Below are positions 1 through 64,000 of a DNA stretch of 64,000 bases, one piece after another. Within the stretch, counting starts at the first letter, position 1, and each line of letters begins with the position of its first letter. Where the stretch lies: positions 1 to 64,000 of the forward strand of contig JBNRMN010000001.1 in NCBI GenBank assembly GCA_050309605.1, given 5' to 3'. The notes below the pieces were generated by a model. That model had not been told where the DNA came from and ran no database searches. It saw nothing but the letters and a program-made list of their open reading frames with translations. Source of the stretch: Anaerohalosphaeraceae bacterium. Its GTDB lineage: Bacteria; Planctomycetota; Phycisphaerae; Sedimentisphaerales; Anaerohalosphaeraceae. Made by a program: the position numbers and the translations under genes.

Positions 1-1
1 A

Positions 2-664
2 GGCACGACGGACGGCGGCGACTGGCATGCCGGCGGGTGGTCGGTCGGACGCGGGCTGTACGCCGGCAGCCACACCGACCGGGCTTATGGGTTCATCGAT
101 GAGGTGCGCATCAGCGATACCGCGCTGAGTCAGGAAGAGCTGCTGATAGCCGACTCAGGCTCGCAGCCGGCGCGAATTCAAATGGAACCTGTTCCCGTGA
201 TCGTGGACGAAGAAGGGCCGACATCCGCTGATGTCTTCATCGGCCTGCTTGATCAGCCGCAGGCGGACGTCCGGATTGAATTCGATGAGCCGGCCCATGT
301 CAAACAGGTCGTGCTGGATCGTAGCGAGCTGATCTTTACCCCCGCCGACTGGGATGTGCCGCAGGCGATTCGCATCACGGCCATCGACGACGATCTTCTC
401 GAAAACGCCGAACATCGCACCTGGTTGACGATCAATGTATCCAGTGCGGACGCCGCTTATGAGGGACTGGCGGCAGGCCCCATTGAGGTCGTCATTGTGG
501 ACAATGAATGCGGCGCGTGGGGATACGCCTCGGCGGATTTGAATCAGGATTGCCGTGTCGATCTGGCCGACGTGGCGCTGCTGGCCCAATGGTGGCTGGC
601 CTGTACGGTCCCGGAAGATCCGTCCTGCGACCGTTTTGATCCTGAATCGATGCAACCGTTCTAA
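2..664 (+). CDS. 5'-truncated secreted multidomain protein (end of LamG-like domain, Calx-beta/Ig-like domain, C-terminal dockerin-like module)
   Basis: Frame is open from the window start (…GWSVGRG…YGFIDEVRISD, LamG-type end); LIFTPADWDVPQAIRITAIDD is a Calx-beta-like motif; C-terminal CGAWGYASADLNQDCRVDLADVALLAQWWL. Confidence 0.8.
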   Translation, partial: GTTDGGDWHAGGWSVGRGLYAGSHTDRAYGFIDEVRISDTALSQEELLIADSGSQPARIQMEPVPVIVDEEGPTSADVFIGLLDQPQADVRIEFDEPAHVKQVVLDRSELIFTPADWDVPQAIRITAIDDDLLENAEHRTWLTINVSSADAAYEGLAAGPIEVVIVDNECGAWGYASADLNQDCRVDLADVALLAQWWLACTVPEDPSCDRFDPESMQPF

Positions 665-686
665 ACGTCCAATGGAAGGCCCAAGA

Positions 687-3600
687 ATGACAGTCAGCAA
701 CATACAGTATTTGGTCTTGATGTGCCTGGGGATGATCGGTCTGGTCGATCTCGGTCAGGCCGCCTGGTCGATGAAAGATGGTCGGATGATGACGCCCTGG
801 GCCGCGCAGGTGGACCCAGCCGCTCCGCTGCCGGAGTACCCTCGCCCGCAGATGGTGCGTCAGCAGTGGCTTAATCTCAACGGCATCTGGCAGTTTCAGC
901 CCGGTCTGGCAGGCGATGAAGTTCCCTTCAATCAGACGTTGGCCGATGAAATCCTGGTGCCTTTTCCCGTTGAATCGGCCCTCTCCGGCGTGATGGAGCA
1001 CCATGACCGTTTGTGGTATCGGCGGTTGTTCGACGTGCCGACTGACTGGAACGGACAGCGCGTCCTGCTGCATTTCGGCGCGGTGGACTGGGAGGCCGAG
1101 GTGTACGTCAACGGGACAAGTCTCGGCCTTCATCGCGGCGGCTACGATGCGTTTTCCTATGATATTACCGATTATCTGCTGTCCGGCGGTCCGCAGGAAC
1201 TAATCGTGCGTGTCTTTGACCCCACCAATACGCAGGCCATCGCCTGCGGCAAGCAGGATCTGAATCCCCACGGCATCTGGTACACCCCGGTCACCGGCAT
1301 CTGGCAGACCGTCTGGCTGGAACCGGTGCCCGAGGACGCTATCGAATCTGTTACACTGACGCCCGATATGGATAACAACCGTCTGATCGTTGACGTCGAT
1401 GTGTCCGATTCCGCCCATACCCTGCTGGTTCGGGCTATCGCCTATGACAACGGCCAGCCGGTCGGACAGGTCAGCGGCCCGGCGGGTCAGCCGATGCATC
1501 TGATGCTGCGCAATGCCCGCCTCTGGTCGCCGGACGATCCGTTTCTGTACGATCTGAAGGTCGCAGTGCTGCGCGATGGCGCAGTCGTCGATCAGGTGGA
1601 CAGCTATTTCGGTATGCGCAAAATTGAGGTCAAGCCCATCAACGGGGTCAATCGAATCTGCCTGAACGATGAGTTTATCTTTCAGATCGGCCCGCTGGAT
1701 CAAGGCTACTGGCCCGACGGCATCTACACCGCGCCGACCGATGACGCCCTCAGGTGGGATCTGGAGATGACCAAGGCTTTCGGCTTTAATATGACGCGAA
1801 AGCACGTCAAAATCGAACCGGCGCGATGGTATTACTGGGCCGACAAACTGGGCCTGCTGGTCTGGCAGGATATGCCGAGTATGCGCAACTCCGGTACGTG
1901 GCAGGATCGTATGCAGTTTGAGCACGAACTGCACCAAATGATCAAACAGCACCGCAATCATCCGTCAATCGTTCTCTGGGTGGTATTCAATGAAGGGTGG
2001 GGGCAGTACGATACCGTGCGTCTGACCGAGTCGGTTATGGCGCTGGATCCGTCGCGGCTGGTGACTTGTGCCAGCGGCTGGCATGACGCCGATGTCGGGC
2101 ACATCCTTGACCACCACAGCTACCCGCACCCGGCCGCACCGGCCCCCACGCCGACCCGCGCGGCGGTCTGCGGCGAGTACGGCGGTATCGGAATGCGCGT
2201 CGAGGGCCATATGTGGGATCCGGATTCGTGGGGCTATACAATGGTTGATAACGGCGATGCGCTGGCGTCTTTGTATGACGCTTATATCCAGCAGGTGCTG
2301 TCGTATCAAGACAGTCCCGGCCTCAGCGCCGCGGTCTATACCCAGATTACGGATGTGGAAGTCGAGATCAACGGTCTGATCACGTACGACCGTCACGTCA
2401 TCAAGCCGGACGTTGATCGAATAGCTCGATCCAGCCGGATGCACCCGCGCACGTGGCAGACCGTCCTTGCCACGTCCGAACAAACGCCGCAAACCTGGCG
2501 CTATACGACCGAGCAGCCGACCGCAGGCTGGCAGGAGCCGGACTTTGACGACAGCGGCTGGCCGGCCGGCCCCGGCGGTTTCGGCACGCACGGCACACCC
2601 GGCGCCGTCGTCACTACCGTCTGGGACACCGCGGACATCTGGCTTCGCCAAACGTTCAACCCCGGCCCCATCGCCCCCGAAGATCTCGACAAGCTGGTGT
2701 TTCGGCTTCACCACGACGAGGACGCCGAGATTTATATCAATGGCGTGTTGGCCGCGTCGGTGTCGGGCTATACCACTGCGTATGTGCATCTGCCCGTCAG
2801 CCCGGCAGGTCAGGCCGCACTGATGCCCAACCAAACGAATCTGATCGCCGTCCATTGCCGCCAGACAATCGGCGGCCAATACATCGACGTCGGTTTGAAA
2901 CTGGAATTTATCGAAGGCGACGACGACTCGTGCGGCCCGTGGGGCTTTGCCCCCGCTGACCTCAACCGCGACTGTCGGGTGGATATGCTCGATCTGGCCG
3001 AGATGATGCAGCAATGGCTGGACTGTTCGATGCCGCTTCCGGAATGCACCCGCTACAACGCCCCCTTGGATTATGAGATTGTGCTGCGGTGGGATGATGA
3101 CAGTGAACGTGAGGTGTTTCGTCCGTCCGACGGCGGAGTGTGGTATCCAAGGTTGTTGATTCTTGATGACGGCTCGTGGCTGTGCGCGTATGACACAAAT
3201 GATGATTCGCCAACCACCTATATTCGTGTTTCGACAAGCAGCGATGCGGGAAATTCATGGTCGTATTTGTCCCGTGCTTCCTTTGGAACGGGCAACGCGG
3301 CGAATGCTGAACTGATTCAACTGGCCAACGGGGATGTGTTATGTGCCTATCGGCTCGTCAGCGGCACAACCAAGACGCTGAAGGTCTCTCGCAGCGGCAA
3401 TCGAGGGGCCACGTGGGAACATTGGTCCGATATTGTCAGCAACACCGAAGGGGTGTGGGAGCCGCAGATGATCCAAAAAGACAACGGCCAATTGCTGGTG
3501 TTTTATGCACAGGAAGCCGGCGCTGCGGGAACCGATCAGGTCATTGAGATGCAGCGCTCGGATGATCATGGCCGTTCGTGGCATTCACCGCAGGTCATTT

Positions 3601-4085
3601 CCCGCACACCCGGTTCGCGCGATGGAATGCCGGTGGCGACGATTCTGGCCAATGGCGACATGCTGCTCGTACTGGAAGGCCACGATATCCATCGGAACGG
3701 CCAGTTCGTGACCTGGTCGATTCGCAGTCAGGACGGCGGGGCGACGTGGGGGCCGCGCCAGTTGGTCTATGCGCCGCTCAATGTCTCTCGTCGCGCCGTG
3801 GCTCCCTATATCACGGCCGTACCGAACGGCCCGGTTTTTGTGTCGTTTCAGACCGATGAAGGTCCGGACGGGATGATGAAACTCGGCGTGGTCAGCAGTG
3901 CCGACGGCGGATTGACCTGGGCTGTTCAACCCAAGCCGTTTGCCCGAAATCTCAGCGAATCGTACCGGTGGAATTCACTGATGGCCGAGTCGCCGAATGT
4001 CCTGGTCGCCGCGGCCAGCACATCGGGCGCAGGCCGACCCGCGATTAAGATCATCAAAGGCACAATCCGAACGGTACCGCAATAA
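687..4085 (+). CDS. Secreted glycoside hydrolase family 2 with internal dockerin-like module and C-terminal BNR/Asp-box beta-propeller
   Basis: Signal peptide; GH2 motifs YPRPQM, LHFGAVDW, GPLDQGYWPDG, RKHVK, NHPSIVLWVVFNEGWG, GEYGG; five Asp-boxes (e.g. SSDAGNSW, SDDHGRSW, SQDGGATW); start placed at ATG 687 after GGAAGG. Confidence 0.9.
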   Translation: MTVSNIQYLVLMCLGMIGLVDLGQAAWSMKDGRMMTPWAAQVDPAAPLPEYPRPQMVRQQWLNLNGIWQFQPGLAGDEVPFNQTLADEILVPFPVESALSGVMEHHDRLWYRRLFDVPTDWNGQRVLLHFGAVDWEAEVYVNGTSLGLHRGGYDAFSYDITDYLLSGGPQELIVRVFDPTNTQAIACGKQDLNPHGIWYTPVTGIWQTVWLEPVPEDAIESVTLTPDMDNNRLIVDVDVSDSAHTLLVRAIAYDNGQPVGQVSGPAGQPMHLMLRNARLWSPDDPFLYDLKVAVLRDGAVVDQVDSYFGMRKIEVKPINGVNRICLNDEFIFQIGPLDQGYWPDGIYTAPTDDALRWDLEMTKAFGFNMTRKHVKIEPARWYYWADKLGLLVWQDMPSMRNSGTWQDRMQFEHELHQMIKQHRNHPSIVLWVVFNEGWGQYDTVRLTESVMALDPSRLVTCASGWHDADVGHILDHHSYPHPAAPAPTPTRAAVCGEYGGIGMRVEGHMWDPDSWGYTMVDNGDALASLYDAYIQQVLSYQDSPGLSAAVYTQITDVEVEINGLITYDRHVIKPDVDRIARSSRMHPRTWQTVLATSEQTPQTWRYTTEQPTAGWQEPDFDDSGWPAGPGGFGTHGTPGAVVTTVWDTADIWLRQTFNPGPIAPEDLDKLVFRLHHDEDAEIYINGVLAASVSGYTTAYVHLPVSPAGQAALMPNQTNLIAVHCRQTIGGQYIDVGLKLEFIEGDDDSCGPWGFAPADLNRDCRVDMLDLAEMMQQWLDCSMPLPECTRYNAPLDYEIVLRWDDDSEREVFRPSDGGVWYPRLLILDDGSWLCAYDTNDDSPTTYIRVSTSSDAGNSWSYLSRASFGTGNAANAELIQLANGDVLCAYRLVSGTTKTLKVSRSGNRGATWEHWSDIVSNTEGVWEPQMIQKDNGQLLVFYAQEAGAAGTDQVIEMQRSDDHGRSWHSPQVISRTPGSRDGMPVATILANGDMLLVLEGHDIHRNGQFVTWSIRSQDGGATWGPRQLVYAPLNVSRRAVAPYITAVPNGPVFVSFQTDEGPDGMMKLGVVSSADGGLTWAVQPKPFARNLSESYRWNSLMAESPNVLVAAASTSGAGRPAIKIIKGTIRTVPQ

Positions 4086-4125
4086 GAGACGTTTTCGGGC
4101 TGATGATCTTTGCACGTTTGAGCAC

Positions 4126-4255
4126 CACCATTCATCACCATTCATCACCGTTCGTCACTATTAACTCATCCATTGACCAGGACGGCGCCTTCAAGCCCAG
4201 CGTGCAGATGCGCAGAGTCGATTGATTATTGACGGTTGGCTATTGATTATTGGGC
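4126..4255. repeat. Short degenerate tandem repeats (10-mer TTCATCACCA-like x3; 7-mer ATTGATT-like x5)
   Basis: Read directly at 4126-4162 and 4221-4255. Confidence 0.6.
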
Positions 4256-4313
4256 GGCGGATGGTAGGATAAAGCGGTAATTGATTCTTGTTTTTGAGTT
4301 TTATGGAGATTTT

Positions 4314-7300
4314 ATGGAAGGATTTGTACACCTTCATTTGCATACGCAATATTCCCTGTTGGACGGCGCGATTCCGGCCGAGCGCCTCTTTAACCGCTGC
4401 AAGGAGCTGGGGATGGACTCGGCGGCGATCACGGATCACGGCAATCTGTTCGGTGCGGTCGATTTTTACATCAAGGCCAAGGCCGCCGGCATCAAGCCCA
4501 TTTTGGGGATGGAGGCCTACATCGCCCCGGAGAGCCGCTTTGAACGGCAAAAAGGCGGCGGCGTCAAAGAAAACGCCTATCATCTGCTGCTGTTGGCCGA
4601 AAATCTGACCGGCTATCGCAACTTAATGAAGCTCAGCAGCTTAGGTTACATCGAGGGCTTCTATTATCGCCCGCGCATCGACAAGGAGCTGCTGGCCGAG
4701 CTGAACGAAGGGCTGATCTGCTCGACCGCCTGCATCGCCGGTGAAGTGCCGGCCGCACTCAAGCGGCATGATGTGGCCGCGGCTGAAAAAGCGGTTGATG
4801 AATATCTCAAAATTTTCGGCCCCGACCGCTTTTTTCTCGAAATTCAGCAGCACGACGGCGACGACAGTCCTCACGTTCGTCCGATGATGATTGATCTGGC
4901 CCGACGCAAAGGCGTCGGTCTGGTGGCCACCAATGATGTGCATTTCCTCAATGCCGAGGACTTCGAGGCCCACGGCGCTTTGTGCTGCATCAGCACCGGC
5001 AAAAAAATCACCGATCCGGACCGAATGGTCTATCCGCCCAGCGTCTATCTGAAAAGTCCCGACGAAATGCGCTCGATGTTTACCGATGTGCCCGAAGCGT
5101 GCGACAACACCCTGCGGATTGCCGAGCGCTGCAACGTCGAATTGGATTTGACCAGTCGCCATGCGCCGGTCTTTACACCCGACAACGGCCAAACCGCCGA
5201 GGATTATCTGCGCGATTTGGTCTATCAGGGCGCCAACAAACTGTACGGTAAAATCACCGATCCCATCCGCGAACGCATCGAGCGCGAACTGGAGGTCATT
5301 ATCGGCAAGGGCTTTGCCAGTTATTTTTTAATTGTCTGGGATGTGTGCAACTATGCCCGCGGCAACCACATCCCCGTCGGTGCCAGAGGCAGCGCCGTCG
5401 GCACGGTCGTGGGCTATTGCCTGGGCATCTGCGATGTCGATCCGATTCATTACGATTTGCTGTTTGAACGGTTTATGGACCCGGAACGAAACGAAATGCC
5501 CGATATCGACATTGACATCTGTCAGGACAGCCGCCCGCGGACGCTCGAATATGTTCGCAAAAAATACGGCCAGATCGCCCAGATCATCACCTTCGGCACG
5601 ATGAAGGCCAAGGCCGTCATCCGCGACGTCTGTCGCGTGCTGGATGTGCCGCTGGCCGAGGCCGACCGCCTGGCCAAGCTGGTGCCCAATGAACTGAAAA
5701 TGACTCTCGACAAGGCGCTTCAGGTCGAGCCGGACTTGAAAAGGGCCTACGACGAAAACGAACAGACCCGCCGCGTCATTGACATCGGTCGCCGTCTCGA
5801 AGGGCTGGCCCGTCATGCCTCGGTACACGCCTGCGGCGTTGTCATTGCCGATGAACCGCTGACCCACTTCCTGCCGCTGTACAAGCAGGCCAACTCCGAC
5901 GACATCATCACCCAGTTCGAAGGCCCGACGGTCGAAAAGGTCGGTTTGCTGAAGATGGATTTTCTGGGACTTAAGACGCTCAGCATCATCCAGCGGGCGC
6001 TGGATTTAATCAAAGACGTCCACGGCAAGACCATCGACATCGAAAAAATCGACATCACCGATCAGACCGTATTTCGCGATATCTTCGGCGCCGGCCGCAC
6101 CAAGGGGGTTTTCCAGTTTGAATCCGGCGGGATGCAGGATTTGCTGATGAAACTTCGCCCCGACCGGCTGGAAGATCTCATCGCCGCCAACGCCCTCTAT
6201 CGCCCCGGCCCGATGGCACTGATCCCCGACTACATCGACCGCAAGCACGGCGCCAAATGGGACGTGCCGCACCCGATTATGCGCGAGGTGCTTGAAGAGA
6301 CCTTCGGCATTATGGTCTATCAGGAGCAGGTGATGCGGATCTGCAATCGGCTGGGCGACATCCCGCTGCGTCAGGCCTATGCCCTGATTAAAGCCATCGG
6401 CAAAAAGAAGCTGGATGTGATTGCCGCCGAGAAGAAACGGTTTGTTGAAGGCTGTATTAAAAAAGGCCTCAAGAAACAACAGGCCGAAGAAATCTTCGAC
6501 CTGATCGAAAAATTCGCCGGCTACGGTTTTAACAAAAGCCATGCCACCCGCTACTCATTTGTCGCCTACCAGACCGCCTGGCTGAAGGCCTATTATCCGG
6601 TCGAATACATGGCCGCCTTGCTGACCTATGAAATGGGAAACACCGACAAGGTCGTCGAATACATCGGCGAATGCCGCGAGATGGGCATAGACGTGCTGCC
6701 GCCGGACATCAACGACAGTTTTGTCGATTTTACCGTCATCTATGATCGTGAGCACGGCCGACAGGACAAAAAAGGTGTTATCCGTTTCGGACTGGCCGCG
6801 GTCAAAGGCGTCGGTGAAAAGGCCGTCGAACAGATCATCGCCGCGCGGGAAAAAATCGGACGATTCAAAAATCTGTTTCATTTCTGCGAGAACGTCGATC
6901 TGCGTGCGGTCAACAAACAGGTGCTCGAAGCGCTCATCAAGGCCGGTGCGTTTGATAATCTCGGCGGAAGCCGCGCCCAGATGACGGCTGGACTGGAATC
7001 GGCGATGCAGGTCGGCGCATCAATGCAGGCCGACGCCCAGAGCGGCCAGATGAATTTCTTTGCCGCCGGTTTGGGTCAGGACGATGACAGCGCCGCGCCC
7101 GCGCTGCCCGATGTGCCCGCCTGGCCGGAAACACAGATGCTGACCTATGAAAAAGAGGTGCTCGGCTTTTATGTCACCAGCAATCCGCTCAGCAAGCATG
7201 CCGATCTGATTGACGCTTATTCGACGCTGCACACCAGTCAGCTCAGCGCCAAACACGAAGGCCGTGAAATCGTCATCGGCGGGATGATCACAAAAATCCG

Positions 7301-7778
7301 CAACATCGTCACCAAAAACGGACGCAACGCCGGCGCCAAAATGGCGGTCCTTGAACTGGAAGATTTGCAGGGCAAATGCGAGGTGGTCCTGTTTCCCAAG
7401 ACGCTCGAAAAATTCGGGCATTTAATGGAAGTGGACAAAATCGTCTTCGTCCGCGGCAAGGTCGATTGCAAACGCGAAACGCCCAATCTGCTTTGTGAAG
7501 AGCTGTACGCCCTGGAAGAGGTGACCGACAAACTGGCCGCGCGGGTCTGGATTCGCCTGCTGTCGCTGAACATCACCGAGGAAAAGATCGGCCAGATCGC
7601 CTCGCTGTGCCGAAGCCATCGCGGCAAAAGCCCCGTTCAAATCAGCCTCCAGACCGCCGGCGGATGGCGAATCATCGCCGTGGCCGACAAAAGCCTCAGC
7701 GTGCGGGCCGATGTGGATTTCTGCAGAAAAATCGGCGCCGTCGTCGGCCGTGAAAACGTCGAACTGATGCGCAACTGA
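4314..7778 (+). CDS. dnaE: DNA polymerase III subunit alpha
   Basis: PHP HLHLHTQYSLLDG and AITDHGNLFG; RGSAVG; catalytic MPDIDID; FAGYGFNKSHA; C-terminal OB fold. Confidence 0.98.
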   Translation: MEGFVHLHLHTQYSLLDGAIPAERLFNRCKELGMDSAAITDHGNLFGAVDFYIKAKAAGIKPILGMEAYIAPESRFERQKGGGVKENAYHLLLLAENLTGYRNLMKLSSLGYIEGFYYRPRIDKELLAELNEGLICSTACIAGEVPAALKRHDVAAAEKAVDEYLKIFGPDRFFLEIQQHDGDDSPHVRPMMIDLARRKGVGLVATNDVHFLNAEDFEAHGALCCISTGKKITDPDRMVYPPSVYLKSPDEMRSMFTDVPEACDNTLRIAERCNVELDLTSRHAPVFTPDNGQTAEDYLRDLVYQGANKLYGKITDPIRERIERELEVIIGKGFASYFLIVWDVCNYARGNHIPVGARGSAVGTVVGYCLGICDVDPIHYDLLFERFMDPERNEMPDIDIDICQDSRPRTLEYVRKKYGQIAQIITFGTMKAKAVIRDVCRVLDVPLAEADRLAKLVPNELKMTLDKALQVEPDLKRAYDENEQTRRVIDIGRRLEGLARHASVHACGVVIADEPLTHFLPLYKQANSDDIITQFEGPTVEKVGLLKMDFLGLKTLSIIQRALDLIKDVHGKTIDIEKIDITDQTVFRDIFGAGRTKGVFQFESGGMQDLLMKLRPDRLEDLIAANALYRPGPMALIPDYIDRKHGAKWDVPHPIMREVLEETFGIMVYQEQVMRICNRLGDIPLRQAYALIKAIGKKKLDVIAAEKKRFVEGCIKKGLKKQQAEEIFDLIEKFAGYGFNKSHATRYSFVAYQTAWLKAYYPVEYMAALLTYEMGNTDKVVEYIGECREMGIDVLPPDINDSFVDFTVIYDREHGRQDKKGVIRFGLAAVKGVGEKAVEQIIAAREKIGRFKNLFHFCENVDLRAVNKQVLEALIKAGAFDNLGGSRAQMTAGLESAMQVGASMQADAQSGQMNFFAAGLGQDDDSAAPALPDVPAWPETQMLTYEKEVLGFYVTSNPLSKHADLIDAYSTLHTSQLSAKHEGREIVIGGMITKIRNIVTKNGRNAGAKMAVLELEDLQGKCEVVLFPKTLEKFGHLMEVDKIVFVRGKVDCKRETPNLLCEELYALEEVTDKLAARVWIRLLSLNITEEKIGQIASLCRSHRGKSPVQISLQTAGGWRIIAVADKSLSVRADVDFCRKIGAVVGRENVELMRN

Positions 7779-7884
7779 AAACCCATGACGGTGTAAGTCG
7801 CAGCCTATTCCCATTATGAGTACGACAGCGAAGGTTTATAATGAATTAACATAAAACCTTTTTTAGTAATGAGTTATATTAAAT

Positions 7885-8038
7885 ATCAAAAAGCAAAATC
7901 AAAACGAATCGTTGCCAGAAAGCGTGCCCGTTCAGGCGACCTTGCCGATTTACGGCACCGATGTGGATAATCCGCCGGCACTTTGCTTTTTTTGAATTTT
8001 GATGTGTGATTTTGTATTTTGATTTTTAATCTTTGATT
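7885..8038. repeat. Inverted pair of degenerate heptamer tracts (ATCAAAA / TTTTGAT)
   Basis: atcaaaaagcaaaatcaaaa at ~7885-7904 and ttttgaattttgatgtgtgattttgtattttgatttttaatctttgat at ~7990-8037. Confidence 0.55.
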
Positions 8039-8090
8039 TCGCGACATTAACGCGGATTCTCAGCATACATTGCGCTGGAGCGGTGAGCGT

Positions 8091-8119
8091 TTGATTTTTA
8101 TCTAACTTTCTGGTATAAT
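8091..8119 (+). promoter_or_regulatory. sigma70-type promoter of the terminase-like gene
   Basis: TTGATT-17 nt-TATAAT with extended -10 TG; AAAGGAG RBS at 8217-8223. Confidence 0.7.
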
Positions 8120-8230
8120 ACCCGCCGGTTCGGGGGCGAACCGATGTGTTTGTCCTTGAAAAAGGTGTAAAAGGAGCAGTATTGCCGGCATCTTGCCGGT
8201 CAATCAACCCACACAGAAAGGAGCAGCCCG

Positions 8231-9721
8231 ATGTCAACACAAGCCGTACCCCTTGTCGATCCTACCGTTTCTGCCGCTTCGGAGGTCTGGAAGCGATTGC
8301 GTCAGCACCGGCCAACCACACGTCGGCAACTATGGCACTATATGCGAGTCTTTTTCAAGCTGTCCGTGCCGAATAGCCGCATCTGTCCGGGCCACAGCAG
8401 CCCGATGGATTATCTCTGGCACACCTACAACGCCGATTTTGCCGCCTTGCCTCCGGCCAACGGGGATTGTCTGGTCTGGGCCAATCGCGGCGGCGGCAAG
8501 ACACAGCTGGCCGCTGTCGCCACCGTGCTGGAAGGCTTGTTTAAGCCCGCCTGCCAAACCCGGATGCTGGCCGGTTCGCTTGATCAGGCCCATCGTATGT
8601 ATGATTACTTCGTTGCGTTTGTGCAATCCGGCTTTGAAGATTGTCTTGACGGCAGACTGTTGGCGCAATCCTGCCGATTCCAAAACGGCGCGACTGTCGA
8701 AGTCTTGCCGCAGTCGGCTGCGGCCATTCGCGGACGGCACATCCACAAACTCCGCTGCGACGAAATGGAACTGCTTGATGATGAGCTGCTGGCGGCGGCT
8801 CAATTTGTCACCCGCAGCGACCGCGGGCTGCACGGGGCGATGGAGATGTTCAGCACGATGCATCGTCCCTACGGCCTGATGCAGCGCCTCGTGGAACAAG
8901 CCGAGCGCATCGGTATGCCGATGTTTCGCTGGTGCGTCTGGGAAGTTATCGAACACTGTCCGCCGGAGCGAAGCTGCAGCCGCTGCCCGCTGTCTGAAGA
9001 CTGTCGCGGCGTTGCCCGTCGGGCCGACGGTTATCTGGCCATTGACGACTGCATCAGTCAAATGCGCCGTTCCAGCCGGGCGGGGTTTGAGGCCGAGATG
9101 CTTTGCCTGCGGCCCAGCCTTGAAAACGCCGTCTTTGCCGAATTTGATCCAAATGTACACGTGGCACGAGTGGACTACCAATCGACACGACCGCTGTATC
9201 GCGCGATTGATTTCGGGTTTGTCAATCCATTTGTGTGCCTTTGGATTCAGACCGATGAAGATGGCCGTGTGTTTGTGATCGATGAATATGTCCGCCGCCG
9301 CAAAACCATCGCCGAGCACGCCGCTTATATCAAGACGCACACACCCTGCGCCGAAGTGCAGGTCGCCGGCACGTTTTGCGATCCGGCAGGGGCCGGACGC
9401 AGCGACATCACCGGCACCGCCGCCGTTCACGAATTGGCCGCTGCCGGCATCCGTGCGACCTGGCGCAAAAGCCGCATCCTGGAAGGCATTGAAAAGATCC
9501 GCGTGGCGCTGCGCAGCGGAGACGGAACCCGCCGCCTGATCATCGCGCCGCGCTGTGCGCGCCTGATCGAGGCGCTGCGGTGCTACCATTATCCGGCGGT
9601 CCATACCGGCCTAACGGAACTGCCCGAAAAAGACGGTCTGTATGATCATCCCATCGACGCGCTGCGCTATTTCTTCGTCAATATCGCCCGTGCCGCGCCG
9701 CCTCACAGGAGCCGCTACTAA
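8231..9721 (+). CDS. Phage-type terminase large subunit (ATPase plus RNase H-like nuclease), solitary
   Basis: Walker A WANRGGGKT; FQNGATVEV..AIRG; Walker B LRCDEM; motif III FST; nuclease AIDFGFVNPF, VIDEY, FCDPAG, DHPIDALRY. Confidence 0.88.
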   Translation: MSTQAVPLVDPTVSAASEVWKRLRQHRPTTRRQLWHYMRVFFKLSVPNSRICPGHSSPMDYLWHTYNADFAALPPANGDCLVWANRGGGKTQLAAVATVLEGLFKPACQTRMLAGSLDQAHRMYDYFVAFVQSGFEDCLDGRLLAQSCRFQNGATVEVLPQSAAAIRGRHIHKLRCDEMELLDDELLAAAQFVTRSDRGLHGAMEMFSTMHRPYGLMQRLVEQAERIGMPMFRWCVWEVIEHCPPERSCSRCPLSEDCRGVARRADGYLAIDDCISQMRRSSRAGFEAEMLCLRPSLENAVFAEFDPNVHVARVDYQSTRPLYRAIDFGFVNPFVCLWIQTDEDGRVFVIDEYVRRRKTIAEHAAYIKTHTPCAEVQVAGTFCDPAGAGRSDITGTAAVHELAAAGIRATWRKSRILEGIEKIRVALRSGDGTRRLIIAPRCARLIEALRCYHYPAVHTGLTELPEKDGLYDHPIDALRYFFVNIARAAPPHRSRY

Positions 9722-9771
9722 GAACAAGCCAACCGGCCTGTTCGGTGTGTTAACAGGGCAAGTCCCGTTGT

Positions 9772-10293
9772 TTACATCATAAACGGATCGTAAAAGAACG
9801 GATCCAGCGGCAGGGATTCAATCTCATCCAATGCCTCCGGATAGCTGAACTTCAAGACCGTCGGCTTGGCCAGACGTTTGTAGTCGGCCATGGCCATCCG
9901 AATGGCTCGGTCGTGGCTGCCGGCGCAAAAGACAATCTCCTTGTCTTTGGCAAGGCTTTTGTCCATCAGCGTCGGCAGATTGTACAGCTCGCCGAACGGC
10001 GGCTCGGCCCCAACTTCGGCATCGGCAAACAGCGACTCCATCTCGCTTTCGGTGGCCAGACGCACGTGCCGCACCTCAAGATGCTGCTGAAGCGCATACA
10101 GACTGACCTTGCGGTCGGCCGGCAGGACACACAGATAAAAGCGGTCGTTGTCAGCTCGCACAACCACCGTCTTGGCGACCTGCTGCGGCGGGACGTGCTC
10201 GACGGTCGCCAACTGTCCGGCGGTATAAACCGGTTCATGCTCGCTGACCTGAAACGCACATCCTCGGCCGCTGAGATACTCCTGAACGTTCAT
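9772..10293 (-). CDS. YbaK/EbsC-family aminoacyl-tRNA deacylase
   Basis: VAKTVVV, RLATESE, EVGAEPPFGELY, AGSH motifs. Confidence 0.88.
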   Translation of the reverse strand: MNVQEYLSGRGCAFQVSEHEPVYTAGQLATVEHVPPQQVAKTVVVRADNDRFYLCVLPADRKVSLYALQQHLEVRHVRLATESEMESLFADAEVGAEPPFGELYNLPTLMDKSLAKDKEIVFCAGSHDRAIRMAMADYKRLAKPTVLKFSYPEALDEIESLPLDPFFYDPFMM

Positions 10294-10364
10294 AGACAAA
10301 TCTCCCGTCAGTTAAGTATTTTATAGCCATTTGACCTCCTGCCGCTCAACGCTGCACGCTGTGC

Positions 10365-10586
10365 TTACAGCATATAAGGATACAGCGGGTAACCGTAGGG
10401 CGGCGGGGTCATTCCATTATCCGGTTTTACCAGAAAACTGAGAATCAGCATCAGCGCGACCAATGCCGTGATCACCAGCGCAGCCCAAAACCGTGGATCG
10501 TGGACCAGCCGGCGAAGGTGCAGGCTCAAGGTGTGCCGGTCGGGCCAGTGCCAATGCCGTAAATGAATTCCATGCATCGTCATCAT
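10365..10586 (-). CDS. Small single-pass membrane protein (~73 aa)
   Basis: GAAAGG RBS; His-rich N-terminus, one hydrophobic helix (FWAALVITALVALMLILSFLV), Pro/Tyr-rich tail; same strand and directly upstream of the ybaK-like gene. Confidence 0.6.
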   Translation of the reverse strand: MMTMHGIHLRHWHWPDRHTLSLHLRRLVHDPRFWAALVITALVALMLILSFLVKPDNGMTPPPYGYPLYPYML

Positions 10587-10679
10587 CCGACCTTTCAACT
10601 GAACTGCTTTTCGTAACTCGTATTTTATACTACGTCTGAGAAAAAGGCAAGTTGGTGTTTTCTCCGGGAAAAACAGACA

Positions 10680-10708
10680 TTGCCTGGCAGGACGTTCAAT
10701 GGTATAAT
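10680..10708 (+). promoter_or_regulatory. sigma70-type promoter of tyrS
   Basis: TTGCCT-17 nt-TATAAT with extended -10 TG. Confidence 0.7.
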
Positions 10709-10748
10709 CCGGTCTTTTACTAATGTATATAGTTTTGGATGGACAATT

Positions 10749-11960
10749 ATGACTTTGGAAATTGCCGAACAAGTCAAACTGCTCAAACGCGGCACGGTGG
10801 AGGTGTATCGCGAAGATGAACTGGCCCAGCGACTGACTGAGGCCGCCCAGGCGGGCCGGCCGCTGCGGGCCAAACTCGGAATGGATCCGACCGCGCCGGA
10901 CATTCACCTCGGTCATACCGTCGTTCTTCGCAAGCTGCGTCAGTTTCAGGATTTAGGACACAAGGCCGTGCTGATTATCGGCGACTATACCGCCCGCATC
11001 GGCGATCCGACCGGACAGAACACCACCCGTCCTATGCTTACATCCGAGCAAATCAAGGCTAATGCCCAGACCTATTTCGAGCAGGCCGGTAAGGTGCTGG
11101 ATATGTCCCCGGACAAGGTCGAGGTGCGGTACAACAGCGAATGGCTGGCGGACTTACGGCTGGCCGATGTGATTAAGCTGACCGCCTCAATGACGGTGGC
11201 CCGAATGCTCGAGCGCGACACGTTTGATCTGCGATACAAAAAGGGCGACCCGATTGGAATTCACGAGTTTTTGTATCCGTTAATGCAGGGTCAGGATTCG
11301 GTCGCAATTCAAAGCGATGTGGAGCTGGGCGGTACGGACCAGACCTTTAATAATCTGGTAGGGCGGGACTTGCAGCGTTTGGCTGGTCAGCCGCCGCAGA
11401 TTGTCATTACGATGCCGATTCTCGTCGGGCTGGACGGCGTACAGAAGATGAGCAAATCCAAGGGCAATTACATCGGCGTCACCGATTCGCCCTCGCAGAT
11501 GTTCGGCAAGACCATGAGCATCCCCGATGGGCTGATGGAAAACTACTTTACCTTGCTGACCGATGTGCCGGTTGAGCAGATTAAGACCTGGGTGGACCCG
11601 GCTCAAACCCACCCCAGGCAGGCCAAAGTCATTCTGGGCAAGTTGATTGTCGAGCAGTTTTACGACAAAGAAGCTGCCGAAGCCGCCGCGGCGGAATTTG
11701 ATAAGGTCTTTGCCCAAAACCAGTTGCCTGACCAGATGCCCGAAGTGGCCGTTTCGTCCGCCCCGATTCCCGCGGCCAAGCTGCTGCTGCATTGCGGATT
11801 GGTCCAAACCGGCGGCGAGGCCAAACGCATTATCAAGCAGGGCGGCGTGCGGATCGATAATGTGAAAATCGATGATCCGAGTCGTGAAGTGAACCCTCAG
11901 GACGGGATGGTCGTACAGGTAGGCAAGCGCAAGTTTGCGAAATTAAAGTTGACAGTGTAA
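10749..11960 (+). CDS. tyrS: Tyrosine--tRNA ligase
   Basis: GMDPTAPDIHLGH (HIGH-type), ELGGTDQTFN, KMSKS, C-terminal S4 domain. Confidence 0.97.
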   Translation: MTLEIAEQVKLLKRGTVEVYREDELAQRLTEAAQAGRPLRAKLGMDPTAPDIHLGHTVVLRKLRQFQDLGHKAVLIIGDYTARIGDPTGQNTTRPMLTSEQIKANAQTYFEQAGKVLDMSPDKVEVRYNSEWLADLRLADVIKLTASMTVARMLERDTFDLRYKKGDPIGIHEFLYPLMQGQDSVAIQSDVELGGTDQTFNNLVGRDLQRLAGQPPQIVITMPILVGLDGVQKMSKSKGNYIGVTDSPSQMFGKTMSIPDGLMENYFTLLTDVPVEQIKTWVDPAQTHPRQAKVILGKLIVEQFYDKEAAEAAAAEFDKVFAQNQLPDQMPEVAVSSAPIPAAKLLLHCGLVQTGGEAKRIIKQGGVRIDNVKIDDPSREVNPQDGMVVQVGKRKFAKLKLTV

Positions 11961-12029
11961 CAACAGAATCAGAAGATCTGGTTTTTGCTTTAACCTGGGA
12001 AACTCGCGGTTCAATAAAATGGAGAAATT

Positions 12030-12608
12030 ATGATATTTCCGGACATCAAGGAGCCGGATCGCTATGTGGGGTTATATGCGGTGGATTTCGGCGACCACAG
12101 CCAAGCGGGATTGACCGCTGAGCAGGTGGCCGAGTTGCTCGATAGCGATGCCTCAGCCGATCTTCGCATTTACAAGATTTACAAGGCGTATCCGGATGGT
12201 CGGCTGGAACTGACGGGCGTGCGTCGCGAGGTCTTCCAGATGGAAGCCGGGATGTTTTTTTACGCGCGGCAGGAACAAGCCGCCCGCGAGGATTTTGACC
12301 GCTTGTGTCGGATGGCCGAGGCGTCTTTGCCGCCGGGACGGGCCAAAGTTCACCTGGCGTCCGATAACAACGGCGGTTTCGTTACGGCATTGATTTATCC
12401 GGCCGAATATGATGATCAGTTCAGCCGCTGGCTTCTGGACGTCGGCTATCGCACTCACGGTGTAGTCGAGGCGGGTGTCGATGCCGTGAACCGATATTAC
12501 GACCAGGCGTGGCACATCGTCCAGAGAAAGCAGCTTTGGGCATCCGACGCTGTGAGATTGTTAAACAGTTCAGCGACAGAAAAGGCCGTCCGAAAGGTAG
12601 GAAGGTGA
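12030..12608 (+). CDS. Hypothetical protein
   Basis: 192-aa ORF with GGAG RBS and host-like codon use; no family recognised. Confidence 0.75.
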   Translation: MIFPDIKEPDRYVGLYAVDFGDHSQAGLTAEQVAELLDSDASADLRIYKIYKAYPDGRLELTGVRREVFQMEAGMFFYARQEQAAREDFDRLCRMAEASLPPGRAKVHLASDNNGGFVTALIYPAEYDDQFSRWLLDVGYRTHGVVEAGVDAVNRYYDQAWHIVQRKQLWASDAVRLLNSSATEKAVRKVGR

Positions 12609-12876
12609 CAAAAAGCAATCTCAAAAAACGGCGTCATTTGGGCTTTCTGGCGGGCGCAATTTTGATGATACCATTAAAAAAAGCCCCCGAAAATCCACTT
12701 CAAGAGCCAGATTTTCGAATTAGTGCAAAAAAAATCGGGATACGATTTGGTGAGAATGTACGGCGTTTTTGGCGTAAAAATTGGGTTTTTTTGAGGCGTT
12801 AACAAAACAGATAAGGTTTTTCCTGAGTGCAGTAGGTAAAAATACGGATAATTTTCTTATCTTGCCTATTTTTTAC

Positions 12877-12905
12877 TTGCATTCAAATAGGGAGTGGAAT
12901 ATACT
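12877..12905 (+). promoter_or_regulatory. sigma70-type promoter in a long AT-rich intergenic region
   Basis: TTGCAT-17 nt-TATACT. Confidence 0.55.
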
Positions 12906-13087
12906 AATCTTTAGTAGGTCGCTGTGATAACTTGAGTAACGAGAATTTACAGCAGATCCGGAAAAATAGAGAAGCAGAACTTTTTGTGATTTTTTTCGTA
13001 GTAACTATTGACAGATAATTAAAATTTTATTAAAGAGTTAATGGCGTTAACGCCGAACTATATAACGCAAGAGTTTTCTCCCCTCCG

Positions 13088-13129
13088 GAAAACATCACGG
13101 AACGCACGTTTCGTGATGTTTTCTTTTTT
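13088..13129 (+). terminator. Intrinsic terminator
   Basis: 16-bp stem GAAAACATCACGGAAC / GTTTCGTGATGTTTTC (one G-U), 4-nt loop, T-tract. Confidence 0.8.
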
Positions 13130-13201
13130 GTCTCCTCCCGGTTTAGGTATAATACCCTCCACGCGTATGCCTTGAGTTTTTTGGACAATCAGGAGTTTTT
13201 T

Positions 13202-14065
13202 ATGGCCTTATATGTCAACGGAGAAGCAGTTGACCCAAATCGCATAGAGCAGGAAAAAGAGCGGATGCGTCCGAGTTATGAGCAGGCGTTTGCCGACGAA
13301 CCTGTCCAACAGCGGCAGCAGCGTCTTGAAGAGTGGGCGCGTGAAAATGTGATCGAACAGGTCTTGTTTCGTCAGGCAGCCCGTCGGGAATGTCCTGAGA
13401 TTGCCCGGTCCGATATTGAAGATTTTCTGAATCGTCTTTTGGAGCAGGAAAACGAAGACGGCCCGCTGCACCAGCGATGTGCCGGCGGCGATGCGGAGCG
13501 GCAAAAGGTCCGCCGGGAAGCGGCCGAGCAGATTCGTTCTGAAACATTGCTCAAGCGGATATGCAAAGAGGTCGGCGAGCCGAAAGAGAAAGACATTCGC
13601 CGCTATTATCAGCGGAATATCGAACGGTTCAGCGTGCCGGAAATGGTCCGGGCCGCCCACATCGTCAAGCATCCCGACCCGCAGGTTCCGAGCGAACAGC
13701 AAAAGCAGCGGATGGACGAGTTGCTGGGGCGTATCGAGAACGGAGAGGATTTCGCCGTGCTGGCCGATGAACACTCAGCCTGTCCGGGCAACGGCGGCGA
13801 TCTGGGGTATTTTTCACGCGGCCAGATGGTGCCTTCTTTTGAGCAGGTGGTTTTCGATTTACAGCCCGGTCAGACCAGCGGGGTCTTTTCCACCGAATTC
13901 GGCTGGCATATCGCCAAGGTACTCGACCGCAAACCGGCGATGCCCTGCCCGCTTGAGCAGGTGCGGCAGGTCATAGTCAACGAGCTGACCCAGCAGGCCC
14001 GCGACAAGGCCTTGGAGCGGTTTTTAGACGCAGAACGCCAAAAGGCCGTCGTCGAAGAACGATAA
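13202..14065 (+). CDS. Parvulin-type peptidyl-prolyl cis-trans isomerase (PpiC/PrsA-like)
   Basis: VRAAHIV, FAVLADEHSAC, GGDLGYF, MVPSFE, TEFGWHI. Confidence 0.92.
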   Translation: MALYVNGEAVDPNRIEQEKERMRPSYEQAFADEPVQQRQQRLEEWARENVIEQVLFRQAARRECPEIARSDIEDFLNRLLEQENEDGPLHQRCAGGDAERQKVRREAAEQIRSETLLKRICKEVGEPKEKDIRRYYQRNIERFSVPEMVRAAHIVKHPDPQVPSEQQKQRMDELLGRIENGEDFAVLADEHSACPGNGGDLGYFSRGQMVPSFEQVVFDLQPGQTSGVFSTEFGWHIAKVLDRKPAMPCPLEQVRQVIVNELTQQARDKALERFLDAERQKAVVEER

Positions 14066-14182
14066 TCTGTTGACCCTGTACAGACGTTTTGATATAAAAC
14101 AGGGTGTGCGGTGCGGTGGAATGACCCGCCGTGATGTGAAATGGAAACCATGGTGTTTTTGAAAACGGTCAGGAGTCGATCA

Positions 14183-15148
14183 ATGTATTTAATTCGGATG
14201 TTTCTTCTTGCGGCCTTTTGCGCAGTGCTTTTGGGGGGTCCCGTTTTTGCAGAGGACAACGAGCCGGAACCTTCAGTCTATGTGTTCAGCTATTTTCGCG
14301 GCAACGGCGAAACCGGTCTTCATCTGGCCTATAGTTATGACGGCCTGAAATGGACCGCGCTGAAAAACGATCAGTCTTTTCTCACGCCCGAAATCGGCAG
14401 CAAGCTGATGCGCGACCCAAGCATTGTACAAGGCCCCGACGGAACATTTCATATGGTCTGGACGACCGGCTGGTGGGACAACGGTATCGGTATCGCCCAT
14501 TCCAAAGACCTGATCAACTGGTCCGAACAGACGTTTCTTGCGGTGATGGAACACGAACCGACGGCCAAGAACTGCTGGGCGCCGGAGATTTATTATGACG
14601 CCAAAACCAAAACGTATCTGATTTGCTGGGCGACGACGATTCCGGGGCGTTTTCCGCAAACCGAACACCCCAGCGACGACAACAACCACCGGATGTACTA
14701 CGTTGCCACCAAAGATTTTAAGACCTATACCGATACGGCCCTGTTCTACGAACCCGGTTTTAACGTCATCGACACCTTCATCATCCGCGACGATAAAAAC
14801 GATCGGTACGCGATGTTCCTGAAGAACGAAACCAAGTATCCCCAGGCCGAGAAAAACATTCGAGTGGCGTTTGCCGAGAAGGCCGCCGGCCCTTACGGCC
14901 CGGCCTCTGAACCGATCACCGGCGACTATTGGGCCGAAGGCCCGGCTGCGCTGAAGGTCGGCGACCGCTGGATCGTCTATTTCGATAAATACACCCAGGG
15001 GCGATATGGCGCCGTCGCCTCGACCGATCTGGAAAAGTGGGAAGATATTTCCGACAAGGTCGAGTTTCCTCGCGGCACGCGGCACGGGACCGCCTTTGCC
15101 GTTGCCCCGTCGGTTCTGGAAAAACTCAAACTCGTCCGACCTGATTAA
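14183..15148 (+). CDS. Secreted GH43-like five-bladed beta-propeller glycoside hydrolase
   Basis: Signal peptide; GLHLAYSYDG, MRDPSI, CWAPE, VIDTFI, AEGP, RHGT. Confidence 0.88.
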   Translation: MYLIRMFLLAAFCAVLLGGPVFAEDNEPEPSVYVFSYFRGNGETGLHLAYSYDGLKWTALKNDQSFLTPEIGSKLMRDPSIVQGPDGTFHMVWTTGWWDNGIGIAHSKDLINWSEQTFLAVMEHEPTAKNCWAPEIYYDAKTKTYLICWATTIPGRFPQTEHPSDDNNHRMYYVATKDFKTYTDTALFYEPGFNVIDTFIIRDDKNDRYAMFLKNETKYPQAEKNIRVAFAEKAAGPYGPASEPITGDYWAEGPAALKVGDRWIVYFDKYTQGRYGAVASTDLEKWEDISDKVEFPRGTRHGTAFAVAPSVLEKLKLVRPD

Positions 15149-15181
15149 CACATGCTGTCCTCGATGATGGATTAAAATGAA

Positions 15182-17161
15182 ATGGCGCATTTGGCTTGGC
15201 TATGGCGTTGTGTCTATGTGGCGGCGATGGCCGGCGGCTTTGTCATGGCAGCGGCCACCGGGCAAGAGGACTTTGAATCGCGGCGGAGTGATTACTTTCG
15301 TATTCAGGTTGTGGACGAGCAAACCGGCCGCGGCGTCCCGCTGGTGACCCTCACAACAACCGGCCATCTACGTTATGTGACCGACAGCAACGGGATTGTC
15401 GCATTCTATGAACCGGGACTAATGGACACAACCGTCTATTTTCATCTCAGCAGTCCCGGCTATGAGTACCCTGCGGACGGCTTTGGCTACCGCGGCAAGG
15501 CGATTCGCATTGAGCCGGGCGGACGGGAGACGTTGCGGCTCAAGCGCCTGAACATCGCCGAACGGCTGTATCGTGTAACAGGGCAGGGCATCTATCGCGA
15601 TAGTCTATTGACCAGCTACCCCGCTCCTTTGAAAAATCCCGTTCTGAACGCTCAGGTAGTCGGCCAGGATACGGTGTTTACCACTCTCTATCGCGACCGA
15701 CTGTATTGGTTCTGGGGCGATACGGCCCGCCCGGCGTATCCCCTGGGTCATTTTGCCACGGCCGGGGCGACCTCGCTTTTGCCCGGACAAGGCGGGCTGG
15801 ACCCCGACCGTGGAGTCGATCTGACTTATTTTACCGATGCGTCGGGATTCAGCCGACCGATGGCGCCGCTCTCGGAGCCGGGAATGGTGTGGATTCAGGG
15901 TGTGCTGACCGCTGAGGATCCGACGGGCAAGACGCGGATGCTGTGTCAATACACCCGGCTGGCGAGTCTGACCGAGCCGACAGAACGCGGTTTGATGGTC
16001 TTTAATGATCAAACCGAACAGTTCGAACCGATCCGCCGCAGCGACCCGGATTTTCTGCTGTTTGACGATGTGGGGCATCCGTTGACCGTTGACCGGGCCG
16101 GTCAAGCGTATGTCTATTTTGCCACGCCTTTTCCGCTGGGGGTCCGGCTGCGCGTCAAGCAGGACTGGGCCTTTCTGGCCGATCCGAATCGTTATGAAGT
16201 CTATACCGCGCTGCATTCGTCGGATGCGCAATTTCGGTGGATTGACTGTGAGCGTTTATTGGCTCTGGCCGGCGGCGAAAAAAGGGATTTGATCGAAAAA
16301 CTCAAACAGGAAAAAAACGCCACATGCAGACTGTGGGATATCAATACCGCCGAGCCGGTTAGTCCGCACAACGGCACGGTGTATTGGAACGAGTATAGTC
16401 AACAATGGATCATGATTGCGGTTCAGCAGGGCGGATCGACGTCGTATCTGGGCGAAGTGTGGTACGCCAGGGCTGACACACCCGTCGGGCCGTGGCAGTA
16501 TGCACGCAAGATTGTTACGCACAATGCCTATTCATTTTACAATCCCAAGCACCACCCCTTGTTTGATCAGGACGACGGTCGATTGATTTATTTTGAAGGC
16601 ACGTACAGCCATACCTTTTCCGGTCAAGCCGAGCAGGCCACGCCGCGCTATGATTACAATCAGATGATGTATCGGCTGGATCTGTCCGATCCGCGGCTGG
16701 CGCTGCCGTCGGCGATTTATTGCATTCGGACGGGGCAGGATCGCGTCTGCTATCGTCCTTGGCAGCGGGTCGATGGCAAAACAGCGGATGAGGCGATTGA
16801 AGCGGCGGCGTTTTATGCCCTAACCGATTCAAATGCGGCAACAGACGGTATTGCTGTTTATGAGCACGTCAGCCAAGATGAACAATGCGTCTTGACCCTG
16901 AGTCGTCCTTCGCCCTCGGCCGAACCTGTGTTTTACGGGCTGAGCGGTGAGCCCAAAGACGGGACAGGGCAGACCGTCATGCTGCGGGAGTATCGCCATC
17001 GCACAACCGGCGCTGTTCGTTACGCCGCCGAGCCGAAGGATGCGACGGACTGGATTGAGACCGAAAAGTCGCTCTGCCGTGTCTGGCCGAATCGTTCGAA
17101 GGCGTTGACCATCGACCGCTCAGCACGCCCGAATCGCATTCAGGACACAACGATACCCTGA
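15182..17161 (+). CDS. Secreted hypothetical protein (probable beta-propeller)
   Basis: Signal peptide; YWFWGDT and FYNPKHHP motifs; 659 aa, directly after the GH43-like gene. Confidence 0.7.
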   Translation: MAHLAWLWRCVYVAAMAGGFVMAAATGQEDFESRRSDYFRIQVVDEQTGRGVPLVTLTTTGHLRYVTDSNGIVAFYEPGLMDTTVYFHLSSPGYEYPADGFGYRGKAIRIEPGGRETLRLKRLNIAERLYRVTGQGIYRDSLLTSYPAPLKNPVLNAQVVGQDTVFTTLYRDRLYWFWGDTARPAYPLGHFATAGATSLLPGQGGLDPDRGVDLTYFTDASGFSRPMAPLSEPGMVWIQGVLTAEDPTGKTRMLCQYTRLASLTEPTERGLMVFNDQTEQFEPIRRSDPDFLLFDDVGHPLTVDRAGQAYVYFATPFPLGVRLRVKQDWAFLADPNRYEVYTALHSSDAQFRWIDCERLLALAGGEKRDLIEKLKQEKNATCRLWDINTAEPVSPHNGTVYWNEYSQQWIMIAVQQGGSTSYLGEVWYARADTPVGPWQYARKIVTHNAYSFYNPKHHPLFDQDDGRLIYFEGTYSHTFSGQAEQATPRYDYNQMMYRLDLSDPRLALPSAIYCIRTGQDRVCYRPWQRVDGKTADEAIEAAAFYALTDSNAATDGIAVYEHVSQDEQCVLTLSRPSPSAEPVFYGLSGEPKDGTGQTVMLREYRHRTTGAVRYAAEPKDATDWIETEKSLCRVWPNRSKALTIDRSARPNRIQDTTIP

Positions 17162-17212
17162 TCGTGAACTGAAGGTCGGATCAACCGGAAAGCGATCGCC
17201 CTGCAAGAGCGA

Positions 17213-17296
17213 TGCGGATGAGAGGAGTCGAACCTCCACGGGCTAATGCCCACAGGCACCTGAAGCCTGCGCGTCTGCCAATTCCGCCACATCCGC
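17213..17296 (-). tRNA. tRNA-Leu(CAG)
   Basis: Reverse complement GCGGATGTGGCGGAATTGGCAGACGCGCAGGCTTCAGGTGCCTGT…GGAGGTTCGACTCCTCTCATCCGCA; long variable arm; CCA not encoded. Confidence 0.97.
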
Positions 17297-17400
17297 GAAA
17301 ACACACATCATAAGTTCGTTTCGCGAGTCGTCAAGCATTTTTTATCGAATTTTTGGACGAGTGGCGGTAGCGGGAACGGAAATTTCTATGTCAATACAGG

Positions 17401-20400
17401 TTATTTTGTATCTGTTTTTATCTTGGTGCGCATGCACATTTGCACCATTTCGTCAATCTGAGCCTGGATCTTATCGATGTCGCGCTGGCGTATGGATTCT
17501 TCGAGACGGGCGGCCTTTTCGGTATAAACGGCAAATCCGGCAAATCCGCCCAACCCCTTCAAGGCGTGTATTTTTTCGGCCAATTCATCGAAGTCGTTCT
17601 TATCCAGGGCGTCGCGCATCTGTTCAATGCGGCCGGGCAGATTGCTCACAAAGGTCTCGATGGTTTTATGATAATCCGGATCGCCGTCGAGAAACGAGGT
17701 GATCTCCAGTCCCTTCTCGGCATCCTGAATCTGTTGTTTTTTGGCCACACAGCGCCGCACCTTTTGCTCCAGCAGACGGCGATTGATCGGCTTGTTCAGC
17801 CGGTCGTCGCAGCCGGCCTCAAGTGCGGCCAGTTCATCGTCTTGTTGATCGGAGGCGGTCATCGCGATGATCGTCGTGCCGGTATTGAGGCTGTCGGCGC
17901 GAATGTGCCGGGTTGCGTCCAGGCCGTTCATGCCGGGCATCTGAATATCCATCAAAATCAGATCAAATACGTTCTGCCGGCACAACGAGACCGCTTCACG
18001 ACCGTCGGCGCAGAGCACCGGCGTATAACCCAGACGGGAAAGAATGATTTCAAGCAGGGCCAGATTTTCCGGAACATCATCCACGATGAGGATGCGGGCA
18101 GATACATCCTCCCGTTCGGAATCGACGATTCGATCATTTTCCTGCATAGTCGTATTCTCCTGGTTATCAATGGACTGCGGGGAATGTGCGGGTGCATCCG
18201 GCGATGCGTCGGTGTCGCACAAGACAGGCTCGACCGGCAGATCAAAACGATAGCAAGTCCGTGCTGAATGCTGCTCGACCTGAAGCGTTGAGCCGATCTG
18301 TCTGAGCAGTCGTGCGGCAATTCGCAAGCCGAGCACCTGATCGCGCGAGGGACAATTCTCGTACCATTTGGGAAGGGGACAATCCGGATCGAAGGGGCCA
18401 ACAGTCGTGACCCCCGGCGGCAAAAGGCCGGCGTGTTGTAGGGTGAATTGAATATTATTTTTACAAGTATCGGTTGGCGCATATTCAATCTGCATTGAAA
18501 CGGTTTGATCAGTGGCGGACCGTACGGCCAGATCAAGAAGGACGGTCAGAATCTCGGTCAGTCGTTGACGCGGCCCTTCAAACCGGTCCGGACAGAGTTT
18601 GCCGATGGTAATGTTCATTTGTTCGTCCGCCGTTTCATCACGTCGAACGATTTGCCGCCGCAGCGTTTCGACCAGCTCAGCCGTATCGATCGGTTCGGGC
18701 GGCTGGTGTGATACGTCAGTCGGTTCTTCCGGCACGGAATCGAAACAGGCAAATTTTTCACGCCACGCATCAATTTTGAATTTCAATGCTTTGATTTGCG
18801 CGGTGTTTTCGGGCGTTGCGTTTTGTGCTGTTTGCGTCAGCTCGTCCAACTGGCGCCGCAGGTCGCCGAGGAGGCGACGATGGCGATAGAGGAGGTGTTC
18901 GAGATATTCTTCGGATTGTTTCACGCGACTGACATCGGTCAGCAGGGCCAACATCCCGCTGAGTTTGCCGTTTTCATAAATCGGCTGGGCGGTCGTCCAA
19001 AAGCAATCGCCGCCCCGTCGAAGATAGAATCCCTGCGCGTGGTCGCCGGTCGTCTCGGCAAAGCGCTGCATCGTTTGTTCAAACATGTCAGGCGGCTTCA
19101 GGTCAAGCAGATCGGCGACTTTTCGCACGTCCGGCGGCGGCTCCATTCCAAACTGGTTCCAGAAGGCGGTATTGGCATGGAGCATATACCCCTGACGATT
19201 GATCAGCATTGCCGATGTCGGCAGGGACTCGGTAACACAGCGGCTCCGCAGCGACGTGCAGAAGCTGCGTTGCTTCGCGGTTTTCAGCAGGTCTTCATTC
19301 AGCAGGCTGCCCAGCAATCCAAAGACCTGGCCCGACTTGTCTTTAACGGGGATTTTGGAGACCAGATAATTTCTGTAATAATTGCTTTTGCCGTAGGTTT
19401 GCGGCAGAAACAGCAGCTCAATATCTTTGTTCATTACCTCCATATCCAGAGGCAGTCCCTCCTGCTGCTGTTCGAACATCTCCGTGCGGATCGGAACCGC
19501 GCCGTTGTTCATCGGTTTGCATCCGGCGATATGTGCATATTCGGAGTTGTAGCCGATCAGACGGCCTTCGCTGTCCTTCCAGTACAGCCCCATCGGCACG
19601 GCATTGAGGATTGCTCGGTAAAGGGTGATCTGCCGTTCAAGCTGCTGTTGATTCTGTCGGCTCTGTTCGGACACGTGGTGCAGCTCCTGGGTCGCTTGTC
19701 CGAGCGCGGTTTGCTGCTCGAGCACAATCCGTCTGCGTGCGCTGCGGTAATACAGCAGCCAAATCAGAAACACCGCCAAAAACAGACACACCATACCCAA
19801 TTGAATTCCCCGAGCATGTTCGGCAACGGCTTTTTTGATGGTGCGGTCGGACTGAATGACCGCGATGGACCACGGGGCATCGAATCCTTCCAGCGGCCAC
19901 TGCCCGACCAGATAATGAGCGTTTGCTGCTGCATTCCCGCTGTCGCTACGGAGTATCCCGACGCCGCCGCATCGCTGACGAATGTCGGCAAACAGAAACG
20001 GTCCCTGCATGTGCGGCGGCAGAGTCTGTGCGGGCTGCGCCTCATTCCGGTCGTACCGGGCGGTCAGAACGTCCCCCCGGCCGCTGACCAGACAGGTTTG
20101 CATATCCTGAGCCGCTGCGGTCGTATTCAGCCGCGAGAGCAGGTCGTCAGCCGAGAGCCGAAGGGCCAGCGCCCCCGTCAATGTGGTTCCTTCGGAAAGA
20201 GGATAGAACAGGATCAGGCACGGCGGCTCGGAGCGGGTGTCCATCTCCAGATAGACCGAATCCAGCGCCGCACCATCCTGACCATAGATGGCCGTCGGCG
20301 GCTGATACAATGGGAGGTCAGCGGACGGGCGGCCGAAATGGGCTGTCACGTTGCCTTGCGGATCGAGGCGATCAAAAGACAGCACCGCCGAATCCAGCAG

Positions 20401-20679
20401 TGAGGACGCCAAATGCGACTTGGTCGGTATGGAACTGAACTCGTCACCGGAGCGATGAACCGCCTCGGCCGTGCTGCGCAGGTAGTCTGAAAACAGCCCG
20501 ATCAGATCCTCGTAATGCCGCTGCCCGCCCCGGGCCAGTTGGAGCAGACTGTCCTGCGAACGCTGGGTCAGTTTGGCTTCGAACTGTCGGATGTTGATTT
20601 GTCCGAGCAGCAGCAAATAGCCAAGCACACCAAGGCACACTAACCCAACCCAAATTGTTCTGCCGGGGCGAAGTCTCAT
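17401..20679 (-). CDS. Membrane hybrid sensor protein: periplasmic domain, PAS-like domains, degenerate kinase core, REC, HPt
   Basis: Two TM helices; REC ILIVDD…LMDIQMPGMNG…MTA…KP; HPt HALKGLGG; no recognisable H-box or N-box; AAAGGA RBS before ATG 20679. Confidence 0.85.
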   Translation of the reverse strand: MRLRPGRTIWVGLVCLGVLGYLLLLGQINIRQFEAKLTQRSQDSLLQLARGGQRHYEDLIGLFSDYLRSTAEAVHRSGDEFSSIPTKSHLASSLLDSAVLSFDRLDPQGNVTAHFGRPSADLPLYQPPTAIYGQDGAALDSVYLEMDTRSEPPCLILFYPLSEGTTLTGALALRLSADDLLSRLNTTAAAQDMQTCLVSGRGDVLTARYDRNEAQPAQTLPPHMQGPFLFADIRQRCGGVGILRSDSGNAAANAHYLVGQWPLEGFDAPWSIAVIQSDRTIKKAVAEHARGIQLGMVCLFLAVFLIWLLYYRSARRRIVLEQQTALGQATQELHHVSEQSRQNQQQLERQITLYRAILNAVPMGLYWKDSEGRLIGYNSEYAHIAGCKPMNNGAVPIRTEMFEQQQEGLPLDMEVMNKDIELLFLPQTYGKSNYYRNYLVSKIPVKDKSGQVFGLLGSLLNEDLLKTAKQRSFCTSLRSRCVTESLPTSAMLINRQGYMLHANTAFWNQFGMEPPPDVRKVADLLDLKPPDMFEQTMQRFAETTGDHAQGFYLRRGGDCFWTTAQPIYENGKLSGMLALLTDVSRVKQSEEYLEHLLYRHRRLLGDLRRQLDELTQTAQNATPENTAQIKALKFKIDAWREKFACFDSVPEEPTDVSHQPPEPIDTAELVETLRRQIVRRDETADEQMNITIGKLCPDRFEGPRQRLTEILTVLLDLAVRSATDQTVSMQIEYAPTDTCKNNIQFTLQHAGLLPPGVTTVGPFDPDCPLPKWYENCPSRDQVLGLRIAARLLRQIGSTLQVEQHSARTCYRFDLPVEPVLCDTDASPDAPAHSPQSIDNQENTTMQENDRIVDSEREDVSARILIVDDVPENLALLEIILSRLGYTPVLCADGREAVSLCRQNVFDLILMDIQMPGMNGLDATRHIRADSLNTGTTIIAMTASDQQDDELAALEAGCDDRLNKPINRRLLEQKVRRCVAKKQQIQDAEKGLEITSFLDGDPDYHKTIETFVSNLPGRIEQMRDALDKNDFDELAEKIHALKGLGGFAGFAVYTEKAARLEESIRQRDIDKIQAQIDEMVQMCMRTKIKTDTK

Positions 20680-20989
20680 CGTTCCTTTACGATTCGATAG
20701 ATTGTTGACGCAACCAGCCGCGTCCGGACTCATTTCGACTGTTCAGACCGGCGGCTTAACAAGTGAATCAGGAGGACATCAATAAATAATTCGCCTTCAG
20801 CTAAAATAAAGATGTTTATTGGTTACAAAGGCAGGAATCTTTTTTCGAATCTCAAACAAACTCGCCCCGTTCAAAATGCCGATAAGCAAACATAAGGATT
20901 GGACAAATGTCTGTTGACCGGTAAAATAGATCAATCTGACAGCGAATTTTTATAGTAGAGTCGTATTATATGTTGCGGAAAGGAACTTT

Positions 20990-22075
20990 ATGATCTTATT
21001 ATACTTTATCCGGTTTCTGTTTTTTGTTACGGCCACCGCGTTTCTTTTTGTCGGCCTGCATGAAACCGCCCGCACCCAGCAGGATATTTATGTCTTCGTG
21101 ATGGGATTATCGCTGACGGTACTGGCGATCGTTGTGGAGTGGCTGACGCCCAAAAAATCGCTGTCGGCGCTGACGGGCGTTTTTTTCGGACTGCTGATCG
21201 GAATGTTCGTCAGTTGGGGGTTGAGCAAGATCATCCAGATGGTCAATGTGATTTATTTTGAGCTGGATGAGAAGACTCTGAATATGGCGATATGGTTTGT
21301 CGGAACATGTGTCTGTTACCTGTGTATCAGTATTGTCCTGCGAACCAAGGACGATTTTCGCACGATTATCCCCTACATCGAGTTTTCGCGGCAAACCAAA
21401 GGGCTTCGTCCGCTGGTGCTGGATACGTCCGTGATTATTGACGGGCGGATTGCCGATATTGCCCAAACCCGATTGTTTGACGCCCCGCTGATCGTGCCGC
21501 GTTTTGTACTGAACGAATTGCAGCTTGTGGCCGATTCGAGCGACAAAATCAAACGCAATCGCGGACGCCGCGGCTTGGACATCCTCAATAAACTCCAGAG
21601 CAGCTCAACCGTGGAAGTCAAGATCGACGATACGCCGCCGCCCGGCGTCGAAGCGAATACCGAGGTGGATCAGAAACTGATCGCCTTTGCCAAAAACTGC
21701 GACGGACGACTGGTTACCAATGATTTTAATCTCAACAAGGTCGCTTCGCTCCGCGGCGTGGACGTGATCAACATCAATGAACTGGCCAACGCCCTCAAGA
21801 CCGTAACGCTGCCCGGTGAGACGATGCAGGTCAAGATACTGCGCCCCGGTGAGGAACCGACCCAGGGCGTCGGCTACCTTGAGGACGGGACGATGGTCGT
21901 CGTCGAGAACGCCAGCGACCGCATCGGCCAGAACGTGACCTTTGTCGTTACCAGTGCCCTGCAAACCTCGGCCGGACGCATGATTTTCGGCAAATGCGAA
22001 AACGGCGCCGAGTCGAGCCTTCAGACCGCCGGTTCCGGACAGCGCAACAACTCACGACGACAACCCATGCGGTAA
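20990..22075 (+). CDS. PIN/TRAM domain membrane protein (YacL-like)
   Basis: N-terminal TM helices; LDTSVIIDGRI, RGRRGLDIL, TNDFNLNKVA, QGVGYLEDGTMVVVE, LQTSAGRMIF. Confidence 0.93.
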   Translation: MILLYFIRFLFFVTATAFLFVGLHETARTQQDIYVFVMGLSLTVLAIVVEWLTPKKSLSALTGVFFGLLIGMFVSWGLSKIIQMVNVIYFELDEKTLNMAIWFVGTCVCYLCISIVLRTKDDFRTIIPYIEFSRQTKGLRPLVLDTSVIIDGRIADIAQTRLFDAPLIVPRFVLNELQLVADSSDKIKRNRGRRGLDILNKLQSSSTVEVKIDDTPPPGVEANTEVDQKLIAFAKNCDGRLVTNDFNLNKVASLRGVDVININELANALKTVTLPGETMQVKILRPGEEPTQGVGYLEDGTMVVVENASDRIGQNVTFVVTSALQTSAGRMIFGKCENGAESSLQTAGSGQRNNSRRQPMR

Positions 22076-22092
22076 TATCGACAGCGGATGTC

Positions 22093-23253
22093 ATGGACAA
22101 GTGCAGGACGAAAACAGCATGGTTTGATACGTGTCCGGTTCGCACGGATACCGACAGCTTGAAGTGGTCGCGCTATCGCGGTCGGGATGTGCTGCCGATG
22201 TGGGTGGCGGATATGGATTTCCGCTGTGCCGAGCCGATCCTTGAGGCGATTCGTCAGCGCGTGGAACACGCGGTGTTCGGCTATGCCATGGCTCGTCCGG
22301 ATGACTATGAAGCGGTCATCGAGTGGGTGGGCAGTCAGCATGAGTGGGCGATTCGCCGCGAATGGATCGTCTGGCTTCCCGGTCTGGTGCCGGCGCTGAA
22401 TGTGGCCTGTCGGGCGTTTGCCGAGCCGGGCGAAGGGGTGTTGACGTTTACGCCGGTCTATCCGCCGTTCCTGAGCGCTCCGTTTTTTTCCGGTCGTGAA
22501 CGTGTTAAATGCCCGCTGCAACAGGAGCGGGGGCGGTGGGAATTTGATTTAGACGCCCTGGCCGAGGCGGTTACGCCCCAGACGCGGCTTTTGCTGTTGT
22601 GCTCGCCGCACAATCCCGTCGGACGGGTCTGGACGCGACAGGAATTGCTGCACGTGGCGCAATTTTGTCTGGAGCGCGACATTGTCATATGTTCGGACGA
22701 GATCCATTGTGATCTGGTGTTGGATGAGCCATGCCGACACCACCCAACCGCCGCATTGTCGGATGAGATTGCCGAGCGGACGATTACGCTGATGTCGCCG
22801 GCCAAGACGTTTAATCTGCCGGGACTGAACTGCGGATTTGCGATTATCCCGAACGCCGCACTGCGACGGCGTTTTACGCACACCATGCGTGGAATTCTGC
22901 CGCACGTCAATGTTCTGGGGTATGCGGCCTGCCGAGCGGCTTTTTCACAGGGTCGCCCCTGGCATCGGGAACTGATCGATTATCTGCGCGGCAACCGCGA
23001 TTATGTGTACCAAGCCGTCAACGCTGTGCCCGGTCTGTCGATGGGGCCGGTTGAAGGGACCTATTTGGCCTGGATTGACGCAGCGGGGCTGCACACCGAC
23101 GACCCGGCCAAATGGTTCGAGCAGGCCGGGGTCGGCGTTTCGGACGGCAGAGATTTTGACGGCGACGGCTTTGTGCGGTTGAACTTCGGCTGTCCCCGAC
23201 CCCTGCTTGAACAGGCCGTTGAACGCATCCAAACCGCTTTAACATCGCACTAA
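22093..23253 (+). CDS. PatB/MalY-family PLP-dependent C-S lyase
   Basis: LPMWVADMDF, CSPHNPVGRVW, SDEIHCD, SPAKTFN, GTYLAW, RLNFGCP. Confidence 0.92.
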   Translation: MDKCRTKTAWFDTCPVRTDTDSLKWSRYRGRDVLPMWVADMDFRCAEPILEAIRQRVEHAVFGYAMARPDDYEAVIEWVGSQHEWAIRREWIVWLPGLVPALNVACRAFAEPGEGVLTFTPVYPPFLSAPFFSGRERVKCPLQQERGRWEFDLDALAEAVTPQTRLLLLCSPHNPVGRVWTRQELLHVAQFCLERDIVICSDEIHCDLVLDEPCRHHPTAALSDEIAERTITLMSPAKTFNLPGLNCGFAIIPNAALRRRFTHTMRGILPHVNVLGYAACRAAFSQGRPWHRELIDYLRGNRDYVYQAVNAVPGLSMGPVEGTYLAWIDAAGLHTDDPAKWFEQAGVGVSDGRDFDGDGFVRLNFGCPRPLLEQAVERIQTALTSH

Positions 23254-23257
23254 GTTT

Positions 23258-23725
23258 ATGGAATCGCACAAACAACAACGTTACGAACGGATTATCGCCC
23301 AGCTTGAACAGGTCTTTACGGTTACGCCCGATCCGATTGCGCGGATGGCCACCGCCGCGGCGCTGCTGTCGGGCAAGATGCCGCAGTTCTTCTGGATCGG
23401 CTTTTATCGTTTGATTAACGGACAGCTTCTGGTCGGTCCGTATCAGGGGGCGCTGGCCTGTCAAAATCTGCCGCCGGGCAAAGGCGTCTGCCGGGCGTGC
23501 ATTGAGCAGGGCAAATCCATTGTAGTACCGGATGTCAATCAGTTTCCCGGCCATATCGCCTGCGACGCCCGCAGCCGATCCGAGGTGGTGGTGCCGTGTC
23601 GCGACAGCCAGGGCCGCATTCGAGCCGTGCTCGATGCCGACAGCGACAAACTGAACACCTTCGACGCCGCCGATGCCGCGTGTCTGGAGCGAATCGCCGC
23701 GATGATCTATCGCGATGCACCATGA
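23258..23725 (+). CDS. msrC: GAF-domain free methionine-(R)-sulfoxide reductase
   Basis: FWIGFY, GPYQGALAC, GKGVC, FPGHIACDARSRSEVVVP, LDADS. Confidence 0.88.
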   Translation: MESHKQQRYERIIAQLEQVFTVTPDPIARMATAAALLSGKMPQFFWIGFYRLINGQLLVGPYQGALACQNLPPGKGVCRACIEQGKSIVVPDVNQFPGHIACDARSRSEVVVPCRDSQGRIRAVLDADSDKLNTFDAADAACLERIAAMIYRDAP

Positions 23726-25209
23726 CCGGCCGCCGCTTTTTGGAGCCGATCGTTGATGGCTTTGCCCAGCCCCTCATCCGGGGCCGGCTGCGCCACAATG
23801 CGGCTTAATCCCAACCCGTCAAGCCGACGCATCGCGTAGTAGAGATTAACCGCCGCCTGCCGCAGGTCGCCATCGGACGTCAGCACTTCGAAAGGCCCCT
23901 GAACCGTATCATCAAGCGGTTCAAACAGCAATTTGCCGATGTCTGTGCGGCCGACAAACGGTTGGATATCATCGGTGATTGTCAGCGGTGTTCGGGGGGC
24001 GTAATGACTGGTGAGCATCCCCGGACTGCTGGCCGTGCCGCCGACATAGGCGGCTGTGTCCACTGCCGAGCCGATAAGCGATTCAATCTGTTCTTTCGTT
24101 ACTCCGCCGTGCCGCAGGATCGTCGGCACATCGCCCGCCAGGGACAGTACCGTCGATTCGATGCCGATGCGGCAGCTTCCCCCGTCAATCAGTGCATCGA
24201 AACCGCCGCCCAGTTGCTCGCGCACGTGTTCGGCGGTGGTGGGGCTGGTGCGACCAAACAGATTGGCACTGGGAGCCGCTACCGGCGTTTCTGCCAGGCG
24301 AATCATCGCTTCGGCCAGCGGATGCGAGGGCATTCGCACCGCCAACGTCGGATTGCCGGCGGTGACAATATCCGGCACACTGTCGGCTTTGGGCAGTACC
24401 AGCGTCAGCGGTCCCGGCCAGCAGCGTTCCATCAGCAGCCGTGCCGCAGGGGGGATGGAACGCGCCAGGCGTTCGATCTGTTCGACGGAACTGATATGGA
24501 CAATGAACGGATCGTGCAGCGGACGCTGTTTGACCTCAAAGATCCGCGCCGCCGCCCGGGCATTAAACACGTCGGCGCCGAGGCCATATACCGTCTCTGT
24601 GGGGAACACCGCCAGCTTGCCGTCCCGCAGGGCCTGGGCGGCCTGCTCAACCGACTGCCGGATATCAGCCGCTGGGTCCGGATGGGCCAGTATCCATTGT
24701 CCGGCCTGGGCAAGGGTGTGGAACACCAGCCGCTCGGCAGGCAACTGATCCAGATGACGCAGGCCGTGACCGGTCAGCACATACAATCCAAACGCGCCGA
24801 CCGAATCGCCGGTGGCCGGGTCGTGCGGATGGTCGCCGATGACAAATGACCGGCTCAAATTGATGTCATACTGATCGGCGGCCTGAAGCAGAAAGGTGGG
24901 GTTGGGTTTGATGCATTGACACTCATCGCGCCGGTCATGAGGACAGACATACCAGTCTTGAATGGTTACACCACCGCGGCTAAGCAGGTCATCCAGGGCC
25001 GCATTCACCCTGTCCACCTGGGCGCGACTGACCTGGCCTTTGGCGATGCCGTTCTGATTGGTTACGACAAACAGCAGGTAGCGTTGTCCCAGAAGACGCA
25101 GCGTCGGCAGGGTATCGGCAAACAGACGAATCTGTGACGGGTCGCTCAGCACGCCGACATCCTCTATCAGCGTACCGTCGCGGTCCAGAAAAATGGCGGG
25201 TTGCGACAT
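23707..25209 (-). CDS. Fusion of GmhB-like HAD-IIIA phosphatase with Sua5-type threonylcarbamoyl-AMP synthase
   Basis: N-terminal FLDRDGTL, VTNQNG, CPH…C.C.KP, IGD; C-terminal FPTETVYGLGA, WPGPLT, PSANLFGRTSPT, SPGMLTSHYAP, AINDRLQKA. Confidence 0.92.
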   Translation of the reverse strand: MSQPAIFLDRDGTLIEDVGVLSDPSQIRLFADTLPTLRLLGQRYLLFVVTNQNGIAKGQVSRAQVDRVNAALDDLLSRGGVTIQDWYVCPHDRRDECQCIKPNPTFLLQAADQYDINLSRSFVIGDHPHDPATGDSVGAFGLYVLTGHGLRHLDQLPAERLVFHTLAQAGQWILAHPDPAADIRQSVEQAAQALRDGKLAVFPTETVYGLGADVFNARAAARIFEVKQRPLHDPFIVHISSVEQIERLARSIPPAARLLMERCWPGPLTLVLPKADSVPDIVTAGNPTLAVRMPSHPLAEAMIRLAETPVAAPSANLFGRTSPTTAEHVREQLGGGFDALIDGGSCRIGIESTVLSLAGDVPTILRHGGVTKEQIESLIGSAVDTAAYVGGTASSPGMLTSHYAPRTPLTITDDIQPFVGRTDIGKLLFEPLDDTVQGPFEVLTSDGDLRQAAVNLYYAMRRLDGLGLSRIVAQPAPDEGLGKAINDRLQKAAAGHGASR

Positions 25210-25242
25210 CTCGTGGTCCTGTCAAAGGAAAATGAACACGAC

Positions 25243-26130
25243 TTATCTTCTCTTAAGCATATGTTCCGCCGACAGGACGGTGTTGTACAGCAGCATCGTA
25301 ATCGTCATCGGGCCGACGCCGCCGGGCACGGGCGTGATCAGGCTCGCTTTTTGGCTGACGGCCTCAAAGTCCACGTCGCCGACCAGTCGATAGCCTTTCT
25401 TTTTGGTTGCGTCCTCAACCCGATTGACGCCGACGTCAATGATCACCGCACCGTCTTTGACCATCTCGGCGGTAATCGTGTTCGGACGGCCTGCGGCGGC
25501 GATGACGATATCCGCCCGGCGGGTGTGTTCGGCGATGTGTTTCGTGCGGGTATGGCAAACGGTGACCGTGGCATTGCCGGTGGTGCTTTTCTGGATGAGC
25601 ATATTGGCCAGCGGTTTGCCGACGATGTTGCTGCGTCCGACAATGACAACCTCAGCGCCGGACAGCTCCACACCGCTTCGCAGCAGCAGTTGAATCACGC
25701 CGTGCGGGGTACACGGCAAAAAGGCCTCCTGGCCGACCACCATTCGCCCGACATTGACCGGATGAAATCCATCGACGTCTTTATTCGGATCAATCGCCAG
25801 CAGCACCGCATCTTCGTCAATGTGGGCAGGCAGAGGCAATTGTACAAGAATGCCGTGAATCGCCGGGTCGTTGTTGAATTTGTCAATCAGTTCCAGCAAC
25901 TCAGCCTGCGTCGTTTCGCTCGGCAGTCGGTTGTCGTCCGAGTGCATTCCGATGTCTGCGCAGGCCTTTTCTTTGGCGGTGACATACGAGCGGGAGGCCG
26001 GGTCGTCCCCGACCAGAATCACCGCCAGCCCCGGCGTGATGCCTTGGGCCTTAAGCCGTGCGACGCTGTCTTTCAGTTCCGCCCGCATTTCCGCGGCCAC
26101 CTGCTTGCCGTCAATGATTTTTGCCGTCAT
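25243..26130 (-). CDS. folD: Bifunctional methylenetetrahydrofolate dehydrogenase/cyclohydrolase
   Basis: [46 protein letters not shown]. Confidence 0.97.
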
Positions 26131-26384
26131 GTCAGACCCCTGAGGTTCGTGTTTGCTGTTTGCGACAGGACGGATTATATCGCATGTGTCGAAAAATTCA
26201 ACAAAAAGCCGCCGCCAGGCTTGATGTATCGTGTTGTTTTTTGATACGATCCTGCCCGGCCGCGGTCTTTGGACAAGCCTTGACGGTCCAGTCGGATTGT
26301 AACCGTTCACTGGTTTTTTCAGTTCGACCCATTCGTTTAGGAAAGTAAATGACCGTCCGCCCCTTCGGGGCGACATCAGCGCGG

Positions 26385-26510
26385 ACACCAGCGCGCACAA
26401 CAGCGCGGCGCAATAGCGCGGCTCGGCTATTGTTACGTATCGCCATCCGGCTCACTGGCGCCGCTCGGCTGTTGTACGTGTCGCCATCCGGCTCACTTGT
26501 GCGGCTCAGG
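26385..26510 (+). repeat. REP/BIME-like repeat cluster (locus 1)
   Basis: Copies of ATCCGGCTCACT(T/G)G(C/T)GC(C/G)GCTC and CAA(C/T)AGCGCGGC shared with loci at 28.1 kb and 40.3 kb. Confidence 0.75.
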
Positions 26511-26613
26511 TCAAAAGGCCTTTCAGGCCGAAAAAGTAAACATTTTTGGCCTGCTCCTGAACACGGTGAACGCTTACGTCGGATTGATCCGGTGGCTGGA
26601 AAAGCCCGTTCCG

Positions 26614-27939
26614 TCACTGCTGGGTGCGGCGTGCGTTTTGGCTTTCGCGCATCACCTTTCGCTGCCGGGTCCAATCGGCTGCGTTCAGTTGGTCGGCGGC
26701 CTGGGCATTTTCTTCGCTGTATTCTTCCAGCGGCTTACTGCCCAGGCGGGCGGCGTTGGAACGCAGAAAGGCGCTGTTTTCGATCAGCACCTGCCGTGCT
26801 TGTTCAACGTGGCCTTCATCGCGCAGGGCGGTGGCGCGCTCGTTTTGTTCAATGGCGATCTGCTCGACGACATCTGCGGCGACCCGTTTGTTGAGGTGTT
26901 TTTCGACCTCAGCCGGTGATGCGCTAAATCGGACATCCGTTCCGATGCCTTCAAGGCGGACGGTTTTTTTGCTGTTCATATCCTGATAGCGAAGCCGCAC
27001 ATTGGCCAATTCGCCGTGTTCGACGGCGTTTTTGACGGCGGGTTTCATTTCCACCAGCACATATTTCTCGTGTTCGCTATAGACCGATCCGACATCGATC
27101 AGGATGCTGCGGCCTTGAATCTCGCCTTCGCGGCCGAGGATGCGAACGGGACGAAAGTTTTCGCCGCAGATGATTTCGATGCGGACATCCTGAGCCACGA
27201 CCGACAACGCACGATCGAACTCCCGCTCAAAGACCGAGGCCAATTCGTTCGGCGACTCGGCAAAGTAATGGCCGCCGTCGCTTTTGAAGGCCAGCAGGCT
27301 CATCAGGTCCTCGTTATAGCCCAGCCCCAGTCCGATAGTGGTGATCGACAGCCCCTTTGCCGCCAGTTGCGCTCCGAGCTGTCCCAGTGCCTTGGGCGAT
27401 TGCGGACCGACGTTGGCGTGTCCATCGCTGAGCAGAACGACGCGATTGACCCGGCCGGGCGACTGAAATTTTTCGACCTCATGCGCACCGGCCAGAACGC
27501 CCGCATAAAGGGCGGTTGTGCCGCCGGCCTCGATCTGTCGAATGGCGCGGATGATCTCGTTGCGGCGGGTCATTTTTGTGGCCGGCACGAGCGTTCGCAC
27601 GCTCGAATCAAAGACCACGACCGAGACGATGTCGTTTTCATTGAGCCGCCGCAGCGCCAGAATTGCCGCCTCGCGGGCGTGGTGAATCCGCTGACCCGAC
27701 ATTGAGCCGGATTTGTCAATCACCAGTGCCACATTGACCGGCGGCCGTTCTCTGAGTTTTTCCAGCGGACAACCGGTCAGCCCAATCCGCAGATACACCG
27801 GCTGCGACGACTCAGCCGATAGCACGGGTTTGTCCGGTTCGACGGACAGGGTAATGGTTTGCGCCTCCGCGGCGTCGCCGAAAGCGATAACCGCAAGACA
27901 CATCGTCGTCAGCCACAGGGTGTGAATGTGTGTGTTCAT
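26614..27939 (-). CDS. Secreted von Willebrand factor A domain protein (YfbK-like)
   Basis: Signal peptide; MIDAS DKSGSM, GGTTAL, LLSDGHANVG, IGLGLGYNE. Confidence 0.9.
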   Translation of the reverse strand: MNTHIHTLWLTTMCLAVIAFGDAAEAQTITLSVEPDKPVLSAESSQPVYLRIGLTGCPLEKLRERPPVNVALVIDKSGSMSGQRIHHAREAAILALRRLNENDIVSVVVFDSSVRTLVPATKMTRRNEIIRAIRQIEAGGTTALYAGVLAGAHEVEKFQSPGRVNRVVLLSDGHANVGPQSPKALGQLGAQLAAKGLSITTIGLGLGYNEDLMSLLAFKSDGGHYFAESPNELASVFEREFDRALSVVAQDVRIEIICGENFRPVRILGREGEIQGRSILIDVGSVYSEHEKYVLVEMKPAVKNAVEHGELANVRLRYQDMNSKKTVRLEGIGTDVRFSASPAEVEKHLNKRVAADVVEQIAIEQNERATALRDEGHVEQARQVLIENSAFLRSNAARLGSKPLEEYSEENAQAADQLNAADWTRQRKVMRESQNARRTQQ

Positions 27940-27981
27940 TGTCTGTCTCCTTTCGCAAAAAAGTTATCATGTCTTCATTAA

Positions 27982-28087
27982 ACTATACCCTAACAGGGCA
28001 GAAAGAGGGTGTAAAAGGTCTGTAAAATAGGCCCGTTCCGGTTTTACACAAAAGTTACAGTTGCCAAAGCCCTTTTGAGGGTATAAT
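27982..28087. promoter_or_regulatory. Divergent promoters with two oppositely oriented OmpR-type tandem boxes
   Basis: TGTAAAA-N4-TGTAAAA (28010-28027) and TTTTACA-N4-AGTTACA (28042-28059), both 11-bp period; -10 TATAGT (minus, 27982-27987) and TATAAT (plus, 28082-28087). Confidence 0.65.
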
Positions 28088-28118
28088 TTATAAGACAGAG
28101 ACACCGTTTCGGCACAAT

Positions 28119-28366
28119 GACGCGGCACAACAGCGCGGTACAACAGCGCGGCCGCGCAAGCGGCCCGATAGGCGATGCGGATACGCCAAACGCTTTTCGA
28201 GGCGTAGTATTATCCGGCTCACTTGCGCCGCTCGGCTGTTGTGCGACGACGCAAAGGCGCGGCGCAATAGCGCGGCCGCGCAAGCGGCCCGATAAGCGAT
28301 GTGGATAGATGGGGCGTATTTCCAAGACGCCAGATGATCCGGCTCACTTGCGCGGCTCGGCTGCTG
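28119..28366 (+). repeat. REP/BIME-like repeat cluster (locus 2)
   Basis: About two units of the element tandemly arrayed at 40317-40883. Confidence 0.8.
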
Positions 28367-28386
28367 TGCGTGGATAATGGGGTATT

Positions 28387-29082
28387 ATGAAAACAGGTCA
28401 ACACATTCTGGTCGTCGAAGATGAGCCGAAGATTCGGGACGGACTGCGGGACTTTCTCGAATTTCACGGATTTCTCGTCGAATGTGTCGATGACGGTCTG
28501 GCCGCCGAGCGGCGCGTCGCCGAGCATCGCTTTGATTTGATTTTGCTGGATTTGATGCTGCCTCATATCAGCGGCGAGCAGCTTTGTCTGAAATGGCGCC
28601 AGGCGGGCTTGCGAATGCCGATTTTGATGCTGACTGCCAAGGGTCAGGAAAAGGAAAAAATTGCCGGTCTGGATCTCGGCGCCGACGATTACATCACCAA
28701 ACCCTTTTCGCTGGAAGAGCTGCTGGCTCGTATTCGCGCCGTGCTGCGGCGCACCGACCCGAATCGTTCGGTCGGACAGACCTTTGCGTTCGGGCCGTTT
28801 ACCGTGGATATGGAGCGGTTGACCCTCCGGCACAATGACGGCACAGCCGCTCTGACCCGCCGACAAGCCATCATACTGCAACTGTTTGCCGCCCACCCCG
28901 GGCGTATCGTGACGCGGCAGGAACTTTATGAATCCGCCTGGAACGAGTCGCTGGAAGGCATCGAGACGCGCACGATCGATATGCACATTGCTCGTCTGCG
29001 CGATCTGCTTGAACAAGCCGGCGGTGAAACGGACTTGATCCAAACCATCCGCGGGGAAGGCTATCGATATGATGTCGGTTAA
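28387..29082 (+). CDS. OmpR-family response regulator
   Basis: ILVVEDE, LLDLMLP, GADDYITKPF, wHTH TRTIDMHIARLR…TIRGEGY. Confidence 0.95.
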   Translation: MKTGQHILVVEDEPKIRDGLRDFLEFHGFLVECVDDGLAAERRVAEHRFDLILLDLMLPHISGEQLCLKWRQAGLRMPILMLTAKGQEKEKIAGLDLGADDYITKPFSLEELLARIRAVLRRTDPNRSVGQTFAFGPFTVDMERLTLRHNDGTAALTRRQAIILQLFAAHPGRIVTRQELYESAWNESLEGIETRTIDMHIARLRDLLEQAGGETDLIQTIRGEGYRYDVG

Positions 29083-29089
29083 ATGACAG

Positions 29090-31123
29090 ATGATCAGACG
29101 TTTTTGCACAATTTGTTTTGTCATTGGAGCGGCGCTGCTGGTGCTGAGTGTGCTGGGCATCGGGTCGCTCAAGACACACGAACGCGGCCTTCGCGCCGAG
29201 CGGCTGGGGCAGTTCGTGGCCGTCGCCGAGCAGATTCGTCTTGACGTCAAGAATCGGCTTGATGAATTCCTCCAGCTCGAGCAGCGACGGCCATATACCG
29301 ATTATCAGTACGTGTATGCGCCGGAAACCGCCGGCAGCGACGATGCACTGGTACGCAGTCCGCTGGCCGATTCGATGACGCACGGGCTGGCTTACGGCCA
29401 TTTCCAGATTGACGCGCAGGGCACGATTACAACGCCGCATGCGCAGCTTTCCGCAGCGCCGTCGCAGATGGAGCCGGAGTTGGCGGCCTATATGCAAACG
29501 CTGCGAACCGGTGTTCTCGAATCCCTTCGCGGGCAGCGTGCATTGCAGACGCACCGCGTGGAATTGCCGGCGGCACTGGGGGATGATGAGAACGACGAAG
29601 GCCGTTTCAGGGAGCAGGCCGATGCCGTATGGAGTCCGGACGTTCGGCGGCAGGCGGCTTTATTGCAGGAAAGCCGTGCCCTCCAGCGTGCGACCCCGCG
29701 TGTCCAGACCTATGCCATTGACAGCCTTGAGAAAGCTCAGCAAACCCAAACGATGCGGCAAACGCGCGACACCGCCGCCCGAAACGTCGCTATGACCGCG
29801 GTCCAATCAAGGGTGCAGGAATCACAGGTCGCCCCAGAGGATTTCGCCGCCCAGTCGCAAGCGGCTGGGCCGCCGCCTGAACGTGCACGAGCGGCGGCAA
29901 TGGGTATGGCTCCGGACCAGAGGCGTGCGCAAGGGCCGGCTCAAGCCGAAGCCGATACCAAAGCCGAAATCCAGGCCCAAACGGCTGTCAGAGAGAATGA
30001 CAAACCAATGGTTCAGATCCGAATTGAGCCGTTTGTACCGCTGATCGTGCCCGATGCCGATGATACGAATTCTCTCTTTCCGGATGCGGTTTTTCTTGTT
30101 CGGCACGTGCAGATCGAACACACCCATTTCCTGCAGGGGTTTCGTCTCAATGAAGACGAATTGGTCCGGCTGGTCCATCAGTCCGCACGTCGTTTGCTTA
30201 GAGAGGGAATGGGTGTTGATCTTGCACGGACCGAGCGGACGGATGCGGCCCATACGGCGATTCTGGATTTCGGTTTCGGTCAAGTGGCCCTGAATCTGCT
30301 GGAAATGCAGCCGGGCTGGATCGCGGCCCGTATTGCTCGATTAAATACCTGGCTGGTCGGGATATTGGCGGTGGTCTGGCTGGCGGTGCTGCTGGCGATG
30401 ATTGGATTGTGGCGCAATCTCCGCGAACAGGTCAGTTTGGCGCGAAAAAAGGACGACTTCATTTCCGCCGTCTCGCATGAACTGCGCACGCCCCTGACCA
30501 GCATTCGAATGTACACCGAGATGCTCGAAAAAGACTGGGTCAAAGAGGAATCCAGAAAACGCGAATATTATGGGACGATGCGACAGGAAAGCGAGCGGCT
30601 CAGTCGGCTGATCGAGAATGTGCTGGATTTTTCGCGACTCCAGCGCGGCAAAAAACAGTTTGATTTTACCATGGGCGACGTGAACGGCTGCATTCGGGAT
30701 GTCGTCGAGATGATGCGGCCGTGCGCCGAGCGAAACGGCTTTGCGATTGAGACGGAGCTGCGCGAGATGGCGCCGTTTGCGTTTGACCGCGATGCCGTGA
30801 TGCAGATCGTGATCAACCTGATTGACAACGCCCTGAAATACGCGAAGGATGCCTCGGACAAGCGGATTGTCGTTCGGTCGCGTCCGGAAAAACGCAGTGT
30901 GATTATTGAGGTCGAAGACCACGGCCCGGGTATCCCGAAACCTCATCAAAAACGGATATTCGAGGCCTTTTATCGATGCGGCGATGAGGCCACCCGTCAG
31001 GCCAACGGCACCGGCCTTGGCTTGGCGCTGGTCAAGCGGTTTGCCCAGGCCCATCGCGGCCTTGTCGAAGTGCTCAACGTCAAGCCGAACGGAGTCATTT
31101 TTCGCATCCACTTGGCGCGATAA
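29090..31123 (+). CDS. Sensor histidine kinase
   Basis: Two TM helices; SHELRTPLT, NLIDNALKY, EDHGPGI, GTGLGL. Confidence 0.95.
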   Translation: MIRRFCTICFVIGAALLVLSVLGIGSLKTHERGLRAERLGQFVAVAEQIRLDVKNRLDEFLQLEQRRPYTDYQYVYAPETAGSDDALVRSPLADSMTHGLAYGHFQIDAQGTITTPHAQLSAAPSQMEPELAAYMQTLRTGVLESLRGQRALQTHRVELPAALGDDENDEGRFREQADAVWSPDVRRQAALLQESRALQRATPRVQTYAIDSLEKAQQTQTMRQTRDTAARNVAMTAVQSRVQESQVAPEDFAAQSQAAGPPPERARAAAMGMAPDQRRAQGPAQAEADTKAEIQAQTAVRENDKPMVQIRIEPFVPLIVPDADDTNSLFPDAVFLVRHVQIEHTHFLQGFRLNEDELVRLVHQSARRLLREGMGVDLARTERTDAAHTAILDFGFGQVALNLLEMQPGWIAARIARLNTWLVGILAVVWLAVLLAMIGLWRNLREQVSLARKKDDFISAVSHELRTPLTSIRMYTEMLEKDWVKEESRKREYYGTMRQESERLSRLIENVLDFSRLQRGKKQFDFTMGDVNGCIRDVVEMMRPCAERNGFAIETELREMAPFAFDRDAVMQIVINLIDNALKYAKDASDKRIVVRSRPEKRSVIIEVEDHGPGIPKPHQKRIFEAFYRCGDEATRQANGTGLGLALVKRFAQAHRGLVEVLNVKPNGVIFRIHLAR

Positions 31124-31336
31124 CAATTAAACAGGCCATCCGCCGACAACACCTATCATCGGCGGCGCCGCCAAGCAGCAGCGTGAAGGCGGTTGTTTGC
31201 TGCGTTGGCCCCCATATTTTGGCCGCAAGACCGCAATTGACTTCCTGAGGCAAATATTTTCTAATACACCGTCCGGCCGGATAAGTCGATAGAATGACAG
31301 GTTTAACGGCAATCGTGTATGGGAACAGGCCGCACA

Positions 31337-33232
31337 ATGTCCGAGGCGTCAGAGACTCAGTTGAATACCAAAGAACACCCCGATTTGTACCGCAAGACGG
31401 TACGCGGCGGCGCTTGGCTGATGGCCGAGCGGGCGACGTCGCAGATTTTATCCTTTGTGCGGCTGCTGGTGCTGGCCAGACTCCTGCCGCCGCGCGAGTT
31501 CGGCGTGCTTGGAATTGCGATGCTGCTGCTCCAGATTCTCGAGACGTTTACCCAAACCGGCTTTAACACGGCCCTTGTACAACGCAAAGAAGAGAATATC
31601 CATTCTTATTTGGGCACCGCTTGGACGGTGAATGTGATTCGCGGGATGGTGTTGTTTTTGATTTTTGTAACCGCGGCGCCATTGGCCATTCATTTTTTTG
31701 ACGGGGACGGGACGTTTCGAGCGACGGATTTTCATAAGCCGGTCGAATTGGCCGAACATCTGCATCGTCAGGATGATCCGTTGACGCGGCAGATCATCGG
31801 GCTGTTGTCCGAGCAGGACCGTCGCCGGCTTGAGGCGATAGCGGATGGCACGATTTCGGCAGGGCAGGCCCGCCAGTCGCTGCGCGAGCTGTTCAGCCGC
31901 CTTGTTGAACAGGACACGCTCTATCAGCCCGAAGCATTTGAACAGGTGCAGTTGTCCTCCTATGCACTGGAGTCTGTCGCGACGCTGACGCCCGCAACGC
32001 AGCGGCGCACCCATCGGCTGCTGTTGGAGCAGGCCTGGCCGAATTGGATTGCTCGTTCCATACTGGATCGTCCGCAACTGACCTGGATTATTCGGGTCAT
32101 CGGGATGGTGCTGCTGTGTCGGGCGCTGAGTAATACAGCGATTGTGTATTTTGTCAAGACCATGCGGTTTGATAAACATTTTATGATGCGAACCGCCGCG
32201 ACGCTCGTGAATGTCACGGTGACGGTGGTTTTGGCCTTTGTGCTGAAAAATGTGTGGGCGCTGGTGTGGGGGATTGTGTTATCGGAATTGACGTCGCTGA
32301 TGCTGTCGTACGTGATGCACCCCTGGCGTCCGCGGTTTGAGCTGGATCGGAGCCGTCTGGGGCAGATGTGGCGGTTCGGGCGATGGATTACGGGGCTTTC
32401 GATGATGGAGTTTTTGCTGACCACCGGCGACAGTGTGATTGTGGGGCGGCTGCTGGGGGCCTCCTCGCTGGGGCTGTATCAGATGTCCACGCGCCTGTCA
32501 GCCCTGCCGATTCGGGAGTTTACCTCGGTCATTGCACGGGTGACGTTCCCGGCCTTTTGCCGGATTCAGACCGATATTAACCGCCTGCGCGAGGCGTTTT
32601 TGAAAAGCATTGATCTGACCAGTGTCGTCGTGATGCCGGCGGTCGGCGGAATTCTGATATTCGGAGATGATATCGTCCGACTGTTTATGCAGGAAAGCTG
32701 GCAGCCGATGATCAGCACACTGCGAATCCTGGCGATTATGGGCATATTCAGATGTATTCCTGTCGGAGCATTGTTTCACGCATTGGGCAAGCCGCATTAT
32801 CTGACGCTGTTTATGGGAGTACGCATTGTGATTATTGCCTTGTTTTTTTATCCGTTAATGCAAAGGTATGGAGTTAACGGAATGGCATGGGCAATTAGTA
32901 TCAGTAGCATGGTCTTACTGGCACCGGGGTATTTAATCTTGGCGCGTTTGCTTCAATGCCGTGTACGGGTCATCTTTAGGCATCAGGCCGCACAACTTGG
33001 GGGCGTTCTGGCGATGATGGCGGTGGTCGGCATCGTCAAATGGTGGCTGTGGTTGCAGTCGTCTTATCTGCGGTTTTTTGTGTTGGTCTTATTGGCAACG
33101 GCCATTTATTGTGGAGTATGTCTTTTTCTGACACCGCTGTTTAAGGCGCAATGGATGGTGTTTATTCGCGAACAGTGCAAACAGTCAATAACTTATTTGT
33201 CACAGAAAACCATTTATTCAGCGAATCAATAG
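31337..33232 (+). CDS. Wzx/PST-family polysaccharide flippase with ~120-aa soluble insertion
   Basis: LARLLPPREFG, GFNTALVQ, WALVWG, IVGRLLG..LGLY, VTFPAF; multiple TM helices. Confidence 0.9.
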   Translation: MSEASETQLNTKEHPDLYRKTVRGGAWLMAERATSQILSFVRLLVLARLLPPREFGVLGIAMLLLQILETFTQTGFNTALVQRKEENIHSYLGTAWTVNVIRGMVLFLIFVTAAPLAIHFFDGDGTFRATDFHKPVELAEHLHRQDDPLTRQIIGLLSEQDRRRLEAIADGTISAGQARQSLRELFSRLVEQDTLYQPEAFEQVQLSSYALESVATLTPATQRRTHRLLLEQAWPNWIARSILDRPQLTWIIRVIGMVLLCRALSNTAIVYFVKTMRFDKHFMMRTAATLVNVTVTVVLAFVLKNVWALVWGIVLSELTSLMLSYVMHPWRPRFELDRSRLGQMWRFGRWITGLSMMEFLLTTGDSVIVGRLLGASSLGLYQMSTRLSALPIREFTSVIARVTFPAFCRIQTDINRLREAFLKSIDLTSVVVMPAVGGILIFGDDIVRLFMQESWQPMISTLRILAIMGIFRCIPVGALFHALGKPHYLTLFMGVRIVIIALFFYPLMQRYGVNGMAWAISISSMVLLAPGYLILARLLQCRVRVIFRHQAAQLGGVLAMMAVVGIVKWWLWLQSSYLRFFVLVLLATAIYCGVCLFLTPLFKAQWMVFIREQCKQSITYLSQKTIYSANQ

Positions 33233-33255
33233 GTGATTATTCAAAGGTGGTGAGT

Positions 33256-34479
33256 ATGTTTTTGCATTTAGTAGATGACGAGAAATTTACTGATGGAAGT
33301 GCCGATCTTTTTGAAGCGTGTGATCCCGGCAATCATCGATATGTGATCGTATGCAGTAACAATCCGGCTCAATTTCGATATATAAAAAAGACTAATGTGC
33401 AAATTATACGTTACGAATCCGAAGAATATAGATCATTGACACAAACACTTTCAGATTATACAGCCGTATTTGTTTATAGTTTATTCAACAAATACCATTT
33501 GGATTTGGTCAACAAAGCGCCGACAGAGGCTGTTTTGGTGTGGTTTTTCGGGGGAGGGGAACTGTTGACGACCAAAAAGTATTGGCCGACTGTGATGCTG
33601 CCGCGGACGCGACTGCTTTATTACAAGCACCGAGCGATACCGTGGCTCAAAACAAATTTCTATAAATACATAAATTTGCTTCGACAGGGGAAAGTTATTG
33701 CGCTGGCCCAGCCCCTTAGAAAGTTAATGGTCTCCGGTAGGTCCCCCGGAGATTCGGCGCTCGATACCCACCTCGAAAAGGCGATTGCCCGAATGCATTA
33801 TATCGCTCCTGTGATTCCTGAAGACTATGAGCAACTCAAAAAAATGGTGCCGTGTAACGCTGAGATTGTAAACTGGAATTATTCCGCCGGGTTTTCTCTA
33901 TGTAACATGGAAAGCTGGCGTGTTACCGGAAACAACTGGCTTGTAGGAAATGCCTCACGCTATGCACTGAATCATATTGAAATGTTCAGATTGCTGAATA
34001 AGATAAAGGGGCACCAGGGTGATGTGATTGTTCCATTAAGCTATGGTGATAACGAGCTGTATAAAAATGACATTTTGCGAGCGGGTAACCATTTCTTCGG
34101 CAAGCAGTTTCGTCCCCTGCTGGACTATATGCCGATTGAGGATTACTATGCTACGATCAGGACTTGTTCAGCAGCATTTTTTAATACGCCCCGTCAACAT
34201 GCAATGGGCAATATAATTCGTGTATTATACATAGGCGCCAGGGTTTTTTTGCGTGAAGAAAATCCCGGATATCAATTCTTTAAACGTTATGGAGCGAAAG
34301 TATTTTCTATCCAAACTGACATCCCACGCACTGCGGAGACAATTGATGTGCCGTTGGATATGACAACGATCCAGCAAAACAGAAACGCTATAGTGCGAAT
34401 TGCATCTGAGCAAGTACTCCAAGACAAAACTTTGAGAATGTTGACTATTTTGAAAGAACGATTAAATGCAAAAAAATAA
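33256..34479 (+). CDS. WecF/RffT-like (GT56) 4-acetamido-sugar glycosyltransferase
   Basis: LHLVDDEKF, WFFGGGEL, LVGNAS…NH, VPLSYG, PLLDYMP, RQHAMGNI, GARVFL. Confidence 0.75.
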   Translation: MFLHLVDDEKFTDGSADLFEACDPGNHRYVIVCSNNPAQFRYIKKTNVQIIRYESEEYRSLTQTLSDYTAVFVYSLFNKYHLDLVNKAPTEAVLVWFFGGGELLTTKKYWPTVMLPRTRLLYYKHRAIPWLKTNFYKYINLLRQGKVIALAQPLRKLMVSGRSPGDSALDTHLEKAIARMHYIAPVIPEDYEQLKKMVPCNAEIVNWNYSAGFSLCNMESWRVTGNNWLVGNASRYALNHIEMFRLLNKIKGHQGDVIVPLSYGDNELYKNDILRAGNHFFGKQFRPLLDYMPIEDYYATIRTCSAAFFNTPRQHAMGNIIRVLYIGARVFLREENPGYQFFKRYGAKVFSIQTDIPRTAETIDVPLDMTTIQQNRNAIVRIASEQVLQDKTLRMLTILKERLNAKK

Positions 34480-34507
34480 AGGCCTTGAAGTCTTTCAAGG
34501 CCTTTAT
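34476..34507. terminator. Hairpin between convergent genes (probable bidirectional terminator)
   Basis: Perfect 14-bp stem ATAAAGGCCTTGAA-gtct-TTCAAGGCCTTTAT. Confidence 0.75.
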
Positions 34508-34537
34508 GATGTCTATTATCTAACGGGACAGAATGGA

Positions 34538-35518
34538 TTAATTGATGCTCCATCTGCCATCGTTTACCAACACAGAATCGTCGATACCTCTACCATAGAA
34601 ATCTTCACCCGCTGAGCCAAGTGCGCCTCTTCTCATATGCCATTCTATAGAAGGAGGTGTCTGAGCCCAAGGCGTGTAAATATTGTCATTTTTGGTCCCA
34701 ACATCGGAGCGCGTTTCATACGTTGTGTGGCCATCTGCGTAGAGGACATTCTGCCCTTCGCGGTCATGCGGCTGGGCATTGCCTGCATAGATGTCCCATC
34801 TACTGATAGCGGCCCAACCATCGGCAGTGGTAATTTGCGGCAATAGAGCTCTTACATCCATATAGCTTGTTTGGGTTGGAGTTCCCGTATTAAGTCTTGT
34901 GTCAAACCAAGGGCTTTTGTCGGCCATCACAGCAAAGGATGCCGATCTTTGTCCATCTGCGGCAAACCGTGCTTTCTTAGCGGTGTTCCCTGCGGGTGTT
35001 GAGTCATTTCCCTTATAAGGCATATGGTACGAATAACTGACACAGTTTTCCGGACCAGTGGTGTTATATTCTCTATGGCCAAAGTCCCATAATTGCACAA
35101 GGTCCAAGTTGTGATCATTTCTTCCGTCGAATTCTTTCTGATTGCTGGCAGGGCACACAAACGATTTAGGGCTGACATCCGCTTCACGCACAAGTAAATA
35201 CAAACTTGCTCCGACAGTAACAGAAGGTGTCATATCTGGGTCGGCCCAGCCACTACCAGGCAATGTTGCTGTTTGCCAAGCAGCGGTGGCATTGGCTAAA
35301 CGGGGATTGGTTCGGCCGCCCTGCACGGTCCACTGACCGTTGTAATCGTGGGCATAGACGGTTTGGGCGGTGCCGAGGCCCTTCAGGTTGGTGCCGCAGA
35401 CCACGCGTTGAGCGATCTTTTTGACCTTGCTCAACGCCGGCATCAGGATGGCCAGCAGCATGGCGATGATCGCGATCACCACCAACAGTTCAATGAGTGT
35501 GAAACCTTTCTTTCTCAT
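34538..35518 (-). CDS. Prepilin-type N-terminal cleavage/methylation protein with H-X9-DG-type C-terminal motif
   Basis: MRKKG^FTLIELLVVIAIIAMLLAILMPAL; C-terminal HDREGQNVLYADGH; GAAAGGAG RBS. Confidence 0.93.
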   Translation of the reverse strand: MRKKGFTLIELLVVIAIIAMLLAILMPALSKVKKIAQRVVCGTNLKGLGTAQTVYAHDYNGQWTVQGGRTNPRLANATAAWQTATLPGSGWADPDMTPSVTVGASLYLLVREADVSPKSFVCPASNQKEFDGRNDHNLDLVQLWDFGHREYNTTGPENCVSYSYHMPYKGNDSTPAGNTAKKARFAADGQRSASFAVMADKSPWFDTRLNTGTPTQTSYMDVRALLPQITTADGWAAISRWDIYAGNAQPHDREGQNVLYADGHTTYETRSDVGTKNDNIYTPWAQTPPSIEWHMRRGALGSAGEDFYGRGIDDSVLVNDGRWSIN

Positions 35519-35978
35519 ACAATTCTCCTTTCCTGCATTCGCTCGGCCAAAACGGTTGTCTTCGGTCTATTTTTACCTATTATTGCGGGCGGCTCCCACG
35601 CAGAGCCTGTGTTTCAACTTGACCGAGCTTGTGCACGAACCATTCTCGGCCGAAGACATTTCCTGCTGCGATTGGTGCTGCACCTTTAATTGCGCAACAC
35701 TGTATTTGGAAAGGAGGAAGGAAAAGGAGACGGGTTCACGAAATTACAACCTAAAACGTATTATAATGGCTTTATTGAATATTAACTTTTTTGTGAAACC
35801 GACCTCAAGCCGATCCTTGCCTATTTCCATTGTTCAAAATAGCATAGTCCGATATTGAAGTCAAGAAAAAAAATGATTTTCATAAAAAAATGTTAGCGGG
35901 GTTATTAAGATTGACTTAACTGTCGATTTATTCTATGCTTATCCGGTAAACAAGTGATTGAAACGGGATCCGAATTTA

Positions 35979-37163
35979 ATGGACGATCTTTTGACGAATG
36001 GGCGTTATCAGGAATTGATCCGGCGTTTTCGGCTCGACGAGCCGATTTATGTGACCCGGCCGAGGATGCCTTCGCTGGATGCATACGAAAATTGCCTAAA
36101 GCATATCTGGAACACGAAGTGGTTGACCAATAACGGCCTTTATCATCGAGAATTTGAGAAAAAACTTGCCGAGTATTTAGGCGTAGAACATCTTAATTTG
36201 TTTGTCAATGGGACCATTGCACTATTGGTCGCCCTTCAGGCGCTTCGCATCAACAGCGGTGAGGTGATTACGACACCCTTTACCTTCCCGGCCAGTACCC
36301 ATGTCTTGCATTGGAATCGCGTCCGACCCGTTTTTTGTGACATTGACCCTAAAACATACAATATTGATCCAAATAGGATCGAAAAACTTATCACTCCCGA
36401 TACCAAAGCAATACTTGGGGTGCATGTGTATGGGACCCCATGCGACGTAGAGGCCATCCAAACCCTTGCCAACCGGCACGGCCTGCATGTCATCTATGAT
36501 GCGGCCCACGCATTTGGGGTCAAGGTAGGCGGCCGTTCTATACTGGAATACGGGGATTTGTCGGCAATGAGTTTCCATGCGACGAAACTCTTTACTTCGA
36601 TTGAGGGCGGCGCATTGGTCTCCCGGACGAAGGTGCAGGCTGAACGCATTTACTATTTAAAGAACTTCGGAATTGCCGGCGAAGAAACTGTCATTGGTCC
36701 GGGCATTAACGGCAAAATGAACGAATTTCAAGCCGCCTTTGGACTGCTTGAACTGGATCTTGTAGGTCAGGAAATACAGGCGCGTCGAGAACGGACGCTT
36801 CTGTACCGCGAGCGTCTGGTCGATGTGCCGGGAATAACGGTTATGCAGGATATGCCGAATGTGACGCATAATTACGGGTACTTTCCGATTCTTGTTGATC
36901 CCGCCCAATACGGTTGCAGCCGCGATGAACTGCACGACATATTTCGAGCCTGCAACATCATTACCCGCAAATATTTTTATCCTTTGTGCAGTCACTATTC
37001 CTGTTACGCTTCTTTACCGTCTTCGCGGGCAGAGGGTTTGCCTATTGCAGAACGTGTATCTTTACAAGTCCTTTGTTTGCCATTATACGGCGAACTTGAG
37101 GATACGATGATTGAATGTGTATGCAGTATTATTTATGCAGTACACCAGAAAACAAATATTTAG
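35979..37163 (+). CDS. DegT/DnrJ/EryC1/StrS sugar aminotransferase (VioA-like)
   Basis: WLTNNG, ITTPFTF, VHVYG, YDAAHAFG, SFHATK, GINGKMNE, VLCLPLY. Confidence 0.92.
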   Translation: MDDLLTNGRYQELIRRFRLDEPIYVTRPRMPSLDAYENCLKHIWNTKWLTNNGLYHREFEKKLAEYLGVEHLNLFVNGTIALLVALQALRINSGEVITTPFTFPASTHVLHWNRVRPVFCDIDPKTYNIDPNRIEKLITPDTKAILGVHVYGTPCDVEAIQTLANRHGLHVIYDAAHAFGVKVGGRSILEYGDLSAMSFHATKLFTSIEGGALVSRTKVQAERIYYLKNFGIAGEETVIGPGINGKMNEFQAAFGLLELDLVGQEIQARRERTLLYRERLVDVPGITVMQDMPNVTHNYGYFPILVDPAQYGCSRDELHDIFRACNIITRKYFYPLCSHYSCYASLPSSRAEGLPIAERVSLQVLCLPLYGELEDTMIECVCSIIYAVHQKTNI

Positions 37164-37179
37164 ACTGGAGGTGCATTAT

Positions 37180-37737
37180 ATGCAGAAGAGAATTTTTCTG
37201 AGGCATTTGGAAATCTCCGATTGTCAGCGTGTTTATCAGTGGCATAATGACCCGGAGTTGTATTCAACATTGATTAATCCTTTTCATCCTGTCAGCTTGC
37301 AAACGGTGGAAGACTGGATAAAAAGGAAATCACAATATTCCGATAAAGAAATTAATTTTGCGATTTGTTTAGCAGATACATCCGAGCACATCGGAAATCT
37401 GTATATGCGGGACATCGACTTTGTCAACCGAAATTGTTCTGTTGGTGCTTTTATAGCCAGTCCCAAAAACCGAGGCAAGGGATATGTCCAGGAGGCACTC
37501 GATCAACTGGTTGAATATGCCTATGAAACTTTGGGGCTTAAGCGTGTGTATATGCATACATTTGCAGACAATGAACGTGCGGTGAAGCTCCTTCGAAAAT
37601 GTGGATTTACTATTGAAGGTAAAATGCGTCAGCATGTTTTTAAGAACGGACGGTTTAAGGATGTGTTGATTCTGGGGATGTGCGAGTCGGATTACGTTGA
37701 ATACAAGAAAAAAAAGAAATGTGAAATCAAATCCTGA
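37180..37737 (+). CDS. GNAT (RimJ/PseH-like) N-acetyltransferase
   Basis: HIGN, RGKGY, NERAVKLLRKCGFTIEG; GGAGG RBS. Confidence 0.88.
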   Translation: MQKRIFLRHLEISDCQRVYQWHNDPELYSTLINPFHPVSLQTVEDWIKRKSQYSDKEINFAICLADTSEHIGNLYMRDIDFVNRNCSVGAFIASPKNRGKGYVQEALDQLVEYAYETLGLKRVYMHTFADNERAVKLLRKCGFTIEGKMRQHVFKNGRFKDVLILGMCESDYVEYKKKKKCEIKS

Positions 37738-37815
37738 TAGTCGGCATTATTCTGTTCATTGTGATGATTCAAATTTCCCGATCAACGGGGTATTCAACTT
37801 AGGAGGCGTGATTTG

Positions 37816-38835
37816 ATGAATATTCTCCTGACATCCGCGGGGAGAAGAGGGTATGTGGTTGATTATTTCAAAGAAGCCCTGCAGGGTAAGGGGTTTGTTC
37901 ACGCGGCGAATTCCACGATGTCAACAGCATTGATTCGGGCGGATCAATTTACGATTACTCCATTGATTTATGACTCTCAATATATAGATTATCTGCTCGA
38001 CTATTCAGTTCGTAATAAAATCAAGGCGATCATTCCTTTGTTTGATATTGATCTACCTATACTTGCGAAGTCAAAACAAAAGATGAAAGAATATGGAATC
38101 GAGGTGGTCGTTTCTGATTATGAGATTACACAAATATGCAACGATAAATGGAGTACCTATCGTTTTCTGATCCAAAACGGCATACTAACTCCTCAAACTT
38201 TTTTTTCTTTGGGCGATGCAAAAAACGCAATTCATAGAGAGGTTCTTCGATTTCCGTTAGTTGTTAAGCCTCGTTGGGGTATGGGGTCTATCGGCATCTT
38301 TATTGCAGAGTCCATGTCTGAATTGGAATGCTTGTATTCCAAAGTCAAGAGTACGGTTCAAAATACTTATTTGAAATATGAATCCCAAAGAGCGATTCAT
38401 CGTTCTGTTATTATTCAGGAAAAGTTTGATGGTATTGAGTATGGCCTGGATATTATCAATGACTTATCTTCTCGGTATGTGACGACTTTGGTGAAGCGGA
38501 AAATTGCAATGCGTTTTGGTGAAACAGATATAGCTGTAACGGAAAACAACGAAATGTTATGCAAATTGGGAAAAAAAGTTTCTGTGTTACTCAAACATAT
38601 TGCCAATCTGGATGTTGACTGCTTCTTGGCAAATGATAAGCTGTATGTACTGGAAATGAATTGCAGATTTGGGGGAGGGTATCCTTTTTCACATTTGGCA
38701 GGGGCGAATTTGCCTCTGGCGATTATTCAATGGTTAAATGGTCAGACGCCGAGCAAAGATTTATTTGAGATTGAATATGGTGTTGAGGGTGCCAAAGATA
38801 TTCTTCCGGTCATCCTTAAAAAGAATGGGTCATGA
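37816..38835 (+). CDS. ATP-grasp domain protein of sugar-modification loci
   Basis: NILLTSAGRR, ICNDKW, VKPRWGMGS, IQE..G.EY, LEMNCRFGGGYP. Confidence 0.88.
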   Translation: MNILLTSAGRRGYVVDYFKEALQGKGFVHAANSTMSTALIRADQFTITPLIYDSQYIDYLLDYSVRNKIKAIIPLFDIDLPILAKSKQKMKEYGIEVVVSDYEITQICNDKWSTYRFLIQNGILTPQTFFSLGDAKNAIHREVLRFPLVVKPRWGMGSIGIFIAESMSELECLYSKVKSTVQNTYLKYESQRAIHRSVIIQEKFDGIEYGLDIINDLSSRYVTTLVKRKIAMRFGETDIAVTENNEMLCKLGKKVSVLLKHIANLDVDCFLANDKLYVLEMNCRFGGGYPFSHLAGANLPLAIIQWLNGQTPSKDLFEIEYGVEGAKDILPVILKKNGS

Positions 38836-38860
38836 ATATCAATTTTAATTATGAGCGGCA

Positions 38861-40282
38861 ATGAAAATGTATAACGAGATTAAATCAAGACTTGAGAAAA
38901 TCAATCAAACCCACCTGCTGTCGTTTTGGAATGAGCTGAATAAATCGCAGCGAGAGCGGCTGCTGGAGCAGGTTGAGGGGTTGGATTTTTCGCATCTTCC
39001 GGTGTGGGTGGATCGTTATGTGAGAAATGAGTCGCCCGTGGCGGTGCCGACGGCGTTTGAGCCTGCGCCGTCGTACCCGGCTGTGCCGCGTGACGCCGGG
39101 CAGCGGCAGCAATACGACCAGGCAGTTCGGCTGGGCCAGTCGCTGATCCGCGAGGGCAAGGTCGCGGCGTTTGTCGTGGCCGGCGGGCAGGGCACACGGC
39201 TGGGATTTGACGGGCCGAAGGGCAGTTTTCCGATCAGCCCGATCAAGAAAAAGACGTTGTTTCAGCTTTTTGCCGAGTCGCTGCTGGCGGCGTCGAAACA
39301 ATACAACACGACGATTCCCTGGTACATTATGACCAGTCCGCTGAATCATCAGGCGACGGTGGAGATATTTGAGTCGGCGGGGTATTTTGGACTGGACAAA
39401 AAGGATGTGTTTTTGTTTCAACAGGGCACGATGCCCAATTTTGATTTTGACGGAAAAATTCTGCTGGCCGACAAGGATACCCTCGCTTCCAGTCCCGACG
39501 GCCACGGCGGCAGCCTGAAAGCTCTGTATAAGAGCGGAGCGATTGCGGATATGCGGCGGCGCAGCGTGGAGTATATCAGTTATTGGCAGGTCGATAATCC
39601 GCTGGTTCGTACAATAGACCCGCTTTTTATCGGACTGCATGTTCAGGATCGCTCTGAGATGAGTTCCAAGGCGCTGCTGAAGGCCGAGCCGCTGGAAAAA
39701 GTGGGCAACTTTTGTCTGGTTGACGGCAGGGTCACCGTGATTGAATACAGCGACCTGCCGGACGAGCAGGCGCTTCGCCGCAATCCCGACGGGTCGCTGG
39801 TCTTTGAGCTGGGGTCGATCGGGATCCATCTGATTGATGTTGCGTTTGTGGAACAACTGAATCGTGGGGATGATTTTGCCTTGCCGTTTCATCGGGCCGT
39901 CAAAAAGATCCCGCATATCGACGCGGCGGGCCACCCCGTTGAGCCGACAGAACCCAACGGGATAAAACTGGAGACGTTTGTGTTTGACGCGCTGCCGATG
40001 GCCGCGCATTCGATGATTCTGGAAACGATTCGGGCCGAGGAGTTTGCTCCGGTCAAGAATGCTTCCGGCGCTGATAGTCCGGAGGTGACACATCGGATGA
40101 TGGTCGAACGGGCGGCCCAGTGGCTTGAGCAGGCCGGGGTCAAAGTACCGCGCAAGCCCGACGGTTCGCCGGATTGTGTGTTGGAAATTGCGCCGAGATT
40201 TGCACTGTGCGCCGAGGATGTCAGGGACAATGTCGAGCGTATTCCGGAAATTCGGTCGGGCCAGACGCTTTATCTTGAATAA
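38861..40282 (+). CDS. UDPGP-family (eukaryote-like) UDP-N-acetylglucosamine pyrophosphorylase
   Basis: AGGQGTRLGFDGPKG, WYIMTS, SPDGHGG, QVDNPL, VIEYSDL, KLETFVFD, EFAPVKNA. Confidence 0.92.
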   Translation: MKMYNEIKSRLEKINQTHLLSFWNELNKSQRERLLEQVEGLDFSHLPVWVDRYVRNESPVAVPTAFEPAPSYPAVPRDAGQRQQYDQAVRLGQSLIREGKVAAFVVAGGQGTRLGFDGPKGSFPISPIKKKTLFQLFAESLLAASKQYNTTIPWYIMTSPLNHQATVEIFESAGYFGLDKKDVFLFQQGTMPNFDFDGKILLADKDTLASSPDGHGGSLKALYKSGAIADMRRRSVEYISYWQVDNPLVRTIDPLFIGLHVQDRSEMSSKALLKAEPLEKVGNFCLVDGRVTVIEYSDLPDEQALRRNPDGSLVFELGSIGIHLIDVAFVEQLNRGDDFALPFHRAVKKIPHIDAAGHPVEPTEPNGIKLETFVFDALPMAAHSMILETIRAEEFAPVKNASGADSPEVTHRMMVERAAQWLEQAGVKVPRKPDGSPDCVLEIAPRFALCAEDVRDNVERIPEIRSGQTLYLE

Positions 40283-40316
40283 AATCAGGCTTTGGACGGC
40301 CGGGTTGTCGGAATTT

Positions 40317-40950
40317 ATCCGGCTCACTTGCGCCGCTCGGCTATTGTACGATGACGCAACGCACCAGCGCGCGCAATAGCGCGGCACAACAGCGCGGCCG
40401 CGCAAGCGGCCCGATAAGCGATGCGGATGTACCGGGACGTTTTCCAAGACGCCACATGATCCGGCGGCTCGCGCCGCTCGGCTATTGTACGATGACGCAA
40501 CGCACCAGCGCGCGCAATAGCGCGGCACAACAGCGCGGCCGCGCGAGCGGCCCGATAAGCGATGCGGATATACCGGGACGTTTTCCAAGACGCCCGATTA
40601 TCCGGCTCACTTGCGCCGCTCGGCTATTGTACGATGACGCAACGCACCAGCGCGCGCAATAGCGCGGCACAACAGCGCGGCCGCGCAAGCGGCCCGATAA
40701 GCGATGCGGATATACCGGGGCGTTTTTCCAAGACGCCCGATGATCCGGCGGCTCGCGCCGCTCGGCTATTGTACGATGACGCAACGCACCAGCGCGCGCA
40801 ACAGCGCGGCACATCAGCGCGGCCGCGCGAGCGGCCCGATATGGGATACGGATAGATGGGACGTTTTTCCAAGACGCCCGATTATCCGGCCGCTTGCGCG
40901 GCTCGGCTATTGTTACGTATCGCCATCCGGCTCACTTGCGCGGCTCGGCT
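40317..40950 (+). repeat. Tandem array of four ~142-bp hairpin units plus two partial motifs (REP/BIME-like, locus 3)
   Basis: ATCCGGC unit starts at 40317, 40459, 40600, 40743, 40884 and 40925. Confidence 0.92.
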
Positions 40951-41122
40951 GGTGTTTGGGTGGGGGCTGGTGTGGTGAACAGACAGTGTTCAGAATCCTT
41001 GCGCCGGTTGGGCATCGCACGAGGGGGGCTGTTCGGTCATTTTGTGAAGATTTCCGCATTTTTAGCCGCATAAATCAACATTTTGCCTGTTTGACTTTTT
41101 GATTTCACACGGCAATCCCGTA

Positions 41123-41139
41123 TTGGCACAAATGTTGCT
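41123..41139 (+). promoter_or_regulatory. sigma54 (-24/-12) promoter of the flgB operon
   Basis: TTGGCACaaatgTTGCT with canonical GG-N10-GC spacing. Confidence 0.8.
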
Positions 41140-41181
41140 TGTCTTTGGTTGTGTAATAGTATTTTTGCCAAAGGTGTGCGT

Positions 41182-41538
41182 ATGGTACAGGATTCGAACA
41201 TATTGGGATTGCTGGAAGCAGGGCTTCGTGCCGAGGGTCTGCGTCAGCAGGCCGTCGCCAATAACATCGCCAACCTTCAGACCAACGGGTATCGCCGGGT
41301 GGATGTCAATTTTGAGGCGGTACTGAATAAAGCCCTCAAAGGACAGACGCTGCTGAAGCCGAATACGCTCGAGATTGATCTGTACCAGACCCGCAATACG
41401 CCGATCAACGTCAACGGCAGTGATGTGAGTCTGGATTCAGAGGTCGGCGAGATGATAAAAAATTCGATTCGCCATCGGACCTATGCCCTGCTGATGAAAA
41501 AACGGTATCAGCAGATGGATGCGGCGATGCGGACGTGA
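41182..41538 (+). CDS. flgB: Flagellar basal-body rod protein FlgB
   Basis: RQQAVANNIANLQTNGYRRVDVNF; first gene of the operon. Confidence 0.9.
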   Translation: MVQDSNILGLLEAGLRAEGLRQQAVANNIANLQTNGYRRVDVNFEAVLNKALKGQTLLKPNTLEIDLYQTRNTPINVNGSDVSLDSEVGEMIKNSIRHRTYALLMKKRYQQMDAAMRT

Positions 41539-41636
41539 ATTCCGAATTCCGAATTCCGAATTTAGAATTTGGAATTTAGGGTAGAGCCGTCGGGATTTTG
41601 TATTGAAGTGATTGCAGACAGAAAAGGATTTTCAGG

Positions 41637-42044
41637 ATGCGTGTGGAATCAGGGATGTTCGGAACAATCGATATTGCGGTGTCGGGGCTTCGTGCCTCGA
41701 ACAAGCAGATGGAAGTGGTCGGCTCGAATATCGCCAACATTCAGACGACCGACGCGGGCGACGGCCGGCCGTACCGCCGGCTGATTGCCGAATTCAAAAC
41801 CCCTAAGGACGGCCCCGGCGGGGTTGAAGTGTCGGACATTATTCAGGATATGAGCGATTTTCAGCGGGTCCTTAATCCGGGTCATCCGGCGGCGGACGAA
41901 AACGGGTACGTGGCCATGCCGAACGTGGATTGGCCGACTGAGATGATCACGCTGAATCTGGCCAGCCGTACCTATCAGGCCAATGCGGCTATTTTGAAAC
42001 GCTATCAAAAAATGGTGGAATCGAGTCTGGAACTTTTGAGATAA
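41637..42044 (+). CDS. flgC: Flagellar basal-body rod protein FlgC
   Basis: NIANIQTT…PYRR, PGHPAADENGYVAMPNV, ASRTYQAN. Confidence 0.93.
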   Translation: MRVESGMFGTIDIAVSGLRASNKQMEVVGSNIANIQTTDAGDGRPYRRLIAEFKTPKDGPGGVEVSDIIQDMSDFQRVLNPGHPAADENGYVAMPNVDWPTEMITLNLASRTYQANAAILKRYQKMVESSLELLR

Positions 42045-42054
42045 GGATATCGCA

Positions 42055-42366
42055 ATGACGGTTCAGTTTAATCCTCAACTCAACAGCGTGTACGGCGCCG
42101 GACAGGCGTCGTTTACGCCTCGACCCCACGAGGGCGGCCCGTCGCAGGGCGACTTTGCCAAGGCGATCAAACAATCTCTGGACAACGTCAATCAGGATCA
42201 GCACGAGGCCAATGCGTCCATCGTGGATTTGCTCAGCGGCAAGGAGCAGGATGTCAATACGGTGGTGGCCAGTGTGGCCAAAGCGGATATGAGCTTCAAA
42301 ATGCTGGTCGGTGTCCGCAACAAGCTGGTGGAAGCCTATAAAGAAACGATGCGAATGCAGATTTAG
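42055..42366 (+). CDS. fliE: Hook-basal body complex protein FliE
   Basis: KADMSF…VRNKLVEAYKETMRMQI. Confidence 0.93.
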   Translation: MTVQFNPQLNSVYGAGQASFTPRPHEGGPSQGDFAKAIKQSLDNVNQDQHEANASIVDLLSGKEQDVNTVVASVAKADMSFKMLVGVRNKLVEAYKETMRMQI

Positions 42367-42420
42367 GCCGGAAAACGACAAGTCAGCGATTTGACAGGAA
42401 CGGGTTGGCCTGGTTAACAC

Positions 42421-43950
42421 ATGGGATTTTTTCAGAACATTAACGCGGTCTGGCAGAAAATCGGTTTGATGCAGCGTGCGCTGCTGGCGGCGATTGTGCT
42501 GGCCTGTGTGATTACGGGCGTTCTGCTGACCCAGTGGGCGACGCGGCCGGAGATGCGCATGCTGTACGGCAATCTGGACATTGAGGAATCGTCGCGCATC
42601 GCCGAGAAGCTCAGCGAAAGCAATGTCCCTTATGAAATCCGAAACGAGGGGCGCAACCTGTTTGTACCGGCCAACCAGCTTTATACCCTTCGTGCGTCGC
42701 TGGCGCGGGACGGGCTGGTCCCGCGCAGCGGGGAGCCGGGATATGAAATCTTTGACAATGAGAAAATCGGCGTCAGCCCGTTGGTGCAGCGAATGAACTA
42801 CAACCGTGCCCTGCAGGGAGAACTGGCCAAGACGATTCAGGTCTTCGACGGCGTCGAATTTGCGCGGGTGCATATCGTGCGTCCGGAACAAACGATGTTT
42901 ACGACCGACGGGGAAAAAGCCAGCGCGTCGGTGATGGTGCGTCTTCGTCCGGGCTTTCAGCTCAGTGCGACGACCATCACGGCGATACAAAATCTGGTTG
43001 CCGGGGCGGTTGAGGGGCTGGGGCCGGAACAGGTGACCCTGGCCGACAGTCAGGGGCGGATGCTGAACAATCGCAACCACAGCGACCCGGTAGTCGGCGG
43101 CGCTTCGACCTACAAAGATTACAAAGCGTCGGTCGAACAGGATATGACCGACCGGCTGATGCGTTCGCTCGAGACGGTGCTGGGCGCGGGACGCGCGACG
43201 GTTATTACCAATGTGATGCTGGATATGACCCAGGAAACCATGGTCAGCACGACCTATGAAAAAGGGATTCCTCTGGAAGAGACCATCGACGAGACCTCAA
43301 CGACTCAGGACGGACTGACCGATGAAGAAGGGCGCGTCACGGCGCCGGGCAGTATGGAGCGCACCGGCAGTACAGTCAGTAAGTATAAATTGCCCGAAAC
43401 TCGGACCACCCGCACGACGGTGCCGGGGCGGATTACCGGATGGTCGATTTCGGTCGTGGCGGATTTAAGCCGGCCGGCGCCGAAGGCCGACAGCGAGGAC
43501 GATGTGCCGAGCGGTGCGGCGGATTTGCTGATGACCGAGGACGATGTCAAACAGATTGTGCGTACCGCGATCGGGCCGGAACTGCTCAAAGAAGAACATT
43601 TGACGGTCAAGCATGTGCCGTTTGTGCGGGCTGTGCCGATGGCGCAGGAATCGGGCTTGTGGGTGGAACAGTTGGATCGCTATATGGATCTGGTGCGGCA
43701 GTCGTCGCTGGGAGTGATGGCCGTCTGCGCTCTGCTGGCGCTGAAGATTGTCACGCGTGCAGGAGCCAAGGCGGCGTCCGAAAATGCTGCGGCAAATCAA
43801 CTGGCCGGCGCCGGCGCCCTGGCCCCGCTGCCGTCCGCATCGGACGAGGAGATATTAAAGACGATTCGGCAGCAAATCAATACGCAACTCCGTGAGAATC
43901 CCGAACAGGTGCGGCAGTTGTTCGCGTCATGGTTGACGGAGGATCGGTAA
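42421..43950 (+). CDS. fliF: MS-ring protein FliF
   Basis: TM helix; GYEIFD, RALQGELAKTI, ARVHIV, ASASVMV, LVAGAVEGL; C-terminal NPEQV…WL. Confidence 0.92.
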   Translation: MGFFQNINAVWQKIGLMQRALLAAIVLACVITGVLLTQWATRPEMRMLYGNLDIEESSRIAEKLSESNVPYEIRNEGRNLFVPANQLYTLRASLARDGLVPRSGEPGYEIFDNEKIGVSPLVQRMNYNRALQGELAKTIQVFDGVEFARVHIVRPEQTMFTTDGEKASASVMVRLRPGFQLSATTITAIQNLVAGAVEGLGPEQVTLADSQGRMLNNRNHSDPVVGGASTYKDYKASVEQDMTDRLMRSLETVLGAGRATVITNVMLDMTQETMVSTTYEKGIPLEETIDETSTTQDGLTDEEGRVTAPGSMERTGSTVSKYKLPETRTTRTTVPGRITGWSISVVADLSRPAPKADSEDDVPSGAADLLMTEDDVKQIVRTAIGPELLKEEHLTVKHVPFVRAVPMAQESGLWVEQLDRYMDLVRQSSLGVMAVCALLALKIVTRAGAKAASENAAANQLAGAGALAPLPSASDEEILKTIRQQINTQLRENPEQVRQLFASWLTEDR

Positions 43951-44970
43951 ATGGCGTTTAAGGGAATACAAAAGGCGGCGATGCTGTTGACGATGCTGGA
44001 TTCGTCCACCGCGACGGAATTGCTAAGAGATGTGCCCCAGGAAGTGATTCAAAAAATCGCCATGGAATTATCGCATCTGGATGCGCGAAAAGAAAAAGAC
44101 GACGATCTGTTTATTCATGCAGCGCGTGAATTCTATAATGAACTGATGAAGAGCCAAAGCGGATCACTGCATGTCAAAAGTTTTGTCAACTCGCTGCTTC
44201 AGGGAGCGGTGGGGACGAAAGAAAAGGCCGTCGAGATGCAAAAGCGGATCAAAGAAGCAATGATCGAAAAAGATCCGTTTTTGGCGTTGTCATCGGCTTC
44301 GCCGATTCAATTGGCTGCGGCGCTGGAAGATGAGCCGCCTCAGGCGATTGCGGTGGTGCTCTCGTCGCTTCCGTCGAAGCTGACGACCGAGGTGCTGGTG
44401 CGTCTGGACGAGGACAAATGCCGACAGACGATCTGGCGGATGACACAGCCGAATGATGTGTCGTCGAAAACCATACGCCGGATCGGCGAGGTGGTCTGTA
44501 AACGGCTGATGGAGATGAACTCCGAAGAGGGGACGCCGGTCAATGAAAATATGTCAAGAGATTCACTCCGTCGGGTGGCCATTGTGTTGAGCGGACTGGA
44601 AAAAGAGAGACGCGACGCACTGCTCGGAGTCATCCAGGATCGCGACAGCGATACCGCGACGCTGGTGCGTTCGCTGATGGTCACGTGGGATGATATTATC
44701 AAGATTGAAGACCGATCATTGCAGCAGACGCTGCGCAGCGTTGAGCCGACGGTGCTGGCCAAGGCGCTGCACGGCGCCGAAACGATCATCCGGGACAAGA
44801 TTATGTCCAATATTTCCGAACGAATGAAGGAAATGATCGAAGAAGAGGCTTCACTGATGGGCGAACCGCGCAAGAAAGATGTGATCGCCGCGCGGGAACA
44901 GGTGGCGCTGCCGCTTCGGGAAGCCAATGAAACGGGCGAGTTGTTGTTCATTGAGGAGGAGGAAGTTTAG
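43951..44970 (+). CDS. fliG: Rotor protein FliG
   Basis: GIQKAAMLL; EPPQ in place of EHPQ; DRSLQ; NISER…EEE…R torque helix. Confidence 0.9.
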   Translation: MAFKGIQKAAMLLTMLDSSTATELLRDVPQEVIQKIAMELSHLDARKEKDDDLFIHAAREFYNELMKSQSGSLHVKSFVNSLLQGAVGTKEKAVEMQKRIKEAMIEKDPFLALSSASPIQLAAALEDEPPQAIAVVLSSLPSKLTTEVLVRLDEDKCRQTIWRMTQPNDVSSKTIRRIGEVVCKRLMEMNSEEGTPVNENMSRDSLRRVAIVLSGLEKERRDALLGVIQDRDSDTATLVRSLMVTWDDIIKIEDRSLQQTLRSVEPTVLAKALHGAETIIRDKIMSNISERMKEMIEEEASLMGEPRKKDVIAAREQVALPLREANETGELLFIEEEEV

Positions 44971-44973
44971 ACG

Positions 44974-45528
44974 ATGCCGCGCGATACGCTGTTCACCATC
45001 CAGGCGCCTGTTCGCTCCGTTGAACTGCTGGACAGGCGGCAGATCGAAGAGGCCGCCCGCCGGAAAGCGGCGGCTGCTCGGACGGAGCAGGCCCGCCGTC
45101 AACTGGAACAGGCCTGCGGCGCGTTGAGCAAAGCGGCGATGGAACTGGACGCGTATTGTGCGTCTCTGTTTGCCTCGCAGCAAGAGCAGATTGTCCGATT
45201 CAGTCTTGAGATTGCGGCGCGGGTGCTGGCCAAGGAGACGGCCGAGAGAAACTACGCCGTCGAAAAAATCGTGACCGAGGCGCTGCAGTCGGCGCCGCCG
45301 GCCAAACAATTGACGATTCGGTTAAACCCCGATGACGTGAAGGCATTTGAACAGGCCGCCGGCGAACAGGGGTTCGGTCTTCCGCCGAATGTGGAACTGG
45401 CCGCGGATTGGTCGGTCAATCCGGCCGAGTGCCGTATTGACAGTGAACTGGGAATCGTCGAATCGATGATTGAAGATCGATTGCGGCAAATCGAGCAGGC
45501 TTTGCTCGGATCGGAGCCGTCCGAATAA
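44974..45528 (+). CDS. fliH: FliH/SctL-family protein (short, 184 aa)
   Basis: IRLNPDD, CRIDSELGIV; lies between fliG and fliI. Confidence 0.8.
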   Translation: MPRDTLFTIQAPVRSVELLDRRQIEEAARRKAAAARTEQARRQLEQACGALSKAAMELDAYCASLFASQQEQIVRFSLEIAARVLAKETAERNYAVEKIVTEALQSAPPAKQLTIRLNPDDVKAFEQAAGEQGFGLPPNVELAADWSVNPAECRIDSELGIVESMIEDRLRQIEQALLGSEPSE

Positions 45529-45531
45529 GCG

Positions 45532-46923
45532 ATGAAATCATCCGGCGTACAAATTGATTTTGAGCCGTTTTACGCGGCGCTGAAGCAGACGCCGCTGGTG
45601 CGGCACCGCGGTGTGGTCACGCATGTCAGCGGCCTGACGGTTGAAAGCAGCGGTCCGAATGTGGGACTGGGCCAGCTCTGTCAAATCACACTGCACGACG
45701 GAAGGCACGTCCAGGCCGAGGTCATTGGTTTTCGTCGGGGGGAGTTGATTTTGCTGCCGCTGGATGCGGTGGACGGGATTCGTCCGGGCGATACGGTCAC
45801 GGCGCTGAATCAGCCCCGCCGGGTGGCGCTGGATGAACGCATTATCGGTCGCGTTCTGGACGGCCTGGGCAATCCGATTGACGAACGCGGGCCGCTGAAA
45901 GGTCGTGTGATGCGCCCGATAGACAACGTCAGCCCCGCCCCGCTGGGCCGTGAGATGATTCGTGAGCCGCTGCCGCTGGGGATTCGGGCGATTGACGGAC
46001 TGCTGACCTGCGGCAAAGGACAGCGGATGGGGGTGTTTTCCGGCAGCGGGGTGGGCAAGAGCGTGCTGCTGGGCGAGATTGCCAACGGCAGTGATGCCGA
46101 TGTGAATGTGGTGGCGCTGGTCGGCGAGCGGGGGCGCGAGGTGCGGGAGTTTCTGGAAAAAGATCTCGGCCCGGAAGGGGTCGCGCGGAGCGTCATCGTC
46201 GTGGCCACGTCGGATGCGGCGGCCATTCAGCGGGTCAAGGCGGCGTTTGTGGCGGCGACGATTGCCGAGTATTTTCGCGACCAGGGCAAGGACGTGCTGT
46301 TTATGATGGATTCGCTGACGCGACTGGCTCAGGCGCAGCGCGAGGTGGGGCTTGCGGCCGGCGAGCCGCCGGCGACCAAAGGATATTGTCCGAGCGTCTT
46401 TGCGCTGCTGCCGAGGCTGGTTGAGCGGCTCGGATGCAATGAGCGCGGCAGCATCACGGGCATTTTAACGGTGCTGGCCGAAGGGGACGACCTGAACGAC
46501 CCGGTCGCCGACAGTGCCCGGTCGCTGCTGGACGGCCATATCGTGCTGTCGCGCAAGCTGGCCGACCGCGGGCATTATCCGGCGATTGACATCCTGCAAA
46601 GCGTCAGCCGGCTGATGAATACGGTCGCGACGCCGGCGCATCGCCGGGCGGCGCTGGCGCTGCGGGAGATTTATGCGATTTATGCGGATGCGGAGGATTT
46701 GATTTCAATCGGCGCGTTCGTGCCGGGCAGCAATAAGCGCATTGACGGTGCGGTGGCGCTGATTGAGCGGATTCGGCAATTTCTGATTCAGCCGATACGC
46801 CGGCGCAGCTCGTTTGATGAGACGATCAGACAGCTTGAAAGCATTGTGCAGGCATGGAATGACTTGTTGGGAATGCCGCGCTCCGGGGCGAACGACAGCG
46901 CCGGTCCGGTGCAGCAGGCATAA
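45532..46923 (+). CDS. fliI: Export ATPase FliI
   Basis: GSGVGKS, ALVGERGREV, MDSLTRLAQAQREVGL, GEPP, LDGHIVLSR. Confidence 0.96.
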   Translation: MKSSGVQIDFEPFYAALKQTPLVRHRGVVTHVSGLTVESSGPNVGLGQLCQITLHDGRHVQAEVIGFRRGELILLPLDAVDGIRPGDTVTALNQPRRVALDERIIGRVLDGLGNPIDERGPLKGRVMRPIDNVSPAPLGREMIREPLPLGIRAIDGLLTCGKGQRMGVFSGSGVGKSVLLGEIANGSDADVNVVALVGERGREVREFLEKDLGPEGVARSVIVVATSDAAAIQRVKAAFVAATIAEYFRDQGKDVLFMMDSLTRLAQAQREVGLAAGEPPATKGYCPSVFALLPRLVERLGCNERGSITGILTVLAEGDDLNDPVADSARSLLDGHIVLSRKLADRGHYPAIDILQSVSRLMNTVATPAHRRAALALREIYAIYADAEDLISIGAFVPGSNKRIDGAVALIERIRQFLIQPIRRRSSFDETIRQLESIVQAWNDLLGMPRSGANDSAGPVQQA

Positions 46924-46935
46924 GGACGGGCGGCG

Positions 46936-47388
46936 ATGCAAAAGTTCAGATGGCGACTGCAGCGGCTGCTGGATGTGCGGCAAAAACAGCAAGACGCTCT
47001 GCGAGCCGAGTTGATTGCGTTGACTGAACAGACGACGGCACTGCGGGGGCGAATCCTGATGGAAAAAGCGATGCTCCGCAGCCGATTGAGCGAATTGCGG
47101 GCACTGGAGCCGGATCGACGGCTCAGCCGACAGCAGGAATTTATGACGTATGTGTCGGCGGTGGACGGCCGGCTCGCGGCGCTGGGGCGGAAATTGAGCG
47201 AGTTGGAACAGAAACGAAAGGAAAAAGTCGAGGCCATGACGGCGGCACGAAAGAGCCGTAAGGTGCTCGAACGTCTTCGAGAGCGCGCGATGGAGGCATA
47301 CGACCGCCGCGTTCACGCGGAAGAACGCACTGCCGAAGACGAGAGTACCCAGGCCGCCGTTGCCCGACGCATTTTGGGATTGAGTTAA
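46936..47388 (+). CDS. fliJ: Export protein FliJ
   Basis: FRWRLQRLLDVR, coiled coil, KVLERLRE; follows fliI. Confidence 0.82.
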   Translation: MQKFRWRLQRLLDVRQKQQDALRAELIALTEQTTALRGRILMEKAMLRSRLSELRALEPDRRLSRQQEFMTYVSAVDGRLAALGRKLSELEQKRKEKVEAMTAARKSRKVLERLRERAMEAYDRRVHAEERTAEDESTQAAVARRILGLS

Positions 47389-47422
47389 CGACAGCCGTTT
47401 TATAAACGGAGGTACCGAACGT

Positions 47423-48118
47423 ATGAAAAAGTATCAGATTATCGTGATGGTTGCGCTGGGCGCGTTCAGTTTTGCGGCCAGTTTTGGATTGAACTGGTTC
47501 AGAAAGCAGAAAGCCGCTGATGCCGCCGTCCTGCCGCAGGACCCGCCGACCTCCGAGACGACCGCCGGTCCGAGCGCTCAGCGCGCCGCCTTGGCCCCGG
47601 AAATATCCACTCGGTACGGGCCGCAGGACATCGATGAACAGATGGGGCTGACCGAACGGCAATTGCAGCACTTGATTTATGATGTGCGCGAGAAAATGAA
47701 CGAATACAATCGACGAGAAAGGGAACTGGCCGAGGAAGCGGCGCGGCTTGAGCTGGTACGGCAAAGCCTTCAGGAGGACATTGAGCAACTCAACGAACTG
47801 CGCGAAACACTGGATATGAAGCTGGCGGCGATCAACGAAAAAGAGGAGCAAATCCGCAACACCCTCATTGCCGTTGAAGAGGTTGAGCGGGTCAATCTTG
47901 AGCGCCTTGGAGCGACTTACGACAAAATGGACGCCGTCCAGGCCGGCACAATAATGGTGAATATGGCGGCCAACAATCAGCTTCAGGATGTGGTCAAGAT
48001 TCTGTACTATATGAATGAACGGAATGCCGCTCGTGTGCTGGGCCAGATCGGTTCGACGCGGCCGGAAGTGGCCAGTGTGCTGAGCCTGCAGCTTAAACGG
48101 GTGCAGGAAGGAGAATAA
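47423..48118 (+). CDS. MotE/FlbB-like membrane-anchored coiled-coil protein
   Basis: N-terminal anchor, coiled coil, YDKMDAVQAG…MNERNAARVL (MgtE_N-like). Confidence 0.7.
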   Translation: MKKYQIIVMVALGAFSFAASFGLNWFRKQKAADAAVLPQDPPTSETTAGPSAQRAALAPEISTRYGPQDIDEQMGLTERQLQHLIYDVREKMNEYNRRERELAEEAARLELVRQSLQEDIEQLNELRETLDMKLAAINEKEEQIRNTLIAVEEVERVNLERLGATYDKMDAVQAGTIMVNMAANNQLQDVVKILYYMNERNAARVLGQIGSTRPEVASVLSLQLKRVQEGE

Positions 48119-48122
48119 TACG

Positions 48123-48893
48123 ATGGATATTGCAACAGTCGTCGGTCTGTTTTTGGGGTTTTTGGTCATTGTCGTAGCCATTACAATGGGCGGCGGTGCA
48201 CTGATATTTGTCCATGTGCCGTCGATGTGCATTGTGGTAGGGGGGATGCTGTGTTCGGTTCTGATTCATTTTTCGCTCAAGCAGTTTTTGAGCATTTTCA
48301 ATGTCGTCAAAAAGACGTTTATGACCAAAGTTCCCAGCCCGAATGAAATCATTCGCCAAATGGTCAACTATGCCGCCATCAGTCGGCGCGACGGTGCGCT
48401 GGCGCTGGAAGAGCAAATTCGCCGAGTGGACAATGCCTTTATGGTCAAGGGCCTTCAGATGCTGGTGGACGGGCAGGAGGAAGAGATGATTCGCGGATTG
48501 ATGGCGCTTGAGATTGAAAACCTTCAGGATCGCCACGCCAACGGCAAGAAGATTCTGGAATTTATGGGGGCCTCGGCGCCGGCGTTCGGAATGATCGGCA
48601 CGCTGATCGGTCTGGTGCAGATGCTGCAAAACCTCAGTTCCCCCGAACAGATCGGCTCCGGGATGGCGGTGGCCCTGATTACGACGTTTTACGGCGCGCT
48701 GTTGGCGAATCTGGTGTTTATCCCGCTGGCGGGCAAACTGGGCATGTATTCCCGGGCCGAGTCGCTGGCGATGGAGATGATTGTCGAAGGAATCTGCACA
48801 ATCAGCCGCGGCGAAAATCCGACGGTGGTCCGTGAAAAAATGCAGGCGTTTATCTCTCCGACGCATCGAGAAGAAGTCAAGGCGACGATCTGA
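48123..48893 (+). CDS. motA: Stator protein MotA/PomA
   Basis: MDIATVVG, RRDGALALE, APAFGMIGTLIGL, ALITTFYG, GENP. Confidence 0.95.
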   Translation: MDIATVVGLFLGFLVIVVAITMGGGALIFVHVPSMCIVVGGMLCSVLIHFSLKQFLSIFNVVKKTFMTKVPSPNEIIRQMVNYAAISRRDGALALEEQIRRVDNAFMVKGLQMLVDGQEEEMIRGLMALEIENLQDRHANGKKILEFMGASAPAFGMIGTLIGLVQMLQNLSSPEQIGSGMAVALITTFYGALLANLVFIPLAGKLGMYSRAESLAMEMIVEGICTISRGENPTVVREKMQAFISPTHREEVKATI

Positions 48894-49549
48894 TGGCACA
48901 GCGTTCGCGAAAAAAATCCGATGACGAGGCCGGCGGCGCACCGGACTGGATGGTGACATTTTGTGATTGTATGACGCTGCTGCTGACGTTTTTCGTGCTG
49001 CTGCTGAGTTTTGCGACCTTCCATAAGGAGACCATGCCGAAATTGGGGTTGTCGTTTGCTCAGTCGCTTCCGGCCATCGGATTATCGCAAAGCGACCAAA
49101 AGGATTCGATGTGGGAAAAAATGAGCAGCGATGAAACCGTCCGGCAGACGGAAGGCAGCGAGACGCGAACGCCCGATTCACGGCAAAGCGGCAATTTTAT
49201 GCGGGAAAAGCGAGCGCTGGATTTTCGCAATCTGAAGGTGTTTTCGGTGTCTTCGGAGACCTTTTTCTGGGGGCGCGGCGCGGCGATTTCCAACCGGGGC
49301 ATCGAGGTTCTCGATGCGCTGGCGGTCTTTCTTCGACATCAGCCGGCGCGGGTCGTCATCAGCGAAAACGGCCCGGACGGCAATGTGGAACTGGGGCTAA
49401 GGCGAGCCGCGGCGGTGATGGACTATCTGGTCGAGCAGCAGGGACTGGATCAGCGGTATTTCAGCCTGACGGCATCGAGCACAATGCGTGAAAAAAGCCC
49501 GCATCGTCAGCTTGAAATCACGCTGCTGGACAGGAGCCTTTACGAATGA
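48893..49549 (+). CDS. motB: Stator protein MotB-like (copy 1)
   Basis: WMVTFCDCMTLLLTFFVLL with conserved Asp; divergent OmpA-like domain. Confidence 0.85.
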   Translation: MAQRSRKKSDDEAGGAPDWMVTFCDCMTLLLTFFVLLLSFATFHKETMPKLGLSFAQSLPAIGLSQSDQKDSMWEKMSSDETVRQTEGSETRTPDSRQSGNFMREKRALDFRNLKVFSVSSETFFWGRGAAISNRGIEVLDALAVFLRHQPARVVISENGPDGNVELGLRRAAAVMDYLVEQQGLDQRYFSLTASSTMREKSPHRQLEITLLDRSLYE

Positions 49550-50280
49550 GCCGAAGCAATCGACGGACAGAGAAAAAAACCGGCGCTCCGGGGTACATTG
49601 TCACGTTTTCCGATATGATTACCCTGCTGCTGACCTTTTTTGTGATGCTGCTGAGTATGGCCGAGACACAGGTTGAAAAACATAAATTTGAAGTCGGTAT
49701 CAATTCCTTCCGTCGGGCCATTGCGGATATGGGATTGTCCGGGCTTTTGGTCAATCGCTCAATGAGTTCGACGTTTAACCACCCGAAAGTGTATTACCGT
49801 GTTGACGCCGGTCAGGATGAGCCGGAAGATCGTTCGATTGACGCCCAGACGGAGATGCTTCGCCGCGTGCTGATGGATATTGAGCAGATGATGACCATTT
49901 CGCCGTCGCAAATCACCGCGGCCCAAAAGACGACGTTTTCAACGCAGATTCGCTTTGCCCCGGGCCGGTGGGAGCTGGATTCCGACGGGCGCAATGAACT
50001 GAAAAAATGGGTGGAACAATTTAAGGTTCACTTTTCCGACCAGCGGCCGGCGCTGTATGTGCTGGCCCTGGCCCAGGACGCCCCGCCGTCGCAGCAATGG
50101 CCCGTCTCGGCCCGACGCGGACAAGCGGTTGCCGATTTTATTCGAGCACAGTTTCCCGACGACGTCAAGTGGCCGATTTACTGCTGGGGTGCCGGGCCGG
50201 GCGGCGACTGGGCCGGACACAGCGGGCCGGCCAATCCCGAAACGCAGATAATGATTACCGTCTTAATTGACAGCACGTAA
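49546..50280 (+). CDS. motB: Stator protein MotB-like (copy 2)
   Basis: YIVTFSDMITLLLTFFVML with conserved Asp; divergent OmpA-like domain. Confidence 0.85.
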   Translation: MSRSNRRTEKKTGAPGYIVTFSDMITLLLTFFVMLLSMAETQVEKHKFEVGINSFRRAIADMGLSGLLVNRSMSSTFNHPKVYYRVDAGQDEPEDRSIDAQTEMLRRVLMDIEQMMTISPSQITAAQKTTFSTQIRFAPGRWELDSDGRNELKKWVEQFKVHFSDQRPALYVLALAQDAPPSQQWPVSARRGQAVADFIRAQFPDDVKWPIYCWGAGPGGDWAGHSGPANPETQIMITVLIDST

Positions 50281-50436
50281 GCGCAAAGGCAAACAACAGG
50301 ACCCAGAGAACAGAAGGCCAAGATGAGCGGCCGGAGATTCTGGATTTTGAACAAATCCACGGCGTTGCGTTTAAGTTTTGGACGCCGCCGTGCGGGGGAG
50401 TATGCGCGATGGGGGAATTTGGGCGTCTTTTGCGTA

Positions 50437-50453
50437 TAGGCATACCATTTGCA
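50437..50453 (+). promoter_or_regulatory. Internal sigma54 promoter upstream of fliO
   Basis: TAGGCATaccatTTGCA with GG-N10-GC spacing. Confidence 0.65.
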
Positions 50454-50487
50454 CACCATTCAGCGAGTTGTTTTGTGAGGATAGTCT

Positions 50488-50988
50488 ATGTTGAAACAAC
50501 GTATCCTGTTGCTGGGTGGGTTGCTGGCGCTGTCCATTGTCGGGCAGGTCCTGCTGCGGCCGTGTCTGGGGACGCCTGAACGGGCGGGGGACGCCGCCGA
50601 TACCTCCGCGTTCGCTTCCCGAAGCGATCCATCCGAAGCAAACGACGCACACACAACCGAAGACGACGCTGCCGGTACGCCGATGTTTTCCGATGATACG
50701 GATTTTTTGCAGGGGCAGTTGTGGCGTCAGTTCTTTTATATGATTGGCTTTGTGGCGCTGGTTGGACTGGGGGCCTGGCTGGTCTGCCGCAAATTGGGCG
50801 GTGGGTCCGTCGGCGGGGGGCGGACCATTCGCCTCGGCGAGACCGTCCGGCTCGGCCCGCGAAAGTCGCTGCATCTGATTCGCGTCGGGTCTAAAACGCT
50901 GTTGGTCGGTGCGACCGGCGACCAGTTGTCGCTGCTGGCCGATGTCAGCGATCAAATCCCCGTCGATGAGGGAAAAACAGATGCGTAA
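50488..50988 (+). CDS. fliO: FliO/FliZ-family protein
   Basis: TM helix; LGPRKSLHLIRVGSKTLLVGAT. Confidence 0.85.
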   Translation: MLKQRILLLGGLLALSIVGQVLLRPCLGTPERAGDAADTSAFASRSDPSEANDAHTTEDDAAGTPMFSDDTDFLQGQLWRQFFYMIGFVALVGLGAWLVCRKLGGGSVGGGRTIRLGETVRLGPRKSLHLIRVGSKTLLVGATGDQLSLLADVSDQIPVDEGKTDA

Positions 50989-51772
50989 GCCGATGCTGCT
51001 GTGGGTGGTGCTGGGATTGCTGGCGGTGCTGCCGTGTGTCCCCTTGTCGGCTCAGACCAACGGCGGCCATACGCTGCCGTCGGTGCCGCAGCTGCTGGAC
51101 GTGGTGGACAAGGCCACGACCGACCCGACCGACGATACGCCGAATGAATGGAGCGCCCCGGTCAAGCTGGTGGTGTTGTTTACGCTGTTGGCGGTGCTGC
51201 CGAGTGTGCTGGCGATGACCACCTCCTTTACGCGGATTGTGATCGTGCTCGGATTTGTACGGCGGGCGCTGGGAACGCAGAATATCCCGCCGAATACGGC
51301 GGTGCTGGGGCTGGCGCTGTTTTTGACGCTGTTTACCATGGCGCCGACGTTTTATCGCGTTCAGGAGGAGGCGGTGCGCCCGTATCTGGACGATGAGATT
51401 GAATTTGATCAGGCCACAACAACGGTCAGCACCATTTTGAAAGAGTTTATGATTCGTCAGACACGCAAAAGCGATATGGCGCTGTTTGTCTCGATTGCCA
51501 AGGCCCCGATGCCCGAAAAGGTCAGCGATCTGGGGCTGCATATTGTCACACCGGCGTTTATTATCAGTGAATTTCGCACCGCCTTTGAAATCGGGTGTCT
51601 GGTGTTTATTCCGTTTTTATTGCTGGATCTGGTGATTGCCAGCGTGCTGCTCAGCGCCGGTATGATGATGCTGCCGCCGGTGATGATTTCGCTGCCGTTT
51701 AAGCTGATTTTATTCATTCTGGTCGATGGCTGGGGGGTGCTGGCGCAGGGATTAAGTTTGAGTTTCAGATGA
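50981..51772 (+). CDS. fliP: Export gate protein FliP
   Basis: TSFTRIVIVL, GLALFLT, PAFIISE, MMMLPPVMISLPFKLILFILVDGW. Confidence 0.96.
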   Translation: MRKPMLLWVVLGLLAVLPCVPLSAQTNGGHTLPSVPQLLDVVDKATTDPTDDTPNEWSAPVKLVVLFTLLAVLPSVLAMTTSFTRIVIVLGFVRRALGTQNIPPNTAVLGLALFLTLFTMAPTFYRVQEEAVRPYLDDEIEFDQATTTVSTILKEFMIRQTRKSDMALFVSIAKAPMPEKVSDLGLHIVTPAFIISEFRTAFEIGCLVFIPFLLLDLVIASVLLSAGMMMLPPVMISLPFKLILFILVDGWGVLAQGLSLSFR

Positions 51773-51809
51773 AAGTAATCAGAATTGAGAATTGAGAATT
51801 GGGGTTGCT

Positions 51810-52079
51810 ATGGATGTGGATGTAGTCCTTTATCTGGGTCGGCATACGATGGAAACAGCGCTGCTGCTGGCGGCGCCGATTCTGCTGGTCTGTATTTTTA
51901 CCGGTATTGTGGTTTCGCTGTTTCAGACGGTTACCTCGATTCGCGATATGTCGCTGACGATTGCACCGAAATTGATCGCCGTGGGGATCACATCGCTGCT
52001 GTTCGGCAACTGGATGCTGCAAATTCTGATGAAATTTACCACCGAGATCTTCAGCCGTATTCAAAGTTACGGTGTTTGA
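51810..52079 (+). CDS. fliQ: Export gate protein FliQ
   Basis: VSLFQTVTSIRDMSLTIAPKL, GNWM. Confidence 0.9.
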   Translation: MDVDVVLYLGRHTMETALLLAAPILLVCIFTGIVVSLFQTVTSIRDMSLTIAPKLIAVGITSLLFGNWMLQILMKFTTEIFSRIQSYGV

Positions 52080-52155
52080 GAGGTCAGAGGTTAGAGGTCA
52101 GAGGGATTGGTCTGTGGGTATGGATTGGCGTTTTTGAGTACATAAGCGTGCTTTG

Positions 52156-52908
52156 ATGGATATTCCGACCAATAACATCTTCGGGTTTATGCTGATTCTG
52201 ACGCGGATCGGTGCGTTTTTTGCCGCGTCGCCGCTGTTTAGCTGGCAGACGATTCCGCATCGCAGCAAAATCACCATCGCGCTGATCCTGGCGAGTTTTT
52301 TTGCCGCGATCACGCCGTATCCGGCTCGCGCGGCGGCGATCAGTCCGGCTGAGGCCCTGTTGTTTTTATTGGACGAGACCGTTTACGGGCTGGCGCTGGG
52401 GCTGGTGGCCTACAGCTTGCTGGCGGTGGTCCGAGTGGGCGGGGGCATCATTGAGCAGCAAATGGGATTGACGATGGCCAATGTGATGGATCCGTTTCTG
52501 GGCGAAGAAAGCCGCCCGGTCGGGACGATTCTTGAAATCATTTTCGTGCTGATGCTGTTCGCGACCGAAGGGCACCATCTGCTGCTGCACATCCTGAGCC
52601 GAACGTTTGAGGGCTATCAGCCGGGGACGATGCCCACCATTGAAGCGCTGGCCGGCAGCGTCCTGAAAGCCGGTTCGGCGATGATGATGCTCGCATTGCA
52701 GTTGGCCGCTCCGATTCTGGCGACGTTCTTGCTGCTGATGGTCGTGCTGGCGTTTATGGCGCGGGTTGCACCGGAAGCGAATGTCCTGTTTTTAAGCCTG
52801 CCGCTGCGATGCGGCCTGGGATTATTGATGGTGGGGATTTTTATGCCGTTTCTGGCGGCGTATCTCAAACAGTTTGCGTTGTGGCTGAATCGGCTGATAC
52901 CCGTTTAA
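52156..52908 (+). CDS. fliR: Export gate protein FliR
   Basis: QQMGLTMANVMDP, GHHLL, RVAPEANV; multi-TM. Confidence 0.92.
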   Translation: MDIPTNNIFGFMLILTRIGAFFAASPLFSWQTIPHRSKITIALILASFFAAITPYPARAAAISPAEALLFLLDETVYGLALGLVAYSLLAVVRVGGGIIEQQMGLTMANVMDPFLGEESRPVGTILEIIFVLMLFATEGHHLLLHILSRTFEGYQPGTMPTIEALAGSVLKAGSAMMMLALQLAAPILATFLLLMVVLAFMARVAPEANVLFLSLPLRCGLGLLMVGIFMPFLAAYLKQFALWLNRLIPV

Positions 52909-52954
52909 TCATTCAAAACAGTTCGTCGCTCGCTATTCCGCTTGACCGAAACCA

Positions 52955-54013
52955 ATGGATAAGGAACAAAACAAAACCGAACAACCGACTCAGCATCGGC
53001 TGAGAAAAGCCCGGCAAGAAGGGCAATCGCCGCAAAGCCAGGAGATGCTCTCGGCCGCGACGCTGGCGACGCTGGTCGGGGCGACGGCGCTGCTCGGGCC
53101 GTGGTTTACCCGCTGGTGCAAGGCGCGGATTCGCGACGGCTTGGTACCGGATACCTCGGTGATGGAAAATAGCCAGGCATTTGTGGGATTTATGGGCCGG
53201 CAGATTATCGATATGATCCTGGTATCGCTGCCGTTTATCGCATTGATCTTCGCGGCGGGTGTGGGAGTGAGCTTGGCGATTTCCGGCTTGCAGTACAGTC
53301 CCAAAGCGCTCGAGTGGAAGCTGGACAAGCTCAGTCCGGCCAAGGGGCTGAAGGAATTGTTTTCGACCGAATCGCTGGTCAAGCTGGGGTTTTCCATCCT
53401 GAAGCTGCTGTTCATTGGAGTGCTTGTCTGGTTTTATCTCAAAGAGCGTCTGGATGTGCTGGTGACGTTTCAGTGGGTGCATACGGATCGCATGCTCGCC
53501 GCCATCGGAGGGTTGATTCTCGGCGCGGCGGTGCGGATTTGTGTGGGACTGGTCGTCATTGGAGTGTTTGATCTGATCTATCAAAAATGGAAATACATCG
53601 AAAACCTCAAGATGACCAAACAGGAAGTCCGCGATGAGCACCGCGACACCGAAGGGTCGCCGGAAGTCAAATCGCGAATTCGCCGAAAGCAGTACGAAGC
53701 GGCGATGCAGCGGATGCTTCAGGATGTGCCCAAGGCCGACGTGGTACTGGTCAACCCGACGCATGTGGCTGTGGCCTTGCGATATGATGCCTCGAAGATG
53801 CAGGCGCCGGTGGTGGTGGCCAAAGGCGGCGATCATATGTGCGAAAAAATCAAAGACATCGCCCGTGCGTACGGCGTGCCGATCATTCGCCGTCCGTCGC
53901 TTGCCCGCGAGCTGTTCGCGACGGTCAAACTCGGAAAACCCATCCCTGATGCGCTGTTTGTCGCGGTGGCTGAGGTGCTGGCGCTGGTCTATCGCCTGCG
54001 AAAAAGCCAATAA
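52955..54013 (+). CDS. flhB: Export switch protein FlhB
   Basis: KTEQPT, LKMTKQEVRDE, EGSPEVK, NPTH autocleavage motif, PVVVAKG. Confidence 0.95.
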   Translation: MDKEQNKTEQPTQHRLRKARQEGQSPQSQEMLSAATLATLVGATALLGPWFTRWCKARIRDGLVPDTSVMENSQAFVGFMGRQIIDMILVSLPFIALIFAAGVGVSLAISGLQYSPKALEWKLDKLSPAKGLKELFSTESLVKLGFSILKLLFIGVLVWFYLKERLDVLVTFQWVHTDRMLAAIGGLILGAAVRICVGLVVIGVFDLIYQKWKYIENLKMTKQEVRDEHRDTEGSPEVKSRIRRKQYEAAMQRMLQDVPKADVVLVNPTHVAVALRYDASKMQAPVVVAKGGDHMCEKIKDIARAYGVPIIRRPSLARELFATVKLGKPIPDALFVAVAEVLALVYRLRKSQ

Positions 54014-54130
54014 AGCGCGGAACAGTCAAGTCACCGCTCATTCCAGTGCCGGCTGAACCGCAGGGACCGCCGGGCCATTCGAGTTGTCCACCCCGTAAGG
54101 AGCCATAAAAAAATAATTTGACTGTTTTTT

Positions 54131-54211
54131 CACCACGAAGAACACGAAGATCACGCAGGAAATCCTTTTTTCTCACTGCAATCTTCGTGGTTTTTCGTGC
54201 CTTTCGTGGTT
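54131..54211. repeat. Inverted pair of 9-mer tandem tracts between convergent genes
   Basis: caccacgaagaacacgaagatcacgcagga versus tcttcgtggtttttcgtgcctttcgtggtt. Confidence 0.65.
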
Positions 54212-54309
54212 CAATGATTCGTAAATCACTCTTTTTATTTCTTTACGATATCTAAGAAGATGACGGTGCAGCGGGCCGTCTGCTGGGCGGATCCCGGCCA
54301 TGGCGGTGA

Positions 54310-55323
54310 TCAGGAGGTTTCTTTGGCGCAGGCGCGGGCGCGTTCCTGAAGGATGTCCATTTTGCTTCGAATTTCGGCGGACATCCGGCTGTTGGGAAAG
54401 TTCTGAACGATTTCTTTGCCCGTTTCCAGTGCCTTTTTCCAGTTCTTTTCGGTAACGGCAACGGAAAACTCCACGCCGAGATTGTGCAGTTTGGTGCGAA
54501 AGACGGTCACGGCCGATTCCTTCAGCGCCAGCGCCTCGGCGGGCGTCAGGTACAAGTCCAGTTCTTTGAGGATCTCAAGGCTGCGGTCGGTATCCTTGTT
54601 GCGCACGGCCAGATCCCATTCGGCCAGCAGTTCGCGTTTGTGCCGGTCCTTGTGTTCCCGCAGACGGGCGGGCATGGTTTTGGCCCTGTCGGAGTATGGA
54701 AAGGTTTTGATGAGACTTTCAATGTGTGCCGCCGCCTGCGCCCAGCGATATTGGCCGAGCAAATCATCGATATGAGCGATAATCTGATTGATGCGTCCTT
54801 CTTCGGTCGCGGTGCGATAGCGGTCTGCCATGCGTTTCAGACGGGCAGCCAATTCATGATATTTGGGTTGTTGTGCCATGGCCTCGATCATCGCCTCGGC
54901 CTGATCAAAATCATGCTGATGGAGTTTGTTCAGGGCCGCCTCGCCCAATTCCAATTGTTCGGCATCCCGAAAGACAATTTCTTTGGCGGTGTCGCTGAGC
55001 CGAACGCCCTGGGCGATCTGAACCAGCAGGGTGCTTTGTCGATTCAGCATTTCGCTGGAATTGTCCAGTTTTTCGCCGGTGTCTTTGAGGCTTCGCACCG
55101 TCTCATACGACAACAGCAAGATCACAAAGACCGCATAGGCCAGTGCCACGATAAACAGACCGCCGGCGATGACAAGCAAAGTCCCCCCGGTTTTGTCTTG
55201 GGGATTGTAGATTGACCCGCCGATGCCGGCGAAAATCAAGGCCGCTAAGACGATCAATGCAAACAGAAAATGCCACTTGAACCGCCAGATCGTGCTTTCT
55301 TTTCGACTCTTGAAAAAGTCCAT
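54310..55323 (-). CDS. Hypothetical membrane protein with helical (TPR-like) C-terminal region
   Basis: Two N-terminal TM helices; helical repeats; GGAG RBS. Confidence 0.78.
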   Translation of the reverse strand: MDFFKSRKESTIWRFKWHFLFALIVLAALIFAGIGGSIYNPQDKTGGTLLVIAGGLFIVALAYAVFVILLLSYETVRSLKDTGEKLDNSSEMLNRQSTLLVQIAQGVRLSDTAKEIVFRDAEQLELGEAALNKLHQHDFDQAEAMIEAMAQQPKYHELAARLKRMADRYRTATEEGRINQIIAHIDDLLGQYRWAQAAAHIESLIKTFPYSDRAKTMPARLREHKDRHKRELLAEWDLAVRNKDTDRSLEILKELDLYLTPAEALALKESAVTVFRTKLHNLGVEFSVAVTEKNWKKALETGKEIVQNFPNSRMSAEIRSKMDILQERARACAKETS

Positions 55324-55458
55324 TGCGCGTCTCCATACACAGCATAATCGCTCTGAAATTTATTGTATCCAAACGCGCAAGGGGTGTCAACTGATTTCAA
55401 CGGCAAACGTCGAACCGGATAAAGCCTAAATGGGTTAAATAAAACCGGATTTTACGTC

Positions 55459-56331
55459 CTAATCAAACCGTTCCAGCCAATGTTCGCTCAGCAGCATCAA
55501 ATGGTCGATCGTAATGAATCCGTCGATATGGTTGGGGTCGGTGATCAAAAGCTCACAGGGTATATTCGGGTCCGCAACGACATTGGGGTCATTGCAGTCG
55601 GCCAGCCAGGCCTGGGCCATAATATCGAAGTCATGGTAATCAATGGCGCAGTCGGTGTTGAAATCGCCAAACGTCGGGACATTCCGGCAAAGGCGAAAAT
55701 GGTCCAGCGCCAAATAGCTTTTATAAATTTTGTCCAGATAATCGCGGACCTCGCACGACAGAACGTATTGGCCGCATTGCGTGCCATCGAATCGGTGATT
55801 GAAGTATTGCCAGTCATCGGTTGAACCGTAATTTCCGACATCATAAGTCGAAATTTCAGCAAGAATCACCGGACGCAGCCCATCATTGGGATCGACCGGC
55901 TCGAGTAAAATGCGTCCGGTGTCATCATAGGGCAGATAATCACAGGTCCCGAAAAAGTAATACCCGGAAATCGTATCTCCCGGGCAAATCGAAATCACCT
56001 GCTCTATTCTCGAATACAGCGTTTTTCCGGCCGAATCCATCCCCTGCGCATCGCCTGTGGACAACACCACAAAAAACTCTCCCTCGACGGGGCTTGGAAT
56101 CGACCAATAAACCGGCTGTCGCTGTTCCGGTCTTGGTGAGAATTGGCGATGCAGGCCGACGTAGTTCAGATTGCCGGGGGTGTCGTCCCACTGCCAGTAC
56201 ATGGGCGGTGTGAACCACGTCGTGGCACGGTTTGGGTCCGGAATTTCAAAGCTGCTGTTGAGAAGTTGTCCCTCGGAAACGGCGCAGAAAGACACACCGA
56301 GCAGCGCGACAATAAGGGCGCGCAAATCCAT
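55459..56331 (-). CDS. Secreted protein with C-terminal dockerin-like module
   Basis: Signal peptide MDLRALIVALLG…; LLNSSFE; GDFNTDCAIDYHDFDIMAQAWL. Confidence 0.78.
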   Translation of the reverse strand: MDLRALIVALLGVSFCAVSEGQLLNSSFEIPDPNRATTWFTPPMYWQWDDTPGNLNYVGLHRQFSPRPEQRQPVYWSIPSPVEGEFFVVLSTGDAQGMDSAGKTLYSRIEQVISICPGDTISGYYFFGTCDYLPYDDTGRILLEPVDPNDGLRPVILAEISTYDVGNYGSTDDWQYFNHRFDGTQCGQYVLSCEVRDYLDKIYKSYLALDHFRLCRNVPTFGDFNTDCAIDYHDFDIMAQAWLADCNDPNVVADPNIPCELLITDPNHIDGFITIDHLMLLSEHWLERFD

Positions 56332-56902
56332 AAGAAAAAAGTCCCGAAAAATCAAAAAAACCGCCCCATTATCGGCAAAAAGATCGATTGTTATAATAAA
56401 AATAATTGCAGTATTAAATTTGGCCCGTGAAAACCCGGATGTCCGCAACTGCCTGCTTTCGTGGGGCTATCAAAAACAGACAGCCACCCTTTTCACATGG
56501 CAAGAATATATCGATTATTCTATCACATAATAACGCCAATGGGTTGAAAATTGTTTCAAAAAAAATAAAAACAGGGAAAACTCCGGATATTTGGGTTTTC
56601 GCGGCGGTACTTGGGGCAACATTTTCGGGCGAAGCGTTGTTTTTTTGCAACACGGGTGTAAGTGATTGAACTTTCAGGCGATTAGAGAACGATGGAACGC
56701 TGCGGATGTTGTCGCAAATCAACCGGGCGGATTAGGCGCTATAAAGCGCATATCTTGTGCAGCGAATTGTAACTGTTTATTTCAGTAAAGCTTGCGGTTA
56801 TCGCAAGACGGCGTCGAGGCGGTCGTTTGCCGGCGCATCGGTCAGGAATAAATTTTGCATCCCATCACGACATAAATCGATAATTTTCCGGAGGGCAGAG
56901 TG

Positions 56903-57160
56903 ATGGAAGAGGCCCCGATTGAAAAAAAATTGGCGGACTTGATCGAGGAGTTAAGGCAATTGCCGGCCCTGTTTGATTCCGGGCAAATCCTGGGGACCCG
57001 TCGAGGCCGGGCGGCTTTGAAGAAACGGCTGAAAACAGCGGATAGTATTCAGGAAGCAATGGATTTTTTGCGCATCGGCGTGAAGTATCTGTTGTTTGAT
57101 CTGGAGGCGACACGTCGTGAAAACGCCGTCTTGAAGCGCCAAATCGACGATGATTCATAA
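56903..57160 (+). CDS. Small coiled-coil hypothetical protein
   Basis: LRIGVKYLLFDLEATRREN motif; GGAGG RBS. Confidence 0.75.
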   Translation: MEEAPIEKKLADLIEELRQLPALFDSGQILGTRRGRAALKKRLKTADSIQEAMDFLRIGVKYLLFDLEATRRENAVLKRQIDDDS

Positions 57161-57301
57161 CGGGTTCAGGCCGAAGCAAGTGAAAACGCTCGACCCGCCG
57201 CGGGGATAGTTCCTCGCCAAGTGCATCCACATTCATCCGGCGTTTGGGTTTTATAGGTTGCGTATCGACAGTGCTCGGTCGGGCGGGTATAATCGCGTTC
57301 T

Positions 57302-58126
57302 ATGATTAACGAATATTCTGCGCAGACAATCCTGTTTGCTTTTGGGCTGACGCTGCTGGCGGGGCTTTCGACGGGCATCGGCAGTGCGGTGGCGTATTTT
57401 GCCAAGCGAACCAATGTTCGATTTTTGTCGGTTGCGCTGGGGTTTTCGGCCGGCGTGATGATTTACATTTCGCTTGTGGAGATATTTCACAAAGCCCTGG
57501 AAGACTTGCAGGGGGCGCTGGGAAACGGCAGCGGGTACTGGGCGGCCTCGGCGGCATTCTTTGGGGGGATGGGGGCCATTGCGCTGATTGACCGGCTTGT
57601 TCCATCGTATGAAAACCCGCACGAACCGCATACCGCCGAGCAGATGGAAGACAGGGCTGCTGCGGCCAAACAGCGAAAACTGCATCGAATGGGTGTGTTG
57701 ACGGCGCTGGCGATAGCCATTCACAATTTTCCCGAAGGGCTGGCGACGTTTGTGGCGGCGCTGACCGATCCGCATCTGGGGATTGCCATTACCGTGGCGG
57801 TTGCGATTCATAATATTCCCGAAGGGATTGCCGTGTCGGTTCCGATTTTTTATGCCACCGGCAGCCGAAAAAAGGCATTTGTTTACTCTTTTTTGTCTGG
57901 TTTATCCGAGCCGGTCGGGGCGCTGGTGGGGTTCGGGTTGCTGTTTTTGTTTTTCAATGAGGTAATGCTGGGCGTGGTTTTTGCGTCGGTGGCGGGGATT
58001 ATGGTCTTTATCTCGCTGGACGAGCTGCTGCCGGCGGCGCGCGAATACGGCGAGCATCACCTGTCCATCTACGGTGTGGTAGGTGGAATGGCGGTGATGG
58101 CGATCAGCCTGGCACTGTTTGAATAG
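57302..58126 (+). CDS. zupT: ZIP-family zinc transporter
   Basis: [24 protein letters not shown] and HNIPEG, SGLSEP, LDELLP. Confidence 0.95.
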
Positions 58127-58250
58127 CGCGGCAATCGAGGCAAAAACGTTTGAAAAAATGGTTTTTTAGGACGATTTGAGCAAAATTTTTGTTTAAACAA
58201 CGCAGCGACAGGGCATTGCTGAGTGAATTTCAAGTCAGATAAGTGTTGTG

Positions 58251-58784
58251 ATGAAACAAGAACATGACATTTCCGACACCAAATCATTTATAGGGCTGTT
58301 GGTGGCCAATCAGCGGCGAATCTGGGCGTTTATTCTCAGTTTGGTGCCGAATTTGAACGACGCTGAGGATATTTTGCAGGAAACACTCGTTGAGATGTGG
58401 ACCAAGTTTGATCGTTACCAGCCGGGCACGGATTTCGCGGCCTGGGGCGTGACCATCGCCAAATACAAGGTGCTGACTTATCGCAAAAAACAGAAGCCCC
58501 AATGCGTCTTCAGTGAACAGACGCTGCAATTGCTTGAGAACGATTGCCGCCATGTTCTGGATACGATGGATACCCATCTTGATATCCTCAGTCAATGTAT
58601 CCAGAAATTGTCCTCCAAAGATAAGCGGCTGCTGTCGCTGCGCTACGAAATGGACATGACGTACCAAAAAATGGCCGATTGCGTCGGGTCCACCCCTCAG
58701 GGGATTCATCGCGTTCTCAGTTACATCCATGGGCGGTTGGCACAGTGTATCCGTTTGACCCTTCGTTTGGAGGATGCGTCATGA
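58251..58784 (+). CDS. ECF sigma-70 factor
   Basis: DAEDILQET, FAAWGVTIA, region 4 LLSLRY…LAQCI. Confidence 0.92.
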   Translation: MKQEHDISDTKSFIGLLVANQRRIWAFILSLVPNLNDAEDILQETLVEMWTKFDRYQPGTDFAAWGVTIAKYKVLTYRKKQKPQCVFSEQTLQLLENDCRHVLDTMDTHLDILSQCIQKLSSKDKRLLSLRYEMDMTYQKMADCVGSTPQGIHRVLSYIHGRLAQCIRLTLRLEDAS

Positions 58785-60478
58785 CCTGGCATTCGGGCTG
58801 CCTACAGGAACTGTCGGAGCTGACGTTTCACGCGCTGAATCAGACGATTACCGACGAGCAGTTTCAGCGGCTGGAGCAGTTGCTGGCAGCCTATCCTCTG
58901 GCTCGGGCGTATTATCTTGAAATCCTGTGGGTGTGTGTAGGATTGAACGAAAAAGAAGGGATTGCCTCCTTGCAGGCCGAAGGGCGCTCGTTAGAGGAGT
59001 TTGATATGGCGTTGTGGCAGGCGCTGGCGCGTGAGGAAAAGCAAGCGCGTCCTGCGGCATTCCATCAACCGATGTCCGAACCGCGGCCGCTGGTGACCAA
59101 TGTCAAGGCGTATAAGCAGACGCTCAAAGCCCCGCGTCGTGTTTCCAAGGCGGCGCTGTGGACGGCGGTGCTGTCGCTGGCGGCGATGCTGCTGATGGCG
59201 GTGTATGTGGTGTTGGCTCCGCCGCCGTCGATGGCGGTGGCGACGATTGTGGATGCGATTGACGCCCACGGTCCCGGCGCCCCGTCGGTCAAAACCGGTC
59301 TGCGGGTCACAACGTCGCGCGAGCCGATTCAATTGACGCGGGGAGTGATCCGGCTTCAGACTGATGCGGGGGTGGATATTTGTCTTGAGGGGCCGGCGGA
59401 ATTTCGATTTGTCAGCGGTACAGAACTGGTGATGACGTCCGGGCGTGTGTTTGCTCATGTCGGCCCTGAAGGCAGGGAATTTACGGTGACCACACCCAGT
59501 TCGAGGGTGATCGATCTGGGCACTCGATTCGGGGTTCAGGCCGATGCGAGCGGGCAGACCGAGCTTCATGTCTTTGAGGGCAGTGCGCTGATTTTGGCCG
59601 GCGAAGCGGACAAAAGCCGCACGCCGGATTTGGTCGAGGCCGGGCAGGCCCGTCGCGTGGATTATCAATCCCGCCGGATTGAAGCCATTCCGATTGTTCA
59701 GGAGCGTTTTGTGCGCCGTATCAATTCAGAAAAGCAGTTGGTGTGGCGCGGACAGAATTTATCGCTGGCGGATATGGTCGGGGGCGGCAACGGCTTGGGA
59801 ACGGGCCGGCCGGAGACGGGCATCAGCCCGCTGACCGGACGACGGGGCGGCTATGAGTCGCGGAACAGGGAGGCGTCCAATGAGTTTGTTCAAACACCGT
59901 TGGAGCCCTACATTGACGGGGTCTTTGTACCCAACGGACGAGGCATTCAAACGATCAGTTCTCACGGGCATATTTTCGAGGTCTGTCCTGAAACGGGCGG
60001 GCTGTTTTATTCCGAAATGATTTACGGCGCCGGTCATTATCTGGACGATTTTGCCCTGGGCGCCGAGGCCGGAACGCTGGGCGGTCGCGTCTATGGTACG
60101 TCGGAAACGCCGAGTCTGTTTTTGCATGCCAATCTCGGTATTACGTTTGATCTCAAGGCGATTCGCAATGATTATCCGGATTTTGCGATTTGCCGCTTTA
60201 CGGCCGAGGCGGGTCTGTCCACGGCTGCGCCGGAAACCGGTAACGCCGACATCTGGGTGCTGGTGGACGGGCAGGTGCGATTCGTTGAAAACGGCATTCG
60301 GGAAAAAGGCAAAGCGTTTTCGATAGATATCAAACTCAAACCGACGGATCGTTTTTTGACGCTGGTCAGTACCGACGGCGGCGACGACAATTCCGCTTTT
60401 CGGACGTCGATCGCTTCGGACTGGTGCGTCTTTGTCTGGCCGCAGCTTGTATCGGCAGGCAGCCGGAGCCATGAGTGA
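58781..60478 (+). CDS. FecR-like anti-sigma factor with C-terminal NPCBM/NEW2-like domain
   Basis: Overlaps the sigma stop codon; one TM helix; LEGPAEF, VIDLGTRFGV, HVFEG; HANLGITFDL…FLTLVSTDGG. Confidence 0.88.
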   Translation: MTWHSGCLQELSELTFHALNQTITDEQFQRLEQLLAAYPLARAYYLEILWVCVGLNEKEGIASLQAEGRSLEEFDMALWQALAREEKQARPAAFHQPMSEPRPLVTNVKAYKQTLKAPRRVSKAALWTAVLSLAAMLLMAVYVVLAPPPSMAVATIVDAIDAHGPGAPSVKTGLRVTTSREPIQLTRGVIRLQTDAGVDICLEGPAEFRFVSGTELVMTSGRVFAHVGPEGREFTVTTPSSRVIDLGTRFGVQADASGQTELHVFEGSALILAGEADKSRTPDLVEAGQARRVDYQSRRIEAIPIVQERFVRRINSEKQLVWRGQNLSLADMVGGGNGLGTGRPETGISPLTGRRGGYESRNREASNEFVQTPLEPYIDGVFVPNGRGIQTISSHGHIFEVCPETGGLFYSEMIYGAGHYLDDFALGAEAGTLGGRVYGTSETPSLFLHANLGITFDLKAIRNDYPDFAICRFTAEAGLSTAAPETGNADIWVLVDGQVRFVENGIREKGKAFSIDIKLKPTDRFLTLVSTDGGDDNSAFRTSIASDWCVFVWPQLVSAGSRSHE

Positions 60479-60623
60479 ATTGATCAACGGCAGGCATCCG
60501 GCAGGAGACGCCGGATGGGAGGCGGCCAGATGGCAGGTCAGTCGCCTCACGGAGGTGTGTTGTGTGTGGACGAGGGGCGACTTTCAATAAAAGGGATCAC
60601 TTTTATTTGGAAAGGGTAATGGT

Positions 60624-62549
60624 ATGAAACACAAGATTCTTTTAGCGACGTTGCTGGTGTGTCTCTGTGCGGTCGGCTTGCAGGCCAGCCCGATTCCGGT
60701 GACCAACTTTAGCTTTGAAGAGCCGGGGGTCGGCAAGATCAAAGGCTGGGACGGCGAAGGCGTTGACGGGACGCCGGCGGTGGATATTCCCGGCTGGACG
60801 TCGGATGACACGCCGACGGATTCGGGCGTCGAAACAGGGTTCAATGCAACGGACGGCGAATACAGCGCCTTTTTGAGAAGCACGGATCCGGCGGTCTGGC
60901 AGGTTACCGAAGCAACGGTTACGCCCGGTGCAACTTATGTACTGACGGCGGATTTGTGGTCCACATGGCAGGGCGAGTTTGTCGAGATGATGCTGTTCTA
61001 TCAGGACGACGGAACACGCGTTGCACTGGCTACAGCGGAAGTGTCCGTTACAGGCGATCCGGCCGCGGCGACGCTGGTCTTTTCGGCGGATGACGTCCCG
61101 GCCGAAGCGGTCGGCAAACCCATCGGAATCCTGTTCGACAACACAACAACGGCTTACGGCGACAGCAGTTGGGTAGGCATCGATGATGTGCGTCTGTCGG
61201 CACAGTATGTGACCTTGATCAATCCGGCGCCGGACGGGGTTGAGTTTGTGCCGACCGAGACGACCCTGGAGTGGTCCGTTGTCGATGGCTGGCCCGTCGA
61301 TGTGTATCTCAGCGGGCCGTACACCGAGCCGAACGAGGTGCCGACCCTGAATCAGGTGATTTTCAATGAGGCGGCATCGAGTTATACCCCTGAGGAGGGA
61401 TTCGAGATCGGCGGCAAGTGGTATTACTGGCGGGTGGATGCGTATGAGCCGAATGACCTTGGCGAGCAGGTGTCCGTCCTGCATGTCGGCCCGGTTTGGC
61501 ATTTCCGAACCGTCGAGCGTATTCCGCGGATTACCCAGCAGCCGGTCAATGCGCTGGTCGAGGCCGGACAAACGGCGATGTTTGAGGTTCTCGCCGCCAG
61601 TTTGACCGAAGAGGCATATCAATGGTATCGTTCCGATGATGCGCTCATTGACGAGCAAGCCGATGAAGCGCTTGTCGGCGGGCAGTCGGCGGTTCTGGAA
61701 ATTGCCGATACGCAGGTTGCCGATGAGGGGTATTATTATTGCCGCATTGAGAATACCGCCGGGGCGGTTTATACCCGAGTTGTTACCCTTGCCGTTCAGC
61801 GCGCGATGGCGCACTGGACGCTGGATGAGGCTGATTATGCAGACGGTCAGTACCTTGACGTCAGCGGCGAAGGCCGACACGCCGACCCGAACGGGACGCC
61901 GACGTTTGATGAGGGGGTGCTGGGTGAAAGCGCTTTAATCTACGGCGACGGCTGGGCCGATGCAGGAACGTGGAATCCCTCGCAGTACAGCGGACAGTTG
62001 ACGCTTTCACTCTGGGCCAAGTGGGACGGCACTACCGGCTGGCAGGGGCTGATCGCCAAGCGCAATGCCTTTGAGGTTGAAGAGATGTTGTGGCTTCTGG
62101 AGATCGCATCGGGTTCGAATGCGGTGGAATTCAAAAGCTCTACGCAAACAATCGGCTCTCCGGCGATCCCGGCAGATCAATGGGAGCACGTGGCGGTTAC
62201 CTTTGACGGCCAGACGGCGACCATTTACCGCAACGGCGTTCAGGCGGCTCAGGGAACAGTGGTTCTCGGCCAGAAAACCGACGCGAATATGGTGATTGGC
62301 GCTGCCGAGCTGAACGAGCAGACCGGTGCTGCCTGGACGTTCAACGGCGCATTGGATGATGTACGGATCTACAACTATGTCCTTGATTTTGAGGCGGTTG
62401 CGGAGTTGTACTATGCAGCGACAGGCGATTCGCCGTGTGTCTATTCGTATGCCGACCATTTGGATTTCAATGAGGATTGCGTTGTGGATTTGCTGGACTT
62501 TGCCGAAATGGCTTCTCAATGGCTTGATACCGGTCGGTATCCGCGGTGA
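60624..62549 (+). CDS. Secreted multidomain protein (CBM-like, Ig-like, LamG, dockerin-like)
   Basis: Signal peptide; NFSFEEP; YYWRVD; ITQQP…DEGYYYC; WEHVAVTFDG…LDDVRIYN; LDFNEDCVVDLLDFAEMASQWL. Confidence 0.88.
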   Translation: MKHKILLATLLVCLCAVGLQASPIPVTNFSFEEPGVGKIKGWDGEGVDGTPAVDIPGWTSDDTPTDSGVETGFNATDGEYSAFLRSTDPAVWQVTEATVTPGATYVLTADLWSTWQGEFVEMMLFYQDDGTRVALATAEVSVTGDPAAATLVFSADDVPAEAVGKPIGILFDNTTTAYGDSSWVGIDDVRLSAQYVTLINPAPDGVEFVPTETTLEWSVVDGWPVDVYLSGPYTEPNEVPTLNQVIFNEAASSYTPEEGFEIGGKWYYWRVDAYEPNDLGEQVSVLHVGPVWHFRTVERIPRITQQPVNALVEAGQTAMFEVLAASLTEEAYQWYRSDDALIDEQADEALVGGQSAVLEIADTQVADEGYYYCRIENTAGAVYTRVVTLAVQRAMAHWTLDEADYADGQYLDVSGEGRHADPNGTPTFDEGVLGESALIYGDGWADAGTWNPSQYSGQLTLSLWAKWDGTTGWQGLIAKRNAFEVEEMLWLLEIASGSNAVEFKSSTQTIGSPAIPADQWEHVAVTFDGQTATIYRNGVQAAQGTVVLGQKTDANMVIGAAELNEQTGAAWTFNGALDDVRIYNYVLDFEAVAELYYAATGDSPCVYSYADHLDFNEDCVVDLLDFAEMASQWLDTGRYPR

Positions 62550-62571
62550 TTTTTGGGCCGACCCGGCTGCG

Positions 62572-62603
62572 AACACCCCGGCTTGCGGGCCGGGGTGTTT
62601 TTT
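62572..62603 (+). terminator. Intrinsic terminator
   Basis: AACACCCCGGC-ttgcgg-GCCGGGGTGTT followed by a T-tract. Confidence 0.85.
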
Positions 62604-62696
62604 GCGTGACTGCCGTCAATATTTGCGATGTATCTTCTTTTTTCAAAATGAGTTATAATTATTTTGAGAATTTTCAGGATTTTTGTAAAAAAAGGG

Positions 62697-62926
62697 TTGA
62701 CGTTTTGTGTTAAATGGCTAAACTTACATTTCTCAGTTGAGGACAGTAATTTCGGATGTGACGTGCCGAGGTGATGGGAAAAGGAAAAACTGAGTCTTGA
62801 AAAAAAGTTTGCGAAATTTGAAGTTTTTGACTTGACGGTTCATAAGCATTAGCTTAAGATGCTATGTCTGACAGCAAATGTCGCTGAAGCTTATGACCAG
62901 CGGCATTTTTTATTGCTCTTTGGTAA
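62697..62926 (+). promoter_or_regulatory. Tandem rrn-type promoters and boxA
   Basis: TTGACG-16-TAAACT (62697-62724), TTGACG-17-TAAGAT (62832-62860), boxA-like TGCTCTTTGGTAA (62914-62926). Confidence 0.75.
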
Positions 62927-63010
62927 TAGAGACGGGAAATTGGAGTTGAGTCTTGAGAGCCGACCGGCCGGGCGGAACATCAGTCACAGTCAGGTTCGGC
63001 AGGGATCGTC

Positions 63011-63084
<74 letters not shown>

Positions 63085-63193
63085 TTGACATTGACAATTG
63101 ACGATAGACTATTTTGGGATGGGCAATTACCGGAAACGTCCGCGACTTTCAGTGATTGTGGGATTATTGGAAATAGTCAATAGTCAATTGATC

Positions 63194-63266
63194 GGGGACG
63201 TAGCTCAGCTGGGAGAGCGCCGGCTTTGCAAGCCGGAAGTCGTGGGTTCGAATCCCATCGTCTCCA
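63194..63266 (+). tRNA. tRNA-Ala(TGC)
   Basis: GGGGACGTAGCTCAGCTGGGAGAGCGCCGGCTTTGCAAGCCGG…CGTCTCCA. Confidence 0.97.
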
Positions 63267-63533
63267 GTTGAGCCGTGCTCGGCAGAAAAATGAATGTTAA
63301 GGCGTTTAGGCCTTTTCAGATAAATAGGTTCTTTGACAAGTTCATAGTGGATAATTGTGGGTTGTGGGCACAGAAGCGTTTTTCTGTGCAACACATACTA
63401 CAACAGGTTAGTTCCGTATTTTTTACGGAACGGATCTGAAATGAGCGCTTATTAGCAAATACACCAAACCTGATATTCCGGCCGGTTTTCGGTCGGGGTA
63501 TGGCGAAACGGCCTGTCAATCTGTGATTGATAT

Positions 63534-63817
63534 GGTCAAGTTACTAAGAGTGCATGGGGGATGTCTTGGTGTCGAGAGGCGATGAAGGACGCGGCAGACT
63601 GCGAAAATTTCGGGGCAGAAGTCTAGCATTCGTTAATCCCGAAGTGTCCGAATGGGGAAACCCGTCGCCGGCGGGCAACCGACCGGCGTCATCCATGGCT
63701 GAATGCATAGGCCATGAGAAGCCAACGCAGGGAACTGAAACATCTAAGTACCTGCAGGAAAGGAAATCAACCGAGACTCCGTCAGTAGCGGCGAGCGAAA
63801 GCGGAATAGCCCAAACC
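63534..63817 (+). rRNA. rrl: 23S rRNA, 5' fragment (interrupted by an insertion; remainder not in window)
   Basis: GGTCAAG start; GGCGATGAAGGACG, CCGAATGGGGAAACC, GAACTGAAACATCTAAGTA, AGTAGCGGCGAGCGAAA, AGCCCAAACC. Confidence 0.95.
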
Positions 63818-63847
63818 CAGCACCTATTTTAACTAAGGATGAACACC

Positions 63848-64000
63848 ATGTGTTATGTGTACGTTCTTATCGATGAACAAACCGGAAAAAACTATACTGG
63901 ATACAGTTCCAATCTAAAGCGTCGTCTTGTACAGCACCAAAACGGTCACGGTGCTAAAACAACGTGTAAAGGCGACTGGAAACTGGTTTATTATGAGTCT
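63848..64000 (+). CDS. GIY-YIG nuclease family protein (3'-truncated by window end) inside the 23S rRNA gene
   Basis: Own translation, not in the ORF track: MCYVYVLIDEQTGKNYTGYSSNLKRRLVQHQNGHGAKTTCKGDWKLVYYES; AAGGA RBS at 63835-63839. Confidence 0.88.
   Translation, partial: MCYVYVLIDEQTGKNYTGYSSNLKRRLVQHQNGHGAKTTCKGDWKLVYYES

Follow-up and report, generated by a model that had tools for sequence, protein, structure and literature searches.

An intact terminase gene between dnaE and ybaK in a Phycisphaerae genome as the probable packaging motor of a dispersed, GTA-like system

The terminase large subunit (TerL) encoded in the 64-kb stretch of DNA analysed here (the window) is probably the packaging motor of a domesticated, dispersed and putatively particle-forming system resembling gene transfer agents (GTAs); we assign a rough probability of 0.65 to this reading. 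In the window's own genome (G000), the loci assigned to the system lie on contigs C1 (TerL), C33, C43 and C95.

TerL is located between dnaE (4281-7778) and a ybaK-type tRNA_edit gene on the minus strand (9772-10299), which is followed by tyrS (10680-11960). This location, and the lack of any other recognised phage gene, had been described from the sequence alone and were confirmed by a family scan of 50 ORFs in the 64-kb window: no phage family was matched elsewhere at E ≤ 1e-5, with 16 of the 50 ORFs matching no family at all. Neither an integrase nor a replication gene was found beside TerL in the window, and the adjacent small terminase and portal genes typical of phages are missing there. 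The composition is host-like, as previously stated, with a GC3 of 0.68 for TerL, 0.677 for tyrS and 0.714 for dnaE, and the genome carries a single TerL copy. The description of the gene as solitary holds within the window; for the genome it does not, as partner genes are found on other contigs. Assembled contigs from RNA libraries reach only the 3' part of TerL (X15 covers 9006-9426 and 9406-10609, X20 covers 9471-9624) and leave the 5' two-thirds uncovered; they could stem from DNA carry-over or from ybaK read-through.

The TerL gene comprises the following features:

8231..9721, plus strand: TerL gene, 496 aa, ATG start, intact ORF
8231..9721, plus strand: TerL architecture, with N-terminal helical extension, ASCE ATPase, Cys4 insert and RNase H-like nuclease
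8486..8503, plus strand: Walker A, R86-GGGK-T91, with R86, K90 and T91 invariant in 33/33 family representatives and 37/37 chromosomal orthologues
8759..8764, plus strand: Walker B with catalytic D177-E178, invariant
8957..9004, plus strand: C243-x5-C249-x2-C252-x5-C258 cluster between ATPase and nuclease, invariant in 33/33
9203..9682, plus strand: nuclease domain (Terminase_6C) with D327, D384 and D476

Pfam family Terminase_6C (PF17289) matches TerL residues 325-484 (1.9e-7, 31.6 bits at a cut-off of 22.6), and PHROG family phrog_2, 'terminase large subunit', matches residues 86-487 (2.1e-18). Terminase_6N stayed below threshold for the window TerL, was likewise sub-threshold for the orthologue in genome G037 (19.2 bits at a cut-off of 22), and an NCBIfam search returned no relevant family. 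The nuclease domain of D6E TerL (PDB 5oe8) was recovered as a profile match at 1e-20. An AlphaFold model of TerL (pLDDT 91, pTM 0.84) was compared with whole phage TerL structures using Foldseek, yielding D6E (8e-19), T4 gp17 (9e-14) and HK97 (5e-11), and the ATPase fold of the model matches T4 gp17 and P74-26. The two-domain fold and the ATPase and nuclease motifs are thus shared with D6E TerL (5oe8/5oea), T4 gp17, HK97, Sf6 gp2 and the P22 gp2 nuclease, the nuclease domain of the latter superimposing with a TM-score of 0.75 (normalised to the target) and an rmsd of 3.3. The solved phage TerLs differ from the window TerL in sequence (15-16% identity), in its N-terminal helical extension of about 70 residues and possibly in its Cx5Cx2Cx5C insert, and in that the window gene is chromosomal, unlinked and host-inherited.

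The ATPase motifs of a phage large terminase (Walker A, Walker B, coupling motif) are all present, as is a C-terminal RNase H-like nuclease with its acidic triad. Among the 33 family representatives, R86, K90, T91, D177, E178, S208/T209 and the nuclease residue D327 are invariant, and D384, H473 and D476 are kept in at least 90%; all 15 checked motif residues are retained in 37/37 chromosomal orthologues. Motif residues, profiles and structure comparisons therefore bear out the intact, full-length TerL with ATPase and nuclease motifs proposed earlier. The Cys4 cluster, a presumed metal site, also occurs in 19 of 21 distinct IMG/VR relatives aligned, and is thus a trait of the TerL subfamily rather than a result of domestication.

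The genome search for unlinked partners that had been suggested for TerL was successful. Contig C33 carries genes for an SPP1-type portal (PF05133, 4.8e-14; phrog_64, 1.9e-22), a scaffold-like protein (PF06810, 5.4e-6, under its cut-off), an SU10-type capsid protein (PF17236, 6.4e-89) and a GNAT protein. Contig C43 encodes a two-HTH protein (hmmsearch, 7.7e-17), an ABC-type ATPase and a TerS-like protein (6.9e-13); phrog_11143 and phrog_11138 match the helper ATPase/GNAT and the HTH protein. The order portal, scaffold, capsid is retained in 17 of 21 loci, with three to six conserved small genes 3' of the capsid gene. One of their products, a post-capsid protein of 226 aa, was assigned in the ESM Atlas to unnamed planctomycete and viral clusters, with a Mu Gp36 row at rank 18 (score 0.93) that serves as a lead only. 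A search of G000 for tail genes with three Pfam families, Phage_sheath_1, PhageMin_Tail (tape measure) and Baseplate_J, found none, and no lysis gene was identified for the system. By Pfam, neither the head cluster nor the helper locus is flanked by integrase or replication genes, with some neighbouring ORFs there being without family. Chromosomal loci with phage-derived structural and packaging genes, and by Pfam without replication or integration genes, are what is expected of a GTA. The suggestion of a dispersed GTA-like system is thereby supported by unlinked portal, scaffold and capsid genes.

Two candidates were rejected. The PF05065 capsid gene at G000:C2:44202-45551 was discarded as the capsid of the system, as it sits in a patchy Mu-like remnant together with an HTH repressor, a MuA-type DDE_2 protein, an AAA_22/TniB-type ATPase and an S78 protease; it is the only PF05065 gene in G000, occurs multi-copy and in 15 of 41 relatives, and was not found in the close relative G002. 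A 239-aa ORF upstream of the portal gene was discarded because it translates a dispersed repeat whose unit is 127 bp long.

The region upstream of TerL contains the following features:

8089..8106, no strand assigned: operator-like palindrome GTTTGATTTTTATCTAAC, overlapping the -35 box and spacer of the TerL promoter
8091..8119, plus strand: sigma-70-type promoter-like site TTGATT-17-TATAAT with TG extended -10, matching at 10/12 positions
8126..8143, plus strand: stem-loop of 7 bp, CGGTTCG GGGG CGAACCG, at the predicted 5' end of the transcript
8217..8226, plus strand: ribosome-binding site AAAGGAGCAG, ending 5 nt before the ATG

Both the near-consensus sigma70 promoter and the ribosome-binding site had been recognised correctly; a second, identical copy of the latter lies at 8170-8179. 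Promoter-like sites number seven in a 3.1-kb region, compared to 1.8 ± 1.7 in shuffles. Read by eye, a TTGnnn-16/17-TATAAT-like site precedes TerL in 6/6 members of the genus, with differing upstream genes. The stem-loop is kept in genome G006 with one change, and an Rfam search of the intergenic region 7700-8300 returned nothing but a sub-threshold STnc150 row (19.3 bits against 60).

The earlier designation of the promoter as housekeeping-type is put in doubt by the palindrome. GTTTGATTTTTATCTAAC agrees with GTTAGATANNTATCTAAC at 14 of 16 specified positions (two mismatches), and sites with at most two mismatches occur only twice in the 3.4-Mb genome, at the TerL promoter and on C43. The C43 copy is perfectly palindromic and precedes the HTH gene by 64 nt. 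In several families, GTTAGATATTTATCTAAC stands at the head of the helper operon, as seen in genomes G031, G038, G001 and G002, and G006 has an identical operator-like site 141 nt upstream of its TerL. Near the head cluster, no palindrome with up to three mismatches was found, and no promoter motif ties this cluster to the TerL operator. In 7 of 20 loci, the helper operon has next to it a gene for a cI/LexA-like repressor (XRE HTH and S24 motifs GDSM...FKRV, assigned by eye), of which a 58%-identical homologue is encoded on C95 in the own genome. As the operator-like palindrome covers the -35 box of TerL and is common to the helper operon, the promoter is probably repressed rather than housekeeping.

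In many relatives a TerS-like gene lies directly upstream of TerL, at a distance of 17-20 nt in loci L009 and L014. Its product of about 145 aa was modelled with an HTH of three helices, followed by a long helix (47-84), a disordered linker and a further helix at the C-terminus. Foldseek gave no significant match to this model; in VIA-align, small terminases were four of the top six rows, all under the caution line of the tool (SF6 G1P 5.2, Sf6 5.1, NV1 4.9, E217 4.7). The HTH domain is kept in most relatives, which would fit sequence-specific rather than random packaging, and has been lost from the N-terminus in the sub-clade of G000, G006 and G002. In the GTA field, loss of the TerS HTH is associated with a change in what is packaged, from phage DNA specifically to host DNA of any kind.

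TerL was matched at E ≤ 0.001 in 38 of 41 order-level genomes (50-95% identity), with best matches that are nearly all full-length and in no case interrupted by a stop. At class level, 102 of 151 genomes have a match (94 at E ≤ 1e-30), and TerL is present in 17 of 26 sampled families; across the phylum, 28 of 201 genomes match at E ≤ 1e-10, including three strong matches outside the class. It is single-copy in 38/41 order-level relatives and 94/151 class-level genomes. The portal gene was found in 34/41 order-level and 92/151 class genomes. Both genes occur together in 88 of the 151 class genomes, TerL alone in six, portal alone in four, and neither in 53, so the system is dispensable. The identities of TerL and portal to their G000 counterparts correlate (Spearman 0.70, n=28). 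In the TerL tree, the window's order forms one clade (support 95) and family labels change 10 times, the minimum possible, which none of 200 shuffles reached. The dN/dS of TerL is 0.095 (dS 0.25) and 0.091 for the two nearest pairs and ranges from 0.09 to 0.36 over 28 unsaturated pairs. The checks proposed for copy number, inheritance and selection thus returned a single-copy gene with a family-congruent tree and a dN/dS of about 0.09, and vertical inheritance under purifying selection, as in GTAs. Patchiness, nesting among phage TerLs and relaxed selection, named beforehand as arguments against domestication, were looked for and none was observed. Together with its position outside the viral clade, these comparisons of sequences support TerL as a domesticated gene. 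In G114, TerL (870008-871426) is directly followed by the portal gene (871795-873174); within the window's order, complete genomes have the two separated by 41 kb to 980 kb.

Head and packaging genes together with a control resembling a cI/LexA-type repressor, and tail genes not found with three Pfam families, would also suit a function in defence or tail piracy, with tail-less, DNA-filled heads produced upon phage attack or DNA damage. Such heads would act on DNA by sequestering or degrading it (abortive infection), or would use tails taken from the infecting phage, and the gene set would correspond to capsid-forming satellites in a domesticated, immobile form. Satellites of the cf-PICI type encode their own capsid, portal and terminase, and no tail. 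The set described here has the same three components; it differs in being dispersed, in following the host phylogeny and in having no integrase at the loci examined, whereas cf-PICIs are contiguous, integrase-bearing, mobile and patchy. Neither contiguity nor patchiness nor accompanying integrase and replication genes, as in prophages and satellites, were observed. As there may moreover be room for tail functions among the three to six conserved genes located 3' of the capsid gene, we consider this explanation unlikely.

Among viral sequences, a phage database yielded 596 TerL matches, none covering 80% or more of the query and, among the matches listed, none above 31% identity. Relatives in IMG/VR amount to 64 loci of 24-42% identity that form a group separate from the chromosomal TerLs: in the tree, 37 chromosomal sequences lie on one side of a branch (SH-aLRT 94) and 10 from IMG/VR on the other. 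The three long IMG/VR elements examined out of the 64 bear replication and ParB genes, with TerL split into ATPase and nuclease ORFs. Close homologues of the other components are missing from the 64 loci; the exceptions are L094, with a GNAT, and L112, with a capsid gene. Some genuine phages, e.g. Pseudomonas phage nickie (MG018927.1), carry in their packaging module an ATPase annotated as 'ABC transporter'. It is of ABC type, shares 30-32% identity with the helper ATPase and precedes TerL and portal by a few genes, in the order ParB, ParB, ATPase, four hypothetical genes, TerL, portal. Unlike in nickie-type phages, which are complete, mobile and 112 kb in size, the module here is host-fixed and broken up. 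Since every core head and packaging gene is intact, and related TerLs reside on phage- or plasmid-like IMG/VR contigs with replication genes, the set could be imagined as an unusual autonomous virus or a co-diverging cryptic prophage with a genome distributed among several sites of the chromosome. This is quite improbable: up to 980 kb separate the loci in complete genomes, integrase and replication genes were found neither next to TerL nor, by Pfam, at the head cluster or helper locus, the TerL tree tracks host families, and the chromosomal clade stands apart from viral contigs that mostly lack the other components.

The sequence-only reading had also raised a co-opted DNA-processing enzyme, that is, TerL alone serving as a capsid-independent, ATP-dependent nuclease or translocase, e.g. 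in repair or chromosome processing. This would explain the place beside dnaE, which TerL adjoins in G000, G006 and G002, and the gene has its own strong promoter-like site. The linkage to dnaE is limited to these three close genomes, with other neighbours in G001, G003 and G005. Moreover, portal accompanies TerL in 88 of the 98 class genomes with either gene, the TerS-like gene is directly upstream in many relatives, and the operator-like palindrome is common to the TerL promoter and the packaging helper operon, which makes co-option of TerL by itself very improbable. That TerL is a decaying prophage remnant, by chance still intact, fits the lack of adjoining phage genes in the window, is extremely improbable, and is already contradicted by a dN/dS of about 0.09, by 15 motif residues kept in 37/37 orthologues, by presence in 17/26 families and by stop-free best matches in order-level genomes.

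On the preferred reading, TerL would act as the ATP-driven packaging motor and headful nuclease of a phage-derived head-and-packaging system owned by the host lineage. The system would derive from one ancient prophage, with genes contiguous at first, and would have descended vertically across a class of Planctomycetota, the best protein hits being labelled Sedimentisphaerales or Phycisphaerae in their sources. The ancestral order may have been the cI/LexA-like repressor, then two-HTH protein, ABC-type ATPase, GNAT, TerS-like protein and TerL, then portal, scaffold, SU10-type capsid and several small proteins. In the lineage of the window, this set would have been split into at least four loci, leaving TerL alone between dnaE and ybaK. 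The repressor is the candidate ligand of GTTAGATATTTATCTAAC at the helper-operon promoter and of the near-copy over the TerL -35 box. Derepression, possibly by RecA-stimulated self-cleavage of the S24-type repressor, would lead to synthesis of TerL, the TerS-like protein, the helpers and the head proteins, whereupon TerL would dock on portal-bearing procapsids, cut DNA and pump a headful in. The product would be host-made, DNA-filled, GTA-like capsids, and formation of such particles, the DNA packaged and its delivery are what we infer from the gene set.

CcGTA of Caulobacter is under host-type repressor control by RogA and GafYZ, for which the cI/LexA-like candidate repressor would be the counterpart here. 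The capsid protein of RcGTA of Rhodobacter capsulatus belongs to the PF05065 family; there is no family-level homology to RcGTA or CcGTA, the capsid here being SU10-type (PF17236), and the conserved cluster contains no PF05065-type capsid gene. To our knowledge, the ABC ATPase, GNAT and two-HTH helpers are not part of any described GTA. Further differences to RcGTA and CcGTA are the host phylum, the lack of tail genes recognised with three Pfam families, and particles and transfer that are predicted rather than observed. According to a review (PMC11841831), the genes of a GTA usually occupy several loci at distances of hundreds of kb, some loci having just one or two genes. The alphaproteobacterial GTAs resemble the present set in their phage-derived head and packaging genes, the lack of replication and integration genes, vertical inheritance, and a distribution over several loci up to hundreds of kb apart, some of them single-gene (PMC11841831).

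In a literature search at the level of titles and abstracts, neither a terminase nor a GTA nor a domesticated capsid system was found described for Phycisphaerae or Planctomycetes. More tentatively, and with less than even odds, Phycisphaerae may possess an undescribed, independently evolved GTA-like (or tail-borrowing) capsid system under an SOS-type repressor, dispersed and yet one regulon because an operator copy of its own accompanies the relocated TerL gene.

Few lineages are known to have GTAs, which are hard to find because their genes resemble prophage debris and can be scattered. The set described here would add a class-wide example from Planctomycetota, with arrangements that grade from contiguous and prophage-like (G114) to fully dispersed (the window genome), and offers a testable regulatory link in one palindrome at two unlinked promoters. 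For genome annotators and prophage finders, it illustrates that a terminase gene that seems 'lone' can point to a dispersed system. If particles were confirmed, they would represent a further means of gene exchange, or of defence, neither of which is characterised in this phylum, and a natural experiment on TerS domain loss versus packaging specificity.

The large terminase (TerL) of the window is a complete protein with intact ATPase and nuclease motifs, as the sequence-only reading had held, and lies, with its upstream elements, at the following window positions:

8091-8119, promoter-like site TTGATT-17-TATAAT with TG, 10 of 12 positions
8089-8106, two-mismatch copy of the palindrome GTTAGATATTTATCTAAC, over the TerL -35 box and spacer
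8231-9721, + strand, TerL, 496 aa

Terminase_6C (Pfam) matches residues 325-484 at 1.9e-7, reaching its cut-off, and six terminase-large-subunit families of PHROG match as well, with phrog_2 on top (2.1e-18, residues 86-487). Profile searches of PDB sequences found the TerL of D6E at 1e-20. An AlphaFold model built on 33 relatives (pLDDT 91, pTM 0.84) has whole phage TerLs as its top structural matches (D6E, 8e-19; T4 gp17, 9e-14; HK97, 5e-11; Sf6 gp2), and single domains were also matched, e.g. P22 nuclease with a target-normalised TM of 0.75. In an alignment of 33 representatives with 30-82% identity to the query, Walker A R86, K90 and T91, Walker B D177 and E178, S208/T209, nuclease D327 and four cysteines (C243, C249, C252, C258) are invariant, and D384, H473 and D476 are kept in at least 90%. 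The Cys4 cluster is common to the viral relatives. The composition is host-like, as had been proposed (GC3 of 0.68, similar to tyrS and dnaE).

TerL is flanked by dnaE upstream and a ybaK-type editing gene and tyrS downstream, and none of the 50 ORFs scanned in the window matched a phage family. Its description as solitary thus holds within the window and fails for the genome, where portal, scaffold-like and capsid genes lie on contig C33 and helper genes on C43. The dnaE-TerL intergenic region contains 24-nt inverted repeats (7878-7901 and 8007-8030, 88% complementary) flanking a 105-nt G+C-richer core; in the soil-metagenome run X1, a contig swaps exactly window 7787-8085 for 2,290 other letters, and the replacement stops 5 nt short of the TerL -35 box; this interval is a variable cassette or insertion site. 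The window also carries a flagellar cluster at 41637-52908 (rod proteins, FliE, FliF, FliG, FliH, FliI-type ATPase, two MotB-like genes, FliP, FliR).

The window's genome (G000; 99.7% complete, 97 contigs) has one TerL copy. Matches were found in 38 of 41 relatives of the order (50-95% identity), the best ones nearly all full-length and none with stop codons; the three genomes without a match are 71%, 95% and 76% complete. In an even class-level sample of 151 genomes, 102 matched at E <= 0.001, 94 of those at E <= 1e-30; families f11 (0/9), f20 (0/4) and f23 (0/7) lack TerL entirely and f12 is mixed (8/21). At phylum level, only 28 of 201 genomes matched (E <= 1e-10), and strong matches outside the class were confined to three genomes of that sample (G264, G232, G279). 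Among 5.8 billion proteins searched, 1,856 matched; the 120 that were listed are all named 'hypothetical protein' and come from bins of Sedimentisphaerales, Phycisphaerae or Planctomycetota. A 50%-identity representative library yielded 392 clusters at E <= 1e-30. In some class-level orthologues (e.g. G042:C107, G066:C81, G118:C56), whose open frames span 560-720 aa, the match is broken into two or three in-frame parts, and the TerL domains are therefore separated by insertions.

Nei-Gojobori dN/dS is 0.095 against G006 (dN 0.023, dS 0.246) and 0.091 against G002, two of the closest genomes, and ranges from 0.09 to 0.36 across 28 unsaturated pairs, with 8 further pairs saturated. A quick IQ-TREE phylogeny was calculated from 37 chromosomal and 10 full-length IMG/VR sequences, choosing a single full-length ORF from each fetched locus and leaving out L021-L023 (duplicates of L003, L005 and L011) and split viral ORFs. 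A branch (SH-aLRT 94) separates all chromosomal genes from the IMG/VR relatives, and the window's order is a single clade (support 95). Host family labels require no more than the minimum of 10 changes, a value reached in 0 of 200 shuffles; family f1 needs 3 changes, and no starred branch forces more than one. A prophage remnant, the alternative named at the outset, was expected to be patchy among close relatives, nested among phage TerLs and under relaxed selection, none of which was found, because of the presence in 38 of 41 order members, the dN/dS values and the separation of chromosomal from IMG/VR sequences. TerL is intact, selected and vertically inherited, in line with the proposal of a single-copy gene under purifying selection.

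The unlinked portal and capsid genes that the sequence-only reading had suggested looking for were both found in G000, with a scaffold-like gene. Helper genes were surveyed by fetching +/-8 kb around 20 TerL orthologues. In many of these loci, conserved genes precede TerL on the same strand, namely a two-HTH protein of ~140 aa (phrog_11138; both HTHs resemble sigma-70 region 4), a GNAT-like protein and an ABC-type ATPase that are fused in some loci (phrog_11143), a helical TerS-like protein (~145 aa) and, in some cases, rpiB; in 14 of 20 the ATPase/GNAT cluster is no more than 8 kb from TerL. In G000 they sit away from TerL:

Partner genes of TerL in the window's genome
C33:287099-288547, + strand, SPP1-type portal, PF05133 4.8e-14, phrog_64 1.9e-22
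C33:288585-289142, + strand, scaffold-like, PF06810 5.4e-6, below its cut-off
C33:289236-290468, + strand, SU10-type major capsid, PF17236 6.4e-89, phrog_1328 1.4e-83
C33:292276-293025, GNAT-like, head cluster just upstream
C43:3367-3384, perfect palindrome GTTAGATATTTATCTAAC, 64 nt before the HTH gene, immediately following a promoter-like site
C43:3449-3892, two-HTH protein, hmmsearch 7.7e-17
C43:5099-5881, ABC-type ATPase
C43:5896-6171, TerS-like, HTH-less, 6.9e-13
C95:12435-13211, - strand, cI/LexA-like repressor homologue, 58% identical

No function could be assigned to three + strand C33 genes of 226, 81 and 214 aa beside the capsid gene. Tail genes were not found in G000 with three Pfam families (sheath, tape measure, baseplate J); genes of unassigned function follow the capsid gene. 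A family of dispersed repeats whose unit is 127 bp long, mimicking a 239-aa ORF, is present ahead of the portal gene as 2.2 tandem copies (L042:2475-2760, i.e. G000:C33:286474-286759), has further copies at window about 40302-40956 and 28261-28368, and occurs on at least 9 contigs of G000, including beside the repressor gene on C95.

The portal was found in 34 of 41 order relatives (full-length matches 48-85% identical) and in 92 of 151 class genomes. Across the latter, 88 have both TerL and portal, 6 TerL only, 4 portal only and 53 neither, counts that are descriptive because kin are not independent. The order portal, scaffold-like, capsid and ~218-aa gene is retained in 17 of 21 loci. Identities to G000 correlate between TerL and portal (Spearman 0.70, n=28) and more weakly with TyrS (TerL 0.38, n=30; portal 0.67, n=24). 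TyrS of G025, G032 and G038 (family f2) is only 27-29% identical, versus 65-96% in all other order members, and these genomes have a different TyrS type.

G000 has one PF05065 capsid gene (on C2), which was rejected as the system's capsid, being part of a patchy Mu-like remnant outside the window (G000:C2:39266-45551, L044:5267-11552). This remnant comprises an HTH_3 repressor (- strand), a MuA-type transposase (DDE_2, HTH_Tnp_Mu_2), an AAA_22/TniB-type ATPase, an S78 prohead protease and the capsid gene, whose last ~65 residues match a separate ORF in relatives; it is multi-copy and present in 15 of 41 relatives.

In G114 (family f14), the portal comes directly after TerL, and in complete genomes of the window's order they are 41 kb (G160), 169 kb (G016), 690 kb (G037) and 980 kb (G031) apart; dispersal is therefore derived, and G000, G006 and G002, with TerL beside dnaE, are an extreme. 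A phage database search found no close TerL in cultured phages. Relatives of the helper ATPase lie a few genes upstream of TerL in real phages such as Pseudomonas phage nickie, and the helper module is therefore ancestral phage equipment. In the three IMG/VR loci examined (of 64), replication, ParB, RusA and HNH genes are present, and TerL is divided between an ATPase ORF and a nuclease ORF. In many viral-contig relatives (L066-L129), TerL is split or interrupted: the ORF ends near query residue 311, leaving an ATPase-only ORF of ~300 aa, with the nuclease domain encoded at other places on the contig, or else the distance between the two matched parts exceeds the expected one by 450-570 nt (split example L074:9977-10873, 3728-4258, 7252-7725).

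The TerS-like gene lies 17-20 nt upstream of TerL in two loci (L009, L014), and, on TerL's strand, no more than ~2 kb away in most of the 15 other genomes with an HMM match. In the predicted structure of the protein (pLDDT 82.6), a three-helix HTH is followed by a long helix, and a disordered linker then leads to a helix at the C-terminus, an arrangement reported for small terminases in the review PMC11841831. Foldseek returned nothing significant for this model. VIA-align placed four small terminases in the top six rows (Z 4.7-5.2) and phage protein 2ao9 at Z 6.3; the small-terminase matches are suggestive only, because these scores fall below the tool's own caution line. In the three closest genomes (G000:C43:5896-6171, G006:C330:633-887, G002:C69:1684-1881) the protein matches a 143-aa relative only from residue 52/53 onward, and therefore lacks the N-terminal HTH part (~50 residues), which relatives including the congener G001 keep. 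This loss may parallel a change that is linked, for GTAs, to a shift from specific packaging of phage DNA to packaging of any host DNA.

The near-consensus promoter described for TerL was recovered, with an AAAGGAG-type RBS before the ATG. The leader has two copies of an RBS-like 10-nt string, AAAGGAGCAG (8170-8179 and 8217-8226, 47 nt apart), which also stands before the ATPase gene on C43. RNA-library contigs reach only the 3' part of TerL, which is no proof of transcription. The label 'housekeeping-type' was not supported, as an operator-like palindrome common to the helper operon overlies the -35 box and spacer. It was found by comparing upstream regions of the G000 components, and with up to 2 mismatches the 3.4-Mb genome has just the C43 and TerL-promoter sites; with up to 3 there are nine, one ~10 nt upstream of the repressor's start, against 1-2 per Mb in shuffled sequence. 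The head cluster has no site nearby in this whole-genome scan. Other genomes also have the palindrome heading their helper operon: in G031 (family f8) a perfect copy precedes the HTH gene by 51 nt, in G038 (family f2) a copy with 1 mismatch lies between helper operon and divergent repressor gene, and in G001 and G002 it is on the contigs with the TerS-like genes. Each of the five genus genomes searched has 1-3 sites, where the reversed control pattern gives 0-1. The copy at the window's TerL promoter is also present in G006, 141 nt ahead of TerL, and a 3-mismatch version lies at the TerL promoter of G002. In G001, G003 and G005, TTGnnn-16/17-TATAAT precedes TerL (read by eye), with no palindrome at <=3 mismatches. 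In 7 of 20 TerL loci the helper operon is adjoined by a cI/LexA-like protein of ~260 aa that combines an XRE-type HTH with the S24 peptidase motifs GDSM...FKRV (by eye). The relocated TerL would thus still be co-regulated with the helper operon through whatever binds the palindrome, for which the cI/LexA-like repressor is the simplest candidate; activation of the head genes may fall to the two-HTH, sigma-r4/Q-like protein.

The idea of a domesticated DNA-packaging motor in a dispersed system is strengthened by the conserved, selected TerL and its unlinked partners in G000. TerL is best read as the packaging enzyme, unlinked from its partners, of a dispersed phage head system that Phycisphaerae have domesticated, for which a GTA-like role is our best functional guess, at roughly two chances in three. 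No literature on such a system in Phycisphaerae was found, subscription journals and supplements lying outside the coverage. The window adds the fully dispersed state of the head-packaging system, an operator copy at the promoter of the relocated TerL and, within the same sub-clade (G000, G006, G002), a TerS-like protein without its HTH.

Follow-up and report, generated by a model that had tools for sequence, protein, structure and literature searches.

A hairpin-closed GIY-YIG nuclease cassette of the intervening-sequence type within the 23S rRNA gene of an Anaerohalosphaeraceae bacterium

The window analyzed here, a stretch of 64,000 nt forming the start of a contig (C1) of the source genome (G000), ends inside a 23S rRNA gene that is preceded on the same (+) strand by genes for tRNA-Ile (anticodon GAT; 63011-63084; Rfam tRNA, 69.7 bits) and tRNA-Ala (anticodon TGC; 63194-63266; Rfam tRNA, 72.8 bits), both anticodons being read from the sequence. 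According to Rfam RF02541 and a blastn alignment with E. coli rrlH, the 23S rRNA gene begins on the + strand at 63534 and continues for 284 nt to position 63817, where its last letters before the insert are ...GAATAGCCCAAACC. There it switches to an intervening sequence of 301 nt in total, a hairpin-closed cassette with a GIY-YIG open reading frame (ORF), which occupies 63818-64000 (+) of the window and continues to C1:64118. The contig extends beyond position 64000, and the 23S rRNA gene picks up again at contig position 64119, as the earlier note had predicted from the window; the truncated pseudogene that it had considered as an alternative was not borne out. The match to the Rfam LSU_rRNA_bacteria model amounts to 208 bits for 63534-64000 in the window and to 2098 bits for the full contig. 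The interruption of the 23S rRNA gene by a GIY-YIG nuclease ORF at this place, the central claim of the earlier note, is confirmed. The source genome is a 3.4 Mb draft of 97 contigs that is 99.7% complete, with one assembled 23S copy, on a contig that stops within the 23S rRNA gene, and with a gene for RNase III.

A short hairpin that spans about 274-300 in the Rfam model carries the insert in its apical part, opposite approximately position 270 of E. coli (site 270), and the Rfam alignment shows 287 surplus nt in the loop of this model hairpin. E. coli 23S rRNA is without the short hairpin that hosts the insert; blastn aligned E. coli rrlH positions 157-270, with the match stopping just before the insert. 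Relative to empty alleles of the same genus, the 301 nt stand in place of a native 12-nt hairpin. Placement of the insert in the variable region around helix 16 had been proposed before; the host is a hairpin that we take to be helix 15 rather than helix 16. The site is distinct from the classical sites in helices 9, 25, and 45, and in that respect it is as unusual as had been supposed.

A long stem closes the cassette. An inverted-repeat search identified 22-nt arms in an element of 301-305 nt, with 18 nt of them forming a perfect inverted repeat; the 5' arm, CCCAGCACCTATTTTAACTAAG, is located at 63816-63837 (+) and the 3' arm at C1:64099-64120, outside the window. The complementary arm that had been anticipated beyond the window end is present, as the 3' arm AGGTGCTGGG pairs with CCCAGCACCT. 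In the RNA minimum-free-energy fold, 22 consecutive pairs close the insert, and the stem structure exceeds chance, given a fold z-score of -6.9, the finding that 0 of 100 shuffles were equally stable, and a motif scan of the genome (described below) with 5 matches vs. 0 in each of four controls. Across 53 distinct stems of such elements, the mismatches comprise 53 G.T vs. 3 A.C, a sense-strand, RNA-type wobble tolerance by which the stem is under selection at the RNA level. No target-site duplication was visible.

A Shine-Dalgarno-like AAGGA at 63835-63839 (+), within the 5' arm of the stem and 8 nt before the second of two ATG codons (63839 and 63848), may serve in translation initiation, and it is paired in the predicted fold. 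The ORF comprises 118 codons from the first ATG and 115 from the second, and the database gene call is of 115 aa (P0002). Homologs start with MYYVY where the second ATG lies, which makes this the likely true start, with the ORF extending from 63848 to 64000 (+) in the window and on to a TGA at C1:64193-64195. The ORF had been missed by the list of reading frames and is real, as the earlier note had held, although its expectation of a stop after 80-100 codons did not hold. The conserved domain stops at about C1:64105, and the TAA and TAG of the 3' arm are both out of frame in this copy. Deprived of its own stop in this way, the ORF extends 30 codons into the 23S rRNA gene, to the TGA, which lies 75 nt inside the resumed 23S. 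A 1-nt offset close to the 3' arm has cost this copy its in-frame stop, perhaps as an early step of decay. The same-site copy of another genome, G019, is frameshifted, and those of L016 and L017 have a natural stop.

The predicted product belongs to the Slx1/UPF0213 branch of the GIY-YIG nucleases, in minimal form; its small, UPF0213-like GIY-YIG signature had been recognized before. It matches Pfam GIY-YIG (PF01541) at E=3.6e-17 over residues 4-74, with 62.9 bits compared to a curated cut-off of 22.6. The residues Y6, Y8, Y19, G21, R29, H33, and E65 are present in the protein and, across 41 sequences, vary little or not at all; they include the catalytic residues, which we take to be the two tyrosines of the GIY and YIG motifs, the arginine, the histidine, and the metal-binding glutamate. 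Searched against the PDB, the family profile matched the UPF0213 structure 1zg2 at 3.8e-12 and SLX1 at 6.5e-5, and the best Foldseek matches to an AlphaFold model of the protein (pLDDT 85) were 1zg2, 7cq2, 1ywl, 6seh, and 7wme, i.e., UPF0213, Slx1, and At-HIGLE structures, with UvrC and I-TevI being far weaker (Foldseek E about 1 for I-TevI). The Pfam scan of the ORF listed GIY-YIG-type families only, with PF19835 (SegE) under its cut-off and PF05635 (S23p / 23S_rRNA_IVP) not found. The protein is a bare catalytic domain of about 85-86 conserved residues, with a DNA-binding domain absent. Relative to the same-site copy L016, dN/dS is about 0.12, with synonymous sites saturated. To judge from these comparisons, the nuclease domain is intact, with its predicted catalytic residues kept, and under purifying selection.

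Empty alleles, for which the earlier note had suggested a search among relatives, are found in the closest ones. All five same-genus genomes that contain the region (5/5) carry native short hairpins with covarying stems at an empty site, such as ...AAACC GATCTTCGGATC GGGGTTG... in G006, with flanks that are 99-100% identical. More widely, the spacing of high-scoring segment pairs (HSPs) reveals no insert longer than about 30 nt in 23 of 25 relatives with the region. In addition, rRNA contigs of other organisms join position 1784 of the locus sequence (L001) to position 2086, exactly the 301 nt being absent. The metatranscriptome run X14 contained conserved parts of 23S rRNA and other organisms' empty alleles only; run shares under 0.5 were left out as evidence. 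In the 23S tree, the source genome is sister to the empty G006 (97/91) within a starred clade of six empties, and the filled L017 is sister to the empty G007 (100/100). As the closest relatives are empty and the source genome is nested among them, the cassette was gained in this lineage, which fits the description of the insert as possibly self-spreading. Five occupied site-270 alleles were identified (G000, G019, L016, L017, and G030), and the proteins encoded at this site form one clade (SH-aLRT 99). The terminus type CCCAGCACC... is common to the source genome and the distant hosts L016 and G030, whereas the closer host L017 has CCCCGCACC....

The source genome also contains three elements that share the GCAC[CT]TA...GTGC ends and lack an ORF, one in helix 25 of the 23S rRNA gene (99 nt) and two in the RNase P RNA gene (92 and 100 nt; the gene itself scores 268 bits). 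In their fuller form, the shared termini consist of a C-run and GCAC[CT]TA at one end and TA[GA]GTGC and a G-run at the other. The genome was scanned for 14-nt arms that start with CnGCAC and have a reverse-complement partner, which gave 5 matches, compared to 0 for each of four control motifs. The fifth match (C42:11668-11757, 1 mismatch) is not counted as a member, as it belongs to no Rfam family and has different ends. The ORF-less elements are polymorphic within the genus: G000, G006, and G002 have those in helix 25 and the RNase P RNA gene, G001 and G003 have none of them, G005 likewise lacks the one in helix 25, and G002 carries one extra ORF-less element. Searches with the family profile gave no match to the gene in G006 (a genome that is 83% complete) and only a 54-bit match in G002, which has no strong gene copy. 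As at site 270, the native hairpin has been wholly replaced, stem included, at helix P3 of RNase P RNA.

To place the cassette in a broader context, we retained 79 related loci from a search of genome contigs seeded with a 9-sequence alignment; the search pattern was a single peptide, WxLVYYE[SA]Y, and the loci sample one subfamily. Hairpin cassettes of this kind enclose relatives of the ORF at numerous helix tips in 16S and 23S rRNA genes, at RNase P RNA genes, and closely upstream of tRNA genes, in many phyla as far as partly unreliable metagenome-assembled genome (MAG) labels can be followed, and many of the closest protein relatives come from genomes of candidate phyla radiation (CPR) bacteria. 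rRNA flanks the gene on both sides in 48 of the 79 loci and on one side in 4; the 48 loci inside rRNA genes occupy about nine different sites, and all 52 rRNA-associated loci (52/52) are co-oriented with the rRNA, i.e., in the sense direction. A flanking inverted repeat with a score of at least 30 is present at 58/79 loci, compared to 0/127 displaced controls. Of the 27 loci outside rRNA genes, 2 lie at RNase P RNA, for 7 the distance from their end to a downstream tRNA gene is at most 25 nt, and 19 are free-standing without inverted repeats; within the order of the source genome as well, many high-scoring relatives are free-standing genes without inverted repeats. Because these loci are kin and their labels are partly unreliable, the counts overstate independence.

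Transfer of the cassette across phyla was considered and dropped. L016 is titled Actinomycetota, yet its 23S rRNA is 82% identical to that of the source genome, compared to about 73% for other phyla, and identical cassettes occur on several short contigs of rRNA that are assigned to different phyla, so that MAG labels are unreliable here. A MAG titled Planctomycetota shares 89% 23S rRNA identity with the source genome.

The closest published counterpart is found in CPR bacteria, in which GIY-YIG ORFs were described in non-intron insertions of 16S and 23S rRNA genes (Tsurumaki et al., 2024; PMC11270868), in a paper whose text in turn cites Brown et al. (2015). According to the main text of that study, the insertions match neither group I nor group II introns and are scattered over several less conserved sites, mostly the tips or bases of stem-loops. 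The earlier note, which had listed four-helix-bundle proteins as the kind encoded by intervening sequences, missed these cases. The small GIY-YIG ORF within a non-intron rRNA insertion is alike in both systems, whereas the host here is not a CPR bacterium; the main text of PMC11270868 does not use the term "inverted repeat" or give an account of conserved termini, and the passages that we draw on mention neither ORF-less relatives in RNase P RNA nor a link to tRNA flanks. In our literature search for a hairpin-bracketed GIY-YIG element, the CPR paper alone was found, and a search combining YhbQ and GIY-YIG returned none.

The cassette also shares features with several better-known systems and differs from each of them. 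In the classical intervening sequences of 23S rRNA, known from Salmonella, Yersinia, Campylobacter, Leptospira, and Coxiella in helices 9, 25, and 45, the insert is processed by RNase III and in some cases encodes a four-helix-bundle protein (S23p / 23S_rRNA_IVP). As in those, a helix tip is replaced by a long stem-loop, the occurrence is sporadic among close relatives, the insert is probably co-transcribed with the rRNA, and a gene for RNase III is present. By contrast, the insert here occupies a hairpin of domain I at site 270, the ORF encodes a GIY-YIG nuclease and not PF05635, and the termini are conserved across sites and genes, like those of a mobile-element family. Eukaryotic Slx1 has a zinc-finger domain and requires Slx4, and we know of no assigned function for the solved bacterial UPF0213 proteins. 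The Slx1/UPF0213 nucleases (PDB 1zg2, 1ywl, 6seh, 7cq2, and 7wme) provide the best profile and fold matches, with the catalytic Tyr, Tyr, Arg, His, and Glu conserved, and a passage in PMC1564403 describes the prokaryotic Slx1-family members as a minimal, domain-only form; in the published passages that we draw on, no such nuclease is said to reside between inverted repeats within a stable-RNA gene. Free-standing and intron-borne homing endonucleases, such as I-TevI and the Seg proteins of phage T4, likewise have a catalytic domain of the GIY-YIG type, a distribution that looks selfish, and a conserved gene of which filled and empty alleles exist. Unlike in these enzymes, there is no DNA-binding or linker domain here, the fold match to I-TevI is weak, the Pfam match to SegE (PF19835) is below its cut-off, and the targets are many unrelated sites and not one long recognition sequence.

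Small mobile elements with hairpin ends include MITEs, REP elements with RAYT, and IS200/IS605. With these, the family has in common conserved inverted termini, ORF-less copies that outnumber the gene-bearing copy, no visible target-site duplication, and hairpin-forming DNA. However, a GIY-YIG nuclease takes the place of an HUH or DDE transposase, structured-RNA genes are targeted at their loop tips, and the stem has the wobble tolerance described above, on the sense strand and of RNA type (53 G.T vs. 3 A.C).

Overall, the best explanation is probably that a 301-nt hairpin-closed cassette of the intervening-sequence type replaced the native tip hairpin of a variable domain-I helix. The earlier interpretation of the insert is partly supported: an intervening sequence and not an intron is what the locus indicates, the 301 nt consisting almost entirely of the ORF and the closing stem, with no intron found by Rfam. 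Beyond this, we infer fragmentation of the 23S rRNA, translation of the ORF, and mobility driven by the nuclease. The cassette, without a promoter of its own, would be transcribed within the pre-23S rRNA, in which a stem of at least 22 bp would prolong the native helix and be cut by RNase III. The ribosome would then tolerate the insert, with its 23S rRNA in pieces of about 284 nt, about 300 nt up to the helix-25 element, and the rest. Either the precursor or the excised RNA might serve for translation of the ORF; against this, the Shine-Dalgarno sequence and the start codon inside the stem could block translation, and the excised RNA would be a non-stop message, as there is no stop codon inside the element in this copy. 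Least certain are the last steps, in which the protein would select DNA by its structure and cut hairpins or cruciforms at the C/G-clamped hairpin tips of empty sites, and repair from a filled copy would spread the cassette and, in trans, its ORF-less derivatives. The presence of ORF-less elements in G006 and G002 without a strong gene copy counts against nuclease-driven spread, and to our knowledge no GIY-YIG enzyme acts as a transposase. Also weighing against the explanation are the missing DNA-binding domain, the lack of a visible target-site duplication, the frameshifted copy in G019, and the many free-standing relatives without repeats.

A broader proposal, which we advance tentatively and consider slightly more apt to fail than to hold, is that these cassettes form a distinct and essentially undescribed class of bacterial mobile element. 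Its members would be about 300 bp long and palindrome-ended, with an 85-residue Slx1-like GIY-YIG nuclease as their sole gene, entering or replacing C/G-clamped hairpin tips of 16S, 23S, and RNase P RNA genes, with related copies directly upstream of tRNA genes. They would depend on the host promoter and on stem formation at the RNA level, probably with RNase III, to stay harmless, and would mobilize ORF-less, MITE-like copies in trans.

It is conceivable, though in our judgment rather unlikely, that the ORF is a passenger, with the hairpin elements spread either by DNA uptake followed by ordinary homologous recombination of rRNA genes or by another host or trans-acting enzyme, and with the small GIY-YIG protein having some other role (repair, defense, or addiction) or none while exploiting strong rRNA transcription. 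ORF-less elements outnumber the ORF-bearing one 3 to 1 in the source genome and persist in the two related genomes without a strong gene copy. The replacement of whole native hairpins with their stems at site 270 and in RNase P helix P3 resembles allele conversion with flanks, repeat-free relatives are common as free-standing genes, and homing is doubted in the text of the CPR study (PMC11270868). However, gene and conserved termini occur together at many unrelated sites in many phyla, with strong repeats at most of the related loci, and homology of flanks alone cannot explain movement among the non-homologous 23S, 16S, RNase P, and tRNA-flank sites. Moreover, purifying selection on the ORF within a selfish-looking cassette is not what a passenger would suggest. 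Much less probable is an old, vertically inherited planctomycete intervening sequence that was lost many times and is now immobile. The saturation of synonymous sites between copies does imply that the copies are old, and the hosts of all five occupied site-270 alleles have 23S rRNA 82-89% identical to that of the source genome or belong to the same order; yet the source genome is nested among six empties with homologous native hairpins and covarying stems, which deletion could not recreate. The sharing of a terminus type with distant rather than closer hosts, the polymorphism of the ORF-less members within the genus, and the extra member in G002 also argue against ancient inheritance.

GIY-YIG genes are classical passengers of introns, and the ORF has a weak match to TIGR01453, a family of group I intron endonucleases (E=0.0026, 17.8 bits vs. 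a cut-off of 56). A group I or other self-splicing intron with a homing endonuclease gene was nevertheless rejected as highly improbable, as Rfam at gathering thresholds finds LSU rRNA and tRNAs alone in the locus, and the approximately 30 nt before the ORF, with the ORF running through the 3' arm, leave no space for a ribozyme core; the predicted fold, too, resembles Slx1/UPF0213 more closely than I-TevI. An assembly chimera or a dead rRNA pseudogene, for which a 97-contig draft, a contig ending inside the 23S rRNA gene, and a single assembled 23S copy might speak, is hardly credible either. Logan contigs from runs of two other studies cover positions 1740-2250 and 1699-2250 of L001, with 5 and 9 differences, and both junctions are spanned by these independent contigs, on which ground the chimera, named in the earlier note as a possible refutation, was rejected. 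A pseudogene is at odds with the 2098 bits against the bacterial LSU model and with this being the only 23S rRNA gene found in a genome that is 99.7% complete.

Although rRNA intervening sequences were recognized decades ago, a cassette with conserved ends, a nuclease gene, and ORF-less derivatives now offers a concrete, testable origin for at least part of them, with filled and empty alleles available in genomes whose flanks are 99-100% identical. If the proposal is true, a minimal GIY-YIG domain without a DNA-binding module acts in a mobile element, which bears on the role of UPF0213/YhbQ-like proteins, and many intervening sequences and unexplained expansions of stable RNAs might be footprints of one nuclease-driven family that reaches far beyond CPR bacteria. 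In practical terms, such inserts break rRNA assemblies, alter amplicon lengths, and lead to errors in the annotation of genes for rRNA and RNase P RNA. As carriers exist among cultured strains, the element is open to study at the RNA level and by biochemistry; by record title, these strains include Deferribacter thermophilus BMA, Methylotuvimicrobium sp. KM1, Methylomicrobium sp. wino1, and Lagierella massiliensis SIT14.

The 23S rRNA gene lies downstream of genes for tRNA-Ile(GAT) and tRNA-Ala(TGC), and its 5' part (63534-63817, forward strand; Rfam RF02541) closes with ...GAATAGCCCAAACC at 63817, where an insert opens with CAGCACCTATTTTAACTAAGG, followed by ATG codons at 63839 and 63848 and an open frame. 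From the sequence alone, an earlier note had read this as a nuclease-coding 23S intervening sequence, possibly self-spreading, and predicted continuation of the frame, a complementary 3' arm and resumption of 23S past the window end. Contig C1 extends to 66373, and all three were found there: the frame runs on, GTTAAAATAGGTGCTGGG pairs with the 5' end of the insert as an 18-nt perfect inverted repeat, and 23S is picked up again at GGGGTTGCGGGCG. The feature itself is real and was correctly read in the earlier note; it is an intervening sequence of rRNA that carries a passenger gene.

The whole locus scores 2098 bits against the LSU model of Rfam, a small hairpin (model positions ~274-300) having 287 additional nt in its loop, and blastn places the junction directly after E. 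coli rrlH position 270 (site 270), where E. coli itself lacks this hairpin. We take the hairpin holding the insert to be helix 15 in general numbering, adjoining the helix 16 named in the earlier note. The boundaries follow from the empty allele of the same-genus genome G006 (AAACC-GATCTTCGGATC-GGGGTTG), whose flanks are 99-100% identical to those of the source genome, G000: the insert is a cassette of 301 nt (63818-64118) that replaces a 12-nt hairpin. Folded as RNA, its ends form 22 consecutive pairs stacked on the native helix (z=-6.9, with 0 of 100 shuffles equally stable), and its G+C content is ~45%, vs 54.5% for the genome. A group I-type intron was rejected, since the Rfam search gave no intron match in the locus and there is no space for a ribozyme core, only ~30 nt preceding the ORF and the ORF itself crossing the 3' arm; the proposal of an intervening sequence without an intron core was thus upheld.

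Counted from the first ATG (63839), the ORF has 118 codons; homologs begin MYYVY where the second ATG (63848) stands, with AAGGA 8 nt upstream of it, and the database annotates a gene of 115 aa. The GIY-YIG assignment was borne out by Pfam (62.9 bits, E=3.6e-17), and the protein has all the residues that are invariant in an alignment of 41 relatives (Y6, Y8, G21, R29, H33, Y51, A61, R64, E65, and K69). The family profile matches the UPF0213 structures 1zg2 (3.8e-12) and 1ywl, with SLX1 after them, and the closest folds to the AlphaFold model (pLDDT 85) are UPF0213, Slx1, and At-HIGLE, UvrC and I-TevI being far weaker matches. The protein is the catalytic domain alone of a predicted GIY-YIG nuclease; a passage of PMC1564403 treats prokaryotic Slx1-family members of this catalytic-domain-only type as the minimal form. 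The dN/dS of 0.12 against the same-site copy L016, a comparison in which synonymous sites are saturated, shows that selection has acted on the protein. The stop codon is the TAA of the 3' arm in L016 and the TAG of the 3' arm in L017, another filled locus; in G000 the stretch before the 3' arm is shorter by one base, so that both triplets are out of frame, and the ORF runs on through 30 codons of 23S before it meets a TGA (contig position 64193-64195). The family profile detects a single GIY-YIG gene of this type in G000, the insert ORF; it detects none in G006, and in G002, also of the same genus, its one match is weak. The other small GIY-YIG genes of related genomes stand alone and lack repeats.

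Empty alleles, with which the earlier note had proposed comparison, were found in relatives: 25 of the 40 searched hold this 23S region, and in 23 of these it contains no insert longer than ~30 nt, as judged by HSP spacing. Nine empty alleles read directly have short native hairpins with covarying stems (including GATC/GATC, AAGC/GCTT, AGGC/GCCT, and GAAAAGC/CTTTTT). These hairpins are the ancestral state, and deletion of an insert could not regenerate them. A homologous full-length cassette occupies the same site in G019 (same family, other genus), and site 270 of G030 (same order) holds an ORF-less element of ~104 nt with the same ends. In a 23S tree of ~1300 nt, with insert columns left out, G000 is sister to the empty G006 (97/91), both within a starred clade with five further empty alleles, and the filled L017 is sister to the empty relative G007 (100/100). 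G000 shares its ends (CCCAGCACC...) with L016 and G030, which are hosts farther removed, and not with the closer host L017, which has CCCCGCACC...; taken with the position of G000 among empties, this sequence comparison indicates that the cassette was acquired in the G000 lineage. In G019 the cassette (L005, G019:C218, ~1717-1800) has an A-run one base short, so that codon 27 becomes an in-frame TAG, and this copy is either decaying or affected by a homopolymer sequencing error.

Cross-phylum transfer is not claimed, since the 23S of L016, a locus titled Actinomycetota, is planctomycete-like and 82% identical to that of G000, vs ~73% for other phyla; the G000 23S is 89% identical to that of a MAG titled Planctomycetota, a likeness that makes G000 a planctomycete. 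The locus pairs L020/L039 and L074/L077 likewise combine different phylum or domain labels with cassettes and rRNA flanks that are identical or nearly so (a Desulfurococcales archaeon with Desulfobacterales; Desulfuromonadales with Anaerolineales), and misbinning seems to be frequent among short rRNA contigs in MAGs.

A scan of G000 for 14-nt arms that begin with CnGCAC and have a reverse-complement partner at a distance of 30-460 nt gave five matches, vs none for each of four control motifs: the cassette, an element in 23S helix 25, two elements in RNase P RNA, and a match on contig C42 that is doubtful and was left out of the family count. The helix-25 element (C1:64422-64520, 99 nt, ORF-less) belongs to the same 23S gene, just past the end of the window, and sits precisely in the loop of a hairpin of the form CCC-loop-GGG (CCC/GCACTTACTTTG...CAAAGTAAGTGC/GGG). 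Within the genus, G000, G006, and G002 have it and G001, G003, and G005 do not; at helix 25 of G009 there is an ORF-less element of greater length whose ends are the same. The RNase P RNA gene (RF00010, 268 bits) carries its two hairpin elements at the P3 tip (G000:C33:185774-185865, 92 nt) and near the 3' end (186171-186270, 100 nt; both in L096), each with CCCCGCACCTAAAAA... ends. Both are common to G000, G006, and G002, the last of which adds a third; G001 and G003 have native hairpins instead. The core ends shared by these elements are GCAC[CT]TA...TA[GA]GTGC, with a C-run before them and a G-run after them, and no target-site duplication is visible at them.

Related loci were collected with one peptide pattern, the best 80 of 269 relatives yielding 79 loci. 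Among these 79, rRNA stands on both sides of the ORF in 48 and on one side in 4, and the ORF is in sense with the rRNA in all 52 rRNA-flanked loci. In E. coli numbering, the sites among the loci kept are ~150, 270, 545, 1170, 1710, 1870, and 2800 in 23S and ~70 and 460 in 16S, with two further 23S loci in wider, undefined gaps; of the 27 non-rRNA loci kept, 2 adjoin RNase P RNA, and 7 lie upstream of a tRNA gene in the same orientation, ending no more than 25 nt from it. Inverted repeats with a score of 30 or more flank 58 of the 79 loci vs 0 of 127 displaced controls, with the strict CnGCAC motif in 22 of these 58 and close variants in most others. Same-site proteins group in the protein tree, where those of site 270 are a clade supported by an SH-aLRT of 99; site labels require 28 changes vs a shuffled mean of 46.5, in a tree of 89 columns only where near-copies inflate site clustering. 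Transition-type mismatches in 53 distinct stems, which belong to kindred elements and in some arms take in native rRNA pairs, number 53 G.T vs 3 A.C, which shows selection on the stem in its sense strand, the simplest reading being that it acts as RNA. Several carriers are, by record titles, cultured strains or complete genomes.

There are clear signs of recent gain and of membership of a mobile family. The insert differs from classical rRNA intervening sequences in its site, outside the classical helices, and from CPR rRNA insertions in its non-CPR host. In the portions of PMC11270868 concerned with CPR rRNA genes, all GIY-YIG proteins lie within insertions matching neither intron class, and GIY-YIG-coding insertions are sparse and at several sites; the term "inverted repeat" is absent from its main text. 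In full-text literature searches we found no description of the hairpin cassette, its termini, ORF-less RNase P RNA relatives, or non-CPR carriers.

The cassette and pre-23S would form one transcript, and the stem would be cut by RNase III, a gene for which is present in G000, leaving 23S in pieces; the ORF may be translated from the precursor or from the excised RNA. Least certain are the steps of spread, in which the Slx1-like nuclease might cleave empty C/G-clamped hairpin tips where the DNA takes a hairpin or cruciform form, after which a filled element might be copied into the empty site by repair. Against this picture as a whole, the SD and start codon lie within the stem, the G000 copy has no stop codon inside the element, ORF-less copies are kept in G006 and G002 without the gene, and the protein lacks a DNA-binding domain; homing is also doubted in the CPR study (PMC11270868).

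Two other loci deserve mention. A 57%-identical GIY-YIG cassette with different arms (CCGTCACTTGATTTA...) is found at 23S ~1854/1875 in both rRNA operons of G031, a complete genome of the same order (L113; G031:C1:2114624-2114875 and 3760539-3760790). In a Kaiserbacteria MAG, a group I intron match (L067:1-216; RF00028, 60 bits) has a distant ORF relative ~200 nt downstream, which belongs to a clade without flanking inverted repeats.

As to the surroundings of the gene, C1 ends within 23S at 66373 (model position 2478 of 2925), and the rest of the gene, its 3' part, was not recovered from the G000 assembly. The 7.5 kb that precede tRNA-Ile, tRNA-Ala, and 23S (window 56000-63534) contain no 16S gene, and the sole 16S piece in G000 lies at the end of another contig (G000:C28:63-947), so the rRNA genes look either unlinked or split by assembly. 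Short ATTGAC/AGTCAAT-like repeats are abundant in the tRNA-adjoining spacers (window 63085-63193 and 63100-63190), and likewise around the RNase P RNA of relatives (L104-L107).
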